In this document: positions 1 through 64,000 of the stretch, in pieces | How positions within the stretch are numbered: position 1 is the first letter of the stretch | How the letters are laid out: every line of letters begins with the position of its first letter | Assembly (NCBI GenBank): GCA_030141605.1 | Contig: JAQGDQ010000306.1 | Span: 62,001-126,000, forward strand | Length of the DNA: 64,000 nucleotides | Reading direction: 5' to 3' | DNA from: Tubiluchus corallicola | Taxonomy: Eukaryota; Animalia; Priapulida | Notes under the pieces: model-generated | Database searches by the model: none | What the model was told of the DNA's origin: nothing | Seen by the model: only the letters and a program-made list of their open reading frames with translations | Made by a program: the position numbers and the translations under genes

Positions 1-76
<76 letters not shown>
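1..76 (+). repeat. (CT)n microsatellite, truncated by the window start
   Basis: Seen directly. Confidence 0.99.
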
Positions 77-80
<4 letters not shown>

Positions 81-704
81 GGTGCACAATAAGAATCTGG
101 TGAACATTGTTATCAATCCTATGTAATGCGGTGAGGGGCTGCTATCAGCACAGGTGACCAACAATAAATCATGCAATGACAATTTGAGTATTTTACAAAT
201 GTAGGCTCTGACACCTGTAGCAAACTATTAAGGAAATAGCTCGGGTGAATCGTTAATGTAATCCATAACAATCTTATATGTGACTCTAGCGAGTACATAT
301 CAATTAATTACTCTATTTTACCCATGCCTTGTTTGTATTTTATGGAAAAAATCTGTTGTAAAACAATTCAACTTACATGACAATGTCACTCACACAATAA
401 AAAAGCTGTGAAGCTCTTTGATCAATGATGATTAATTAGCAAAATTATGAATTTAATTGAGCAAAAAAAACGTTTTGCAAACAAACGAGTTGCATTCTAA
501 ACAGTAACCAATAACCATTTAACAGTAACCATTTTTTTCTGCTTGAAATTAGCTTTCATTTTTTTGCGTCACCTGAGCTTTAATTTTAGCACTTAAATGT
601 GAATTTTCTGGCTCAAAAACTGAGTAAACGTTTGACTGAAAGATGATTGCCAGCGCCCCTGTACAGAGTATTGGATCAAAAAGAACTTTTGTTTGTAACA
701 AAAT

Positions 705-1620
705 ATGACACTTATTGGGGCAGTTAAATTCGACCCCGTATACGTTTCCTACATAGTTTACCCTCCTAATGGTAACGCAGTCAGCAGCAGGCATCAACCG
801 AGAGAGACTCTTGAACGAGTAAAGAAGTTATATTTGCAGAATCGACATACAACAGAGTACAAGAGAGAAGTACACACGAGCCATGAGAAAGCAGGAAAAC
901 CAAACATCAAGGACAACAAACAACAAACATTGGACAATGATATCTATAAAACTCGTAGTGGGAGGAAAGTGAAGAAGCCAAGACAGCCTTAATCATAAAT
1001 TTCTAAACAGTAATTTTAGTTCTTACAAGTTCAACTTAAAAGGGTTGTTCACTAAGTTCAGATACTATATTGCTATATTCTATAAATAATTCAAAGACAG
1101 CTATAATTAACAAAGAATTATTTATTATAAAGGAGTTAATCAATTCCAATAGTTTCACATAATATTGCTTATAGTTCTAAAACTCATAATAGGCAAAGTT
1201 TGTTTTGAATTTTGCCCAATATTAGTTGGAGTTAAGAATTTGACAAACTCTACTAAGCTGCTTAACTTGTGATACCGTTGTCATTTTCTTTGGCAGATTT
1301 ATACTGCAATACGAAAATTGAAAATTTGGAATGACCATTGTAAATTGCACTTAATTTAGTTGAAATTTAAAAAATGAATCTAAAAGTTGGTTCACACTGT
1401 GAAGAATCTAAAGGCTAGTTTACACTGTAACGTATCACCGATTGTTTATCATTACAGTTTTTATGAGATCTTTCTAGCAGATCTGTTGGAAATAATTAAA
1501 AGCATTATTGTGGAAAGGGAGACGTAGTGAGTGGGCACTGTTTGTACAGTGTGATTGCATAATAGCATACTACTACAATGTATGCCCCCTATGTGAAGGG
1601 GCCTGCATTTCAAAATGTCG
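705..1620 (+). mobile_element. Possible 3' remnant of a Ty3/Gypsy LTR retrotransposon
   Basis: ORF 705-992 ends KTRSGRKVKKP, a typical Gypsy pol C-terminal tail. A polypurine tract ggaaagggaga at about 1512-1522 is followed by cgtagtg, a possible mutated TG LTR start. Confidence 0.4.
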
Positions 1621-3087
1621 ACGTTTTCTCGTGTAGAAATTTGGTTCCTGAATTTATTGTGATTTTTTTGACATACAATTTGCTTATGAACATTATGTAA
1701 CTATTATTGCTCAATATTAAAGTCTACGGGCTTTGAAAAAAGAAAATTATGCCAGACGAATTAGATTTATGGTTTCCAGGGCTTTGGTCCAGACGTCACT
1801 CGGAAAATACTCAGCTGTGTTGTTCCAGCAATTGTCCCATTTCCAACCTCCCTCCACAGTCCACACCCTCTATTTTTTTCCGCCAATGCTGTTAGTAGGG
1901 TACAAACAGTAAATACAAATGTACGTTTATTCTGCTCACTTTTTAGGCTACATTAGACCCATCAGTAAGGGAGAATGACTATGTAGCAAAAGAGGATGCT
2001 AAGAAACTATACGACAACAACATCTACCGAAACTTCGCTGCTATATTTGCCGTCCACACATGCGCAAAGTGCTTGCAGAATATAAGAAGCTTTCACCACT
2101 CTCATTAAGGGATGCCTTCATGAGGGAAGCGGAGCAGTTTGTATTACCAAATGATTACATTAAAGCATTTGGGGACATCAGTAAGTATTTAGGCAAAGCT
2201 TTTTCTTTAACGTACTATATATTAATCATGTTAGTTGAGTCATGTAAGGTAATTTCATGTCTGTGGAGGTAAAAAGATTCATTTCTCGTATTGAGTCTGG
2301 CTTGCGACAGCTAAGTAAAAAAATTAGCCCCAATGTCTCTAGCGGAAGTGTGGGCTGACTCTGTGAGAGCCCAAAGTCAAAAACGGTTGCCATTATGGCT
2401 TTTATAAATTTTATTTTCAGTGGTTTAACCTACAGTGCTACGCGATATAACAGTTTCTGTGACTTTCCATGCCTAGGATTTCGTATTTGATGTTTTCTTG
2501 TGATTTTGTTTACTTTTGATTTTCAAATCCAAAATGACTACTGTTGTACACTCTGGATTTTTCTGTAAATGGTTTGGCCGACAAAGTTCACTATATACGG
2601 TAGTTGTTACATTTGGAGTCAAAAAATTCCATATTTGCTCATTTTGCTATCATTTTGATCCAAAATGGTTACCATCGACCACTTTGAATATTATCATTCT
2701 TTTAAGTGGTTTGGCTTTCAGTACTTACTTCACAGTATATGGTTTCTTTAACGTGCTATTATTTTTACTTCAAGGATAAGTTATATAAAGCTTAAACATA
2801 ATTATATAAAAAATATAGGTTTACCTCTCGATGGGAAAGGTAATGACGGTCTCTACAAGCCAAATTAAGAAAAGAGTATTCATTTTTCATGACGGAAAGA
2901 AATTATAAGATTTGCTAGGTTATAATGTGTAATAACTTAGCAATGTGTCTTCGCAATTATAAAGGTGCGTTGCTTACCTGGTAACTATATGGCTGTGTAG
3001 TCATTATTAGGTTAGTGGTTCTAAAAGGATTGATGTCTTTGTATGACCTCGTGCAGACTCGTGCATTACACTCTGTGGCGTTGCGAA

Positions 3088-3260
3088 TTATGGACACTGA
3101 AGCTTTAGACACAGACTACTTTGACACAAATATTTTAGACACATTGGTTATTTGGACATAGAACATTTTGGACACATTGGTTATTTGGACGCAAGCCATT
3201 TGGACACATGGGTCATATGGACACATTATATTTAGACACCACGTGTTTTGGACACAAGGT
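3088..3260 (+). repeat. Degenerate minisatellite, 15-18 bp unit with core tt(g/a)gacac
   Basis: About 11 recurrences of tggacac/tagacac/ttgacac. Confidence 0.8.
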
Positions 3261-4884
3261 AATCTGGTACCATTTCAAGATGCAAATTACACCCGTGATT
3301 TTCTCGATAATCTATGCGTTTACATTAAAAAATGCCTGGTGGACCTTCCTGTGGCACAGCTTTGTGGGCGGTACTGGCCAATTTCGATGAATAATCATTG
3401 TTACCGTTACCTGGGATAGAAATCACAAGTTTGTTCATGTGCAAATATGGTACCTTTTCGGCTCCAGAATGATCGTCCCATATACGTTACCCTTAGCAAT
3501 TGCTTCATTGCTGACCTTTCTAGGAATATCCAGTGCCCTCTAGCCTAAGCTGCCATATACGAATGTTAATTGTTGGTTCCATAAATTGGTTGCCATGGTT
3601 ATTGTTTATCTTAGTAATGACATTCTTAACAGAGTTATGTTGAAACATAGTGTGGGAAACAGCGCTTTTACAATTGACAACAAATTTTAACATACAGGAG
3701 AAGCAGCAATTAACGATGCGACCATTGTTTACCTTAGCAACTATATAGTGGCAGTGTGTAGTAAAAACTTATAGAAGGAATAAAAATAAAAATAAACAGT
3801 GCCCCAGTAAACACATTTTAGGCTCTTCTAACTCTAAGATGAAACTGGGAACATCTTATCTAGGATCAAATTTTTTTACTTTTAGCTAGATAATCACAAT
3901 GGTGAACACTATAAGACCACACAAAATTTACATGGCTACGACATTGTATAACCTCATCCTTACTATGCAAAATTTTTCATAGATATAGCTTTTTGAGGGT
4001 ACTGCCGTCAGTACTGTCCATAAAGCTTTGCTGTAGGAAGGTCTACCAAGTACTTTTGAGAAATCAGAGATATGGAGCTTTTCAGAATGCATTGGGAGAA
4101 TGTGCCCCCCGAATGACGCCGGTGACCAAAACATGAGTATCTGCTACATGGTCTAGTTCTATAATGTAGCAATATATTATACACTGGTTTCAGACTTCTA
4201 TACTTTTTGTGCAATGTATATGCACTGCAAAAGGATGACAGAAACCATTAAGTAGAATCAAACACGGGTAGGCCTATGTTTATTAAAGGTTTGATAGTTA
4301 CTAAACCCTCTTAATTATTATGCAGAAAGTTTAGCCTGACCCATTTAAGTTAAAATTTAATATTAGTGCTTATGCATACGAGTCGTTTAGACTGATCATA
4401 CATAAGTCGTCATTCTTTTGTCCTTTAAATTCTACTGTCTCATTATAAATTAACGGAAATTATAAACCACTTATGTACACTGTAAATATTGAAATCACAG
4501 GCCATTGTGGTTATTTATTCACAGTATAAAGTACAATGTAAATAATGTACGTTTTTTTCTGTATATACGAATAAAATGACAATGGTGATGACGACGACGA
4601 CGATAATAAATAGATATAACTTGCGCACAGTAACGAGGCACTTCACCAGGTAGCTAATGAATTCCTCTTATGATACATATAAAGCAAAATACAGCACCGT
4701 CATGTCATGTCGCTTAAAAGTAGGGCATGTCAAGTATTAAAGCAAGTATTAAAAGCTCGCTTGGCATTTTGATGTGTTTTCGCACCATTTATCCTTAAGC
4801 CGAAAGATGAACACATACGAGAAAAAGTCGTGCCGCATTACACAAAGTAGAGTTACTCATTATTAAGATATATAGCAAACAAAT

Positions 4885-5294
<410 letters not shown>

Positions 5295-7689
5295 AAACAC
5301 GATCCTTACAATACAGGCTCCAGAAAAGTAAATTAATAAAATTCTCTTAGTGCCTTGTTTATAAAACCACAATCAACGGAGCTGCTACAGACAGCAAACA
5401 AATGATTTATTCAGGTGGGCGTTCTTGAGAATGCGATTATAAATAAATAGCAAGTTACAATGTGAGTCATGAAAGCAATCATTCTTGGGAATTCCAAGGC
5501 AAAATGAGCCGTATAATCAATGCGCACAGCACTTAGTACAGCATACTTGTCGATGTTTTCTTTGCTTTAATAAGCAAATGCACCCAAACACATATTTTAG
5601 TCATTACTGTATTCTTTGTAATAACTAAAAGAATCAGTGTATCGTGCCGAACAATTTCATTTATTAATTTTGTGTATATGTGTGGTCTAACGCATAGACT
5701 CTTAACTTGACATGCAAATCCCAAGGGTTTCGAGTTTATAATACACTGTTGGTGTACCATGTATAACTGAAAGAAATATTTTACCTGCTTTATTATGAGA
5801 CAGCACTGAGATTAAGATTTGTTTCTATGTTGAGTCATAATTAGCTGCAGCATTTATTCGATCGCTTCTTTTCTAAGAGGAAGCATCTGTTTTATTACTT
5901 TTTAACTCGTATGCATCACAGTACCTTAATCGGTGATATAAAATCTAACACAGAGTCAAGCAAGCTCATCGTTGCGGTCGAGTAGGAAACACTGAAGTCA
6001 AAAGTAAACAATTCGAATTGATAATGAATACGTGTATTGACTTCGAATTACCATCTATAATTATTAAATTTGATTTACTGTGTATATCGGATTTCACATT
6101 CAATGTCGGATGGATACTGAATTACTCAGTAATTAACTTAATTATTACTGTATCGAATAAGTTACATTAAAACTATAATTTCGATGGTTTTTAATTGCTC
6201 AGTTTTAAGCGTTTCATGTGATTACATTTATAACTGCTTTTGTAAGTGTGTGCGAGTGTGTATGTGGATTCGTTATTAAGAACTAAATACTGAAACATAC
6301 AATAATCAGATTTACTTTCGCGCTCTCCAATTCCTTTTCACCCTATTGCTCTCTCTCCTCTTCCTCCCTATATATAATTACCTTCATCGCCGCTAATCAC
6401 TCTGCCAGGTACACTCTCTGCAGCTTAATAAAAGGTGCAGGAAACGTATAAGTGAATGCAGGTGTGCTAGTACTCAAACTTTATTGATCCTGAAGAATAC
6501 GAGGAAATTAAGTATGACTATGACATACGATCATATCTTAATTAAGGATCAGAGGAGTTGTTTTTCCATTTCATTTATAGCTTAATGATCTCCTTTGCTC
6601 AACATATGTTTCTTGCAAGAAAATTTTAAACAACCAGAAAGAACTGGCTATAGTATTTTAATAATAATCCTCCATGCAGCTGTTATAATTCAAGAGTGTC
6701 TAACGCCAACTTGATGATAACTACACTCCAACAGTAAGCCTAGTGTTCCTTGGCAATAATTATTTGCTGCAGTCCATGACCCACTGTCCACTGTACATAA
6801 ATTTCAGGTACTCCCAGTTTCATCGGCTCTAAATAAAATCTTAAATTTTACCACAATAACATTTGTTATGATAAAGATAGGTGCGTTGCTACCAAGCGCT
6901 ACACAGTAAGGTGCTTATAACCTTTCTAGCTATATGGTGAATATTGTTAATAAGTACTATAGTAATAACTAGCAGATTAAATTATTTGCAAGCCACAGTG
7001 ACATCAGATTGTAATTAATCTTATCATGTATCCAACCCTTTAAGCTCTTAGCGCCCATTAGTATCTTAGGGAACATACATATGGTGTACTTAAACAGAGC
7101 TTTAGAATTCAAGAAACGGTACTGGTTGCTTTGTGTGTAACACAGTTTTTTAAGCTGAAAGCCAGTAAATAGTAAAGATGCTGTATTTATTCTTTATTTA
7201 TTCACCTGCATCATATGACAAATGTTTTACGTCAACCTGGCGAACAAACAAAAAGAACCAAATAAACGGGTCAATTATAAAGCACTTCGAGAACGGCTAG
7301 AACGTTTTTTGGACTGAGGAAATTTTTGAATAAAAATTATGTTGTAAAGTTTGTAAAAAATCGAATTTACGTTATACTCATATGTCCCTATCTGCATCGC
7401 ATGTGCACATCTCTGAACAGTTAAGGTTTTATGATCTATGTGAGCAGAGAGACTGACAGATGGTCTTCCTGTACCTACGTTTGATAAGATGTGTGATTGC
7501 TAGTGGAGCAGGAAAGTCTTTTATTGGGATTGCCATCCAGTCGTCTATCTGCTTCTAAGTTATTATCGTATTCTATAGGTAGCGGTATCTGCGATTCAGG
7601 GAACATCATCTTGAAATCGCACCATGGCTTGGTAATGAGCCCTTGCAATTGCCCCCTTTGATGCTCCTCGCGTAGGTGACAGGCTGTGA

Positions 7690-9102
7690 GCCTTAAATAT
7701 AGTTTTTGTGAGAAAAGTTTCCATGTCAGATCCCCAACATGAGTTTTTGCTTGAGCCAGGCTCTTACAGTTGACATACAAATGCTTCAATGTCTTCTTCT
7801 GTGCCAGACGCTACCCCTGCGAAGGAACCGAGAGCAGTAAGTGCAGATACAATCCCGGAAGAACACTTTTAGTGCCTGCCAACACATTCAATCCCCTGAC
7901 ACTGATGCACTCATAGCTCATCAGAAGGTACCACCAGCTTTGCAAAGATACATATTTCACCGGTAGTTTATGCCCTTGATCCTACAAAAGCTGCAACCTT
8001 GCCAAGATTTTATTCACTCAGTGGAGCAGGTTAAGCGTGCTGATTTGCTAGGAAGAACAAAGTTGAGATGGAAACAGTTACAAGGTCAGGACTTGTCAGC
8101 TACAGGAGGAGCTTTAAAAGAAACAATTGCAAGGGCTCATTACCAAGCCATGGTGTGGTTTCACGTTGATGTTTCTAAACCACAGATACCAACAGTGACC
8201 AGCTATAGGATATTGAAGAAAATTAGAAGCAAGTAACTAGTGACCTTTCCAACAATTGACCTTACTGTTCCGCTGGCAGTCACAGACCCTTATTGAATGT
8301 GAGTGCAGGAAGACAAACTGTCAGTCCCACTGAGGTCACAAAATCTTAAATGTTCCGAAATGTGCACATGTAATACAGATAAAGACATATGCAGTAGTAT
8401 GAGTATATGAGTAACGAGGTCCAAGTGATCGATGAGGAGAAAGATGTTCATACCAAGCATTGTAAGATTATAAATGCAGAATTTTCACTTTATATGCAGT
8501 GTATCATTAAAAAAATGTGTTTGCAGATCACTTGTTTATGCGTGTATATTATTACTGTGCTGGAGCTGGTTGTTTAAGACACTGAACAAGATAAAAATGA
8601 TGCCCTTGTTTTAAATTTTTGTTTGATGATCTCAGAACTATGACTTATTAATTATTAACCCCAAAAATAAATACTTGCAAAATTAGATACAAATTTTTAA
8701 CTTAATTTTGTATAGCTAGGATACTTTTTCGTAATAAAGCTTCATTCCTGCTTGTTGCATTGATTAACTTGCAACATTTGACGCCATATTGAATCATGTC
8801 GCCGTTTTGAATTTTCGCATTGAATTCCCATTAAACTGTGTTTTTGTGAAACTAATTGCTAATACATGTATTGATCGAAATTACATCTATTTTTCATATT
8901 AAAACGTAGTTTTTGCTTATCGTGATGATCTATTTGAAACGAAAGCCGCCATCTTGGATTTTGGCTTCCATTTTGAAATTCCATGCTTGCAATAACGCCT
9001 TTCTCAAACTCAGATGTGTTCGACTATCATTAATTAAGTATGCCAAACTGCTTATTTGTATTACTTTTTGAGGTTAATGTTAATACTTTCCTATTCACCA
9101 CT
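7690..9102. mobile_element. Decayed DNA transposon, probably Academ-type (C-terminal region with Cys-rich finger)
   Basis: Plus strand 7970-8400: L..TGGALKETIARAHYQAMVW..D.SKPQIP, then ECECRKTNC...QNLKCSEMCTC. Minus strand about 7700-7800: IEAFVCQL*EP...VGDLTWKLF. The family assignment is from recalled motif patterns, not a search. Confidence 0.5.
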
Positions 9103-9145
9103 GATATGTATTTTACGCTAAAACGACTATTGAACTTGACCACGG

Positions 9146-9160
9146 GTGCGTGTGTCTGTG

Positions 9161-9241
<81 letters not shown>

Positions 9242-9306
9242 AAGTGTGTGCATGCGTGCGCGCGTGTGTGTGTGTGGATGGGGGGGTGCGTGTGTGTGTG
9301 TGTGTG
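9146..9306 (+). repeat. (GT)n/(GCGT)n compound microsatellite
   Basis: Seen directly. Confidence 0.98.
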
Positions 9307-10193
9307 AGACATCATCTATAAATTTTAAGTAAATTAGGCGAAACCGAAGTTTCGATTGACTGCTTGATATATAGAGCTATTATTACATCACTTGTAACGT
9401 ATTGACAAAAACGTCTTCTGTCGCAATGTCATTTATAAAAGTGACATGTAACAAATGAGGTTTCTATGTGTCACGATGATAAGCAGTTCTGCTAAAGTTC
9501 CAAGAGAGAATGCGGAATAGTTTGTCATGTTAATTTTGTCTATACAGTCCCAAAAAGGTATATATAACTGACTTATCAGTATAGCAACTTCAGAAGTCTT
9601 CAACAGTGGTGTACTGTAGAGCTCTGTTACTAGACTACACTATAGAAGCAAGTACTACATTCAAAATGACATAACACAGTATAGAACTACAATATGTAAT
9701 GCCACTAACCCACTCAATGCACAGGTTTATCAGTAATATGAGAATCGTTTTATCTACTTTATAAAAATTATATCATTACAGGCTTTCCTTTTCCATGTTA
9801 CATTATTACTTATAAGTTGGTGTAAAGATATAACATCATGCATAACTTTCTAGATTAAAATTTCAACAAAGATGAATAAAGAGTAATTTACCGAGTAAAT
9901 TTGGAATTGTTTTTAGTGTAATTAATTTTGTACCAGTGCCCCTTATTTATCGTCGTTGCGATTCGGTTGTCGCCGTATAATATGACACATAACACCAGAG
10001 AGTAATTATAAATTTAATTACGTTAATTTAATAACCTTAGCTTTCTAGTTGAGAAATAAGGCAATGAGTTAATATAATATAGGTATATCGAAATAGGTAT
10101 ATATAATATAGGTAGTTGTTATACTCAGCTAAGAATTAAACAGCGAAATCCCTTAGCACATAGCAAACAAAAGATATTTGAGCAAAAATTAAC

Positions 10194-10360
10194 CTTATGA
10201 GCATCTCCACCCCAGTTTCCGACATCTTTCTAGCGATAACCTTCCAGTAGTTCTTCAGTTTGAAGGCTTCCCTTGGATTAAACGGCAGTCGCGGGTCAAG
10301 CGCTTCCGGTGGCGGCGGAGAAGGAGGTTTCGCTTGAGCAGCCGAGGCGGAACTACCCAT
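10194..10360 (-). CDS. First coding exon of an N-acylated globin (globin X-like/neuroglobin-like)
   Basis: MGSSASAAQAKPPSPPPPEALDPRLPFNPREAFKLKNYWKVIARKMSETGVEMLIR. It has an MGxxxS myristoylation motif, the DPRLP pre-A segment, the helix A Trp and helix B G.EM, and a phase-2 GT donor at the position expected for the ancestral globin B12.2 intron. No downstream exon was recognised in the window. Confidence 0.8.
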
Positions 10361-11269
10361 AATCCTAAACCATTTTGTCCTAATTCCAGGTTGTTTAGGG
10401 CTTCTCCTTCCACTACACATAAATTATTAAAAGCAGTCGAAGCGTAATGTTTCTCTGCACAAAACTTTTTTTTAGTCTGCGTGTAATTTTACTGTGAATA
10501 CATATACTACGTTAAATTTTATATCGCAAAAGCAGAGTGACGAGATTTTATTGTTGTTTCACGACAGAAACACCTGCAGCATACGTAGAAAGTAACATCA
10601 GCAGTATTGACTAGTAGCCATGCGCTCATCACAGCTTGTTGCACACACATTGATTCCTGCGCAAAGTGGCATTAATTTTTTTAATATATTAATTCTACAG
10701 AGATATGTCTCCTTTTATGTAATGCTAACTGGCAAGACTCTAAACTCTGAATGCCTGTGCAACAAAACATTAGACGACAGCAATATATGTAGCAATTCAT
10801 TAAGAGATAATTACAAAATATAATATCTGTTCACTCGTGAGCAAAATGTTTTTTTTGTCTTGATGCGTTCCAGATGGTGTTTTATATTTTATACTTTCGC
10901 TTCTACAAAATACATTGGTTCAGCACACCAACGGGGAGACATGATGGCAAACAGCACCATTCATAGCTCACCAAATCCGTAACTGCAACGGTCTGTAGAA
11001 ACAGATGAGCAGAAGGGACTGATTATATGATGACTCTACAACGTGACGTAACATGACATAGCATAATTATGAAATGAAACGCAATGTAACCTAATGTAGC
11101 ATAGCATGACAGTTTCTTCATGTAGCTGCTGACTCAACACGTTTAAATAAGTACGTACATTTCATCAGTGAGTGGCTTAAAGAAAACTGCCAAAACGTTC
11201 GAAATCTAGTTCGAAATTTTGCTGATTGAAAAGTTCAGACATTTCAGTGTTGCAGAGAATAGAGAATCA

Positions 11270-11642
11270 AGCAGGCATAGATTGAGATGTTTACAGACTG
11301 TGTTTCGTTTTGGTGTTCAGTAAAAGGCTCGTCTCTCAGGCCATGTGAGCTGTTCAATTCGATTCTCTGCGTCTTTTCGAAGTGCAGTTGTTGGTGGACA
11401 AGGAAAATGATCCACCTAGTCGAGAGCGTATCAGAGATGTTAACTGCATTCTATGTGAGTCAGTTTTTGAGCCGACTACACAAGATATTTGTTTTCCATT
11501 CGTTGTTAGTCGTAAACGTTGCAGAGACTATTGATAGATTTTTACCTCTATGTAAAGATAGGTGTTTCTCGTGCTTTAATTGTAATTTCTGTTCAATTGG
11601 CAATGCATCATTGTATAAATAAACTGAATTGGATTGAATTGA
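11270..11642 (+). mobile_element. Possible 5'-truncated LINE 3' end in the globin-PARP4 intergenic region
   Basis: One + frame reads ...RERIRDVNCILCES..., and the segment ends in aataaa followed by a short (attga)-type tail, ctgaattggattgaattga. Confidence 0.35.
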
Positions 11643-11927
11643 CTTGGTACGACCATAGATATTTATATTACTACGTAATCCTGTCATGAGCAAAGGTCTG
11701 TATCAGCAGCATATGATCAGCGTCAGTGAAGCACGCGACAAAATCACTAGTGTTGTGTAGCGTTCACCAGTATCGTGATAATGCCCAACTATTTTAATGT
11801 TTCTTAGTGTTGGGAATTTAACGATGTGTTCATCTTAAAATCTGTGTGTCCTAAAAGCAGCTACCAGCATGCCAGATAAAAAGTTTTAATAATTTAATAT
11901 TGTTCCTGTAAATCTAATTAATTATCG

Positions 11928-13514
11928 ATGGGTTTACTTAGCGGTTTGGAAATTGCTGTTGATTTTGATCCTGCCACTAAGTATAAAGAAAAGCAAAAGC
12001 TGCGAAAGTTAATTACAGAAAATGGAGGGACAATTTCTTACATTGTCACTCGCAAGGTAAGCCTCAAGGTATTGAGTTCATGGTACTGTCGTAGATGTTC
12101 TAACTCTTTGCAGCTCTCTTTTAGTAATGTATGTAAAACGTAAATACATTCAGTTCTGCAAAAACTCAATCTGACAATTAAAATTTAATACTGCTAATCT
12201 TAAATGTGCAAACAGATAAATAATCACCACATTTTGACAGTACAATACGATACGATACCAGCCATAAACACGATATTTGCAGGAAGTTTGATTTACAGAA
12301 AATTATTAATCATGTGTGTACATTTTGCTTGCAAACACAAAAATTGACTTTTTGTAACGTTTGTGAGTATTTCCTTTTGAATTTTTGACATCAATTCAAG
12401 TAATGTAAAAAAGATGCTTGTAGTACAATTCAGTTAATAAATCCATTTTGGTGTAAGGCTAAATTAATTGATAAGGCAGCTGGATTTATAAGACCGAAGA
12501 AGTCTATTAGTAAGATATACACTGCAATACCAATACTCTCCCCACACGGTATTAGCATATAGATATAGACATAGACATTTTATTTATCTCCTCATTTACA
12601 CCGGAATACAAATAGACTATTTGGGGTGTGCAGAAGAAAGGGTAGCGAAAGACCAGTTGGTCATCAAGTCAGCTACCAATGAAACTAATTGTTAAATAAT
12701 CTAATTTCAGTATTATACTTGGGCTAAACTTACTTTAATAAATACTGCTTTACAAAAATGGTAATTTTTTGGCTGATTAGTGTTATATTACAGGCTAATC
12801 TGTTAGAACTCAGTAGTTTTGTCCGCTTCACTTTTTGGTGTGCTGTCAACAACGCATTTCGTTGTTCTCTTATTTACCAGAGTTTATCAGTGCCTTCATC
12901 AATATGTTATATGTCTTCTTCCGTATTTTAAGAATTAGCTAAGATCGACTATATGACATAGGTGCTCTCGTTGCCGCATGTTGTGTGGCACAAGTCAACT
13001 TACTTGCATTTGGCTCCAAATTGTCAAAAATACTTGCCTCTTTACTGATTTGCTCATTGTTGCTTTGAGTTTAACAAAACAACGTTCAAGTTACTACAAA
13101 AGCAAGGCATTTATAAAACAGTAAAAATCTGTTGTTTTATCTATAATTATAATAAATGTTAATCCGCACACCTCTTTATATCAAAACAGATGTTTGATGG
13201 CAGCAGTGTTCTTGGTTTATTTGTAATCATTAATCTTTATTAAATGTTAATTTTTGCAGAATCAATATAACCAGTGATTCAGTATTATAAGACTAATTGA
13301 TCTTTTTTTTTGTAGAGCAAATTTGTTATTATCAACAATGAAGAGAAATACCAGACATCGTATAAATGCAAAGCAGCAAAGAAGTACAATATACCAGTTG
13401 TCTCTCCTGATTTTATAAGTTCTTCTCTTGCTGAGGGTCGACTGTTGGATGAACAAGGCTTTGTAATTGATGCAAAATTAGCAGCCAAGGAATTTAAAAA
13501 GGGAAAGATCATTG
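11928..13514 (+). CDS. PARP4: PARP4 exons 1-2: N-terminal BRCT domain
   Basis: MGLLSGLEIAVDF...LRKLITENGGTISYIVTRK|SKFVII...SYKCKAAKKYNIPVVSPDFISSSLAEGRLLDE; BRCT GG motif and the IPVV..F/WI..S pattern. Confidence 0.88.
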
Positions 13515-16500
13515 GTGTGTCTATATTTTTTTAATTTTTCATAATTTCTGATATTTTTTATTTCTGAGTCTCACAGTTATATTTCAAAACTGGCTTGGAC
13601 TTGTGAAAAGAGCTTTCTAACTATTTTATAAAGGACATTTTGTGAGGCAAAATACTAAGGGCCCCTAAAAGTTGTCATCATGAAGTTGAAGCTAAAATGT
13701 TGAAGTTAAGTTATTGAAGTTAAAGAAAGGCTAAGATGTTTAGCCTTAGAAACCAACACAACTTGGGTTAAGAAAATGTCGTACTGATAGCAGAACCAAG
13801 CACAAAAAAAGAGAAAATCAAACAATCTATAAATAGTTGCTTGAAGATAGATGACATACTTAACACTTTCAAACCTTAGATCTATACTATAGATATTTAC
13901 TGTTCAAGTTCATGTATATTCACTCATTTACAAATTAATGTTTCAAAGAGCATAACGTGTGGTTAGAAGAAATGCGTGCCGTTTATAAAGCAATACGTTT
14001 CGCCAAGTTAAAATATCCAGCATTATTAGCCGCAATAACAGCTTTTTTGTTATCCTTGGATTTGTTAACTGAATTTTACTGTATGTATAAATTTGGCTAC
14101 ATTGATATGATTATACTTTCAGAAATATGATAAATACAAGTGTGATACACAGTATCTAAGTTTGTGTTTTTTACAGGAAACCGTTAGAAAGAAATTGTAT
14201 TACTAATTCCTATTTCATATATATATATATATATAGTTGGATCACTCGTCATGAGAGACATTTGTTTAATGCTTAAAATTCCTTTTAGCCGCTCAAGATG
14301 GCAAGAAGAAAACTAAACTTGTTCGCAGCATGAATGTAAAACAATGGAAACTTTCTGAAGCAGATTTACCTGCATTCACAGAGAATTTCTACATCGTAAA
14401 GTATGCTGATTTACAGGTGCGTATGACAGCTTGGATACCTGTTGTCCAGCCTTTTCATTGCTATTTAATTATGTAAAGTCAAATTATTGTTTATTAGGCA
14501 AGTTATTATTTATCATACCAAATTTAAATATTTCCTTATATAGTTAAGTATACAGACGTTCTACTTTACAGAAAATTTACATTTAGTACATCACATACAC
14601 ACATATAACATACATAGTCTTTTGTTGAAAACATTCAGAAAGGTATCACCTCTTGAAAGGAGAAGCCTGTGTAACTTTAGAGTCATCCTAAAGACAAAGA
14701 GAAAGATGCTAGATCTTTTTTTATGAAATTATATATTTAGTCATTTTACTTGGAAAACCAGATTTGATTTTTTATAATGTGTGCGAGGATTTCTGATTGG
14801 ATTTTTAACATTGTGAATTCAAGTAATATACAACGGTTTCTATTGCTCAGACGATTATAGTACACTTCACTTAATAAGCCCTTTTTGTTGTGAGGTAATA
14901 CTAATACTCTCCCGACACGATGGATTGCGAGCCTAATTTGTGCTACTTAACATAATGAAACTAATTACTAAATAATTTTATTGAAGCATTATATGAAAAC
15001 TATCTTTGGATCACTTTGATAAATACTGCTGTACAAAAATGGTAATTTTTTTACTATTACCAAAGCTACCATTGCTGTATTTTGTGAGCCACATGTCGTA
15101 CATTTGGCTGCAATAGTTGCAAAGTCATCAATAACAGACACCTGTTATCAATTTGCCTGCTATTGCTTTAAGTTTAACAAACCAATATTCAAGTTATTAC
15201 TGTTTGTGAGGCACATTTTGAATTTATAAAGCGTTTCGCCAAGTTAAAATATCCTGCATTATTAGCCGCAATATCAGCTTTTTTATTATCCTTGGATTTG
15301 TTAACCAACTTTTACTGTATGTGTAAATTTGGCTACATTGCTATGGTTATACTTTCAGAAATATGACAAATACAAGCGTGATACACAGTATCTAAGTTTG
15401 GAGCTGCACGCTGCTTTAGACAATGATAGCACCGATGGTTACAAGTTCAGGGTTTTTTTTCATTATGGAAACCTCAAGGATGTTAAGAATTCTTTGGTTT
15501 GTAACTCTTTCCTTTATTTTGCCTTGACTTATTAATTTTCAGCAGTCCACTTATCAAGCAAATTTATTGTGTTAGCATGTACTAATACACATGTGGACGG
15601 TTACTTTAATAAGTAAAAAGTTAAAAGTTTGTTTAGCTTTTCCATGCAACGCCTGTATGCACATAGCAGGTAAGTGCTTTTCTCAAATAATAATGACCTT
15701 ATTTGATATTCGGACTGACTGCGCCATAAAAAATTTCTACAGCTATAGCTGTCTAGCTGATTATTTTAACCATAGATAATAATATTACTAATTAACCTTG
15801 GGGTTGCGTAGTAATATAAATATCTGTGGCTTTAACACTCGGCTTGGTCACGTATATAATGCTCATACTGTAGGACTTTGTAGCTCAGTAAAGCCAGGCC
15901 CAGTAAAGTAACACGTTAAACGCTATTGCATGTGTACCTGTTTCTTTGTTTGCAATGGACACGATAAAGAAAATCTGGCTTCGTCATCAGCTCAGCAAAG
16001 CAGGAGGTTTAAGCTTTTGACAAATGACAATTCTTTTAGTTTTAAAAATGCAGACAAACTAAATTTAACAGTGCTGCAGTGCACCTTGTATGTGGGGGAA
16101 AAACATTATCTACATCTGAAAAATGTAAGTTGAAGTGAATTTTGCTAGGAAATTTGTGAAGTAAATTAACTTAATGACAGATTTAAGAATATTACAGAAG
16201 CAATGTTCTAATTTCACTAAAGCCAAACAGATGCACATTTTTTACAAAAGCATCACTCAAACCAGCACACAAAAATAATAAGTAATCAGTAAGGGATTTC
16301 CCTTTCTAAAAGTAATAGCAATGTGATTGCAATTTTTCTCAAGTAATTAATAATCATGAAAAATTACTTTTCAAAAGTAACGAACCCAACAATGCCTTTT
16401 TTGTCTATGCAACTTTAAAGAATTCACTTACGTCGTCTATGCTTATGTCGTCTTGCCAATTTGTTTGTCACTATGATGACGTCACATTGTGTTCATTTAG

Positions 16501-19500
16501 TTTTTATTTATATCACCTGCATTACTAGTCGGGTTAAATTAACTTTTGGTCGTGATTTGATTGAAACTCCAAGTTCGTCCTACTTGATAATTGATTGTGA
16601 CCCCCAGCAATCACATGATTGACATTAATCAATACATGGTATGTATCGGGCATTATCACTTGTTCATTATATTCCGGTATAGTAAATTTAAATGTACCAG
16701 CACTGTTCTATTGAAAACACCATTGCGCAATCTAATCTCAGTTTTTGTTTATGTTGTACACTAATCCTTTTCCTACTGAGTGGTAATATACATCCCAACC
16801 CCGGACCAACGCCTGCTACTAAATCAACAATGAATAGTAAACAAATTAATTTTATGCAAGTCAACATTCGCAGCCTAATGGCTAACGAAATTACGACTAG
16901 CCTAGCTTTAGAAAATAACTTTGATTTTATATGTCTCACCGAAACTTGGCTTTAAGCAGAGACTAATAACAACCTGTTAATTAACGGGTGTCAGCCCAAC
17001 ATGCATCGCGATTGTCCTCTCAGTGGTAGCGTTGCTATGTACGTTAACAACAGGTTATCAGCACATCAACTTCAGATGTACAAGCCAAATGACCATGAAA
17101 TCATGTGGGTGGAACTTTCACTATCACCGCTTTCAAACACACAAGTATTTATTTTTGCTGGTGACTTTTACAGTAAATGTAGCCACTGGCTCAACGGTGA
17201 GGACAGCATTGCCGGTAACAAATTTTATCATTTTGTTTCGGATAACAGTCTTAGCCAAATTGTAAATGAACCCCCTGGTATAACACCATATTCGCAAACA
17301 TTATTTGACTTAGTAATAGTAATTACTGATTCCCCTGATTTAGTTACTGAATGTTACACTTCAATTCTTATTAGTAATTGTGTTCACTTCCCTATTTTCT
17401 GCAAATTGCAGTTGAAAGGCATTTTCCCAGCAGCCTATCAAAGAAAAATATATGGATATGAGTTTGCAAATTGGCACAACCTGAATCAGGCAATTGCAAA
17501 CACTAGCCGAGGTGAAATAATTTCAACTTCTAACATTGACCTAATATACACACATTATACTGGAAAGTTGCAGTCATTACTAGATAGCCGTATCTCATCA
17601 CAGTTTACATAACTATTAGATCCAGAGACAAACCTTCGAAGAATTCCCAATGTAGAAGACTCTGCCGGGTAAAAAACCAAAAATGGAATAAATTTAAACA
17701 AAGGCCAAATGATGAAACTAGGCAACGGTATAACATGGCAAGAAACAAATATAATAATGCATGCTCAAACAGCAAACAAAAACATTACAATAAAGAATCA
17801 AAAGACTTGCTTGATCCGAACACCTCAAATAAAACTTGGTGGAAATATCAAAATCAGTCTTTAAGGGAAATTCTGTGTCCAAGGTGTGCCTCCACTGTTA
17901 GAGTACATAACATAATTACAATGGACATTGACAAACCCAACATCCTGAACAACTACTTCTGTGAACAGTCAACATTAAACATAGGACCAAACATCAACCT
18001 ACTTCCACAACAACTTAAAATCCAAGCCACCTTGTCAAGCATTCAAAGTACTCCTGACGAAATTGCCGATATTCTAAAAAGCTTAAACAGTAACAAAGCA
18101 GTAGGGCCCGATAGTATTAGTAACTTTGTAATGAAAATATAGCCAATAGTATTTCAGTCCCACTTTAGCAAAATCTTTAATAAGTCACTGAAAAGTGGAC
18201 ACTTTCCTAAATGTTGGAAAGAAGCCAACGTCAGCCCTATTTTCAAAAAGGACAATCGACAAGAAAAATCTAATTACAGACCGATTTCTCTTCTGTCAGC
18301 TATCTGAGGTTTTGGAAAAATATTATATTCAAACATCTGTACAATTGCCTAGTCATTTACAATAGTCTCTGAACCAATAGAAACTCTGGATTCAAATCAA
18401 ATGATGGCACAGTCTATCAGGTTTTATCAATAGTCCGTAAATTATATTGAGCCATGGATAATAGATTTGATGTTAGACTAGTGTTTCTAGACATATCGAA
18501 AGCCTTCGATAAAGTGTGGCATCATGGACTTTTATTTAAACTCCAAGAAAATTACATTAAGGGCAAGTTACTAAAGTGGCTTAAATCCTATCTTTCTGCT
18601 CGTCGTGGAAGAGTGGCAATAAATCTCAAATTCTCTGACTGGAAAGGTACAGATGCAGGAGTATCGCAAGGATCAATATTAGGCCTCATACTGTTTTTAG
18701 TCTTTATTGACAATTTAATAAGAACTAATGACTGTGACCTGAGGCTTTTTGCTGACGACACGTCACTAATTGAAGTTATAGATAATCCTAACACAAACAC
18801 AACACGAATCAATTCTGATTTGCAGAAAATACAGCAGTGGGCTGACCAGTGGCATGTAGCCTTTAATCCTAGGAAAACTGAAGTAAACCCAGTACCACCA
18901 CCACAACCAAGTTTATATATTAGCAATATTGAACTCCCTACAGTTTCCAGTCATAAACGTCTAGATGTTTATTTCCAACTTGGAATGGGATACCCGCGTG
19001 GTTCTAATAATCGGTAAAGCAAATTCTCGACTAGACTCTATTAGAAAAATATCACACATTGGCCCTCGTTCCACTTTCGAACATCTTTACAAATTAATGA
19101 TACTGCCAGTAATGGAGTATGCTGACAGCATATGGTGTAATATCCCAGCTGAATTGTCAGACTTATTAAAACTTACACAAAAATGAGTTGCACACATATG
19201 CAGTAAAACAATGAAAGGTACCAGTACACATAACTTGTTATTCGAAAATTCATTTAACTATTTAGCAAAAAGATGTATATTTCACAGAACCAAAATGTTT
19301 TATAAAATTGTTAACCAGTTAACACCATTGTATTTATTTGACATATTGCCAACTGCAAGTCGAGATCTACTTGATTATTCATTGTGTAACAAAAGCAATT
19401 TTGCTTTGTCTCGTACTAGATGTAACTATTTTAAATACTTATTCTTTCCTGTGTCTGTGAACTGGATGGAACAATTTACCAACTTTTATAAAAAAACTCT

Positions 19501-22500
19501 CCTTCTGTCAATGCATTTTGCAGCAGGTACAAACAGTAACTAAATTTTTTTAACCGACCTACATATTATACACATGGCTCTCCTCTAGTAGCAGTTCCAC
19601 ATACTCGAATGAGAGTCAGCTTTTTTCAATTAAATCAAGATCTCAACAGTCATGGATGTACATATAGAGCTGGGAGCATAGTTCAGCCAAATTGTACTTG
19701 TGGTTCCTCGCGAGAAACAGTACAACATTACTTTCTTGTGTGTCCCCAATATACAGCTAGTAGAATGAACCTTGAGGAAAAACTAACCCAGCTATACCAA
19801 CAAAATGTTTTCCCGTTTAATTTAAATAACTTGAGTAATCAACTGAAAATTTCAACTTTTCTTTTCGGATCGTCTCAACTAAGCTACAACCAAAATGTTA
19901 CATTCTTTCAAACTATCCAAGACTACATAAAATCTACGCACCTCTTTTCATCAATTGGTCATATGTAGTATTACTAATTTAACATCAATATTTATTTAAA
20001 CATTACTAACACTTAATAGCCATGCACCATATTTAGTAATTCTATTTCTTTGCAATACGGCCTAAGGTATTCTTAGACAGTTTATGGATAACTGTATGCC
20101 AAAGGTTATAACTTAATAAAAATATCTTTAGAAAAAAAATAAAGTATTGCAAGCTTATTGTTAATTACTATGAGGAGAAGGAGCACCTTGCAATCTGAAT
20201 GTGTTCCACATAATAGCAGTTTTTTATTTGGAACATTTTAAATGTAACATTAATTACAAATATTCGCAAATTGTTATTTTTTACTTATATTATATATTTT
20301 TTACTAGTTAATTATATACTCTATATAGTAATGCTTGTATAAGACATACATTATGTATATTTTTTATATACTTTATATGACATAAGTTTAAAAGTTAAAT
20401 ATTTTTACTGCATAGCCTATTGTACTAAGCTACTTGAATTTATTGATAGCCCTGGCTTACATGCAAACTGTAGGCACTTTATTTCAACTAATTTCAACTA
20501 CTTGCAAATGCAAGAGTCATCAGTTGCGCAATGTAGGCTTAACAGTCCTGTCGGTTGCTGTTTATATGCGAAGTGTTATTCAAAAATAGAAAATTAAGCT
20601 TTCGTTACTACAAGTAATAACTGGAGTGTAACTGTTCCAAGAGCACAATTTCTACAATACACACGTCAAAAAAGTTACTCATCCAGCCATAGTATCTAAT
20701 TGATTGACCTGTATTGTGTTCGATGATTATCAGCTGACTGTTTTCTGTTGACTAAAATTAGTTTCTGTTGGTGGAGTCTTAAAAAATAGTTAGGATCTGT
20801 TTCCATATGTGATTCAAATTTTTGATTGGTTTTGGTTTAAACATAATTTATTGAAGGTGTAACATCTAGGTTTGAAGCAGACAGTTTTACAACTGACCTA
20901 GTGGGAGCGAAGCAGTTGATTTGTTTTCATTGCAATACTATGTACATGTTATGTTATATTCATTGTTTATTGCTAGGAAGGGGAGATCATTGGTTTGCAG
21001 CTGTGTGCTTTCTTTCTGACCAGTAGCAGTGCCCTTTCATACTTTTCTGAACAATACAAGAAGTACACATCTACCCCTCATACTATGCAAGCCACGACTG
21101 AGTTAATGCATACAAAGATTGGATCAAAGGCACTGCAAAAGGTAAACAAAGTATGATCAATAAAACTTGCTTGCACTATATGGCATTCTGTGTTTGTTTG
21201 CATTTCTGCTTTGTATTGACAAAGCTTGGTCTAATAATGGCAATGTGCATCATAGAATTTTATATGCATGTAGTACATTTCAGACAAAGTAAATGGCGAA
21301 ATTATTGCAGTAGTTAAACTTCTAGTTACATACTGGAGAAGTTAGTTAAGTAACTGATTTATTATTCATCTTTTCTGAGCCAAGAACAAAATTTCTTTGC
21401 AACATATATGATTTTATTAGTAAGTAATCTACAATTGTAGGATTTCTTGTATGCAGGCAGATCACTCACTAGTTTCCAGTTTCAGTTCCTTTAGAGTTCT
21501 AATATATATTTGCTTCAATTTAAAGGACAAATTTAATACAAAAACAAATTTTCTTTTATTAAAAGAGCTGACCCTAAATTTGACATTAATTATATTAAAT
21601 TTCATGGCTTCCTCCCTAATGAGATTGGGCCCCAAAGTTGCATTTTCCACAAAACATTTTGTTCTGTTTTGTTTGCAAAATTTCAGAAAATCGCATCTAG
21701 CAACGACTTCTATAGATACCATTTCATTTCTGTGATGCTGCACTTGCAAACAATGCTACATACCAAACTGCGACATGTAATTAAGTGTAAGCACTGCAGT
21801 AACTCAGGACTGAATTTTGCTGACATCATCTAACAAGCAAAATGCACAAAATCAAGTTCCAAACTTTCAACGGAAATGACATCTTCACATCCGATTTCCT
21901 CTTATAAATTCCACCAAGAAAAAATTCAAAGTATCAGAAATTCTTAGCCTTTCTATTTTTGTGTAAAAGCAAAACTTCACAAAGTATGCTCTATTTGACC
22001 TTTAAAACAATTCTGTCTTCAACTGCTTGCAAACATTTAACAATATTTAGTAGGATAGTGACTTGACTAAATTACTGACATGTCAGGCACAGATGCATTA
22101 CTTTTTAGCTAAGAGAAGAAACTTCAGTCTCTGATGTTATACTACATCCAGCCACCCGGCAACTTGTGGAGAATATCTGGAAAGAAGCTCAAGGGGAACT
22201 TGCAGATGTACTACTCCACCCTGTGGAGTCATTGACATTAAAGAAGGTACATTTCCTGTAGAGTTTGAAGAACTATATAGGAGTAAATATCTAAATAGTG
22301 ATATATTTACAAAATACTGTACATTATTATCTCAATAAAAGTGCAGAAGTTGTTTTCCAAAATTATGTCCTCAAGAACTTGTAATGTCAAATGTGCTGTA
22401 TTACAACATTTTTTAGACGTGCTGCATTCAATACTAGCCTTCTAGTTAGTCTGTGAATTAATGAGGTGCGTTTATAATTGAAATAGGCCCAAATTGCTTG

Positions 22501-25500
22501 TGCATCATGTTATTCCACTTATTTCATATGTATGATTATTACAAGTAAATGATACATGTATGATTGTTAAAACTTTTACTATGGTTCTTAAAAGCGGTTA
22601 AAATTTTGTTTCAGGTTGAAGAGGCTGAAGCCATATTACTGCAGTTACAGCAAGTTTTAGAAGGAGGTGGTGATCAGCAGAAAGTACAAGCATTGATTAA
22701 AGATTTCTACTTGCTGGTACCACATCGTAATCAACAACCATTAGATAACTTGCACAGTCTTATCAAAAAGTTAGATTTGTGTCAGGTAACATTAAAAATC
22801 ATTTGTATTTTTTATAATACATTCAGTTTTTTCTCGTCAGGTATGCGCAACAGGTATGTTAAATGTATTACAATTTTAGATTCATGTGGCTTTGTTTGCT
22901 CATTGATCAGACATTGCCTAAGTATTTATTATGTTTGCTAAACATACATTTTCCACAAATCATGATTCGTTATATGCAAGCAACTTTTGCTTTGTTGATC
23001 TTTATCCTGCAGCAAAAATAGGAGTGTAGTAAAGTTTCTATAGGTATCAACAGAGAGAAGGCCACGAATTTTTTGCTTAACATTTGGCCTTTCGTGCTGC
23101 CAGTATTTACCTGGTTGTTTAAGTTGAAAGTATTTTCACAAAACTAAGTAGGCAATTTTCCTGTATGTAGCAGTACTGGTCACTTCTTTTTTTTGTAAGG
23201 CACCAGCATACTGCAAGTGACTGAATCGGGCAGAGGTGCCTCACTAAAATCTGTATAAGGTAAACAGCCGTGAGGGCTAATGCAACCACCCAGAGTAACT
23301 GTCGAACCCAGACAGTCCTGAACTAATCATACCAAGCATGCATACGTATCTGCTTGTCATTAACCTACCACAAATAATGATCTTACGAAAACTAACTAGA
23401 CTAAATATGGCTTGTTTTGATGCAGTTAATAAAAGATATGCTGTCCGTCAGCGAAGCTACTAACTGGATGACGCGTACCACCACACAAGCAAAATATCGA
23501 GCACTACGTTGTGTTATTCAGCATCTTGAGGATTATTCACCACAATATGAGAACGTGCGAAACTTGGTCCTTTCTTCTGATAAAAAGTTTGTGCAATTGT
23601 ATTAACATCTTTCCCGAATCAAAGTTTTCTAGTATATTTAATAAAACACTATGGCTATTATGCGAAATAAGTTTCAGAATCTTATAAACATTGACATTTT
23701 CCATTGCCTTTTTTATTCAGATCAGTTAAACGTAATTTACATAAATTCACTTAACACCATAATTTGTCTATAATTTTTATATTTGCATATACTTTAATTC
23801 TTATTTTGCTAAGAAATTTTTCTAGATCCACAATAAGCTTCATTCGTGACATGCGTAAAGTTTTTATTCATATTAAAATGGTATATTATTTAAACGATGT
23901 GACATAAAGCCCTAAAAACATAATTCATATTTATACAGGCCTTCACTTTTTTGAAACTTTTCAAACATGTGACATAATTATACACACTACTAATCGCTTT
24001 GATATGCCGGTGCTTTACTGAAATTACCTACACATTGGTTTTTGTAGAAACAGCAAGATTGCAGTGAAAAATGTTTTCGAAGTACATCGGCAATGTGAAG
24101 ACCCAGAATTCCAAAGCAGAATTGATAACAAGCGCCTGCTATTTCATGCCAGTAAGCCAGAAAATATGCTAGGCATACTTTCCAGGTATAAAATTGTGAA
24201 ATAATTGTCCATAAGACCATAATTGCTACACAGTATTAGTGATCATATTGTATGTTTGGTTATAATAAATACTATTGTTTTTCTAAAGTTTCCCACAGCA
24301 TAAAGTTCTCGTAAATATATTTTATTTTTGTTTATTCTAAAAGACTGTCTTCCCTTCATTTGCTGTTATAATAGTCATCTGCAACTTTGCGACATTTGCA
24401 ATATTTGCCAACCAACACTTTATAACTGTTTCCTTTTGATTTGTATTACTTTATTTGGAGTGAATTTAATATTTTCCAAAAACAAAAAGAAAAAATTCAA
24501 CATCTGTATTGTAAAATTGCTGTTCAGAATGGATAATTTGTCTTTTATACAGTGGATTCTGGGTTACTGTACAATAAGGAAGTTAGTGCTGTTGTGCCTT
24601 ACATTATAGTACTAAGTGTATACATTTCTGTAGGGGTTTGTTATTGCCTGGTGTCGTTGTTTCTAAGCTGGGCGGAGTTAGAACTGATATTGGAAATCTA
24701 GGATTTGGAATTTATTTTGCTGATGCCTCCAGGTAATTTGTAATTAGTTTTGTGTTGCATGGAATTTCATGAAATTTTACTACTTATAAGATCTTTTAAT
24801 ATTACTTCAATCTTATCTTTTAATTTGTTGCACTTTGAAAGCTTTTTAACATTTTTTCTTGTAGTTATTTACATTAAAAATATTCTTTAGTTTGTTGCAT
24901 ATTATAAATAGACTGTGAATTTTTAATTAGAAAGACTGACTTTAGTTAAAATTTTAATTTTTGAAACTGTTTATTTTTCAGTACAAGTTTAAAGTATTCG
25001 TCTGTTGGAAAGCACAGTCATACTAGATTTGTGCTTCTCCATGATGTGGCTCTGGGCAAGGTGAAAGAGTTTTCCACTCGGCAACTGGATCTCACTGAAC
25101 CACCCGATTCTTATGACAGCTGCCTGGGTGTAGCTAAAACTGAAGCCTTAAACTCTGATTTTACTGTATGTAAAGTGGTATTTATTATTAATTTGAAATA
25201 ACATAATTTACATCATTTGGCTGTCATCTTTCAGAACTGATATAGGCAACCTTTATTTTCATTTTCTCTCTAGGAAGATGAATATGCAATTTACAGCACA
25301 TCGCAGCAGAAAATGCGTTATTTAGTGGAGTTTTCCTTGCCTGAAGACCAAATAGCATCTTCACAACCAGAAAACATAGCAGAAGAAAGTATTCCAGCAA
25401 TTCCTGGTGTTGAACCAAAGAGTGAAGGTATTTTGCTGTATTTGAACCAAAAGCTATTTTACAGGAAAATTAATCCCCGTGATTAATTTTACCTAGACTT

Positions 25501-28500
25501 GTTAAAATGCAGCTGTCAGTAAATTCCGTGATTAAGTTTCATGTGATACAATGACTACAAATGAGTTTAAATATTTCGAAGATCGGGGTTCAGTTTTCAA
25601 TCGTTTTTCTTCCACCCAAAAAATTAAATAATGCTTAGCCCTCCTAAACCAAAGACTTTGTGAGGTTTATTATTTACAATCATGCGTCATTTGTGTATGA
25701 TTGGGCAAGGAACAACTATTTGTTGAAACATTGCTGCAGCTACTACACTGTTCTGTATGAAATTTTCAAAGACAAGTGCACAGCATTTTTGTGAACTTAA
25801 CTATATTCATATTTCAAGCAGTGTCTTTCTTTTTTGCTGTTGTCCTCTGATTGGTTTCCATGCACTTTAATTAGAAAACTCTGACTGTTTTAGGATGCCA
25901 AACTTATCAATGTTTCAGACAAAAATTCTTTTTTTCAGTGACCGAGATTGAGATAGATGATGTGCTTGATGTAGAGAATCCAATGGATAGTGTCAAAGTT
26001 GGCTTAGTAACGAATAACGATCAATTTATTCCACTGTGTGCTGTGCATATTCGAGCTAAATTGATTGACCTTGCCTCACAGGTTTGTCTATGAGCATGTA
26101 AGCGAGCTATAGTAATGGTACTTATGCACAACATGTTCATCAGTACCTATGCATTGTAATAAAGTGAAATAATGATATTGCCATCTGAATGTAGTCAAAG
26201 TTTGATCTACTTTTCGACTTAAACCTTTGACCTGATCCTAGATACAAACTTCTCAGTGGATTTAATATTTACTTAAATTTAAATAACAGTTTACTTAAAC
26301 ACTAAGATGCTAGTTAATGTAAGTGAGGCTTGTTTTTTACAACCTGGATAGGTAACCACCAGGAAAGCTGTTTCTGGGAAGTTTCAGTCCCCATACTGCC
26401 CCTTGATACCCCTTTGAGGATATCGTAAGCATGCAAACAAGGCTAAAACACTTCTGCCCATTCAGTGTCTCACCTTAGAGGAAAATAAAATACAATATAC
26501 AAAAACAGTGCCATATTTAAAAAATGTAGAATGCGTCATAGTTAATTAAACCACTTTGCAATCACAAAACAAGTTTATAAATTCACAAAGTGGCACACAA
26601 ATTTTCCACTTTACAGTATAACAGTGATTTTCTGTTTCTTTTGCTAGGTTGTTGTTTTCCAAGAGTACAAAAATGACAGCAAGTATCCAATAGAGGCGAA
26701 ATTTGTTTTTCCGCTTGTTGAGTTAGCAGCTGTTGTTGGATTTGAGGCTTTTATCAATGATAAGCACATTGTGGGAGAAGTGCAAGAGAAAGAAAAGGCC
26801 CACAAAGAGTATAGAGAAGCAGTTGCAGAGGGCCATGGTGCTTACCTCTTTGATCAAGAAACACCGGTGAGAACAATTTATTAGTTAACATCTCATCTTC
26901 CTGATAGTAACTGTTCATTTTAGGATCATTGGTAAATTCCGAAACAAGGATAAAGCATTTAACATGCCATTCACAGTACAAGAGAACATTGTAATAACAC
27001 TATAAAGATTTATTTTACATTCAATACATCAACCTTCTTCAAATGATAAGAACAAATTATATTAAAGACAGTTTGAAATGTTAAAACATTCTAAGTATCA
27101 GTACAGTACAACAATAGATATTGTTAATTTTTTATGTAAGCTCATTTACAAAAGGTTGAATTATAGCACAGCATAGAATGACAAAATGTAAGTTTTTAAC
27201 AGAATAAAAAAGGTATAACATACAATGATAAGTACTGTTAAACTATTCCAATGTGCCTGAAGAAAATGAGTTTAAAATTATGTTTGGAAATTAAATAAAC
27301 CACATGAGATAAAATTGTTCTTGAATCTCTCTGTTCTGCATTTAGGTAACGGGTATTTCAGATAGTGGTGAGCTCTATATCTATAAGTATGGGCATCTGA
27401 CAGTAGAGTATGGATTATATTATTAGGACTTTGAATTGATTATTTTACAAGAATTTTTGTGACAGTTAAATAAAGGTTGAAGATTTGCCAAAATTAGAGC
27501 ATTTGCATAGTGTTGATTTGTAACAAATTATTTTCAATTAGCATTTTTCAACAGTTTCTAACAAATCAATGAGATTTTGGAAGAGAGATGAGTACCATAC
27601 CTGACAAGCATATTCAACAACTGATCCAATGGTGGTGCAGTAACACCATTAAGAGATGCCCCATTTCTTTATAATTAGTAAATAATTAGTACAAAAAGTA
27701 AATTGTTTACTGGGTTTAGCATAAATTAAATGGACAAGGGTGTTCCATGTTAAAAGTTTAGCTACTGTACACCCAAAAGTTTAGCTGAATCAACTCTTTT
27801 TACCATCAAATGAGAGACATTAGTAGGGAAAATATCAGGAAGCCTAGCTATGACAGTCACAATCATTTTGATGAATTTAGAATATATTGAAATTTAGATT
27901 ATTAGCATTTGCCCATTGTAATGGCAATGTAATTACTTGATTAGCTGTTGTTTCAATTTTGAGATAGTCAGTAGTTAGTTCTTTGATGATGGTGGAAGAG
28001 GAAATAAGATATTTAATAAAATATTCGGAACTTGCATATATTCAAATTTTGTTAACAAAATGTTATGACCAGTGTGTTCAACAGCTTTTCGTAAATCTAA
28101 TAAAAAAACTGTAGAGGTACCACCTCTAGTGTCAACAGCTTTATGCAGTTGATACATTAAATAACTCAGAGTATGTATAGTGGAACCACCACAGATAAAT
28201 TTATATTGAGAATAACTTATTTGGTTACCAATTACCTGCCATAACCAATCAGAAACAAACTTTCCAAAATTTTGCAAAGTACCGGTGTATAGAGAAATAT
28301 GTCCCAGATCTTTTTCAAGTGATATAATGTCATTAGATTTTGGAATAAGTATAACATCTATGATGTAAAATGGCTGTAAATTAATTGTAAAACTGTTGAT
28401 TAATTAAAAAAATCTTGTTTAAGTTTTCACACAAGTGAATTAGTGGCTTACAAGGCTAAATTTTACCATCCCCACACTCAAGAAATTAGTTCGTGAAGCA

Positions 28501-31500
28501 GATTGGGATTAAGGTTAGGGTTAGAGTTATTGTATTTAAATTGTGTGTGAATTGTAAACTCCTTCCACTTACAATACACTGATACAGTTTTTGCTGTTAA
28601 AACTTCCGTTTCTGTTCATACTGTTTGTTTTCAGGATGTGTTTACTGTTAGCATTGGAAACTTGCCGCCTAAATGCCGAGCTGTGATCAAGATAACATAT
28701 ATTGCTGAACTTGGATTTGAAGCTGACCAGATAAGTTTTAGGATACCTGCCAACATAGCACCATGGCAGAGAAAAAATGCTCTTTCAACTGAAACACAGG
28801 TATTAAAATAATCCTACTGATATCGTCTGTTTCTGCTATGTGTAATTTCTTTTTATAACTATCTCATCATCTTGTCATTTGATTTTATTGTAGGGTGTGA
28901 CTGCTACAGTGGCTTCTTTCTTGGCGTGCCCAATCTCAATAATCGTAGGAATAGAAATGCCTTTTCTCATACAGAAATTAACATGCCCAACTCACATGAT
29001 TGAACATAAGGTATTTTTGTTGTTTTTAACATAATAAACTACATTATAAAATACTAGTGTTTATATTATTGCATGAAATTCTAAAAACTGTTATTGTAAA
29101 TTGCATTGCTAATAGCTGGTCATTAATTTTGAGTCATTTGCAAAGTTTGGCAGCTGCTTTATAATCTGTTCTTTTTTTCACATTTATTGACAGTTTGTGA
29201 CTCTCGTTCCATGTATGATACATCAACAAGTGATGCCTTAAACTGATATATATGTTGTTTTCATGTCGAAACACTTCTTCAATGACAAAATGTTCACTTC
29301 AGCAAACAATAACATAATGACGAGTTAAAGGTTTATACTTTACAGCACGCTTGGCCTATAAAGATGTATACGACATACTTTGATAGAATTGTACTTATAG
29401 ACGTGCAGTAGTAGCTTTAGGGTTGGCAACTGCTTTTGTCTGCCATCATCCCATTTACATTTGATTTGTGCTGTCCAAAGATCAGTAAGGCATAAATAGT
29501 TGAATATCTTCAGTTGAAATACAAAATAAATGCCATAGCACTAGCAGAGCTGCAGCCAACTCATAAATTATTTCATTTTTTGCCAAGGTTTAATAAATTT
29601 TCCACAGAATACAGCTAAAATACATCCTCGCACATTTACATTGTTTCCTATGAAAGGATTGTTTTGTTTGCTACATTTCGGTCAATACCATATTTTATTG
29701 GTCCAGATTATTAATTTACCATATACCATATACAGATCAGATGTCATTCTTACTGTCATATTTGTTACTGTTTTTTTACTTACATAGCGATCTGACACCA
29801 AGGCAGTAGTGTCAACAGCTGACAATAATGGCCTTGTTGATGGTTTTCATTTATTGATTTCTATTGCGGAGATACATATGCCTAGAATGTGGGTGGAAAA
29901 TTATCCCAATGAAGACCATCAGGTAATGAGCTGATTTCTTTGCAGAAAAAAATGTCTTTTGCTTAATAGCGTGCTCACAGTAATCTTTTCTTCAGGCAGT
30001 TTATTGAAAAACATGCTTAACTTGTTTCTATTTGCTTTTTTTGCTAAATTCACTTGGCATTTTTAGTTGGGAAATCATTGTGAAACTGTCAAAATAGCAT
30101 ATCTTTGCTTTTTCAAAATTTATATACAATTTAACCAGCTTTGTATGATCTTAACTTTTATGCCCAACATGCCATTTAACCTAAGCTACTACTTAGAACA
30201 ACAGTTCAAGCTTTCTGTCACAATCCATAACAATTTTTGTGGAACTGATTTTTTCCTGTAGAACCTAAATCCTAATAACACAATCAAAACAATGGCTGTT
30301 GTTGGTAACAACAGGTAGCATGTTGTTGTTATCAACAATAGGCATTGCTTTTGTTGCATAAGCTTTGTGAAAAGCATATTCTATTTTTTACCAATCACTT
30401 GCGTCATTTATCACCTCTGAATTTAAATTTTAAAATTATTTCTCTGTTTCTTTGTTGTTTTTATTGGAAAACTGCATTTTCATAAATTTATGCCTAAGCT
30501 GGTGTTTCCTTTTCAGGCGTGCATGTTAACATTTTTTCCGGAATTCGATGCTGAAGAAATTTCAACAGAGATACTGTTTTTGTTAGATATGTCTAACTCT
30601 ATGAAAGGTCAAGCAGCAACGGCTGCTAAGAAAGCTCTTCTTCTTGCTCTGCATCACCTACCCGACAATGTTATGTTTAACGTCGTAAAATTTGGCACTG
30701 GTAGGCAATTCTCGTCTTTTTATATAACCTGTTGAATAAAAGCATTTCATAAAAAAGTGATTGGGAAAACTCAGCACTTTTGTATTTTCTTGCAGGTTTT
30801 TCGGAATTGTTTCCAACTAGTGTTGAAAAATGTAAGGATACACTAAAGTTAGCCATACATTTTGTGCAAAATGCTTCTCCAGATCTCGGAAATTCTGAGC
30901 TGCTACGTCCATTGTTGTCATACTTTTTGCTGCATCCTGAAGATGGCTCACTCAGAAATGTGTTTCTAATTACTGATGGCTATGTGAACAACGAGCCTGC
31001 GGTTAGAAATTTAGTGAGAGAGAATTCGACACACACGCGATTGTTTGTTTTAGGCGTTGGGTATGAATACACTTTTTAACTTAATTGTTCTGTTTCTTTT
31101 GTTTTTGGCACAATATAAATCTGTACCTTCTTTTGTTTTCTGAGCTTTAGTAATAACTGCAATTATTTTTCATTGAAATAAGAGTATGAAATTTGTTGTT
31201 ATATATACTTATATCACGTCAGTCCTGGCTATGTTTGCTGCAAATATTAGATTCTTTGTATATTCAGTTCACAGGAACTTCAAATGAATTCAAAACTTCA
31301 AGTAAACACAATTTGTAGCGCTTTGTACATAAATGTTTGTCACTTGTAGCTCTACCACAAACAGACATTTTTGTCTGTCATTGGCACATGTTGGACGTGG
31401 ATGGTACGAGTACTTCGACTTGAAAACAAAGTCTCGATGGGAACATAAGATTATATCTTTCTATGACAAGGCAAAACAACCCAGCTTATCATCTGTGCGT

Positions 31501-34500
31501 GTGGACTGGCAGGTGTTTGATGATTTTGCACCACCTCCACAGCAGGCACCCCAACAGATACTTTCACTTTTCAATGGAAGTAGGCAAATAGTGTATGGAT
31601 TCGTAAACAATTGTAACCTGGTAAGAAAAAAAATTGAAAATAACGTTAATTAATTCTTTTTTCATTGCTTTATATTATTTCTGCCTGGAAGTTACCCGGC
31701 TTCAATTAGCTTATACTTTATACCATATAAACTGATTAGAGTTGGTGAGATGTACCTAAAGATCATTTGGAAAAAAATTGGCATGTATTGTGTGTTTTAG
31801 TACATGTTGTTTTGCCTATTGTATAACTATAAAAGCCTCTTTTTTTAAGGTTTAAAATGCATTTAAAGAAATTACTTAAAAAACCATGTGCTACTCGTAG
31901 TCATTGTTTTATTGGTGCATCTTAAATTGCCTTCTCATTAGCTATTTTGGTAAGATTTGTATTTTTCGTAATATTTTATTTGATCAGATTTCAATAACAT
32001 AATGCTCCAGACAAGTATCTTGCAGCACTCACTGCAGTGTAACTTGTAGTATATATCTGATATTTTTAAATACAGGCTACACTGAAAGCCGAGATTGGCG
32101 GCAAAGAAGTGTCAACAGTTGTTTCGACAACTGATCTAGCACAGACTACAGACAAGGTAGGCACATGAGGCTCAATTTTTTTTTAATGTTTTCGTTGCAT
32201 TTTTATTCTGTAATAGTGTAAAGCTGGAGTGATTAATAAAAATGCAAAATCTATTAAAAAATTTTGGAAACTGTAGGTACTTCACCAGCTGACAGCTCGT
32301 GCATTAATCCGAGACTGGGAGGAAGGTAGCTTACATGGAGATAGCATTCAGCATCAGGTAGGTACAGTCTCTGTATTTGCTTTATACTGTTATGTGGATA
32401 ACACTATTCTTTTACTAAAAGCAGGAAGCAACACTTATAAGTGATGAAATCAGACAAATCTGATGAAAAATTGGCAGTCATTTTCTGTGATATTTAGAGC
32501 TAAACTGAACGATCTCTCAATCCGTAACTCATTTTGTTCTATTGTCTAAGTTAAGATTTTGTTACCAATCTTAACATGAAGTGCACCTAGCAATAGTGCA
32601 GCATTGAACTTCAAATATTTAGCAGAAATTTTATATCCACATCACATGCATGTTTGTGACTGTTAAATTGAAACAGTGTTACTGTGCACCTCTCACAAAG
32701 AAATACAAAAACCCAGCAATTTTTAACTTTGCATTTTCTAAATCACTTTCTCTTTGCAATTTTATCAAAAAATGTAAATATTCCATCTGCAGCAAATGTT
32801 GTACATTGTAATAAATTTTTATTTAATAGGCGTTAAAGCAAAAACAACAGTCTTACATTATCGACTTGAGCAAAAAGTACTCTGTTGTCACCCAACTTAC
32901 AAGTTTTATTGCTGTAGAAGAACGAAAACCAGTAAGTATTGATGATTTCAGTGCAAACACTTTAGCAAGCCTATTTAATGCGTTATTTGTAAAGGATTAG
33001 ATTTCAGATCATCAGTAGTAGATAAAACTTGCAAAACAATGTAACAATGTTCATTTTACAATTGAAGTTTAGCCATTACATTGTTAGCAATTTTTGGTGT
33101 TTGTAAAAAGTGGTAAATATAAATGCCCATTCTTAAAGAAAATTTTTAAGTCAGTTAACTTTTTCTTGAAGTCATTCAATTTTTCAGGAAACATTCTGGA
33201 AAAGATTTCGCCTTTTGCTTCTGTGATTTGAATAGAAAATGTTTTATGGTATGATTTCATGCCTTCTGCAGTGCTAACAGTCAAGTCCATCCCTCTTTTA
33301 TGATCTGCACATATTTAATAAGTGAGGTCCTGTCAGTCAAGTGTCATGTTTGCTACATGCAGGCCATTATGTTGCTTGTTTTTAAGTAAGCTATTATATT
33401 GTTTTGTCTTTTGTTTTAGGATGATACAGCTCTAATTTCAACACCGAGCATAGAAGAAATTGTGTCAAGTGTCGATGTTGACGTGCTGCAGCTGGATAGT
33501 AAAGTGCATTACAGTTAGTATTATTTAATAAACTGAAAGTGGCTGCAAGAATAATGAGCTTTCTGTATTTTTAGTGCAAGTTCGAGAAATTGAAATCATG
33601 TTCATTTATCATCATTAGAGGCAAGTGGTTCAATTACAGCACAGCATTAAATTACAAAATATAAAATTTTTTGAAAGAATGAGCAAGGTAGAACATACAG
33701 CAATAAGCACTATTACACTGTTACAAGATACGTGAAGAAAATAAATTAAAATGATCTAACCTTATGTTTGGAAATTAAATAAATCATGTGAGATAAAACT
33801 GGTCTTGAACCTGTCTGTTCTGCAACTAGGTTAGGGGTATTTCATATGGTGGCGAGTACTACATCTATAAGTATGGGCATCTGGCAATAGAATGTGCATT
33901 ATATTATTAGGATTTTGAATTGATAAGAACAACTTATTGCAGGAATTTTTATGATGGTTTAGTAAAGGTTGAAAGTTGGCCAAAATTAGAACATTTACAT
34001 AATTTCCACTGAGCATTTTTGAATAGTTTCAAACAATTCGAAGAGATTTTGGAAGAGAGATGGGTGTTATACCTGAGAAACGTATTCAACAACTGGCCTA
34101 AATACACTAAGTGCAGTACATTTTTATATCATTAGGAGATCTCCCAGATCTGTTCATTAGTCGCAAAAGATAAATTGTTTACTGGCTTTAACATAAATTG
34201 AATGGACTTGGCTGTTCCATGTTAATTCTTTAGCTATTTGTGCACCTAAATCTTTAACTGAATCAATTCTTTTTACTCTTCAAATTACCTTCAAATCTTT
34301 CCCATTCTGTTGTGTAGAAATTTTTATATTAACCCTTTTCCACCAGAAATGTACCGCTTCTGTTGATAACTAAATTGTATTTTTAACTACTTTGCTAGAT
34401 AGGTGGGTGTATGCTGTATTAAGTTTGCACATGAAAAATTGTAATAAGAAAATCGCCACAAAGAATGTTTTCAGTGAATTATGTTACTTTCCTTAATTAG

Positions 34501-37191
34501 GTATCTAAAGCTAATTAAGTAAATTTTTTTCCACAACAATGGTAAATTTCAAAGTCAGTTAGTGTGCATCATAAAAATATTTTGCATTTGTATACTTTGT
34601 CAATTTTGTTTTTATTTATTTATTTTCCAAAATGTGCTTCTTCAAGCGCATCTCTGCAGAAACCTAAATACTACTAAAAATGTTTTTTGTGGAATCCTTT
34701 TTTGGCAAATTTTGTAGTTCCTTGCAGAGTAAAGTCAACAAAGGAAACCATTTTGCTGAATCAGGTCAACAAATTCTCACCTTATACTTTTGAAATTTGT
34801 AATTTTTCCAAAAAGCAATGGAAATTTATTTAGTTTTTCGTATTATTTTCACCACTCTGTTTCCAACAATAAATAGGGCCACTTGCTACAATTGCCCAGA
34901 AAGGGCAACAAAGTTTTTTAGATCGTCTGAGGATCAATTAGTCCATGTTATTTTAGTAAAATTCCTCTTCCAGTAAAGTTAAACATCTGACGAGAATTAA
35001 GACAAGTCGTTTGATATATTGCGATACGCATATGGCAGTAAAATTGTTGAGAAAGTAGTGAAAACCAGTAATAAATAATATGTAGAGATAAGCGATGGCA
35101 GATGTTTTACGTACTACTGATTTTCTAGTAGGAAATGTGTTTATATGGCATTTAGACAGCAAGAAGCTTCAGTTTCCAAAAAATAGCAAGTGATCTTTCT
35201 TGTACAACATAATCACTGTATTAGTCGTCAAGCCATTTGTGTGACTATGCATTCTACAAACTCAGATCAAACTCCTGTTAGTGAATATTACGAAATTATT
35301 TTGGCAAATATATAAAAATGGAGTCTGTATTACATGTCTGGGTTGTATTTAGACTTCAAAATGATCACTTCTTTTAAAATTATGAAAAATCTTGTAATAC
35401 AGATACTGTTCATTTGATTATTGTCAACAAGAAGGGGAGATTTTAAAGTATTAACTACTATAGACATTTTTGTTTGCTTTGAAGCAGAGAAGCAAAGGGC
35501 AAAGGACTCATTGACATGCTACGACATCGATGACATGGAGTTGGAAGAAGAGAGATATATAGAATGTGATGAGTAGGCCATTCAAAATACATTATTTGTG
35601 CAAAATTTACCAATAAAATGTTTAAACACTTAATATTTGTCATTATATACAAATTAGTGTTGCAACATATTAATTTTTTAGCGATTCAGTTGCACGTAAA
35701 ATGTTGTGTCTTGTACATTGTTATGTTGAGAGTAAGTGAAAAATATCTGTGACCACATATTTGGAGATTCACAAAACTAAAGTACAATTGGTAGTCAGGA
35801 AAATACACACACACTTCCGAATTTTGACCCGTAAGGTTTTGTTCTGGTTTTATACATTAATTTGTTAGGGTGGGTGGATAGACAACATCTTTCATTAGGT
35901 GCAAAAATAAATTAGTCTACTGTATCAGGCATGTTGTAACTGTTTGAAGGCAGCACTATGAATTCTGTTATGATTTTGGTGTTTTGATGTAATTTTGTAA
36001 TAACTTTTAATATAGTTAAATATACACAATGTTTTTAAATTTTAAGTTTAATAGTTTTTTGCTGTCAGCTCAATACTTATGAGGCGAGTAGCTTTACAGA
36101 ACAAGCAGAAGTTATCAAGCAAGAAGTTTTAGAATAGTATTAGTACTTTGTAAGGCACTTAATTTATATTGTTACAAATTTGTAATAGAATATGCTCAAA
36201 TCAACCCAGCACATCCAAAAAATAAGCTAGTAAAAACAGTCACATTTAACAGGAAAGTACTGAAAAACTACATACCTTTAAGTTACAGGCTTTAAAACAT
36301 TATCAATTAAATCGTTTTTGAAAGAATGTTGCTTCTGCATTGAGTATCGTTATACACAGTTGTAGGTGAAATGTTTGAATAAGTTTGATGATTTCGTAAA
36401 TGGTTGATTAGGGATGATTGCTAGCGAGAACCAAAGTTGAAAGCATTGTGTTTCAAAAGATAATTGTAGAAGTGCAATTTACTAAAGATTAAATGTTGTT
36501 ACAATCTCATAAAACGTATTTTTAATACTTCTACTATTTTTCTAACTCAGATGTGAGGAAGTGTCTTCAGATTATTCGCCAACATCGCCCAGTTTTGCAT
36601 ATGCTTCACCTGCATCAAGATCAACGTCGAGGTCACGAAGCTTACGAAGGTCAGGAAGTCGTGACAAAGCTATGGATTTTATTGAAATCTCACTGTGAGT
36701 AACAATTTTGTTGCTTAGTATGTGCTCTGGACTGAAAACTAGTTGTTGAAAGTATCGCATAGTTTTCAAGTGTACTGTAGTTAAATGGTAAAGGCTAGCA
36801 AGGTGCCGTATTTTCTATTAAAAACAATGCTGCAAATTTTGCTACATTTAGCTCAAATTTGTACATTTGCTAATTTTGCTAAACTTTGCTACATTTAAAA
36901 CTTTTGCCAGCATAATGAACAAAAATAGTGAGAAACATTTATTTCATGTTCATGCACTTTACGAAAAAAACCTGCATTACCTTCCCGAGTAGGTTGATGC
37001 TTAAGGAAAACACTTCTTCTTGGTACATTGCATCTCCCTACATGCTTTACTCTGGCTGAGTATTGCCTTTATAAGTAGTTTCATTACTGACCTTTCAAAC
37101 ACTTTCACACTTTCGTCTGCAAAACATTATAGTATGACAGCAGAGTTGGGCACCAAAAAACTACTCAGGCATTTACAATTGAACATCTTAA

Positions 37192-37238
<47 letters not shown>

Positions 37239-40200
37239 CGTCATCATCATTATTATCACCATCGATTTCCAACACCAGGAACAACAACAAAATAACATTT
37301 TAATAGATTTGGTTTCTATTCTTAAAAATATTAATAATACAAAGATTACAGATAAATCGTGGATGTTGTAACAAAAGAATTATGTTTTATTTGCTAGTAA
37401 ACAGATATTTTGCACCCCATTACAGGTTCCTTTTTCAGTGTAAGCACAACAATATGCACCACCTTGAAATGCATAATTACTGAATTACCCTAACAAAATG
37501 CAGAAAATACAGAAACATTATTAGCACCCTATAATCGGCTGCAAAATATCTGTTTATTAGCAAATGAACCATAATTCTTTTATTATAACATACATGATTC
37601 CGTCTGTAACCTTTGTTTATTAACAAAAACAATAACAACAACATCTGCAATGGTTGCATTATAACTGGTTTTTTTTGTATCAGCAGTGACGGTTTTTGTT
37701 ATCATGCGACATCAGACAAAGGTGTTCCGGCAAGCAATAGTGATGAAGACATGGGGTTTGATCTATTTAATGGAGACACAAATGTTCGTCTGAAAGGTAA
37801 ATCCTTCTCACCCAAGAAAGTTACTAAAGCAAATGTTAAGCGTGGTGTGCAACAAATGACATATGTTGGGAGGTCCTTGGCATCTAAGTCTTCTGAACAG
37901 CCAGACGAACCAAAAGAAATGGAAGAGAGCAGTGATGATGATGATATGGGATTTGGTCTTTTTGATGATGGACCACCAGTTTTACGCCCACATCATGGAC
38001 CACCAGTTTCACGCCCACATCAGCAACGAGTTACCAAAGTTGTTTCAGAAGTAAAAAGTTTTGAGGAAATGGTGAAAGAAGCACATGATAAAAAAGGAAA
38101 ACAGAAACAGTTACAAGCGAAAGGTCTCTACAGTTACAGATACGGATTACCTTCTAAAGCATCTGTTCAAAGTCTATGCCTTCCTACTTCTTCTTCTAAA
38201 GCAACCCATGGTGCACAAGCTCTACCTCCAAAATTTGGAGGATCTCCCGGACTCGGAGGACTATTTTCTTCTCAACCTGCTCCTGCAAGAGCTGAAACTG
38301 CTGTACCTCCACCTCATGAGAGTTTGCATTCTGGCTATGCTGTTTCCTCTACAAGAGCTCCAGGTGCTGCTTCAGATATAAGAGGATTTTCATTTCATCC
38401 TGTAGGGTTCACTGGGTTAATGGCTGAAAGGCCTTTCACTCAGCAGCATTCTTTTGTTTCATCCCAAATGCCAATTGTTAATTCTAGCACAGAGGTACCT
38501 TTTGCTGCAGCAATGCAGTACGTATCATCATCTCTACCCCCGCCATGTCGTCAAGCCACACGTAGTGCTGATAGAGTGCCTCCGCCTCCACCTCCACCGT
38601 GTCGTCAGCCCCCACCAAGTGCTGAAAGAGTGCCTTTGCCTCCACTCCCACTACATGCCAGCCAATCTGTCGAAATTCTCCTTCAATCTGGCGGAAGTGA
38701 CATTCTTGATCAACAGACAGCAGTTAAAGCAGGTAATTTTTGCATGTTAGTACCTTGCTGTTTTCACAGCTTTTAACATTATTTTTTTATGAACTCTAGA
38801 TACTATGTTCTTGTTATTCTTCTAATACAGGTTTTATAATCTAATATTGTGTTTGCATGAAACAAAAACCTCTTTTAGATTTTTTGGATAAATGATTCCC
38901 CACAACAACTATAGTCCATGAGGTAGACCCAGAATTTGTGAATTGGTACCGTCTGGGGTGGCAAATTGTAGTGCTGTTTACTTGAAAGGTAAATGTCTGT
39001 AGCTGAAGAAACTTTGAAGCCAAGTTCTGAGTGGTAGCTTAGTGGTAGTAATCATCATCCCAGCTTCGAAGATATGACCATGACTGGGACCAAAAATTGT
39101 GGATAAGAAAAATATAAACGACAATATTTTTTTGAAACACTGGCTCAGTTATTGGAAATTGAAACTCATACCTGCACAACATTGATAATCACAATGATTA
39201 TTAAAATGACATTTTGCAAAATTTCATTAGAAGTTCAGGGTATTGTTGACAGAAATTATCCTATATGGTCCAATTGCAGGCAGGTTTTTTTTACTTACAT
39301 ATTTGATGTATGTTTTTTTTACTTTTGCAGACCTTAATTATACGCATTCACACAAGGAATAATAATTGTTGAACTTTAAATGACACCAAGTCATTAAAGG
39401 TCCTATTCTCTCTGTAAGTAGGATGCTTAAGTTTCCTTGGTGCCATCCCATAGGGCAGGGGTGTGCAAATTATTTGACTAGCCGGTACCACATTAAACTT
39501 TCAAGCAGTTTCTGCGGGCTGCATGCAGTTTGGTAAAGGAGCCAAAAACAGTAGCACCTAATAACGACTTTTTTGCATTTGATCTTCGCACATCATTACT
39601 AATACACTTAAGAAAACTATTTTAGAAGTTATTCAAATTTACATTAAAAACCATAGATTTCAAGTTTCAAGTTAAATAGTGGTAATTTTATTAAAATGCA
39701 TATTAGTATAATGTGTAACTTAGTCTGTGCAGTACAGTGCATATTAATCTGTTTTGAAACACTCGATGTTCTTCAATCCTGTTTTTCTTATCCATGTTTC
39801 TGATCTATAAAAGAACACTACACCTGATGAAACGATGAAACAGCCACTGATTGAAGTGTGCACTACTTTGTGCACTAAGCAGAAACTAAAATCTGGGAAT
39901 CCCCAATATCAGGGGTGACCACACTTTTTCAGCTTGCTGGCTACTTACAAATTGATCTGCCCAGTTGTCTTCTTGGTCATAGTAAGTAGATCATTTTGAC
40001 CTGGTTAGATCATTTTGACCTGGTTATTTTATAATTTTATTTATAATTTATTTTGTAAAATAACCAAGTCAAAATGATCTACCTGCTATGACCAAGAAGA
40101 CGACTGGGCCAATCAACAAAGCAACCATTTCAAATTTGACTTCAAAGTTTTTTTATCTAGCAGACCTACCATTCAAGAAAACAGCATTACAATTTGCTAT

Positions 40201-43200
40201 ATCAGACGGTACAAAATCATGTTGCAGCTGCGATATCTTAATATCTTTAACAAAATCTTAATATGATGCTGTTAAACATCTTGGTCATCCTACTCTATTT
40301 TTTCAAAAGAGGCTTAAATTTTTTGCTGTGCAACTCAGTGTAGACATCTGATTTTGCATTACACTCAAACTTCTCCATGTTACCCACTTTGAGATTCAAA
40401 AAAAATTGGCGTTATGCAAGTTTGGCATTATAATGAGGTGCATTAATACTTGCATGCCTGTGCTAATATAGATATTTTGTTTTGCCAAAATTTTGGATGT
40501 TAAGAGATGTTGGCATTTGAAGCTAGAACGAGGTTTGACTATGTTATTCAAAAACGTTTATAGTATACACTATAAAATTTTAAACTCTGCCTATTTTTTG
40601 CATATAACATGTTAACTAACTTGTAACTGAAAAAAATCACAGTATTGCCTTAGCATTTGCTTTATATTTAGAAATTTAGTTTTTAAACGAATCTTTGAAT
40701 CTTGAGTGGGCAAAGCCCCACCACAAAGGCGTGGTAACAGGGTACCCAACATGTTTATCAATTTCTTTTCACACGACATATGCTCATATTTTTCATTTGT
40801 GTGATAGTGTATTAAAGTACTTATTCCTGGCATTAAAATTTATTGACTTATATATTTATGAATTCATTTATATAATTAGATCATCATTTTTAAGTTTGTT
40901 CTCTAGCGCATTTATTTCTCTTAACAACTTCTTATATTTAGTCTGTTTTAGTCTCGGATTAAAGGCTTATAATTTTATTGAGATGTGTGTGCGTGTTTTT
41001 TTTTTGTTAAGGAAGCTCTAGGAGAATGAGAAAACTACCTTTGGCGAAATGTTCAGGTCAGCAAAATTAATAATTGGTGAGAACTTTGTTCCCTCCATGG
41101 CACACGGAATAGAGATAATTGTGAACATGATCCACAATGTTTACCCATGCTAAGTTCTTCCTGTTTTATAAACTGCAACTTTTAGTCTTGTAAATGGTTA
41201 AATAAAAAAGCGACGATGACCCACTGTTTGGATAAGTGGCTTCCTTGTCCCATTCTTAGAGTAGCCCAGATATTTCAAACTGGCACAGATTTATCTCTTT
41301 ACCTGTTGTGCAAAAATCCTTGGTAAATGGGCAGTTATGTACATAGAGTTCACTGAGTGTCAAGTAAGTCATGGTTATTTTTTGCTTAGTAGGGATTCTG
41401 TGACCTTTTGTTAGTTTAGTAAGATCATGTGAGTCATGTTAATTCTTTAAAGACTATGTGCATCTTAAGTCTGTAAGAACCTCATGAACATGCCTGAGCA
41501 TACTTGGCAGTTTCTAGTGGCCTCACAGTTCTAGGTTCTAAAGGATCATATTGTTCATGACAGATCCCTTGGCAGTGGATAATTACCTGACGGTACTCTT
41601 AGTGCATGTTTACTTGTTCTAGTTGTGTAATGAATGTAATTGACATGTGTAGGGTAGAGTTTTAAAGCTGAAGTGTGGTGAAATAGTCAGTAGTCTTGCA
41701 TGCTACTGGATGAGACAAGTCCTTTGTTATTGGTGATACAAGCAAACTTTTATAAACCAATATTGATTTTTAGTCAGATTTTTGCCACTGATGATGGAGT
41801 TAAGCAAACAAATACTCCTTAATAAGTTATAGCTTTCTTGTCTTAAAGCTGAAAGATGAGTTTCTAAGCAATTATCGGCCTATGAATCCACCATAACCTG
41901 TATTTGTAATCGTTGGTTTATGCAGATCTTTTCCAGATTTGTTTTTATGCAGAATTTTTCCATTTTGTTTTACAACTTGTGCTCATTGTGTTTTTGTCAT
42001 TTAGGGTTATCTTAATTGAAAGTAATACTATTTGTTTTAGGGAAAATTTCATCAAAGAAAAAGGAAAAACAAAGACGAGTAGTTCCTCACTCACTAAGAG
42101 AGAGTAAGTCTATAATATCATTTGTGAATAAGCATTTGTTTTATACATTTCACTAGAAAGGGTATTTGTAACATTCAGGTGATGAAATTCTTTAAGCCGA
42201 ACTGGGTCTCGAACTTGGGCGGGGCAACATAGGTCGAGATGGAGTGCCGAATGAGTCTGTGACCATTAATGTTAAAGAGCAGCAATATTTGTTTAAGTTT
42301 TAAGGCAGTTACAAGCGCAGGAGGCGTCGGTCCTTCCAGTATGGGCCAATGGTGATACAGTGTGAACGGAAACAGTGATCACAACAAAGTATAAATAAGT
42401 AAACTGTTTGCCATGGGTTTAACATTTTAATTTGCATAATCAGTCAAAAACGATAAACACAAAAACTCAAAACTTACACAAGCACAGCAGGGTACCCTCC
42501 ATTTAATATCAGTCTGCTAGTGTTTTACTTAGGCGCGATCCCTGTCAAGTTCTGGAGTCCATATACTAAGCTGGCTGGAATCACTTTGCTAACAACTGGG
42601 CTCGTTGGCAACGACAACTACACCAATGTTCCACTCGGTTGACTGGCGAGACTACAGTACAATGACAGACCACCAGGATGCTTCTGACGACCGCTTCTTC
42701 TAATGAGTTAGGTACCAAGCTTTTAGAATTTGTAGAAGTCTGCTCGTGCCGTTTTGGTTGAAAACTGTACCATCATGGAAGCATACTGATCTTAGAAGAA
42801 TGTCTTTCGTTAAATACCAGACATATGGTTTGCATCTACTCAACTGACTACCCAAGATAATGACTGGTAGTGTGAACAATTTGCATAGCTAATTGCAAGT
42901 CATCAAGTTGATTGCAAAAGTATCCAAAGCAACGTCTTGTCAGCCAACGCCCCGACAAAGACAAAATCAGTAGGCCTTTTAGCTGTGTCGGCCATTTAGC
43001 AATTATATCAGTAACCTCGTGAAAAACGGGCACTTCTCAATCACACCTGTCATGACCCAGTTAATCATGCAGTCACGGCAGTACTATAGGTATGACATTG
43101 TCAAGCCTAAATTTGGTCCAAAAGTTAAACTGTAACATTTCTTTGTTGAACTCACAATAGATGGTGCCACCAGTTTATAATGTTTACCTAATTCAGTTAA

Positions 43201-46200
43201 TTAGTTAGTAATAATAGGTTCAATACAATACATTTAGATATAGCTAATAGTGCTTTCAAAAGCCTCGTAAATGTGTTATTACTGTTAAATGGCTATTCGT
43301 TTTAATCTGTGGAATAATACCGTGACAGTATTAATACTGTCAAATCTTCAGATAAAGTTTTTACTCGATTATACTTGGATATAAAAATAATCAAATAAAT
43401 AGAAACTATTAAATTTTAAATTTTAAGTGATGTAAGTAACTTACACAAAATATTTAGTTATTTAAGCACTTTTATGATTACACCAGTCATCAGAAATTGT
43501 TGCATTATTATGTAAAAATGTGGTAAAATCATTTTTTGCAGATTTACATCAAAATTCACCATTTCATCTTACTTTTGTTGTGGTATTTTCTCATGTGCTT
43601 TTTCCTCTTACTTATAGGAATATCGCCATTGTTTTATAATGGAAAAAGTTATCCAAAATATACAGTTAAAAGTTGACTGACGACGGTGAAATCTAAAAAT
43701 CACTACTTTTAGTCTATGTGCAGTCACTCTTTCCATTTGGGATCGATTATTCAGCAATTATGTTTTTTGTCATGACTTTATCATATTGAAATTAAATTTT
43801 AAATAATTAGCTTTTTCTAGTTTTTAGAATGGTTTTTCCAAGGAATTTCTGTCAGAAGCAGAATAGACTGATCTTTGTACCTTTAATTGAATTATTGCTC
43901 GAGTTATGTTCTAATGCAGCACACGAAAAATGAATTTCTCAGGATAATAAATTTGATTTGAAAGGTGGTAGCTTTGGACGCAGTGAAGATTCAATGGCAG
44001 TTCATGATACGAGTGAAATGACTAGATATGCACCTGAAATGGCAATGAGACGTCAAGCCTCAAGATCAGTGAGAAAAGGTAACACTTTACACTAGTAATA
44101 CAGAATGCTTGCCAAATCCTATATTACAGATTGCTAACTAAATCCTATCAAAATATTTGTTTATTTTACTTTGCACCAAGTTCGTATTTCCAACAAACCA
44201 AAATTTACTTAAGGTTTATTTAAGATCTTGCATTACTGAGATTATGCCCTGACACTTTTTCTTAATAGCGCCAAAAGTGTGCAAACTATTGTCCCAAGAT
44301 GCACAGAGAAGAACCCTGTGTTGGGACTGGGGAACGATGGTTTCATGTTAAGGGGTCACAGGCAGTGGGCATCAGTTACTTTTTTCAACTGAACAGCATC
44401 TCCTTCTAAGTCATTAAATTGAAAACTTTTTAACAGTTATTTAGGTATTGTTGGGTAGATGTCCACCTGGTTAGCTGAGCACCTCTGGTTTCAAAGAGCC
44501 GGTATTCCTTAAGGGCCCAAGGTCGAATACAAGTTAAGAATAGTACACAGTCAGTTTCATTACCAACAGTTGTTAATATCTAAATCTGTGACAAAACTTT
44601 CCAGTTTTGACTTGCCGTAATATTCGGTATGTGCTGCTTAATAGACTTACTTTGGGACCGAAGTGTTTTGACCCAATTAACCAACTGAACCTATTAACCT
44701 ATGGATGTAGTATTACTGGTATAAAGTATGTGTCATCAGCTTAATATGCACTGCAAAGGTTTTTAATGAATTTCAAAAACGAAGTAATGCCTAAATTCCT
44801 TTGTACAGTTAAAGTTCCCTTTTCTCAAACTGACGAGAGCAAGTTTGATGAAAAAACTGCAAAAATGGCTGTTTATGGATGTTTTTTCGTTTTATTACTA
44901 CAAATGACTGGGATTCGAAAGAACCATCAATGAGAAGACCTTTCGTTTTGATATATGGATTGCCAAGAATCGTGCAGTCATTAGAGATTTAGTCCCTAAA
45001 ACCAGGAATAAAATTTCTAACTGGTTGGGAAAATTTTGATGCCTCTAAATGTCTCCATTTCCTGATCTGCTAGCTTTGTTAAAATGCATATTTTGCCATT
45101 GTTAGTCTTGCTGGTCCTACAAAAAGCTTAATTATTTTATTTTTTTAGCATTTAATCTCTTCGTTAATATAATTTATTTGAACATCTACATTTTTGCAAC
45201 AATTTTTCTTTGATAGATAGAAAAATTTGCTTAACTTTATTTGGAATTTGCTTTTCGTAGAGGTGGTTACATTAAGTGTGATACTTATGGCTCAGGTAAG
45301 TCAATTAAGTTTTGTTGCATGCAGTTTTCCTCGTTTAACTCTCACCAACACTTAATCATCATTATACAACAGTGTTTTTACAAATTATGTATTAACAATA
45401 TTCAAAAGTTTAGCTATGGGCTTTAAAACATTAACACCTTCTATCAACCAATTTCTACGGTTTATTAAAAATTGCAGGAGCATCATAGTCATCCACTTTT
45501 TGCCATCTAAAAAAGCTTGAGTGTGCCCAAATTTTGTCAGCTAATTTTTGAGACCAAGCAATTATTTTTATTTGCTTAATGATGCACGCACCACTAATTG
45601 CCAGCAAAAATTTCATTTAGTAAAAAAGTTTGTAAAAAGTCTGCAGCAGTTTATGACAATTTTAGTCGGCATTTGTCTTAAAAAAATAGTAATTTTTTGT
45701 ATAGTTACCTTTATAACAAAAAGGCAAGGCATTTCTTAATACTCGTAGCAAATTTGTAGCTTTTGTATAAACATCAGGTACTGAAAACTTAGCTAAGCTT
45801 ACTGAGTTTGGTAAGATAGCCCAGTTTATAATAGGCATGAATAACTGATTATGTGCTAAGGGTAGGCAATTATTCATTAAGGTGGTGATTATCATGATCG
45901 TGACTACATCACTGATTCAGGAGAAGGCACTGTGCATATAGTGGAAGTAGACGCCCAAGGAAAAGATGGTGAGGAAGAACCAATGGCTGAAAGCTTAGAG
46001 GGGATTAAGTTTCCACTTTGTTCAACCAGTACTAGTGATTATAGAGTGATAAATCTAACACCTGTGTTGCCACAACTCCTTGCTTTGCAAAAGAATGTAA
46101 GTTAAACTATTTATGCTCTCATGAATTTGCTACATAAAAGAGATGAGCTTCCTGTATCTTTCTGTGTTTTACTAAGGCAGTTCATTTTGGTAAATGTGAC

Positions 46201-49200
46201 CTCATTTTCAGCTACAATGATTAATTTAATTTTGCCTGAATTTCTCTTCGTTGACATATTTCATGTTTTTGTAGTCAAAAGTACAACCATCAGCATAATT
46301 AGTCCATTCTGTCCCATTTCCTGACTGTAGCAGCTCTTGCATTTATGTAATGTTATTTCTGTAATTAAGTCAGGGTTTTAATTTAGCTTTACAAATCCCA
46401 GCCTCTATTAAGTAAAAGAAAATTGTATTATGCAATGTCTAAAATCCTGAAACTTTATTCTTAGATGGTAAATTGCACTTTAATCAGTGAACCTTAAACA
46501 GTTAGTTATTTCTGACTTTCTTAATTTTTATTCTAAACATCAAGTAAGTTTTCAGCAAAATGTCTGCGAACAAAAAATCTTTTACTCTTCTCGTATCGTA
46601 GCTGAACTTCGACATTCAGTGAGTATCTCCTTTATCTCATTTTCTATTTATACCTAAATTTAAAAATCCTGAAGTATTGTTCAATGTCTAAAATCCAAAT
46701 CCTGAAACTTTATTCTTAGATGGTAAATTGCACTTTAATCAGTGAACCTTAAACAGTTAGTTATTTCTGACTGTCTTAATTTTTTATTCTAAAAATCAAG
46801 TAAGTTTTCAGCAAAATGTCTGCGAACAAAAAATCTTTTACTCTTCTCATATCGTAGCTGAACTTCGACGTTCAGTGAGTATCTCCTGTATCTCATTTTC
46901 TATTTATACCGCTATTTATACAGAGAATCATTGTAAGTTAAAGTTATGATTTGCTTATGAAAAATCAAAATTTTGTGATCTGGTGTTTCTTGTTTTTAAC
47001 AGTGTTAAAATATTGTTAGTGTACATTTGAGCAATGCCTTTCCTCCTTTCTGACAAAATGACTCACAGAGGATCTGATAATCTTGAAAGCTGATGAGCCT
47101 ATCCAGCAATATTACTAGTCAATGTTAATCTCTACCTTCTTGTCAAATGTCTTTGCTCACTACGTGGTTGATATGTTAAGTTTTGTGTTCTACATTTCTG
47201 TACATTTTAAGTTTATTTTTAAGTTGACTTTGTTAGCTGCATACAGTATTATTCAGGTAAGTATTGTACCTTTTCGTTTTTTACATCAAGATGTCATCAT
47301 TCACTTCAATAGCATACCAGCTTCTGTTCAAATTCTTGAAGCTTATCTTATGTAGTGCTCATTCTACAGTGCCTGATGTATCTGTCTACTGCCATTTCTT
47401 CATCTGTGTGCATTGTATGATGACTTTTATTATGGAGTTTTTAAGATTTTGGAGATCTGTGCAAATTCAAATATGTATGTGATCTTTGTGTGAGAATCCA
47501 CAAAGTTGTTTCCACTAATATAGTCGTAATGTGCTATTTTTACATGCTATTCAGTTGGGCTTTCAGCTTTTTGATGGTGCGGCTTCTTAACTGCAGTTTC
47601 TGAGATGTTCGCTTTTGGAAGACTCGAGTTTTACTTTCTAATGCTTCCACCAATTTTATTGTCAAACTGACATGGGTATTGCAGGATGGTAGTTGGGAAT
47701 TCTCTCAGAAACTAGACCAATTGATACAAATCAACAGTGAGCTGTGCATTTCTCAGATGAAAGAAGCTGGTGCATTCTCTTTGGGTAAGCGTGTGTCACA
47801 TTTGTGCCACTGTCATTGTACCCTTGACATTGTTTGTTTCATTTGTCAAAAAACAGACAACATCATTTCAAAAACTGTTTTTTTAGTTAGTTGCTTGTCT
47901 TTAGCTTTTTCTCCAATTTATTTCATTGTTCATCTATGTTATTGTGACATGTTTTGAAAGAGCCCTTATTCTTTTGTTTAGGTTCAGTGATAACCAGTGC
48001 CTTGCTAAATATGCTGTGTACAATGATAGTAATAACCAGAATAGCTAATTACATACCTGTCATGTGGAGCATTGGTACGATGAATGGAACTTTGTCTGCA
48101 ACTGCTTTCAAGGAGTTTATGTCCATAGTGAGAAATGAGTTATACAGTGATATCCGAAGTTTTTACTTGAAACAGGGTGTGGATAGTCAAGTAAGTAGGA
48201 AAACAATAGAGGACTAACAAAAAAGACCACTTTTACCCACTTTTACTATCAATGTTAATAACTTTCGAACACACACCTTTGATCTACGACTATTGTACCA
48301 GTTGTTCAGGGTAACAATCACACATTTTTTTAATTTTCTATACACTTCGGCTCTCGCTAACCCAGTGTATCCAGCATTTAACAGCAGGGCTTGCTTATTA
48401 TCGTATACATTAATTTTGGTGGTATATATATATATATATATGTACAGTAGGCGCCGCTTAATAAACTCACTTTGGGACCGACATGTTTTGACCCAGTTGA
48501 CATCAAACATATTGGTCTATTGCTCCGCCCGCGCTATAACATAAGCACGCTCAGCAGCATTCTGGACAACAACTGTCTAAGCTAAGCTAAACTAAACTAA
48601 ACAACATGACTGTCACATCTAATGTCTAATCAGCAGATAAACTGATTGCGTTTTTTCATAAACACAAATTTGCAAAGCAGCAGCTATTTTTACACGAAAT
48701 TAACACTTCAAGTAACCAAAGAATGACTTTTTAATTTAAACAGAATGTAGAGACGAAGTTTCAAAGCACTACAAAATACAGCAACATAAGTATAATAAAG
48801 AAGCTAAGCCAGTTAGCCTTGCTTTACAATGAATGAGCCACAGAAATATTAAGTCTCTCTTGCCTTTAAACATACGAACATCAAGTCTGCGATGTATTTT
48901 TCTATATTAACTGATTGTGTGCTCGTCTGCAAGATTTATTCAGTTTTTGTATTTTTCCGTTTGTCAGGCTACGGAAATGGAACAAATTTGACTGTTCCAT
49001 TCCATAGACAACCCTTATATTGAATGCCCGAGCTACATAAGTCCCAATGGCATCTTTTAACCATGATTATAACCAGAAAAATAGCGTAAAATTAGCTAGT
49101 ATTACATTGATGTATAATATAAGTTTTGACCGCATTTGAATTAATTTTGACAGTGAAAATCTCATTGAGGTTTATAAAAACTGGCCAGAAAAGAAAACAT

Positions 49201-52200
49201 TTTGTTTTGTCCTTATTTAAAGTTAATCAAATAGCTGTTTTTATCTAACTTGCGAAGCCATAAGCTAAACTAAACTGCGTATTTTCTTGATTGCGAAATG
49301 GTGTAATCAGCAACTCATAGACGTAAGCATTGTGCATTTCTTCCTACAAAGGAAACTAGACTATATATTTCCACTAATTCATTTGCAATTTCAATTGACA
49401 ATAATAAAATCTAGAACCAAGCCAATATTTGTCCTAACTAATGAAAAGTTGAGCATTTTTCATAACAGCATTAGATGCAGCTGTAGCTAAATGTCCTGAA
49501 CGTACCTGCATTAATTAAGCTCTGCAAGGGTGCGAAATAACCTGCACGCTGATTGGGCAGTCAACGAAAATGATTGACATTATGTTAGACGTCAATTAAC
49601 TGACTGAACCTATTAACCGATTTGTGCAGTATTACTGCTATAGAAGTATGAGTCATCAGTTTACTATGCACTGCAAAGGCTATTAATCAACTTTAGAAAT
49701 GAAATAATGCCTAAATTCCCTTGTGCAGTTAAAAATTAGAAAAAAATATTTTATAATATTAATTTATATAAGTGAATTAACAATAAATTAAAAAGTATAT
49801 TTTTCTAAATCACACAAGTCTGTTTATTTGCAAAAATTACAAAAATTCCTTCAAAGTTGGCTACTTCATTTTCTCATGAGTAATGGCTTGATCTCAATAT
49901 CGAATAAGTGATGTGGTGTTTGCAGGCAAAAACACAACTTTGTTTCAATGATGCATTGACTACATGGGCAGTACAGCTGTCTACCAGTAAAATGATATTT
50001 CTCTTTAAGCTCACATCCCATTTCACTAACCATTCATTAAACAATACAGCCGTCATCCAAGCATTCGAGTTTGCACAGTAATCTACCGGTAATGTTGCAA
50101 CACCTTTAAATCACCTGGGATTCTTGCTTACCAATCACCAGCAGTTTTACCTTTTTTCCTGACATGCTTGCACAACATAGCACTGTCACACGTTCTTTTG
50201 AAATCTTTCACCTCTTTGCTTTTTCGTTCCCAAATAAGTGTGCTCAGGCAAAGCTCTAAAATAAAGTTTCATCCGCATTATAAATGTTGTCGGGTGAATA
50301 CCCTGCAATAATTTTTGGCCACACTTCTTCTACCCAATTTTCAGCAGCTGGAAACATCAGCATCCTTTTACTCACCACGTGTACGTTTGTATACGATGTT
50401 TTCATGCTTTCTCCGTCGCTGAAACCATCCATCTGTTGCAACAAAATCTTCCTTTCCCATTTTCTTTGCCAAATCTTGTGCTTTTTGTCACATTAAAGGA
50501 GCATTCACTCGAGCATCTTTTTCTTTTGCGTTTGTAAACCACACTTTTAACACTGACTCCACTTCACAGTCTTTTCCTGTGCGTCTCCTCTTAGATGCTA
50601 GCTAGATCCTCATTTTGGCTTGGCGACTGCTCAATTGTTTTTTCAATATTCTGCCGAGATTTTTTTTGGAAATTTTTAACTGCACTGCAGCACACCTCTG
50701 CAAGTTTATTGGAGGTTCTTTGGAAGTTTATTGCACTGCTCTGAAATTTTCAGTTTTTCCTTAACTGTTAGGTCTTTATGCTTATGCTCCATTTTTCAAA
50801 CTTCTTAACTCTATGCCCTTATTTGCTGTAAGCCACAACGAATACTGGCTGATTACTGTACCTGCATCTTTGACTTTTAACTCATTAAGCCTGAAAGCAT
50901 GATTTGCAACTAGAGCACAAAAGGAAACTGCTAGGCAGGTGATTAAATGTTTAGCTTCCAGAAATTCTTTGGGTAACGAGGTTAATTGCAGTGGGCGAGC
51001 AAGTAACAGATTCAAAGCAAAATCGCTATGCTAGCGTATGATTTACAATCAAAACGGTAGTTAACATGATTGTTTCTACATATATAATGCACAAAAGGGA
51101 TATATATATAATGCACAAAAGGGAAGTAAAGATGACATAAAAGTAGGAAAGACTGTTTGGGCACCTACAAATGTCTTATTTTAAGTATGTGAAGGAAAAA
51201 TATTGAGTCAATTACCAATAGTTTTTATGTATATTTGAATAGAAGCGGCCCGTTCCAGGCGTTTTTGAGTCCATTAAGCGATTGAATCTATTAACCGTGA
51301 GTCTATTAAGTGGTGACTATGGTATATATATATATATATTTGTGTGTGTGTGTGTGTGTGTGTGTGTGGATATATAACCAACGAGGCTACTACCCCGACG
51401 ACGGCACCATTCTCGACAATTCTGGCTATTTTTTGCAAAACTTATACCTCTTATTTCTAGAGATCCGGAATGGGCCACGGGTGGTGCTGGTAATGATTGA
51501 ATAGCCCATTCAATGGTGGGTGTAATAGTCATATTTAGATTTCACGGGAGGGCCACGGCATCCAGTGATGGGCATTTTCCCCCGGGCCCCAACCAAACAA
51601 ATTTTGCAAAAAACTGCTCAACCACCCTCTAGAAAAACTCAATTTGTGCAACTGTTTTGGCATGTTGGGAACAAATAAGCACACTCGCAGAAAGAGAACG
51701 AAACGGTCTACAAAATGTTGGAGGTTTTGTTGCGAGAGTGGTCCACTAGACGCAACGGGAAGCTGCACGCTATTTGGAACATCCATTGTCTTTGCGTTTG
51801 AGAAATTTTGCGGCTGCTCCAGGCATTGTTATCACCTGCCGTTCTACTGTGTTATAGATTTGACATTTAATTAAGTTGTGTTAGCCTATTATCATGTGAG
51901 AGTAGGAAAACAAAACTATGTAGAATATCCGTGCATTATTGATCATTGGTATTATAGCATTTATAGCACTAAGAGCATTTATTATAACACACAGTTTCGA
52001 CTTTGTGCAAAATGTTCTGAATGGTTTCACTGTGCTACTGTATTGTTGGTGCAGGTGTTGTAGGTGTCATGACCATTGGCGCCATCAGCATCATGATCAC
52101 CGTGTGATGTGGTGGGTGTTGTGTGGTGTGGTAGTGGTAGTGGTGGTATGCTGTGGGCGTTGTGCTGTCGATGGTCTGGTGTGATGTGCTGTGGATGGTG

Positions 52201-52894
52201 TGCTGGCGTGGTAGGGTGTGTGTTAAGTTGGTGGAGTGGTTTGGGTGATGTGGTGGGTGTGGTTTAGTGTGGTCTAAGTGGTGTGGTGTGGGTGGTGTTG
52301 GTGTAGTGTGGTGGGTGTGGTGTGGTGAGTGTGGTGTGCTATTGCATGGGTGGTGTTCATTTGTGTCATTTATGCGCAAAATTCTTTTTGCGGGTTTGGC
52401 TAGTATTAATTATTGTGGCCTTGTCCAGTTCAAATTTGGAGTCATTGAACTTGAAAATATTGACAAATGTTAAAAAAATCACAGTCTTCTGACTTTTGTC
52501 TGGTTTTCATGATTTTAAAAAGCCTTTGGCAGAGTGTGATGACTTTTGCTTGTGTTGCAACGTGGGATAAAATAGTAACATGTGTTCACTCAGAAAAAAT
52601 AATAGAATTCGAAACTAATTAAAGGTCTGGATAAGATAATCCTGTAAAATTCTAATTTCGCCATGCCTTTTTGCAACAACTTTATGCGTAGCAATTTAAT
52701 AAAATTATTTTTCACTAACACTAACTTCATACTAGGTTTGTGAGGAATGGATCGAGTCGAATTTGCGGGACAGCTTACGCTCTGCTGTGTCATTTTGTGA
52801 TAACTTTGAGAATCGTTATAGTCTGATATACTCTAGTCTGCAGCTTGGTTCCAGTTGGGCGGATGTAGCAGCACGATTACTTGATTTCAACTAA
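11928..52894 (+). CDS. PARP4: Vault poly(ADP-ribose) polymerase (PARP4/VPARP/ARTD4-like), complete multi-exon gene
   Basis: GT-AG exons joined by hand in consistent phase: 11928-12056, 13316-13514, 14289-14416, 15359-15496, 20977-21141, 22109-22246, 22615-22785, 23426-23586, 24048-24185, 24634-24732, 24982-25165, 25274-25427, 25939-26081, 26648-26866, 28635-28799, 28894-29010, 29788-29922, 30517-30700, 30796-31060, 31350-31620, 32076-32156, 32277-32357, 32830-32931, 33420-33498/33513, 35464/35488-35572, 36551-36694, 37684-38732, (41012-41056?), (42041-42103?), 43965-44078, 45882/45921-46096, 47685-47784, 47982-48190, 52736-52894 (TAA). The domain order BRCT, PARP catalytic, VIT, VWA, low complexity, then LQKNDGSW...LQLGSSW is diagnostic of PARP4. 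Confidence 0.93.
13982..14164 (+). repeat. Intragenic duplicate of the PARP4 intron 3/exon 4 junction (source 15223-15400)
   Basis: cgtttcgccaagttaaaatatcc...ttatactttcagaaatatga.aaatacaag.gtgatacacagtatctaagtttg is present at both sites. Confidence 0.9.
16620..20143 (+). mobile_element. Near-full-length decayed non-LTR retrotransposon (CR1/L2-group ORF2: APE endonuclease, RT, C-terminal CCHC) in PARP4 intron 4
   Basis: Fragmented ORFs: LLSGNIHPNPGP, QVNIRSL, DFICLTETWL, AGDF, KAVGPDSI, NYRPISLLS, VFLDISKAFDKVWH, GVSQGSILG, RLFADDT, CTCG..ETVQHYFLVCPQY. Many stops and frameshifts; AATAAA and A-rich tail at about 20115-20143. The 5' boundary is approximate. Confidence 0.9.
23426..25427 (+). 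CDS. PARP4: PARP4 exons 8-12: ADP-ribosyltransferase catalytic domain
   Basis: KRLLFHAS (His; exon 24048-24185), RTDIGNLGFGIYFADASSTSLKY (Tyr; exons 24634-24732 and 24982-25165), HDVALG, YDSCLG, EDEYAIYSTSQQKMRYLVEF (Glu; exon 25274-25427). Confidence 0.93.
25939..28799 (+). CDS. PARP4: PARP4 exons 13-15: VIT (vault protein inter-alpha-trypsin) domain
   Basis: IPLCAVHIRAKLIDLASQ|VVVFQEYKNDSKYPIEAKFVFPLVELAAVVGFEAFINDKHIVGEVQEKEKAHKEYREAVAEGHGAYLFDQETP|DVFTVSIGNLPPK. Confidence 0.93.
27000..28360 (-). mobile_element. Decayed LINE reverse transcriptase and 3' fragment in PARP4 intron 14
   Basis: ORF 27975-28277 contains STIHTL...VFLLDLRKAVEHTGHNILL, a decayed RT motif. The 3' part (about 27275-27820) is visibly homologous to about 33762-34280. 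Confidence 0.75.
30517..31620 (+). CDS. PARP4: PARP4 exons 18-20: von Willebrand factor A domain
   Basis: EILFLLDMSNSMKG (DxSxS MIDAS motif), FNVVKFG, NVFLITDG, RLFVLGVG, LAHVGRGWYEYF. Confidence 0.93.
33640..34285 (-). mobile_element. Second, 5'-truncated copy of the same LINE family
   Basis: Shared blocks with the 27.3-27.8 kb copy: ttatgtttggaaattaaataaa, tctataagtatgggcatctg, gagattttggaagagagatg, aaattgtttactgg, tgttccatgttaa. Confidence 0.75.
36551..36694 (+). CDS. PARP4: PARP4 symmetric (phase 2-2) exon encoding a YSPTSPS heptad and an RS-rich tract
   Basis: Acceptor ...tattttctaactcag, donor gtgagt, 144 nt and stop-free: CEEVSSDYSPTSPSFAYASPASRSTSRSRSLRRSGSRDKAMDFIEISL. Phase matches the flanking exons ending 35572 and starting 37684. 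Confidence 0.75.
37195..37235 (+). repeat. (AT)n microsatellite
   Basis: Seen directly. Confidence 0.97.
37684..38732 (+). CDS. PARP4: PARP4 large low-complexity exon with two ribosomal P-stalk-like motifs and Pro-rich repeats
   Basis: Lies within the 387-aa ORF 37613-38776; acceptor ttttttgtatcag (NAGNAG), donor gtaatt. Contains SDEDMGFDLFN (37739-37771) and EESSDDDDMGFGLFD (37922-37966). Confidence 0.85.
39952..40116. mobile_element. MITE-like hairpin within hAT-like remnants
   Basis: Arms gcccagttgtcttcttggtcatagtaagtagatcattttgacctggtta and taaccaagtcaaaatgatctacctgctatgaccaagaagacgactgggc are near-perfect reverse complements. caggggtg hAT-like ends occur at about 39456 and 39910. Confidence 0.65.
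44630..44815. mobile_element. Truncated end of the same Tigger family
   Basis: gctgcttaatagacttactttgggaccgaagtgttttgacccaattaacc...taatgcctaaattcctttgtacagttaaa matches 48450-48498 joined to 49594-49735. Confidence 0.75.
45921..52894 (+). CDS. PARP4: PARP4 final exons: C-terminal major-vault-protein-interacting region
   Basis: LPQLLALQKN|DGSWEFSQKLDQLI...EAGAFSLG|...; last exon VCEEWIESNLRDSLRSAVSFCDNFENRYSLIYSSLQLGSSWADVAARLLDFN* matches the PARP4 L.LG..W C-terminal pattern. Confidence 0.82.
46433..46910 (+). repeat. Tandem duplication of about 250 bp (2 copies) in a PARP4 intron
   Basis: caatgtctaaaatcc...tatctcattttctatttatacc occurs at about 46433-46654 and 46682-46910 with few differences. 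Confidence 0.92.
48445..51322 (-). mobile_element. Tigger/pogo (Tc1-mariner superfamily) DNA transposon with decayed transposase, in the last PARP4 intron
   Basis: TA-flanked imperfect TIRs: cagtaggcgccgcttaataaactcac and gtgagtctattaagtggtgactatgg. Minus-strand fragments DLTVKEKLKI, YSPDNIYNADET and AWMTAVLFNEWL..WD..LKRNIILLVDSCTAH (DDE_1 type) at about 49870-50790. Confidence 0.85.
48499..49593. mobile_element. Non-autonomous TIR element nested inside the Tigger end
   Basis: Ends gacatcaaacatattg and cattatgttagacgtc are inverted and are flanked by agtt/aatt. The uninterrupted site gacccaattaacc is present in the related Tigger end at about 44670. Confidence 0.65.
52045..52355 (+). repeat. 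GT-rich low-complexity tract (tgtgg/tgg units)
   Basis: Seen directly; explains the His/Thr/Pro-rich ORF 52035-52379. Confidence 0.9.
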
Positions 52895-55800
52895 AAATGT
52901 TATTTTTCGTTTATTTTAACGTTCTGATTTGTAACATAACCTCTTCAAATAATTGTTTTGGGTATTAGTGTAATAGAATAATTACACAGTTGAGCTCGTA
53001 TTAATCATCACAGGAATGAAGTAAACTCTTTTATATGAATAGAGCTAGGGATAGTTATTCTTTTACTTCCACTGCATTATATTATACATTGATAAACTGA
53101 AATTTACATTAGTTGCACTTGCATTCTAATCAGAGCATTTTGTTAGTATATGTTAGAACATATAATCTGGTGTCTGTTTCCTATTTGGGTGTGCTCAGCT
53201 GAAGCAGAGGTACCTCCTGATCATATATACGGCCAAATACGGGGATATTGCACCGGACATGTAATTCTGTTTGATTGGCTAGTGCGAAATTGAACCATGT
53301 ACGTCATCATTATGGGTGCATAATAAATGAATGGCAGTTATTATTCTTGGTTGGTCGTTTTCGCTACACAGTACTTTGTATATGGGTACATCTTTTGTGG
53401 CATGTTAAAACTTAGCACAGTTTTACAGTACCTATTTCATCTTGTTACTACATATTTAAGAGTTTTTAAGTAGTACAGAAATATGACTAACAATCTTGCA
53501 ACTAATCAAACTGTATTTCATATGAGGACAGTAAATTAACTGTATAAGTATTCATTTATAATCATAATTATTCTGAAGTTGTTGATGTTGATGGAAAAAA
53601 TTCTAAGCATGAAAAAATGTGAAAAAAATCAGCCCTAAGCCTGAACGATTCTTGGTTCAGTTCAACTTTCAGTCCTGAACCAACTTTTTCACATTTTGGT
53701 TAGGTTGAGGTTCAATAATGATGCTAATTGTGGGTTTATTATAATTATCGTCAGATTATATAATATGTTAGCCGGACAAGGTATTTGTAGGCTGATGTAA
53801 TAATGATTTCGTGCCACTTGAGTTATCAATTTTACCACAGTTTTGAGTATTCTTGATTTTAAACGTGAGGTTATTGTGTGGCCTGGATTATAAAGCTTTT
53901 TTGAGTATTTTTCTTTCTAAACTAAAGCTGTTGTGTGATAGCCAGAATTGTGAAAGTGTATGCTATATAAATGGTATACATTTGCTTGTAATGAAGTTTG
54001 TTTGCAGTGTAATTCTTTTTCAATATGTGTTGGACAATTTAGAAGTCGGTCATAGACTTCCACAGATGATCATTTCTTGAAGAAATCCTGCCTGAAATAC
54101 AAGTTATTCTTATTCACCGATATTCAGAGCTGCATAGCAAATCAGCTGAAAAAGTTTCTTCCAACATAGCGTCTTGAACAGAATATTTCTTTAGGATAAA
54201 TTGTTTTGCATAAAAAAGAATTAGAATCAATTCTTGGTTCTTCAAAATATTTAAAGCATGTGTCGAGAAACGAATGAAACCAATGCGACTTCGTGTGAAT
54301 AATGTCAGTTTATCTCATTTTTAAACTAAAATCACTTGGTCAGAAAAATCTTTTCCAATTATGCCTTCAACTAGTTGTACAAATTGTACAAGATCGGCAT
54401 TCTACTCAAAAATGGCACATTGACAGAAAGAATTGTCTTGAGCAATGACAATCAAAGTAACCAAAAGTGATTTTAAAAAGTATTTTAAAAATACTACAAA
54501 GTAGTCTGATCATTGTGTACTATTAATGTGATAACCCTTTCATTTAATGAGAGATTATATTGATAAAATGACTATAACATGGTTGCTTGATAGTAACATT
54601 AATGCATATTATTAACTTCGAAATAAAGTTTGAACATGTGCTCCAGGCATCCTTGAAGTTGAAAAGACAGTTTTTTTATCCAAAGCAATCTGACACAAAT
54701 TATTTTCTATCACTTGTCATCCGTCTGCAGTATAATTATTTAGTTGTTCATGAAATGGACCTGTAGCTACCCCTGTTCACAGAAAACAAATTTTTTTCTC
54801 AACTTTTTAAACCTAGATAAAGAAGACACTTAGTAGGAATGTCTCAAGGTCGCACTTATGTTTGGCTGTTAATATATGACGTCCATTTGAACTTCAGATG
54901 TATCCAAATGTTGGATACTACACAACAATTAATTTGCTATTGCTGTTATTAAATAGAGCCAAAAAAATGCAAACAACACTAGTTGCATAAATTGCTTGGT
55001 GCTTAACTCTTTTACCCAGTAAAACATTAGAAAACAGTTATATGGAAAATTTCATGCATTTATTGTCAGCCAGTTATTACCCACGCACACATATATATAT
55101 AATATATATTATACTCTGTGATATAAATGTGCTGTTCTGTACATTATTATATTTATGTACAAAATCACCAACATGATTAGGGTAGACAAAACTTATTTTT
55201 TATAGAAATTCATTATGACTAATAAACATTAGATATGGTTGATTTAGTGTACTTTAAATTTCAATTTGCAAATTACACACCACAGCACCATGTGGCTGAA
55301 CATTAGTATCTAAGCCTGCCCAAAAAGATAGCAAAAACACTATTACATTATAGTATCCCAATAGTCCAAATCCGTTTTTCACAATAGAAAAAGTAAAAAT
55401 ACTTCTTGTCACATAACTACTAACAAAGCAACAACCCAATAGAACAATACTGATGATAGGTAATGTTACTGATATGACGTATAAAAAAATTCAGAAAAAC
55501 ATATATTATATACTATGTACATAATTTTACAACTTTTAACAGGTGCTACACAACCTATTATGCATTAAGTGCTGTCTTTCTCGTGCACAATTTAATAGCA
55601 AGCAGAAAAATTCACAACAGTAGTAAAATAATAACAGAAACTACAAAAATAATAGATGGGTTACAAATTATAACAGATTAGCTACAGCTTTTAAACAAAT
55701 AAGACTACGAATGTTGTTCTTAAACCATACAACTTTTGCAAAAACTTAATTTAAACAAATCGTAATAATTCTATTTTTAATCACACCACCGGACATAATA

Positions 55801-56708
55801 CGATCAGAATCAACATAGGAAACAATATTTTCTGTACAACAGCAGTAGTAATAATACTTTAGTATAACAATATACGTATGTCAAATATTTTATATTGAAA
55901 ATGCTCGACTCCTTAAAAAACCACTAAATGGTTGACAGGCATTATTGTTGAAATACGGCCACAATCACAAATTCTGAGAGTTTACTTAAACTACCTTGGT
56001 GTAATATTTGTGAAGCTACTTAATACATTATGCAAACTAGCACAAAAAGTCATGAAGATAAGATCCGACAATTTTTTTATCTGATCTGACCATGGCGTGA
56101 TGTTACAGCTGAAGTGGGTGACAGTTGACCAATAACTAACGTTAATCACTTGGATTCCAGTCCAATAAAAAATCGTAAATGCTTCAAAATTATGCGCAGC
56201 AAACAAACATGCATTACAATCTCAAAATGGAACTTTTTTCCAGAATCATGACACGAGTCAGTTAGAAAAAAACAGCGCATCATTAATAAATGGTTATTGA
56301 CACATGGTTTGGGCTAGCAAGGACCATTAAACAGTACCTGCATGATTAAATGGATTGGCTTTGCTAACAAAAGTAACCACAAAGGAAGTTATAAGAACGT
56401 GCTGTATTTGTCAATTTTTTGACAAACTCCTCTACTAATCGACTACTTACATCGTCTATATCAATGCCACAGATTGTAAATACAAAGTAACACTGTAAAG
56501 TACTGTACTCAAAAGTACCCATATTTGACACATAATTAGCACATTTTATTTAGGTGTATTTTGGCACCTTACCTTAAATAAAGACAAGCAATTAATTGGT
56601 ACAGCAATTTGTATTGAAAATCGATAACGTGAGCATAACTGAAAAGCAATAGGTAAATGTCGACTAGATGAGAATGTGTACTGTATAAGTAGAAAAAATG
56701 TTGTCCTG

Positions 56709-59700
56709 CTAACGCTCATTGTCATCCCAATCACTATCATCACACTCTGTCTCTGTATCACTAGAGTCTGAGTACTCCACTGCAATCCGTCTAGCTAAAA
56801 TTGAAGCCACATCTGCTAAACCAGTATTCTTCTCTGCTTCCTTCTGTTTTTTGTCTTCAGTCTTCTTTAACTGTATACCTACAATGTAAATGTTATGCAA
56901 TATAACTGCCTTTACAATATTACATTTCAATTAAGATTTATAGTATCCATCTAACTGCAAAGCTAGATCTTAAATCACAAGAAAAATAACTATCATTTGC
57001 AAAAGTAAAGCAATGATACACAATTCATAACTATTTCTACGGCTACTTCTAACAATTTACCAAGTATTAACATGTTGTAACAAAAACCTACAACAACTTA
57101 AATTTCAAATAAGTTTCCAATTTAGGTTTCATGAGTAGCTATGAGTCTTCTATTCTACTTATTTTTCATACATTTCGGGATCAGCAAGCATTCCGTGGCA
57201 GTAGTGATTGCAGATGGCCAGGACCATTCAAGCTTAATAGTGCTGGGAGACCGCACATAACTCATTATTAAGCAACTATAAAACTGGTTCACCCATCGGT
57301 TCATGGGCCAACTTCAATGTGATTTTTAACTTTGGTTACCAACAGCATAAATGCAAATGAAATCACTGAAACGGATACGTCTGCTAACAATTAAATCAGT
57401 CAGCTACATACAAATGGATAATAAAACTTAGCATCTGGCAGCCTGCCAAGAAAAAAAAGTGAGTTTAACAGTGGATTTGCATTAGCAACATTCTAAATCA
57501 AACTGTAGATTTCATTTTGCAACAATGCAGTACATAAATTGCTGACGGTGACCTTATGTAAGCTTCACAACCTTTAAACTTATACTAACAGACATTGCGT
57601 TTCTCCTGTGTTTTAATTTAATATCACTGTTTTTTTATCCACTGCTTCTGTGCCAAAATTTGGTAATGCTATTTCGTACATTTTCTCAGCTAATACATAC
57701 AATCTATTTATAACGACATTTAGAAAAAGTGAAGCATGCTGTGTAAAATTTAAAAACACAAAGTTCTCAAAAGCAATCTCTGAAGTGCCGGTAATTGTAA
57801 AAATTATTAAAATTAATTTAAGTGTCCTTTTAATTTGCTGACTATGACTAAACTGGATAAAAAGAAAAACAGCCTTACCAAGTCTTATTGCTTGCAACAA
57901 GTCACTACGTGCTGTTGATATCGGCTCCTGTGATTTAGCTGCACCATGTGACCTGGGAGGCTCAGGTGCTTTCCCAGTCTCCTCTGCAGGAGGTGGTGGT
58001 GGAGGAGGCAGGTCTGGGGAAGAAGTAAGGTTTGCTTCCTTACCTGCTCCAGTATTATTTGGGGGTGGTGGAGGAGGCGGTGGTGGGGGTGGTGGAGCCG
58101 AGTGGTAAGGTGGCATAGGCGAATCAGCAGCAATAGGAGGTGGCGGGGTTGGACAGCGATTAACATCGTCCGGTGTGTCAGGTGGAGGTGGCGGAGGAAG
58201 TGGTAAATCACTTGTGGTGCTTTCAGGGGTTGGTGTTTCTCTACATATGTAATTCATTTGCTGCTGTGATATAGAAGGTGGAGAAACAATGGAGCCCATG
58301 TAACCCATCTGAGCTGGAAGACCACCATTTTGGAGAGCAGGGGGTGGTGGAGGAGGCGGTGGAAGATGCTCTCTACTCATACTTTGCGTATTACGCATAC
58401 CTGAAATTTAACAGAAAATTCAGTATTAGTAATCTTGTTATTAAAATACTTTCAAAAGGCAAAAAATAACAAACCAGTTTACGTGAGTAGTTATTGAACT
58501 CAAAGTGTAAAGGAAAAACTGAAGAGTAGAGGCAAACTAAAGGAAGATCCACATTATCTAAATGGTCATAAACTCACAATAAATAAAAAATATACACTTC
58601 AAAAACCATTGTCAGCCATCCATTATAATCACTCAAAATGAAGCTATGAGCTTACAGCCATTATTCAACCTTCAAATGAATGTTGTCTGTTACTGCTATC
58701 TTTTTTAAATGTCTGGAGAAGCAACTAGCTATTTAAGCCTACCGGTTGGTGTGCTGCTTGAACTGCTGTCGGCTGAATCAGGTGGAGCAGGTGGTGGCGC
58801 TGATGGGCGATTACTGAGAGTCTGAACAGATGCTCTCCCTCGGTTTGACATGTGATGCTGATTTACATAGGCTTGATCATTTTCCGTGTATGGAGGAGGA
58901 TTAGCAGGCTGATATGGTGGCGGTGCAAGTGCAGGATCATGAGTGTGATCAATCCTGCTGCAACACAAGAAATCTATGTTACAAGATATTCAGCAACCAT
59001 TGTAGCAAAACTTGAAACCAAGACAGTTACATGTTACTTGCACATGACATAAAGTTCAATGAAGAAGCAAAGAACTTTTCAATGTTCTACTGAAACATAA
59101 AAAACAACAAACAAAATGAACTACACTCATACAATGTTTAACAGCACGTAACTTTGTAACAGCATGATCAATGTAAAGAGAATATATCTCCACACATAAA
59201 AACAACACACTTCTAAAAGACACCGCCTGCATGCGAAGGTCGGTAGTGCAAAATGCGCCCACAAAATTATGGGGTGATTGAGCATGCACTCTCACCTATT
59301 GTACTGAGCATATTGATTATGCTGCAATTCCAGACTATTTGGCCTCTGTTTATGAGGATCGTATGCAGGCGGCGCTTGCGTAGGACTGACAACCACATTG
59401 CTAGAAGCATACTTAGCATTAATGAATTCCGTGCCCATAACTTTCTCCCGATACTTTTCTTTCGTATTTGTAGGTTGTCGTGGTCTTGCACGCCCTCCAT
59501 GTCTCGTGCCAGCAGGCTTGGGTTGCTGAAAAACATGCATCAACAAAGCGTCTCAATACAGGTTAGAGAGTTCACATCAGCAATAAAAGTTTTTAATCAA
59601 AGAACCTGGTTAACTTTTATTATGTGTGTGTGTGGTGTGATAATTCAAACACTGACTATGGAAGACAGGTAATGGTGAGCATCCCAAAGTATGTTTACAA

Positions 59701-61742
59701 ATTATTTTCAATTGAATTTTAGTTAAATCAACATAATTTAACCACGATAGTAACCTAATACAGTTGATAAAAGCAGTACTAACCCTCTTTCCTTGCTTCA
59801 CTTTGTCTGTATCTTTTAACATTTCTAATCTCCATAATTCAAAAAAGTAAGTAGGATCAGTATAAAACTTCAGTCCATCTTTATTGTCATCTCTGCAACA
59901 TACAAATATAAAAAGAGAGGGATTACAACTGGAAAAGAAACTGCGAAAATTGTCCGCTAAACAAATTTCTTCGTAATGACGAAAGTAGCAAAAAAAACCC
60001 TTGTATGTTAAGATACTAAAAACAACAACAAAAAAACAAACAATACTCCTTGCAAAGTTTTGGTAATGTAAAACATGATTAACTGTTTAAAAAAGTAAGA
60101 GGGTGAAAAAATGAATTAAGATGTACAATGTCAGTAAACAGTATACTATAAATGTTATTAGGACCTCACTTAAAAAATTTAATTTTAACATTAATGAAAC
60201 TAACTACACACCTGTAAGGATTTAGTTTATTAAGTGGTGGAGGTGTATCACATGTATGGTATGTTTCCTGCATTGGTGTTGGTATAGTTGATCTAGTAAC
60301 GACTTGCTGGTCCATTATCACAGATGACTTGAATGCCTTCCTCATGTTAATGTCTTGCAAAGAGACTAGAAAATAAAAATATCAAAGTGTATGCTAGTGT
60401 GCAAAACACAACATGCATACGTATGTTCACAATCTCTATCACTTATGCTCAGGTCTGCAAAGCAGAAATTTACAAGTAACATTGGGATCATTATTGGGTC
60501 ACTCCTTACATTGGTGACTCTGTTAAAAGTGAAATATGACATTAAAAGAATGAACAACCAAGTTTCCACTGACTCTATAGCCTTTTAGAATTATTGTAAT
60601 ATAAAAGGGAAATATAGGTACACTGGTTGTATAAATATGAAACCATACATACCATACCAATTAGGGATGATGCTACTTTTTAACAGAGGTTACAATTCAA
60701 GGCTTAACTCAAGATTTTGCAAGTTATGCCTACCACACCTATTATTCCTCTGATTAGTCACTTGTTAGAAACTCAAATTACATCTCAGTTTTTCAGAGAA
60801 GTTTTTAATAGACAAGCTTCATAAGGCTCACTAAAACATTGCTATATAAAAATCGTGTGTTTTCTGTTTAACACAACAGAAAGCAATAACATTCTATTTT
60901 AAATTTATTAATTGTTTTCGGATTTCAGTGATACGTATCTCTCACATGTTAATCTTCTTTGATGCCCATATAATTACTCTATATACTTCGTAATTTTTAA
61001 AAGATTTATCACTGAGGCAAAAATCAATAGTGAGAAACTTGGACAATAAAAATACCTTCTTCTACATTGGAATCCAATTGTGTAACTTTGATTCCAAGTC
61101 TTTCTATTCTGCCCTGTAGTGAGACCGTTCGAATGCATAAATGACTTGCTTCAGCATAAAGTTCCTCGAACATGTCTTCGGCATGCTTGCTAAGACAGCT
61201 TAGCTGTCGAATCACACCTAGAACATTTTAGTTACACGTAACTTGTTAATCATGAAAATGACACGTAATTTGTTAATCACGAAAATATTTTAATAAATCT
61301 ACTTATAGATGTCACAGAAGAATTTAAAATCTTGTACTCAACTTGCAAAATATTTAGCAAATCTATTCTGAATCAAAACTAGACACCTCTAAACTGGAAT
61401 TTTCAATAAGTAGCAACTTTGGACTGTCCAGATTTGGCTTCAACTCAGTCTGGTAGTACCAGTTATTGCAGATGCCCACCAAAAAAATTAATGCTTTAAA
61501 TCATTTAGGCGTTTCACAGAAAAATGGTCTGAAAGGCACAAAAATTTTTTTGCGAAGAACTGCATTGAACAAAATGCCAAGTTAAAATGTTCTTTTAAAA
61601 AGCTCAAGAATAAAAGTCGAATTATAAGTTGCTTACCAGCAAGTGAATTATTTGTCACACATTCCAACTCCTGCTTCACCTCAGGAGGGATGCGTCCTCT
61701 GCTGACATCTGTTGGTTCTACTAGACGTTTAACTAACGGCAT
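56709..61742 (-). CDS. WASF: WAVE/SCAR (WASF-family) actin nucleation-promoting factor, complete CDS, 554 aa
   Basis: Exons (minus strand): 61742-61637, 61217-61056, 60365-60212, 59892-59784, 59525-59296, 58954-58743, 58400-57879, 56878-56709. All are GT-AG, in phase, and total 1665 nt. WHD: MPLVKR...[31 protein letters not shown]...KVTQLDS...[16 protein letters not shown]. Then a polyproline region, WH2 [18 protein letters not shown] region [17 protein letters not shown] and acidic tail DDSDWDD. Confidence 0.95.
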
Positions 61743-62520
61743 TATTTATCACAACCTGCAACTCCAAAAATATCCTGTATTTACACCAATGTTGCTTACG
61801 AAATTTAATTTACACAAATTTGTTGTACTCTATTCCATGGAAAGATATAACGTGTAGTCGCCTACATAATATTAAAGCCAACTTAACTGACTAATTTGTT
61901 GTTCAAGTTCATATAAGGAAATGTAAGTGTCGTTCATTAACATCTTACCCTGACATCTTACACTGGATTACTAATATTTTTTCAATTCACTTCTCTTACA
62001 AGTAGAAGCCGCTATTATTTTCCTTAAATCATTAGAAGGCATTAAACATATACAAAAAAAACACCAAATTAGAAAATAGAAATTCGGCTGCCAGTGATGA
62101 TAGTATTTTAACAAACAATGCTAAGGTTTTAACATATTAGACAATTGATTATTATTATAACACAGACAAAACATTATGACTTATACTAAAGTAACTTAAG
62201 TCATCAAAATCACTCTTCAAAGACAACATTTTTCTAACAAACAAAATTGGACATATACACTATATTATTTTATATATACTACTTCCAACAATAGTAATAA
62301 ATAATAAAAATAAAATATTGATTACAAAATGCGCCTGCAAGTAATGCACTTTTAATAGCATTGGACAATAGCTGTCACAATTATAATTACCTGCAAACAA
62401 GTATGAAACTAAAATTACTAAAGGTGTTTCAACAATACATACAATTTAAACAAAGAAATTGCAATAAAAACTAGGAAAGGCAATGTCATTGAAGAATGAC
62501 TCAAGTACAAGTTGAAAGTG

Positions 62521-62522
<2 letters not shown>

Positions 62523-62570
<48 letters not shown>
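62523..62570 (+). repeat. (AT)n microsatellite
   Basis: Seen directly. Confidence 0.98.
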
Positions 62571-62573
<3 letters not shown>

Positions 62574-64000
62574 AAAGTACTAAAACAGCAACACACAGTC
62601 ATAAACCACCTGTATATCAAAATGAGTTACTATCATAAATCATTCATCTCATACAAGAATTAAAGTTCCATGTAAAGAAACCAATGATTAAATAACTAAG
62701 TTATTATACATTTTTCAACATAATGCCAATATTAACATGAACTTACATGCATAGCTAGTACATACTATGTATAAAACTAAAATATTACAGGTTATCAAGC
62801 TATCACAAATAGAACAGCTTAGGATCCCAAAATGTCAGACACTGCAGTTTTCTTCAAATTAAAGACAAACCAAACACAGAGAAGGAATTCTCACACAGTG
62901 TGGTGCAAAACCAACACAGACTTTAATGCCACTAGCAGTAGAAACGGCAGTCTAAATGAGAACACATGTGAGCAATGGCACAACTGGCAAAGCTCAAACT
63001 GTTCACATGTGACCTCTGTGTTTGGGTTATGGGTTTATCTTCTCTTCATTTCTATATGTGGACTGCGGATATTAAAGCAAAATGCCAAATGGCTGACAGA
63101 CTTCCTTAACTACATGTATTATATATGTCCCACTAGTGTCTCCATTATCAAGAGTGCAAATTCCTGTAAAGACTTTTCAACCTTCTAATGAGAAGTGCAA
63201 GAAAAATTTACATTAAATCTCTGTCCTTATTTAAATTCAGTTTGTACTTGACAATTTTTGTAAGCATATACATACACGTGAATATTGTATAATGGCTCTC
63301 AATGGCATGTATATTCAAATGGACAAACATGTAAACAGTTATGCTTTTTTCACCTAGATTTATACATGTTTTCTTCTAAGATGTATTTTTAGTTACCAAT
63401 TTTAGGTACATATGGCAATAAACAAGACGAATGCATACTTTTGGCATCTCTATTCTAAAAACCACAGCGTGAGAAATACAAAAGAATCAACTCAGAATTT
63501 AAACAGAAGTTACTGTGTACAACTGCTCAATCTAATTAGAATCATATCTACGACTACAATTAACATGATATACCATAAAATGAAAAGAAATGGAAGACAA
63601 ACAAAAATAATGTAATATGCTTGTGTGACTGAAAACTTTTTAGACAGATCGGAAACCACTTAGGCAGCAAGTAGCGGACCGAAGCACAAAACACTTTCGA
63701 TCTTTTTTTGTCAATTCACTAATATTGAATAATGGAAAAAACAAGCATTTCAAGATAAGATGTGCAAATGGATTATAAGAGGCGTTACCACATTCTCAAT
63801 AAATATTTAAATTCTATCATGTTTAGCGTTTCTTTCATTTTTTTCTAATTTTATTATCTTTCAAAATTGATAATATTTACTCTTTTTTCAGCAGGTGGTC
63901 GTGAAAACACACTCTTGTTTTGAAATATCAGTCTTTCCTGCACTACACCATTGTGTCATTGATTTATGGTTCAAAAATGCACCACCATTAGAATATTTCA

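Follow-up and report, generated by a model that had tools for sequence, protein, structure and literature searches.

Two copies of the ribosomal P-stalk tail in the predicted disordered linker of a PARP4 gene and their possible role as bait

The window, which is the whole stretch of 64,000 nucleotides that was analysed, contains one gene at 11928-52894 on the plus strand that is identified from its sequence as PARP4 (vault PARP). The region 33420-46096 is predicted to be the largely disordered linker of this PARP4 after its vWA domain. Two copies of the C-terminal tail of ribosomal P-stalk proteins are found in exon C of the linker, and both are considered real on the basis of alignment, profile and shuffling results. 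The same linker position in relatives appears to be occupied by copies of other host proteins, many of them fragmentary. The tails are possibly displayed as bait for proteins that dock on the ribosomal stalk, and we give this reading a probability of roughly 0.45.

Identification of the PARP4 gene

The PARP4 homologues (n = 105) were found using the VIT exon as query. The tblastn alignments with these homologues covered 11922-32997 and all conserved blocks. The Pfam matches on exon ORFs comprised PARP (E 6.2e-7 and 9e-7), VIT (1.2e-22), PARP_reg (2.9e-5), and VWA_3 (E 1.8e-9 and 1.8e-7), where the PARP catalytic domain was matched on three exon ORFs. The Pfam match of BRCT was weak and below the cut-off (E 0.0013-0.1), with the domain split over exons, and the BRCT region of the homologues gave clear tblastn alignments (E down to 5.8e-13). 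The FHAS, GIYFA, and DEYAIY motifs of the window align with Mytilus and lemur PARP4, and we take them to be the H-Y-E catalytic positions. The segment LLDMSNSMKG matches the equivalent motif in the homologues, and its DMSNS is presumably the metal-site (MIDAS) motif of vWA. The profile of the C-termini of 15 homologues matches 47604-47954 (E 3.9e-7) and 52736-52891 (E 3.4e-7), which are assigned to the MVP-interaction domain.

The features of PARP4 membership were all found, namely PARP with H-Y-E, N-terminal BRCT, VIT-vWA with DxSxS, and a C-terminal MVP-interaction domain. The full PARP4 architecture (BRCT, PARP, VIT, vWA, linker, and MVP-interaction domain) is thereby assigned to the gene. 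The sequence-only reading of the same DNA had named a vault PARP, and the Pfam matches, the tblastn alignments, and the 105 homologues agree with it. Of the range 33420-46096 given there, only the last exon (exon F) contains part of the MVP-interaction domain, which starts in it and continues to 52894. The coordinates of all features are listed in Table 1. One intron of the conserved body contains a LINE element.

Table 1. Positions of the PARP4 body, the predicted linker exons, and the linker motifs in the window.
Feature	Position	Strand	Description
Conserved PARP4 body	11928..32931	+	~20 exon blocks: BRCT, PARP regulatory, PARP catalytic, VIT, vWA, post-vWA block
First linker exon (predicted)	33420..33498	+	DDTALISTPSIEEIVSSVDVDVLQLD; AG/GT borders; starts in phase 0, ends 1 nt into codon
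Exon A (predicted)	35485..35572	+	Acidic segment YDIDDMELEEE; weak donor GTAGGC
YDIDDMELEEE	35520-35552	+	Exon A
Exon B (predicted)	36551..36694	+	144 nt; one exact YSPTSPS, two degenerate heptads, RS-rich tract
YSPTSPS	36573-36593	+	Exon B
RSRSLRRSGSR	36630-36662	+	Exon B
Exon C (predicted)	37684..38732	+	1049 nt, 349 codons; largest linker exon, mostly disordered
Stalk-tail copy 1, SDEDMGFDLF	37739..37768	+	DMGFDLF at 37748-37768
Stalk-tail copy 2, SSDDDDMGFGLFDD	37928..37969	+	DMGFGLF at 37943-37963
In-frame 27-nt x 2.0 repeat	37968..38022	+	GPPV.RPH.; directly 3' of tail 2
KFGG	38231-38242	+	Exon C
GGLFSS	38255-38272	+	Exon C
GFSF	38384-38395	+	Exon C
In-frame 54-nt x 2.2 repeat	38532..38651	+	Proline-rich PPPCRQ...RVP units; contains the poly-Pro run
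PPPPP	38579-38593	+	In 54-nt repeat, exon C
Candidate cassette exon E1	42041..42103	+	63 nt, phase-neutral; basic patch KISSKKKEKQRR; good AG/GT borders, compatible phase
SSKKKEKQRR	42049-42078	+	Candidate exon E1
Candidate exon E2	43943..44078	+	Coding-like (log-odds 0.24); not placed in model
Exon F (predicted)	45882..46096	+	Linker end and start of MVP-interaction domain (...LLALQKN)
Rest of MVP-interaction domain	47685-47784, 47982-48190, 52736-52894	+	Includes stop codon; outside 33420-46096

Predicted exons of the linker

The linker exons are predictions, based on homology and codon usage as well as on open frames and splice phase. The 10-exon model begins at 32830, has GT-AG borders, and stays in frame up to its single stop, the terminal one at 52894. 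The range 33420-46096 came from the sequence-only reading, and both of its ends are exact exon borders (AG and GT). The length of about 600 aa given there for the linker was too high, as the predicted model holds about 526 aa.

The codon log-odds of the first linker exon was 0.40 in frame vs -0.41 and -0.11 in the other frames, and that of exon A was 0.41, which exceeds the 99% null of 0.21. Both exons together supply the phase required by exon C. Exon B is phase-neutral and is therefore a possible cassette exon. A second open frame of exon B has a higher codon score (0.32 vs 0.17 in the YSPTSPS frame), and the splice phases into exon C fit only the YSPTSPS frame. Exon C lies inside a 388-codon open frame in DNA of about 34% G+C, and its codon log-odds over 349 codons was 0.33 vs a null maximum of -0.03. 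The AlphaFold prediction of exon C has a mean pLDDT of 47.4, with values below 50 at 229/349 residues, which is consistent with a largely disordered linker. Exon C aligns with the oyster PARP4-like linker P0082 (tblastn E 0.002) over tail 2 and the following block, where the 27-nt repeat block is also alignable. A search of exon C against 1.84 billion representatives gave nothing that reached an E value of 0.001, and a word search also returned no match.

The codon log-odds of candidate exon E1 was borderline (0.20). Candidate exon E2 starts in phase 0, which is incompatible with exon C and with E1, and only a weak 47-nt exon was found to bridge it. Exon F (codon log-odds 0.35) joins 47685 in phase and gives QKNDGSWEF, as in the family profile.

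Stalk tails and other motifs in the linker

The ten motif strings that had been read from the sequence were all found on the plus strand, at or close to where they had been placed. The core of tail 2 is letter-for-letter the C-terminus of P1/P2/P0 in the alignment to PDB sequences. Tail 2 passed the Pfam cut-off of Ribosomal_60s (29.8 bits vs 28.1, E 8.7e-7), where the match covers profile positions 61-88 of 88 (~27 positions) with the acidic hinge included. The stalk-tail motif was obtained in 0/5000 runs of the shuffled linker, so the two P-stalk motifs noted earlier are far above chance. The DNA of the two copies differs at synonymous sites and the peptide core is kept. Membership of the P1/P2 family (PF00428) was rejected in favour of a tail copy, since only profile positions 61-88 of 88 are matched and both tails are internal.

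The polyproline repeats also exceed chance, with four PPPP in the linker vs 0.03 expected. The proposed RNA polymerase II CTD heptad is present as an exact YSPTSPS, for which 1.4e-5 copies are expected from linker composition; however, it is a single copy that occurs in 0/105 PARP4 homologues. Its PDB matches were not significant (E 0.3 and 6.7). An RNA polymerase II CTD was rejected as it requires tandem heptads, and the window has one exact and two degenerate heptads. The nucleoporin FG mimicry that had been proposed did not hold, since the two FG dipeptides in 526 aa compare with 1.2 expected and at least two were reached in 1674/5000 shuffles; likeness to an FG nucleoporin was rejected on this count. 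The RS tract fared similarly as a specific bait, with 11 SR/RS dipeptides vs 7.8 expected, a number reached by 707/5000 shuffles. An SR protein or RS domain was rejected, with one RS-rich tract of ~17 residues and no RRM match by Pfam on the exon ORFs.

Linkers of PARP4 homologues

A scan of invertebrate linkers against shuffled controls had been suggested with the original reading, and it showed recurrence of the stalk tail. Nine stalk-like tails were found in 7/64 homologue linkers (30,639 aa) vs a mean of 0.16 and a maximum of 2 in 1000 shuffles, using a loose pattern that was drawn up after the first matches were known. The N-terminal parts of the same homologues (72,400 aa) held none. The seven tail-bearing models represent five mollusc species, where two pairs are alternative models of one locus. 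The tails were found only in molluscs and the window, and none were found in the vertebrate, cnidarian, and echinoderm linkers examined. The mollusc variants are degenerate (MGFSLF, MGFCLF, LGFNLF, MAFALF, MSFNLF, and LGLCLF) and always lie within acidic runs. The tail motif is the sole conserved column block of linkers that are otherwise unalignable.

The linker of Mytilus P0104 consists in part of calmodulin residues 11-146 (E ~1e-51) and the C-terminal SNARE motif of SNAP-25 (E 6.6e-14); Snf7 is also present in this protein, which has the MVP-interaction domain at its end. The linker of Saccostrea P0082 contains actin residues 4-62 (E ~3e-18) and synaptobrevin. Ubiquitin was found in 9/25 and N-terminal pieces of actin in 7/25 of the homologue proteins scanned. 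P0134 has pieces of 14-3-3 and HSP70, and its 1943 aa on a contig of 5997 nt imply one uninterrupted reading frame. All of the actin matches (9/9) are confined to profile positions 2-67 of 410, and GRPRHQGVMVGMGQKD is retained in 6/7 actin fragments. LRLRGG is followed by Pro in 4/4 cases. The module content varies among paralogues and among species, with such host-protein modules present in a jellyfish and a brittle star as well as in molluscs. The search of the window found no actin, ubiquitin or similar piece in its introns. By their sequences, the copies look like fragments retained for display.

Discussion

The sequence-only reading had proposed a modular array of host mimics that acts as bait. 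This proposal is partly supported, as the tails are above chance and the linkers of relatives hold pieces of calmodulin, SNAREs, actin, ubiquitin, Snf7, 14-3-3, and HSP70, whereas FG and RS are at chance and the heptad does not recur. As bait, the tails would bind the partners of the stalk tail, and the capture would occur beside the vWA metal site by analogy with the bait mechanism of ITIH4. The prey might then be ADP-ribosylated and/or held in the vault via the C-terminal MVP-interaction domain, and the modules may be exchanged over evolutionary time, tracking pathogen targets. Our preferred candidates for the prey of the tails are toxins of foreign origin that attack the ribosome, or other factors from pathogens. 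A link to toxins is presumed for the host proteins copied in PARP4 linkers. The stalk tail itself has been described as the docking site of ricin and Shiga toxins. Against the display of bait, hub proteins are abundant and have everyday interactions as well, and the 'array' of the window comprises only two tails and one heptad. The internal position of the tails and their restriction, in the linkers examined, to molluscs and the window also count against it.

The main rival, which we consider rather unlikely, is that the tails recruit the host's own translational GTPases (eEF2, eEF1A, and others) or Gcn2 to PARP4 and the vault for ADP-ribosylation, storage or translation regulation, with the modules of relatives being adaptors that load ordinary clients. 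The partners described for the stalk tail do include translational GTPases and Gcn2 (PMC11624264, PMC6421407). Calmodulin, ubiquitin, Snf7, and the substrate-binding piece of HSP70 bind clients; of these, calmodulin, ubiquitin, and Snf7 are close to full-length domains and could serve as adaptors, and the MVP-interaction domain lies C-terminal to the modules. The interpretation of the appended domains given by Perina et al. is one of functional links (PMC4245714), which favours recruitment and counts against bait. However, an adaptor role is unlikely for pieces such as actin 4-62, half SNARE motifs, and the last third of 14-3-3, the module differences among paralogues and species are more in keeping with an arms race than with constant housekeeping, and positive selection has been described for the vertebrate counterpart (PMC4038475).

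The tails could instead be a family-specific acidic-hydrophobic short motif that is stalk-like by convergence, for example an internal pseudo-ligand for the metal site of vWA in the same protein, or a contact with MVP or another vault component. The vWA metal sites bind acidic ligands, and the degenerate mollusc versions in their acidic runs are in line with such a motif. Convergence is nevertheless improbable given a window match of ~27 profile positions that includes the acidic hinge and lies above the Pfam cut-off, the agreement of tail 2 with the P1/P2 C-terminal peptide, and the unmistakable copies of other host proteins in the same linkers.

We also place little weight on the tails being neutral passengers, that is, functionless debris that exon shuffling or retrocopying of a P1/P2 gene left in a tolerant and fast-evolving linker. 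Low-complexity linkers with young in-frame tandem repeats and no detectable close homologues, such as this one, do tolerate insertions. The two copies with synonymous DNA differences and a kept peptide core argue against debris, as do the recurrence of the tails, restricted to the linker, in proteins of five mollusc species and the status of the motif as the sole conserved column block of unalignable linkers. An error of the gene model, in which exon C or the adjoining small exons are not in the PARP4 mRNA, could draw on the weak donor of exon A and the two open frames of exon B, but is very improbable in view of the 388-codon open frame at ~34% G+C, the codon usage far above the intron null, the agreement of splice phases throughout the model (32830-52894, stop included), and the homology with the oyster PARP4 linker.

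Comparison with known systems

The linker of the window shares the acidic hinge and the DDMGFGLFD core with the ribosomal stalk proteins P1, P2, and uL10/P0 (PF00428). However, the window has no P1/P2 dimerisation domain, and its tails sit in a PARP. The stalk proteins end in their tails, whereas both tails of the window are internal to an exon of 349 codons.

The window and vertebrate PARP4 share the domain order BRCT-PARP-VIT-vWA-linker-MVP-interaction domain, and the largest linker exon is predicted to be disordered in both. Exon 30 of primate PARP4 has been described as disordered and positively selected, and that region has been proposed to contact pathogen factors (Daugherty et al. 2014, PMC4038475); the positive selection invoked by the original reading is thus in print. 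In contrast to the window, the vertebrate linkers of the homologue set have no stalk tail or host-protein copy, and no sequence similarity between these linkers and exon C was detected.

The 14-3-3, actin, and ubiquitin domains appended to PARP4-like proteins have been known since 2014. Clade-5 PARPs with host-protein domains after VIT-vWA were described in amoebae, Capsaspora, a choanoflagellate, lancelet, and sea urchin (Perina et al. 2014, PMC4245714), and their appended 14-3-3, actin, and ubiquitin-related domains resemble those of the relatives here. The available part of that paper takes these domains as functional links and not as baits, and makes no mention of stalk tails, SNARE motifs, calmodulin or actin as a fragment. 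In the literature, neither stalk tails of PARP4 nor the reading of its linker as bait was found in print.

ITIH4 is a VIT-vWA plasma protein that acts as bait, as the original reading had held; the bait is cleavable, and the trap is described as requiring the vWA domain (Pihl et al. 2021, PMC7793589). The window resembles ITIH4 in architecture alone, namely VIT-vWA with the metal-site motif and an exposed region, as far as can be read from the sequence. The susceptible region of ITIH4 is located after its vWA domain. ITIH4 differs in being extracellular and without an enzyme domain.

The plant NLR integrated decoys and the mammalian NLRP1/CARD8 'tripwire' are defence proteins with built-in copies of pathogen targets, variable modules, and rapid evolution. 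No NB-ARC/NACHT or LRR family was matched by Pfam on the scanned exon ORFs or the homologues, and PARP4 is not a member of these systems. The resemblance is in logic only, and the outputs also differ: those proteins form a resistosome or inflammasome, whereas the output of PARP4 would be ADP-ribosylation or sequestration in the vault.

The PARP4 gene in the window

A single large gene divided into exons lies on the + strand of the window, whose G+C content is approximately 30-40%; the open frames of that strand match the Pfam families BRCT (weakly), PARP_reg, PARP, VIT, and VWA_3. Of 226 candidates searched with the VIT exon, 105 proteins reached E 1e-8 or lower. The named ones are nearly all PARP4 or PARP4-like. 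By tblastn, the PARP4 homologues account for the exon blocks between 11922 and 32997; downstream of these, no match reached E < 1e-3. The alignment to lemur and Mytilus PARP4 shows the start methionine at 11928, the motifs FHAS, GIYFA, and DEYAIY, which we take to be the catalytic triad positions, and DMSNS, which is presumably the metal-site motif of the vWA domain. The MVP-interaction domain was located in two parts by a profile of 15 homologue C-termini, therefore the PARP4 gene spans from that methionine to the stop codon at 52892-52894. The stretch from 33420 to 46096 is the PARP4 linker together with the first exon of the vault-binding domain. Pfam gave no match on three MVP-domain exons of the window; PF26156 and PF26166 are given for many PARP4 homologues in the precomputed Pfam annotation. 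The window protein is placed outside the 19-row mollusc clade on a long branch, unresolved with the echinoderm and cnidarian rows, in a quick tree. Its best identity in the homologue tree set is 52%, to a Mytilus protein.

The predicted linker exons

The splice sites were read from the sequence and the exon chain was then tested by script. The predicted chain from 32830 to 52894 forms a single open frame of 735 residues (736 positions with the final stop). Either exon B or exon E1 could be skipped with the frame intact, since both are phase-neutral. Codon usage was scored as log-odds, with 883 conserved codons as the training set and intron windows as the null. The score of exon C stands against a null maximum of -0.03 in intron windows of the same 349 codons. 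The other open frame of exon B scores 0.32 vs 0.17; that frame cannot splice into exon C. Candidate exon E2 (43943-44078) is coding-like but phase-incompatible with the chain and was rejected. The run X1, examined for RNA evidence, consists of genomic contigs, which span the exon-intron borders without GT-AG joints. Three intron stretches have a summed contig depth of 260-2950 vs approximately 1-40 elsewhere in run X1, with many non-canonical joints, and are probably high-copy repeats.

None of 1.84 billion representative proteins matches exon C, so close orthologues are absent there, and a word search found no homologue among longer proteins. The word search also gave no match for the exon after the vWA domain (31360-31629), and the PDB sequence search gave none for exons A and F. 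AlphaFold without an alignment gave exon C a mean pLDDT of 47.4; the value was below 50 for 229 of 349 residues, and a single helix was predicted at exon residues 110-148. This is consistent with disorder.

Features of the window. All exons listed are predicted and have AG/GT borders.
Feature	Position	Strand	Remarks
Simple repeat	5089-5333	+	reads as ~50 Val/Leu/Cys codons; ordinary
TG/CA microsatellite	9034-9330	+	reads as (CV)n; ordinary
LINE-type retroelement	16692-19965	+	in PARP4 intron, same orientation as the gene
LINE endonuclease-like part	16956-17609		E 1.8e-5, below cut-off
LINE reverse transcriptase	18451-19014		Pfam RVT_1, E 4.8e-17
Exon	32830-32931	+
Exon	33420-33498	+	codon usage above 99% null
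Exon A	35485-35572	+	codon usage above 99% null
Exon B	36551-36694	+	144 nt, phase-neutral
Exon C	37684-38732	+	codon log-odds 0.33
Stalk tail 1	37739-37768	+	SDEDMGFDLF
Stalk tail 2	37928-37969	+	SSDDDDMGFGLFDD
High-depth intron stretch	39000-40340
Exon E1 (optional, basic patch)	42041-42103	+	63 nt, phase-neutral; codon usage borderline
High-depth intron stretch	44340-45000
Exon F	45882-46096	+	codon usage above 99% null
Tandem repeat	46442-46910		256 nt x 1.8
MVP-interaction domain, part 1	47604-47954		E 3.9e-7
Exon	47685-47784	+
Exon	47982-48190	+
High-depth intron stretch	48340-52340
GT-rich array	52102-52338		just upstream of the last exon
MVP-interaction domain, part 2	52736-52891		E 3.4e-7
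Exon	52736-52894	+
WAVE/SCAR (WASF) gene	56709-60086	-	convergent with PARP4
WASF acidic tail	56709-56930		read by eye
WASF ORF	57613-58407		proline-rich with WH2-like stretch, read by eye
WASF ORF	59610-60086		matches WASF1 residues 131-177, E 5.6e-11

Stalk tails in the linker

Exon C of the PARP4 linker encodes two copies of the C-terminal tail of the ribosomal P-stalk. Tail 2 with its acidic hinge matches positions 61-88 of 88 of the Pfam family Ribosomal_60s with 29.8 bits (cut-off 28.1) and E 8.7e-7, and among the PDB chains P1, P2, and P0 align with it over their C-terminal peptide. The stalk-tail motif was found in none of 5000 shuffles of the 526-residue linker.

The sequence-only reading had listed ten strings in this linker. 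All ten are present, and their weight is unequal. The stalk tails hold, and the proline runs are real and sit within a 54-nt in-frame repeat; a 27-nt repeat directly follows tail 2. The heptad of the polymerase II CTD holds in part: YSPTSPS is exact and is expected 1.4e-5 times from the linker composition, but it is a single copy, and the two heptads after it are degenerate. The PDB search gave it no significant match, and the heptad occurs in none of the 105 homologues. Mimicry of FG nucleoporins and of RS domains was rejected on the linker shuffles, where neither FG dipeptides (2 vs 1.2 expected) nor SR/RS dipeptides (11 vs 7.8 expected) are enriched.

Stalk-like tails in the relatives

The stalk-like tail was defined as an acidic run followed by [ML]-[GSA]-[FL]-x-L-F. 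The linker sample was drawn from the 73 of 105 homologues that have the anchor block after the vWA domain, of which 64 have a linker of at least 100 residues. This loose pattern, which was written after the first matches, has nine matches in seven proteins among the 64 linkers (30,639 residues), and the strict pattern has four in four. No stalk-like tail is present in the corresponding N-terminal parts (72,400 residues). The means over 1000 linker shuffles are 0.16 (loose) and 0.002 (strict), and the observed counts were never reached. The seven proteins come from five species, molluscs only: Mercenaria (homologue P0014, XP_053398285.1), Batillaria (P0029 and P0032, two models), Magallana (P0080, K1PUC2), Saccostrea cucullata (P0082, XP_062607148.1), and Mytilus galloprovincialis (P0103 and P0104, one locus). 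The stalk-like motif is the sole conserved block in the alignment of eight tail regions. Oyster P0082 aligns to the window across tail 2 and the next GP.VRP.HQQ block (E 0.002), which points to common descent of this linker part.

Host-protein copies in the homologous linkers

In the PARP4 family, the linkers from the vWA domain to the vault anchor gather copies of host proteins that are abundant and conserved, and many of these copies are fragments. A foreign family follows the vWA domain in 19 of 25 scanned homologues, which had been chosen mostly for unexpected families in the precomputed Pfam annotation, and in 2 of 4 and 4 of 4 homologues of two further sets. Ubiquitin is present in nine and an actin piece in seven of these 25 selected homologues. 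The other families comprise EF-hands, Snf7, synaptobrevin, HSP70, 14-3-3, Roc, and a PTB domain and kinase; a zinc finger in one scanned set may be a neighbour-gene fusion.

The PDB sequence search confirmed the identity of several copies and gave their extent. Mytilus P0104 carries calmodulin residues 11-146 (E ~1e-51) and the C-terminal SNARE motif of SNAP-25 (residues ~142-206, E 6.6e-14), which is placed between Snf7 and two stalk-like tails, and its C-terminus is the MVP-interaction domain. Saccostrea P0082 carries actin residues 4-62 (E ~3e-18) adjoining a synaptobrevin piece and a stalk-like tail. All nine actin matches are confined to profile positions 2-67 of 410, and GRPRHQGVMVGMGQKD is kept in six of seven actin pieces (brittle star, jellyfish, and bivalves) where the flanks vary. 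Proline is the next residue in all four ubiquitin copies that keep LRLRGG (P0011, P0014, P0053, and P0055). A Gly-Pro junction resists the deubiquitinases of the cell itself, and it would keep the linker ubiquitin in line. In homologue P0134 (1943 residues, 5997-nt contig), a single uninterrupted frame runs through BRCT-PARP-VIT-vWA, the final third of 14-3-3, a substrate-binding piece of HSP70, and an MVP-interaction-like end; such mosaics are therefore not annotation or gene-model artefacts.

The window has none of these larger host pieces: downstream of 33000, tblastn with the 105 proteins (E < 1) matched only the stalk tails and the MVP domain. No instance of approximately 20 further host tails or switch peptides, among them the tails of histones and tubulin, EEVD, and the switch peptides of GTPases, came up in a regex screen of the homologues. 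P0104, P0107, and five more Mytilus galloprovincialis models belong to one locus on one contig of 198,960 nt, and their linker modules differ by model. Bait cassettes may thus be alternatively spliced, which agrees with the phase-neutrality of exons B and E1 in the window.

Discussion

To our knowledge, what vaults and PARP4 do has remained an open question for decades. The stalk tails may be displayed bait that captures foreign factors, a reading to which we give a probability of about 0.45. Microbial toxins classically use most of the copied proteins as substrates or cofactors, and actin 4-62 or half of a SNARE motif cannot perform the job of its parent protein. The linker modules also vary between paralogues and species, and capture of foreign factors is favoured over host-factor recruitment because of these three points.

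Ricin and Shiga toxins are reported to dock on the stalk tail, and the stalk is also described as being used by translational GTPases and Gcn2 (PMC11624264, PMC6421407). In the next reading, the tails and modules would recruit translation factors of the host itself or other clients; we consider it less likely, given the changing modules and the fragments that cannot replace their parent proteins.

The motif could also be convergent within the family, for example as a pseudo-ligand for the protein's own vWA site; we regard convergence as improbable. The same low weight is given to the tails as neutral passengers, where the DNA of tails 1 and 2 is similar only across the ~36 nt that encode the motif and the synonymous sites differ. 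A gene-model error is very improbable.

The bait reading can be extended, tentatively, to PARP4 and the vault as an ancient eukaryotic trap for toxins or effectors with a swappable linker of host-target baits. The baits, placed after the vWA domain and before the vault anchor, would be the stalk tails in the window and, in the relatives, the loop of actin, SNARE motifs, calmodulin, ubiquitin, and pieces of 14-3-3 and HSP70. Any foreign enzyme that grips or cuts a bait would be retained at the vWA site, become ADP-ribosylated, and end up confined in the vault. The swappable bait array of the sequence-only reading is partly supported, by the stalk tails and the relatives' host-protein copies, and is not supported for FG and RS mimicry.

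Human exon 30, the largest exon of PARP4, is reported to be disordered and the sole carrier of the positive-selection signal in primates and bats, and its contact with pathogen factors has been proposed (Daugherty et al. 2014, PMC4038475). ITIH4 is described as a bait that retains the protease after cleavage in a vWA-dependent complex (Pihl et al. 2021, PMC7793589). The 14-3-3, actin, and ubiquitin-related domains appended to PARP4-like proteins of amoebae, Capsaspora, a choanoflagellate, lancelet, and sea urchin have been interpreted as signalling and cytoskeleton links (Perina et al. 2014, PMC4245714). In the literature outside subscription journals, our searches turned up no PARP4 described with stalk tails, SNARE motifs, or calmodulin, and no decoy or tripwire reading of the protein.

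The odd appended domains of the PARP4 family are already known, and the stalk-tail copies are a new module under either reading. These near-exact copies are a concrete handle, namely what binds or cuts these pieces, that converts the question of vault PARP function into direct experiments. Host recruitment, if true, would tie the vault PARP to translation control. The bait reading, if true, would unite the exon 30 selection, the ITIH4 mechanism, and the odd domains, and would point to a new kind of animal innate defence; the vault trap, if true, would supply the long-sought function of vaults. Such a PARP4-vault trap would be the animal counterpart of the integrated decoys of plants.

Follow-up and report, generated by a model that had tools for sequence, protein, structure and literature searches.

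In Tubiluchus corallicola, the linker of the vault enzyme PARP4 encodes, in mid-protein, an exact copy of the last ten residues of the ribosomal stalk tail together with a second, degenerate copy. Among the PARP4 matches listed, the same motif recurs downstream of the vWA region in five phyla, and pieces of several other host proteins are found at the same place. What matters is the linker as a whole, with a Pol II CTD-type heptad one exon upstream of the stalk-tail copies, and this the original prediction had missed. We lean, with modest confidence, towards regarding the stalk-tail peptides as baits in a decoy loop for pathogen proteins that target the ribosomal stalk. The function of the vault has been open for decades and the fast-evolving linker of PARP4 had no molecular reading; a ten-residue mimic that recurs in fungi and, among animals, in sponges, molluscs, annelids, echinoderms, amphioxus, and fish allows a direct test of the bait model.

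The PARP4 gene and its two stalk-tail copies

The window, the whole stretch of 64,000 nucleotides analysed here, contains a gene with the domain order BRCT-PARP-VIT-vWA of PARP4 (vPARP, clade 5), as found by Pfam and tblastn (Table 1). Collinear tblastn matches from 221 PARP4-like proteins bear out its original assignment to PARP4; the gene is a PARP4, not a P protein. By translation, residues that fit the catalytic H-Y-E triad of the family are present, and MIDAS-type residues are found in the vWA domain. A putative C-terminal MVP-interacting domain is indicated by tblastn matches of homologue C-termini at 47.7 and 52.8 kb, in two single exons without a Pfam match. In one alignment, conservation of the MVP residues that bind PARP4 was limited to vertebrates (PMC12280208), so that vault binding in T. 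corallicola is at most putative. The small linker exons at 33.4-36.5 kb and 38.7-47.7 kb are not fixable from DNA alone, and the residue number of the motif is therefore not given; read run X1 was DNA-like, with contigs crossing introns and no splice joints, and run X2 yielded a single 31-base repeat piece.

Several other elements lie in or near the gene. PARP4 introns hold a broken LINE-type element with endonuclease and RT matches (16956-19968, + strand) and high-depth repeats at 39.2-40.4, 44.2-44.8, and 48.0-49.2 kb. Near the PARP4 start, on the opposite strand, an ORF beginning MGSSASAAQ (10136-10423, - strand; no Pfam match) resembles a myristoylated globin first exon, and convergent with PARP4 are proline-rich exons (57600-61750, - strand; no Pfam match for three single ORFs) that resemble a WAVE/WASF gene.

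Table 1. Features of the PARP4 gene, with positions counted from the first nucleotide of the window.
Feature	Position	Strand	Basis
PARP4 (vault PARP) gene, first BRCT exon to last homologous exon	11907..52891, approximate	+	Collinear tblastn matches from 221 PARP4-like proteins
BRCT exon	13316..13510	+	tblastn; Pfam BRCT weak, E 0.001-0.005, under cut-off
PARP catalytic exons	24058..25427	+	Pfam PARP E 1.2e-05 (one exon); H (LFHAS), Y (IYFAD), E (EDEYAIY) by translation
VIT domain exons	26648..28799	+	Pfam VIT E 3.6e-22; 72-78% identity to best PARP4 matches
vWA domain exons, MIDAS-type DMSNS and TDG	30517..31059	+	Pfam VWA_3; translations
Last conserved ITIH-like region exon, TSFIAVEE anchor; variable linker begins 3' of it	32830..32931	+	tblastn and translation
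Linker exon with one Pol II CTD-type heptad (YSPTSPS, 36573-36593), then an Arg/Ser-rich stretch	36551..36694	+	Predicted
Large low-complexity linker exon, Pro/Ser-rich, 349 codons	37684..38732	+	Predicted from DNA; probable counterpart of human exon 30 by position and size
Stalk-tail copy 1, degenerate, SDEDMGFDLFN	37739..37771	+	Translation; score 41 of 57
Stalk-tail copy 2, EESSDDDDMGFGLFD, last 10 residues exact, then DGPP	37922..37966	+	Translation, Pfam, PDB search; score 57 of 57
Putative C-terminal helical domain exon (MVP-interacting region)	47682..47786	+	17 tblastn matches from homologue C-termini, best E 4e-06
Last coding exon, stop codon included	52742..52891	+	13 tblastn matches, best E 1.5e-06; translation to stop

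A splice model trained on the PARP4 gene itself scored the large linker exon at 9.1 for the acceptor and 11.1 for the donor, and its 349 open codons have a chance of 2e-11 at the intron stop rate. G+C by codon position is 0.60/0.50/0.24, with an overall value of 0.45 vs 0.33 in introns, and homology-supported PARP4 exons flank it on the same strand at 32.8 kb and at 47.7/52.8 kb. Judged by place and size, it is probably the positional counterpart of human exon 30 (PMC4038475). The predicted exon upstream, which bears the heptad, scored 5.2 for the acceptor and only 0.9 for the donor in the local splice model; it is phase-compatible with the next exon and has no Pfam match.

The two peptides were confirmed by translation to lie in one reading frame, as originally proposed; their spacing, put at about 60 residues, was nearly right, the Met codons being 195 nt or 65 residues apart. 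The description of both as copies of DDDMGFGLFD is exact for the last ten residues of copy 2, which follow an E-rich lead-in and equal the end of the ribosomal stalk tail, but not for copy 1, in which G is changed to D within FGLF and N replaces the last D. The likeness to the stalk tail was corroborated by the maximal score of copy 2 and by a PDB search, in which all 26 sequences retrieved were P0, P1, or P2. Pfam Ribosomal_60s matched the exon with an E of 6e-07 and 30.3 bits (cut-off 28.1), covering only positions 61-88 of the 88 in the profile; the N-terminal dimerisation or rRNA-binding domain of stalk P proteins is absent there. More than 250 codons of the same exon follow the tail, which is therefore internal and not a free C-terminus.

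A six-frame scan of the 64 kb window confined the MGF.LF core to these two places. Among 20000 local shuffles of the exon, none scored at least 52 and four scored at least 42 against DDDMGFGLFD, for which the copies score 57 and 41. Between the exons at 32.8 and 47.7 kb, copy 2 is the sole place matched in tblastn by the 221 homologues, and both of the two matches into the 1 kb exon fall on it. At three shared residues copies 1 and 2 differ only at silent sites, which indicates that the amino acids of the copies have outlasted the DNA.

Recurrence of the stalk tail and of other host fragments

The homologue set combined the best 120 of 155 and the best 120 of 1018 matches into 221 distinct proteins, isoforms included, from which 67 fragments or rows without an anchor were removed to leave 154 PARP4s in which the anchor lies beyond residue 600 and is followed by 300 residues or more. 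With a score of at least 36 (maximum 57 against DDDMGFGLFD) as the threshold, the motif was found downstream of the anchor, after the vWA region, in 33 of these 154 PARP4s from five phyla among the matches listed, and 121 of the 154 fell below threshold. Before the anchor and in reversed sequence the count was 0, and local shuffles gave a mean of 0.08 and a maximum of 1 in 50 rounds. The true letter order of the core ranked first of 180 permutations, the 142 orders sharing at most two positions with it averaging 0.24. Chance composition was thus rejected, as shuffles, reversal, and core permutations do not yield the motif.

Positions outside the selection also track the stalk tail: S occupies position -1 in 22/41 cases and E position -2 in 28/41. 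The motifs keep the Asp at the end and continue with further acids (D at +1 in 24/41 vs a background of 5.7%; D/E fractions of 0.73, 0.49, and 0.61 at +1 to +3). All 38 homologue matches are internal, the nearest being 37 residues from the end of its record, and the motif lies 48-1459 residues from the anchor. The surrounding sequence is unrelated between PARP4s, so that the proposal of a conserved motif within diverging flanks, surveyed in the 154 PARP4s and in VIT-vWA proteins, held. Grouping by 80% core identity gave 58 clusters, 20 of them positive and 9 mixed. Parsimony on a FastTree of the core required 26 changes for the 33 positives (shuffled labels: mean 30.2, 17/1000 as low), a count that is undirected and separates neither gain from loss nor a single origin from repeated capture. 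As far as sequence can tell, the motif is kept or remade repeatedly amid unrelated flanks.

By group, and among the matches listed, the motif is present in sponges (2/8), molluscs (14/50), annelids/nemerteans (1/2), echinoderms (4/13), amphioxus (3/3), ray-finned fish (8/43), and unnamed sources (1/3), and was not found in tetrapods (0/19), cartilaginous fish (0/6), cnidarians (0/6), or hemichordates (0/1). The exact 10-mer occurs in an echinoderm, in T. corallicola, and in 9/22 fungal-type proteins. Degenerate forms are many, such as DEMGFDLFGSDDE in the sponge protein P0145 and DDFGFNLFDD in oysters. Two stalk-like copies at a score of at least 30 are carried by 6 of the 154 (P0097, P0054, P0084, P0167, P0197, and P0217), and P0097, from Cololabis, repeats the pattern of the window gene, with D in the core of its first copy and a near exact second copy. 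A few of these proteins already bear the PF00428 tag in databases.

The motif is not limited to PARP4. When the motif region was compared by phmmer with 1.84 billion representatives, three matches were obtained, one of which, P0223, is a VIT-vWA tail with two copies; the other two, the repeat proteins P0222 and P0224, lack the motif and were rejected as noise. A search with P0223 retrieved 21 VIT-vWA proteins, 15 from named fungi and none with a PARP domain. With P0223 included, 17 of 22 fungal-type proteins have the motif, in two or three copies in eight, and one (P0227) has CTD heptads there instead; as the set was found by a motif-bearing query, these numbers show existence and are meaningless as frequencies. 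In a fold model of P0232 (mean pLDDT 77.7), residues 601-756 with all three copies have a pLDDT below 50 between well-modelled blocks, which is weak evidence of disorder from a 28-sequence alignment and a fungal stand-in for the window protein. An ESM Atlas search with P0232 returned VIT-vWA clusters only. One cluster near it is 43% viral, with Nucleocytoviricota the commonest, and giant viruses may carry the VIT-vWA scaffold.

Other host fragments share the linker. Pol II CTD heptads are found in 38 of the 154 PARP4 linkers among the matches listed, compared with 0 before the anchor and a mean of 1.8 in shuffles; 12 of these proteins combine them with the stalk tail, and heptad arrays occur in P0139, P0220, and P0091. 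Among the best 120 of 1018 matches, an additional host-type Pfam family is annotated in 73 rows: ubiquitin 34, actin 31, Hsp70 11, 14-3-3 9, synaptobrevin 5, EF-hand 5, and others 13, in a tally transcribed by hand from the search output that counts isoforms and congeners. In 12 PARP4s scanned, all inserts fell within the linker, most of them incomplete. The fragments taken up by PARP4 linkers include the actin N-terminus, ubiquitin, half of 14-3-3, the substrate-binding part of Hsp70, a SNARE motif, and FG repeats. In the sponge P0145, a span of 350 residues holds ubiquitin, then an actin piece, a stalk-like tail, and finally a SNARE motif, and the linkers of P0145, P0202, P0139, and P0137 concatenate host fragments including Hsp70 profile positions 380-514, the second half of 14-3-3, and WH2. 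The actin piece spans only about 70 of 410 profile positions and therefore cannot act as actin. Of 13 pattern-matched ubiquitin inserts with the canonical GG end (34 rows bear the Pfam label), ten have Pro next. A Pro after the GG of ubiquitin would slow or resist host deubiquitinases, and toxins, effectors, and viral enzymes commonly attack the donor proteins of the linker fragments.

A proposed bait loop and competing readings

The gathering of non-functional host pieces at one probably exposed, fast-changing site suggests baits or decoys, and the recurrence of unrelated host fragments at a single scaffold site, varying among relatives, is what marks an integrated decoy. The decoy idea of the original prediction, which concerned the stalk tail, gains support from the other host fragments in the linker. 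Positive selection in PARP4 is limited to exon 30 in primates and other vertebrates. This exon encodes the stretch, predicted to be disordered, that joins the ITIH-like region to the MVP-interacting domain, and it has been proposed that hosts and pathogens interact there or that viruses cleave or modify it (PMC4038475, PMC10450202). In ITIH4, a bait loop and a MIDAS site trap proteases (PMC7793589); a C-terminal bundle, separated by a long loop, is predicted to rest on the vWA domain (PMC10539598); and TEP1, the other vault enzyme, is an NADase of an antiphage defence family (bioRxiv 2026.05.01.722283). These four observations together argue for the bait reading.

Under the bait reading, a stalk-seeking effector, such as a ribosome-inactivating protein or a viral or bacterial factor, would bind, cleave, or modify the copy. 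The MIDAS-bearing vWA domain might then hold the attacker, much as ITIH4 retains a protease once its bait has been cut, or engagement of the bait might release the C-terminal bundle, and the output of PARP4 could be ADP-ribosylation or sequestration in the vault. We know of no pathogen partner of the PARP4 linker inserts. Copy 2 is likely the working bait and copy 1 likely a drifting or re-aimed duplicate; Ala at the two positions altered in copy 1 abolished SLT-1 binding (PMC3280276).

Several observations bear against the bait reading. The last Asp of the tail matters for ricin A and SLT-1 binding (PMC6162817, PMC3280276, PMC6822507): removal of Asp115 lowered ricin A binding over 20-fold (PMC6162817), and this residue is hydrogen-bonded to Arg235 (PMC6822507). 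As the genuine tail ends in a free C-terminus, binding by an internal copy may be poor. The affinity of single tails is low, at 13 uM (PMC3280276) or 196 uM (PMC6162817), and ribosomes far outnumber PARP4, which makes simple titration implausible and calls for a signalling or trapping step. That 121 of the 154 PARP4s, including all 19 tetrapods among the matches listed, lack a stalk tail above threshold also counts against it.

A wider version of the bait reading is possible and is put forward tentatively. Intracellular VIT-vWA proteins (PARP4, VWA5A-like, and fungal) could form an old family of tripwire sensors with a swappable mimic linker, in which the vWA domain would grip the attacker and, in animals, the attacker would undergo ADP-ribosylation or be enclosed in the vault. 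The mimics would then be, with the same tentativeness, the stalk tail, Pol II CTD, actin loop, SNARE, ubiquitin, Hsp70, 14-3-3, and FG repeats. If this is true, the vault gains a concrete immune job, and, if the bait model holds, the inserts of each species are a record of the host machines that its pathogens attack.

It is doubtful that the linker serves instead as a host adaptor array whose fragments recruit the normal partners of their donors to the vault or a stress condensate, independently of any pathogen. In its favour, these pieces are interaction surfaces, vault cargo is heterogeneous (PMC13100048), and Perina et al. read the 14-3-3, actin, and ubiquitin additions in PARP4-like proteins as signalling and cytoskeletal links (PMC4245714). 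However, the rapid turnover between near relatives, seen in the mixed clusters, and positive selection in the vertebrate exon (PMC4038475) fit conflict better than housekeeping, and the truncated actin piece is no substitute for actin.

Docking of eEF1A, eEF2, ABCE1, or GCN2 by the stalk tail as substrates or cargo of PARP4, with a role in elongation or stress-response regulation, is unlikely. Retention of all ten residues in copy 2, the presence of the H-Y-E residues, and the enclosure of 80S ribosomes by about 8% of Dictyostelium vaults (PMC13100048) are compatible with it, but a housekeeping site would be expected to be steadier than 26 tree changes and no positive among the 19 tetrapods indicate, and the heptads and the SNARE, actin, and ubiquitin pieces at the same place are left unexplained. 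The original suggestion that eEF2 is docked as a PARP substrate, in the manner of diphtheria toxin, is weakened by the fungal VIT-vWA carriers, which have no PARP domain, and by the many PARP4s below threshold, and is the less likely one; PARP-specific substrate docking was rejected as the sole explanation.

Convergent acidic-aromatic short motifs are exemplified by adaptor-ear and eEF1B-type acidic motifs. That the PARP4 motif is of this kind, or a neutral relic of an old gene capture with incidental likeness to the stalk, is quite improbable. The linker is acid-rich, and the many degenerate forms, copy 1 among them, would agree with such an origin; against it stand the failure of shuffles, reversal, and permutations to reproduce the motif, the agreement of unselected flanking positions with the stalk tail, the exact 10-mers in several carriers, and the persistence of amino acids over DNA between the two copies. 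An autoinhibitory latch, with the motif folding back on the VIT-vWA body or the PARP domain, would suit its restriction to the linker of one structural family in animals and fungi, but it is most improbable given the absence of the motif from most family members, the variable anchor distance, and, more weakly, the unplaced copies in the modelled P0232. Finally, outside the motif the exon lacks homology to other PARP4s, and its small neighbours are only predicted. Even so, in view of the open exon with its coding bias and strong splice sites, the missing P-protein N-terminal domain, and the corresponding motif found at this place in 33 further PARP4s among the matches listed, the pseudogene was rejected, and it is next to inconceivable that the ORF is an artefact, either a piece of a P-protein pseudogene or a chance intron frame outside PARP4.

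Relation to known systems

The 14-3-3, actin, and ubiquitin additions, the rapid evolution of the linker, and the guess at viral cleavage are already known separately (PMC4245714, PMC4038475, PMC10450202). In a literature weighted to open journals and to main texts without supplements, no published report was found of a stalk tail in PARP4 or VIT-vWA proteins, of CTD heptads in PARP4, or of the linker as a host-mimic array. The PARP4-like proteins with 14-3-3, actin, and ubiquitin belong to the same family and have three of the same inserts; section 3.1.2 of that article names no stalk tail, CTD heptads, SNARE or Hsp70 pieces, and no decoy role (PMC4245714).

The human exon 30 linker is alike in being the largest exon, predicted disordered, and placed between the ITIH-like body and the MVP-interacting domain; it differs in that the cited parts of PMC4038475 and PMC10450202 name no host-mimic motif and that the 19 tetrapod proteins among the matches listed are without the stalk tail. 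Daugherty et al. favoured viral proteins bound directly by the diversifying PARP4 surface (PMC4038475). ITIH4 shares with PARP4 the VIT-vWA architecture and a MIDAS site, and its engaged bait lets the vWA domain trap the attacker, a step that for PARP4 is suggested by analogy; in contrast, ITIH4 is secreted, traps host proteases, has no PARP domain, and uses as bait a cleavable loop that is not a copy of a host protein (PMC7793589). NSPA is likewise a non-ribosomal protein with internal stretches seen by anti-P antibodies, but it has only four-residue likenesses, an autoimmune cross-reaction, and no full conserved tail (PMC2150977). The ribosomal P0/P1/P2 tail shares its last ten residues exactly with copy 2 (PMC3280276, PMC6162817). 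Copy 2 differs from it in being internal and in lacking a stalk dimerisation or rRNA-binding domain.

In the integrated decoys of plant NLR receptors, pieces of effector targets are repeatedly fused into an immune protein at a fixed position and vary among species. The PARP4 linker is alike in that host pieces are fused at a fixed position and vary among species, and differs in having a VIT-vWA scaffold with no NB-ARC/NACHT or LRR, its effector and output being hypothetical. If the bait reading is true, integrated decoys extend to an animal and fungal enzyme scaffold.
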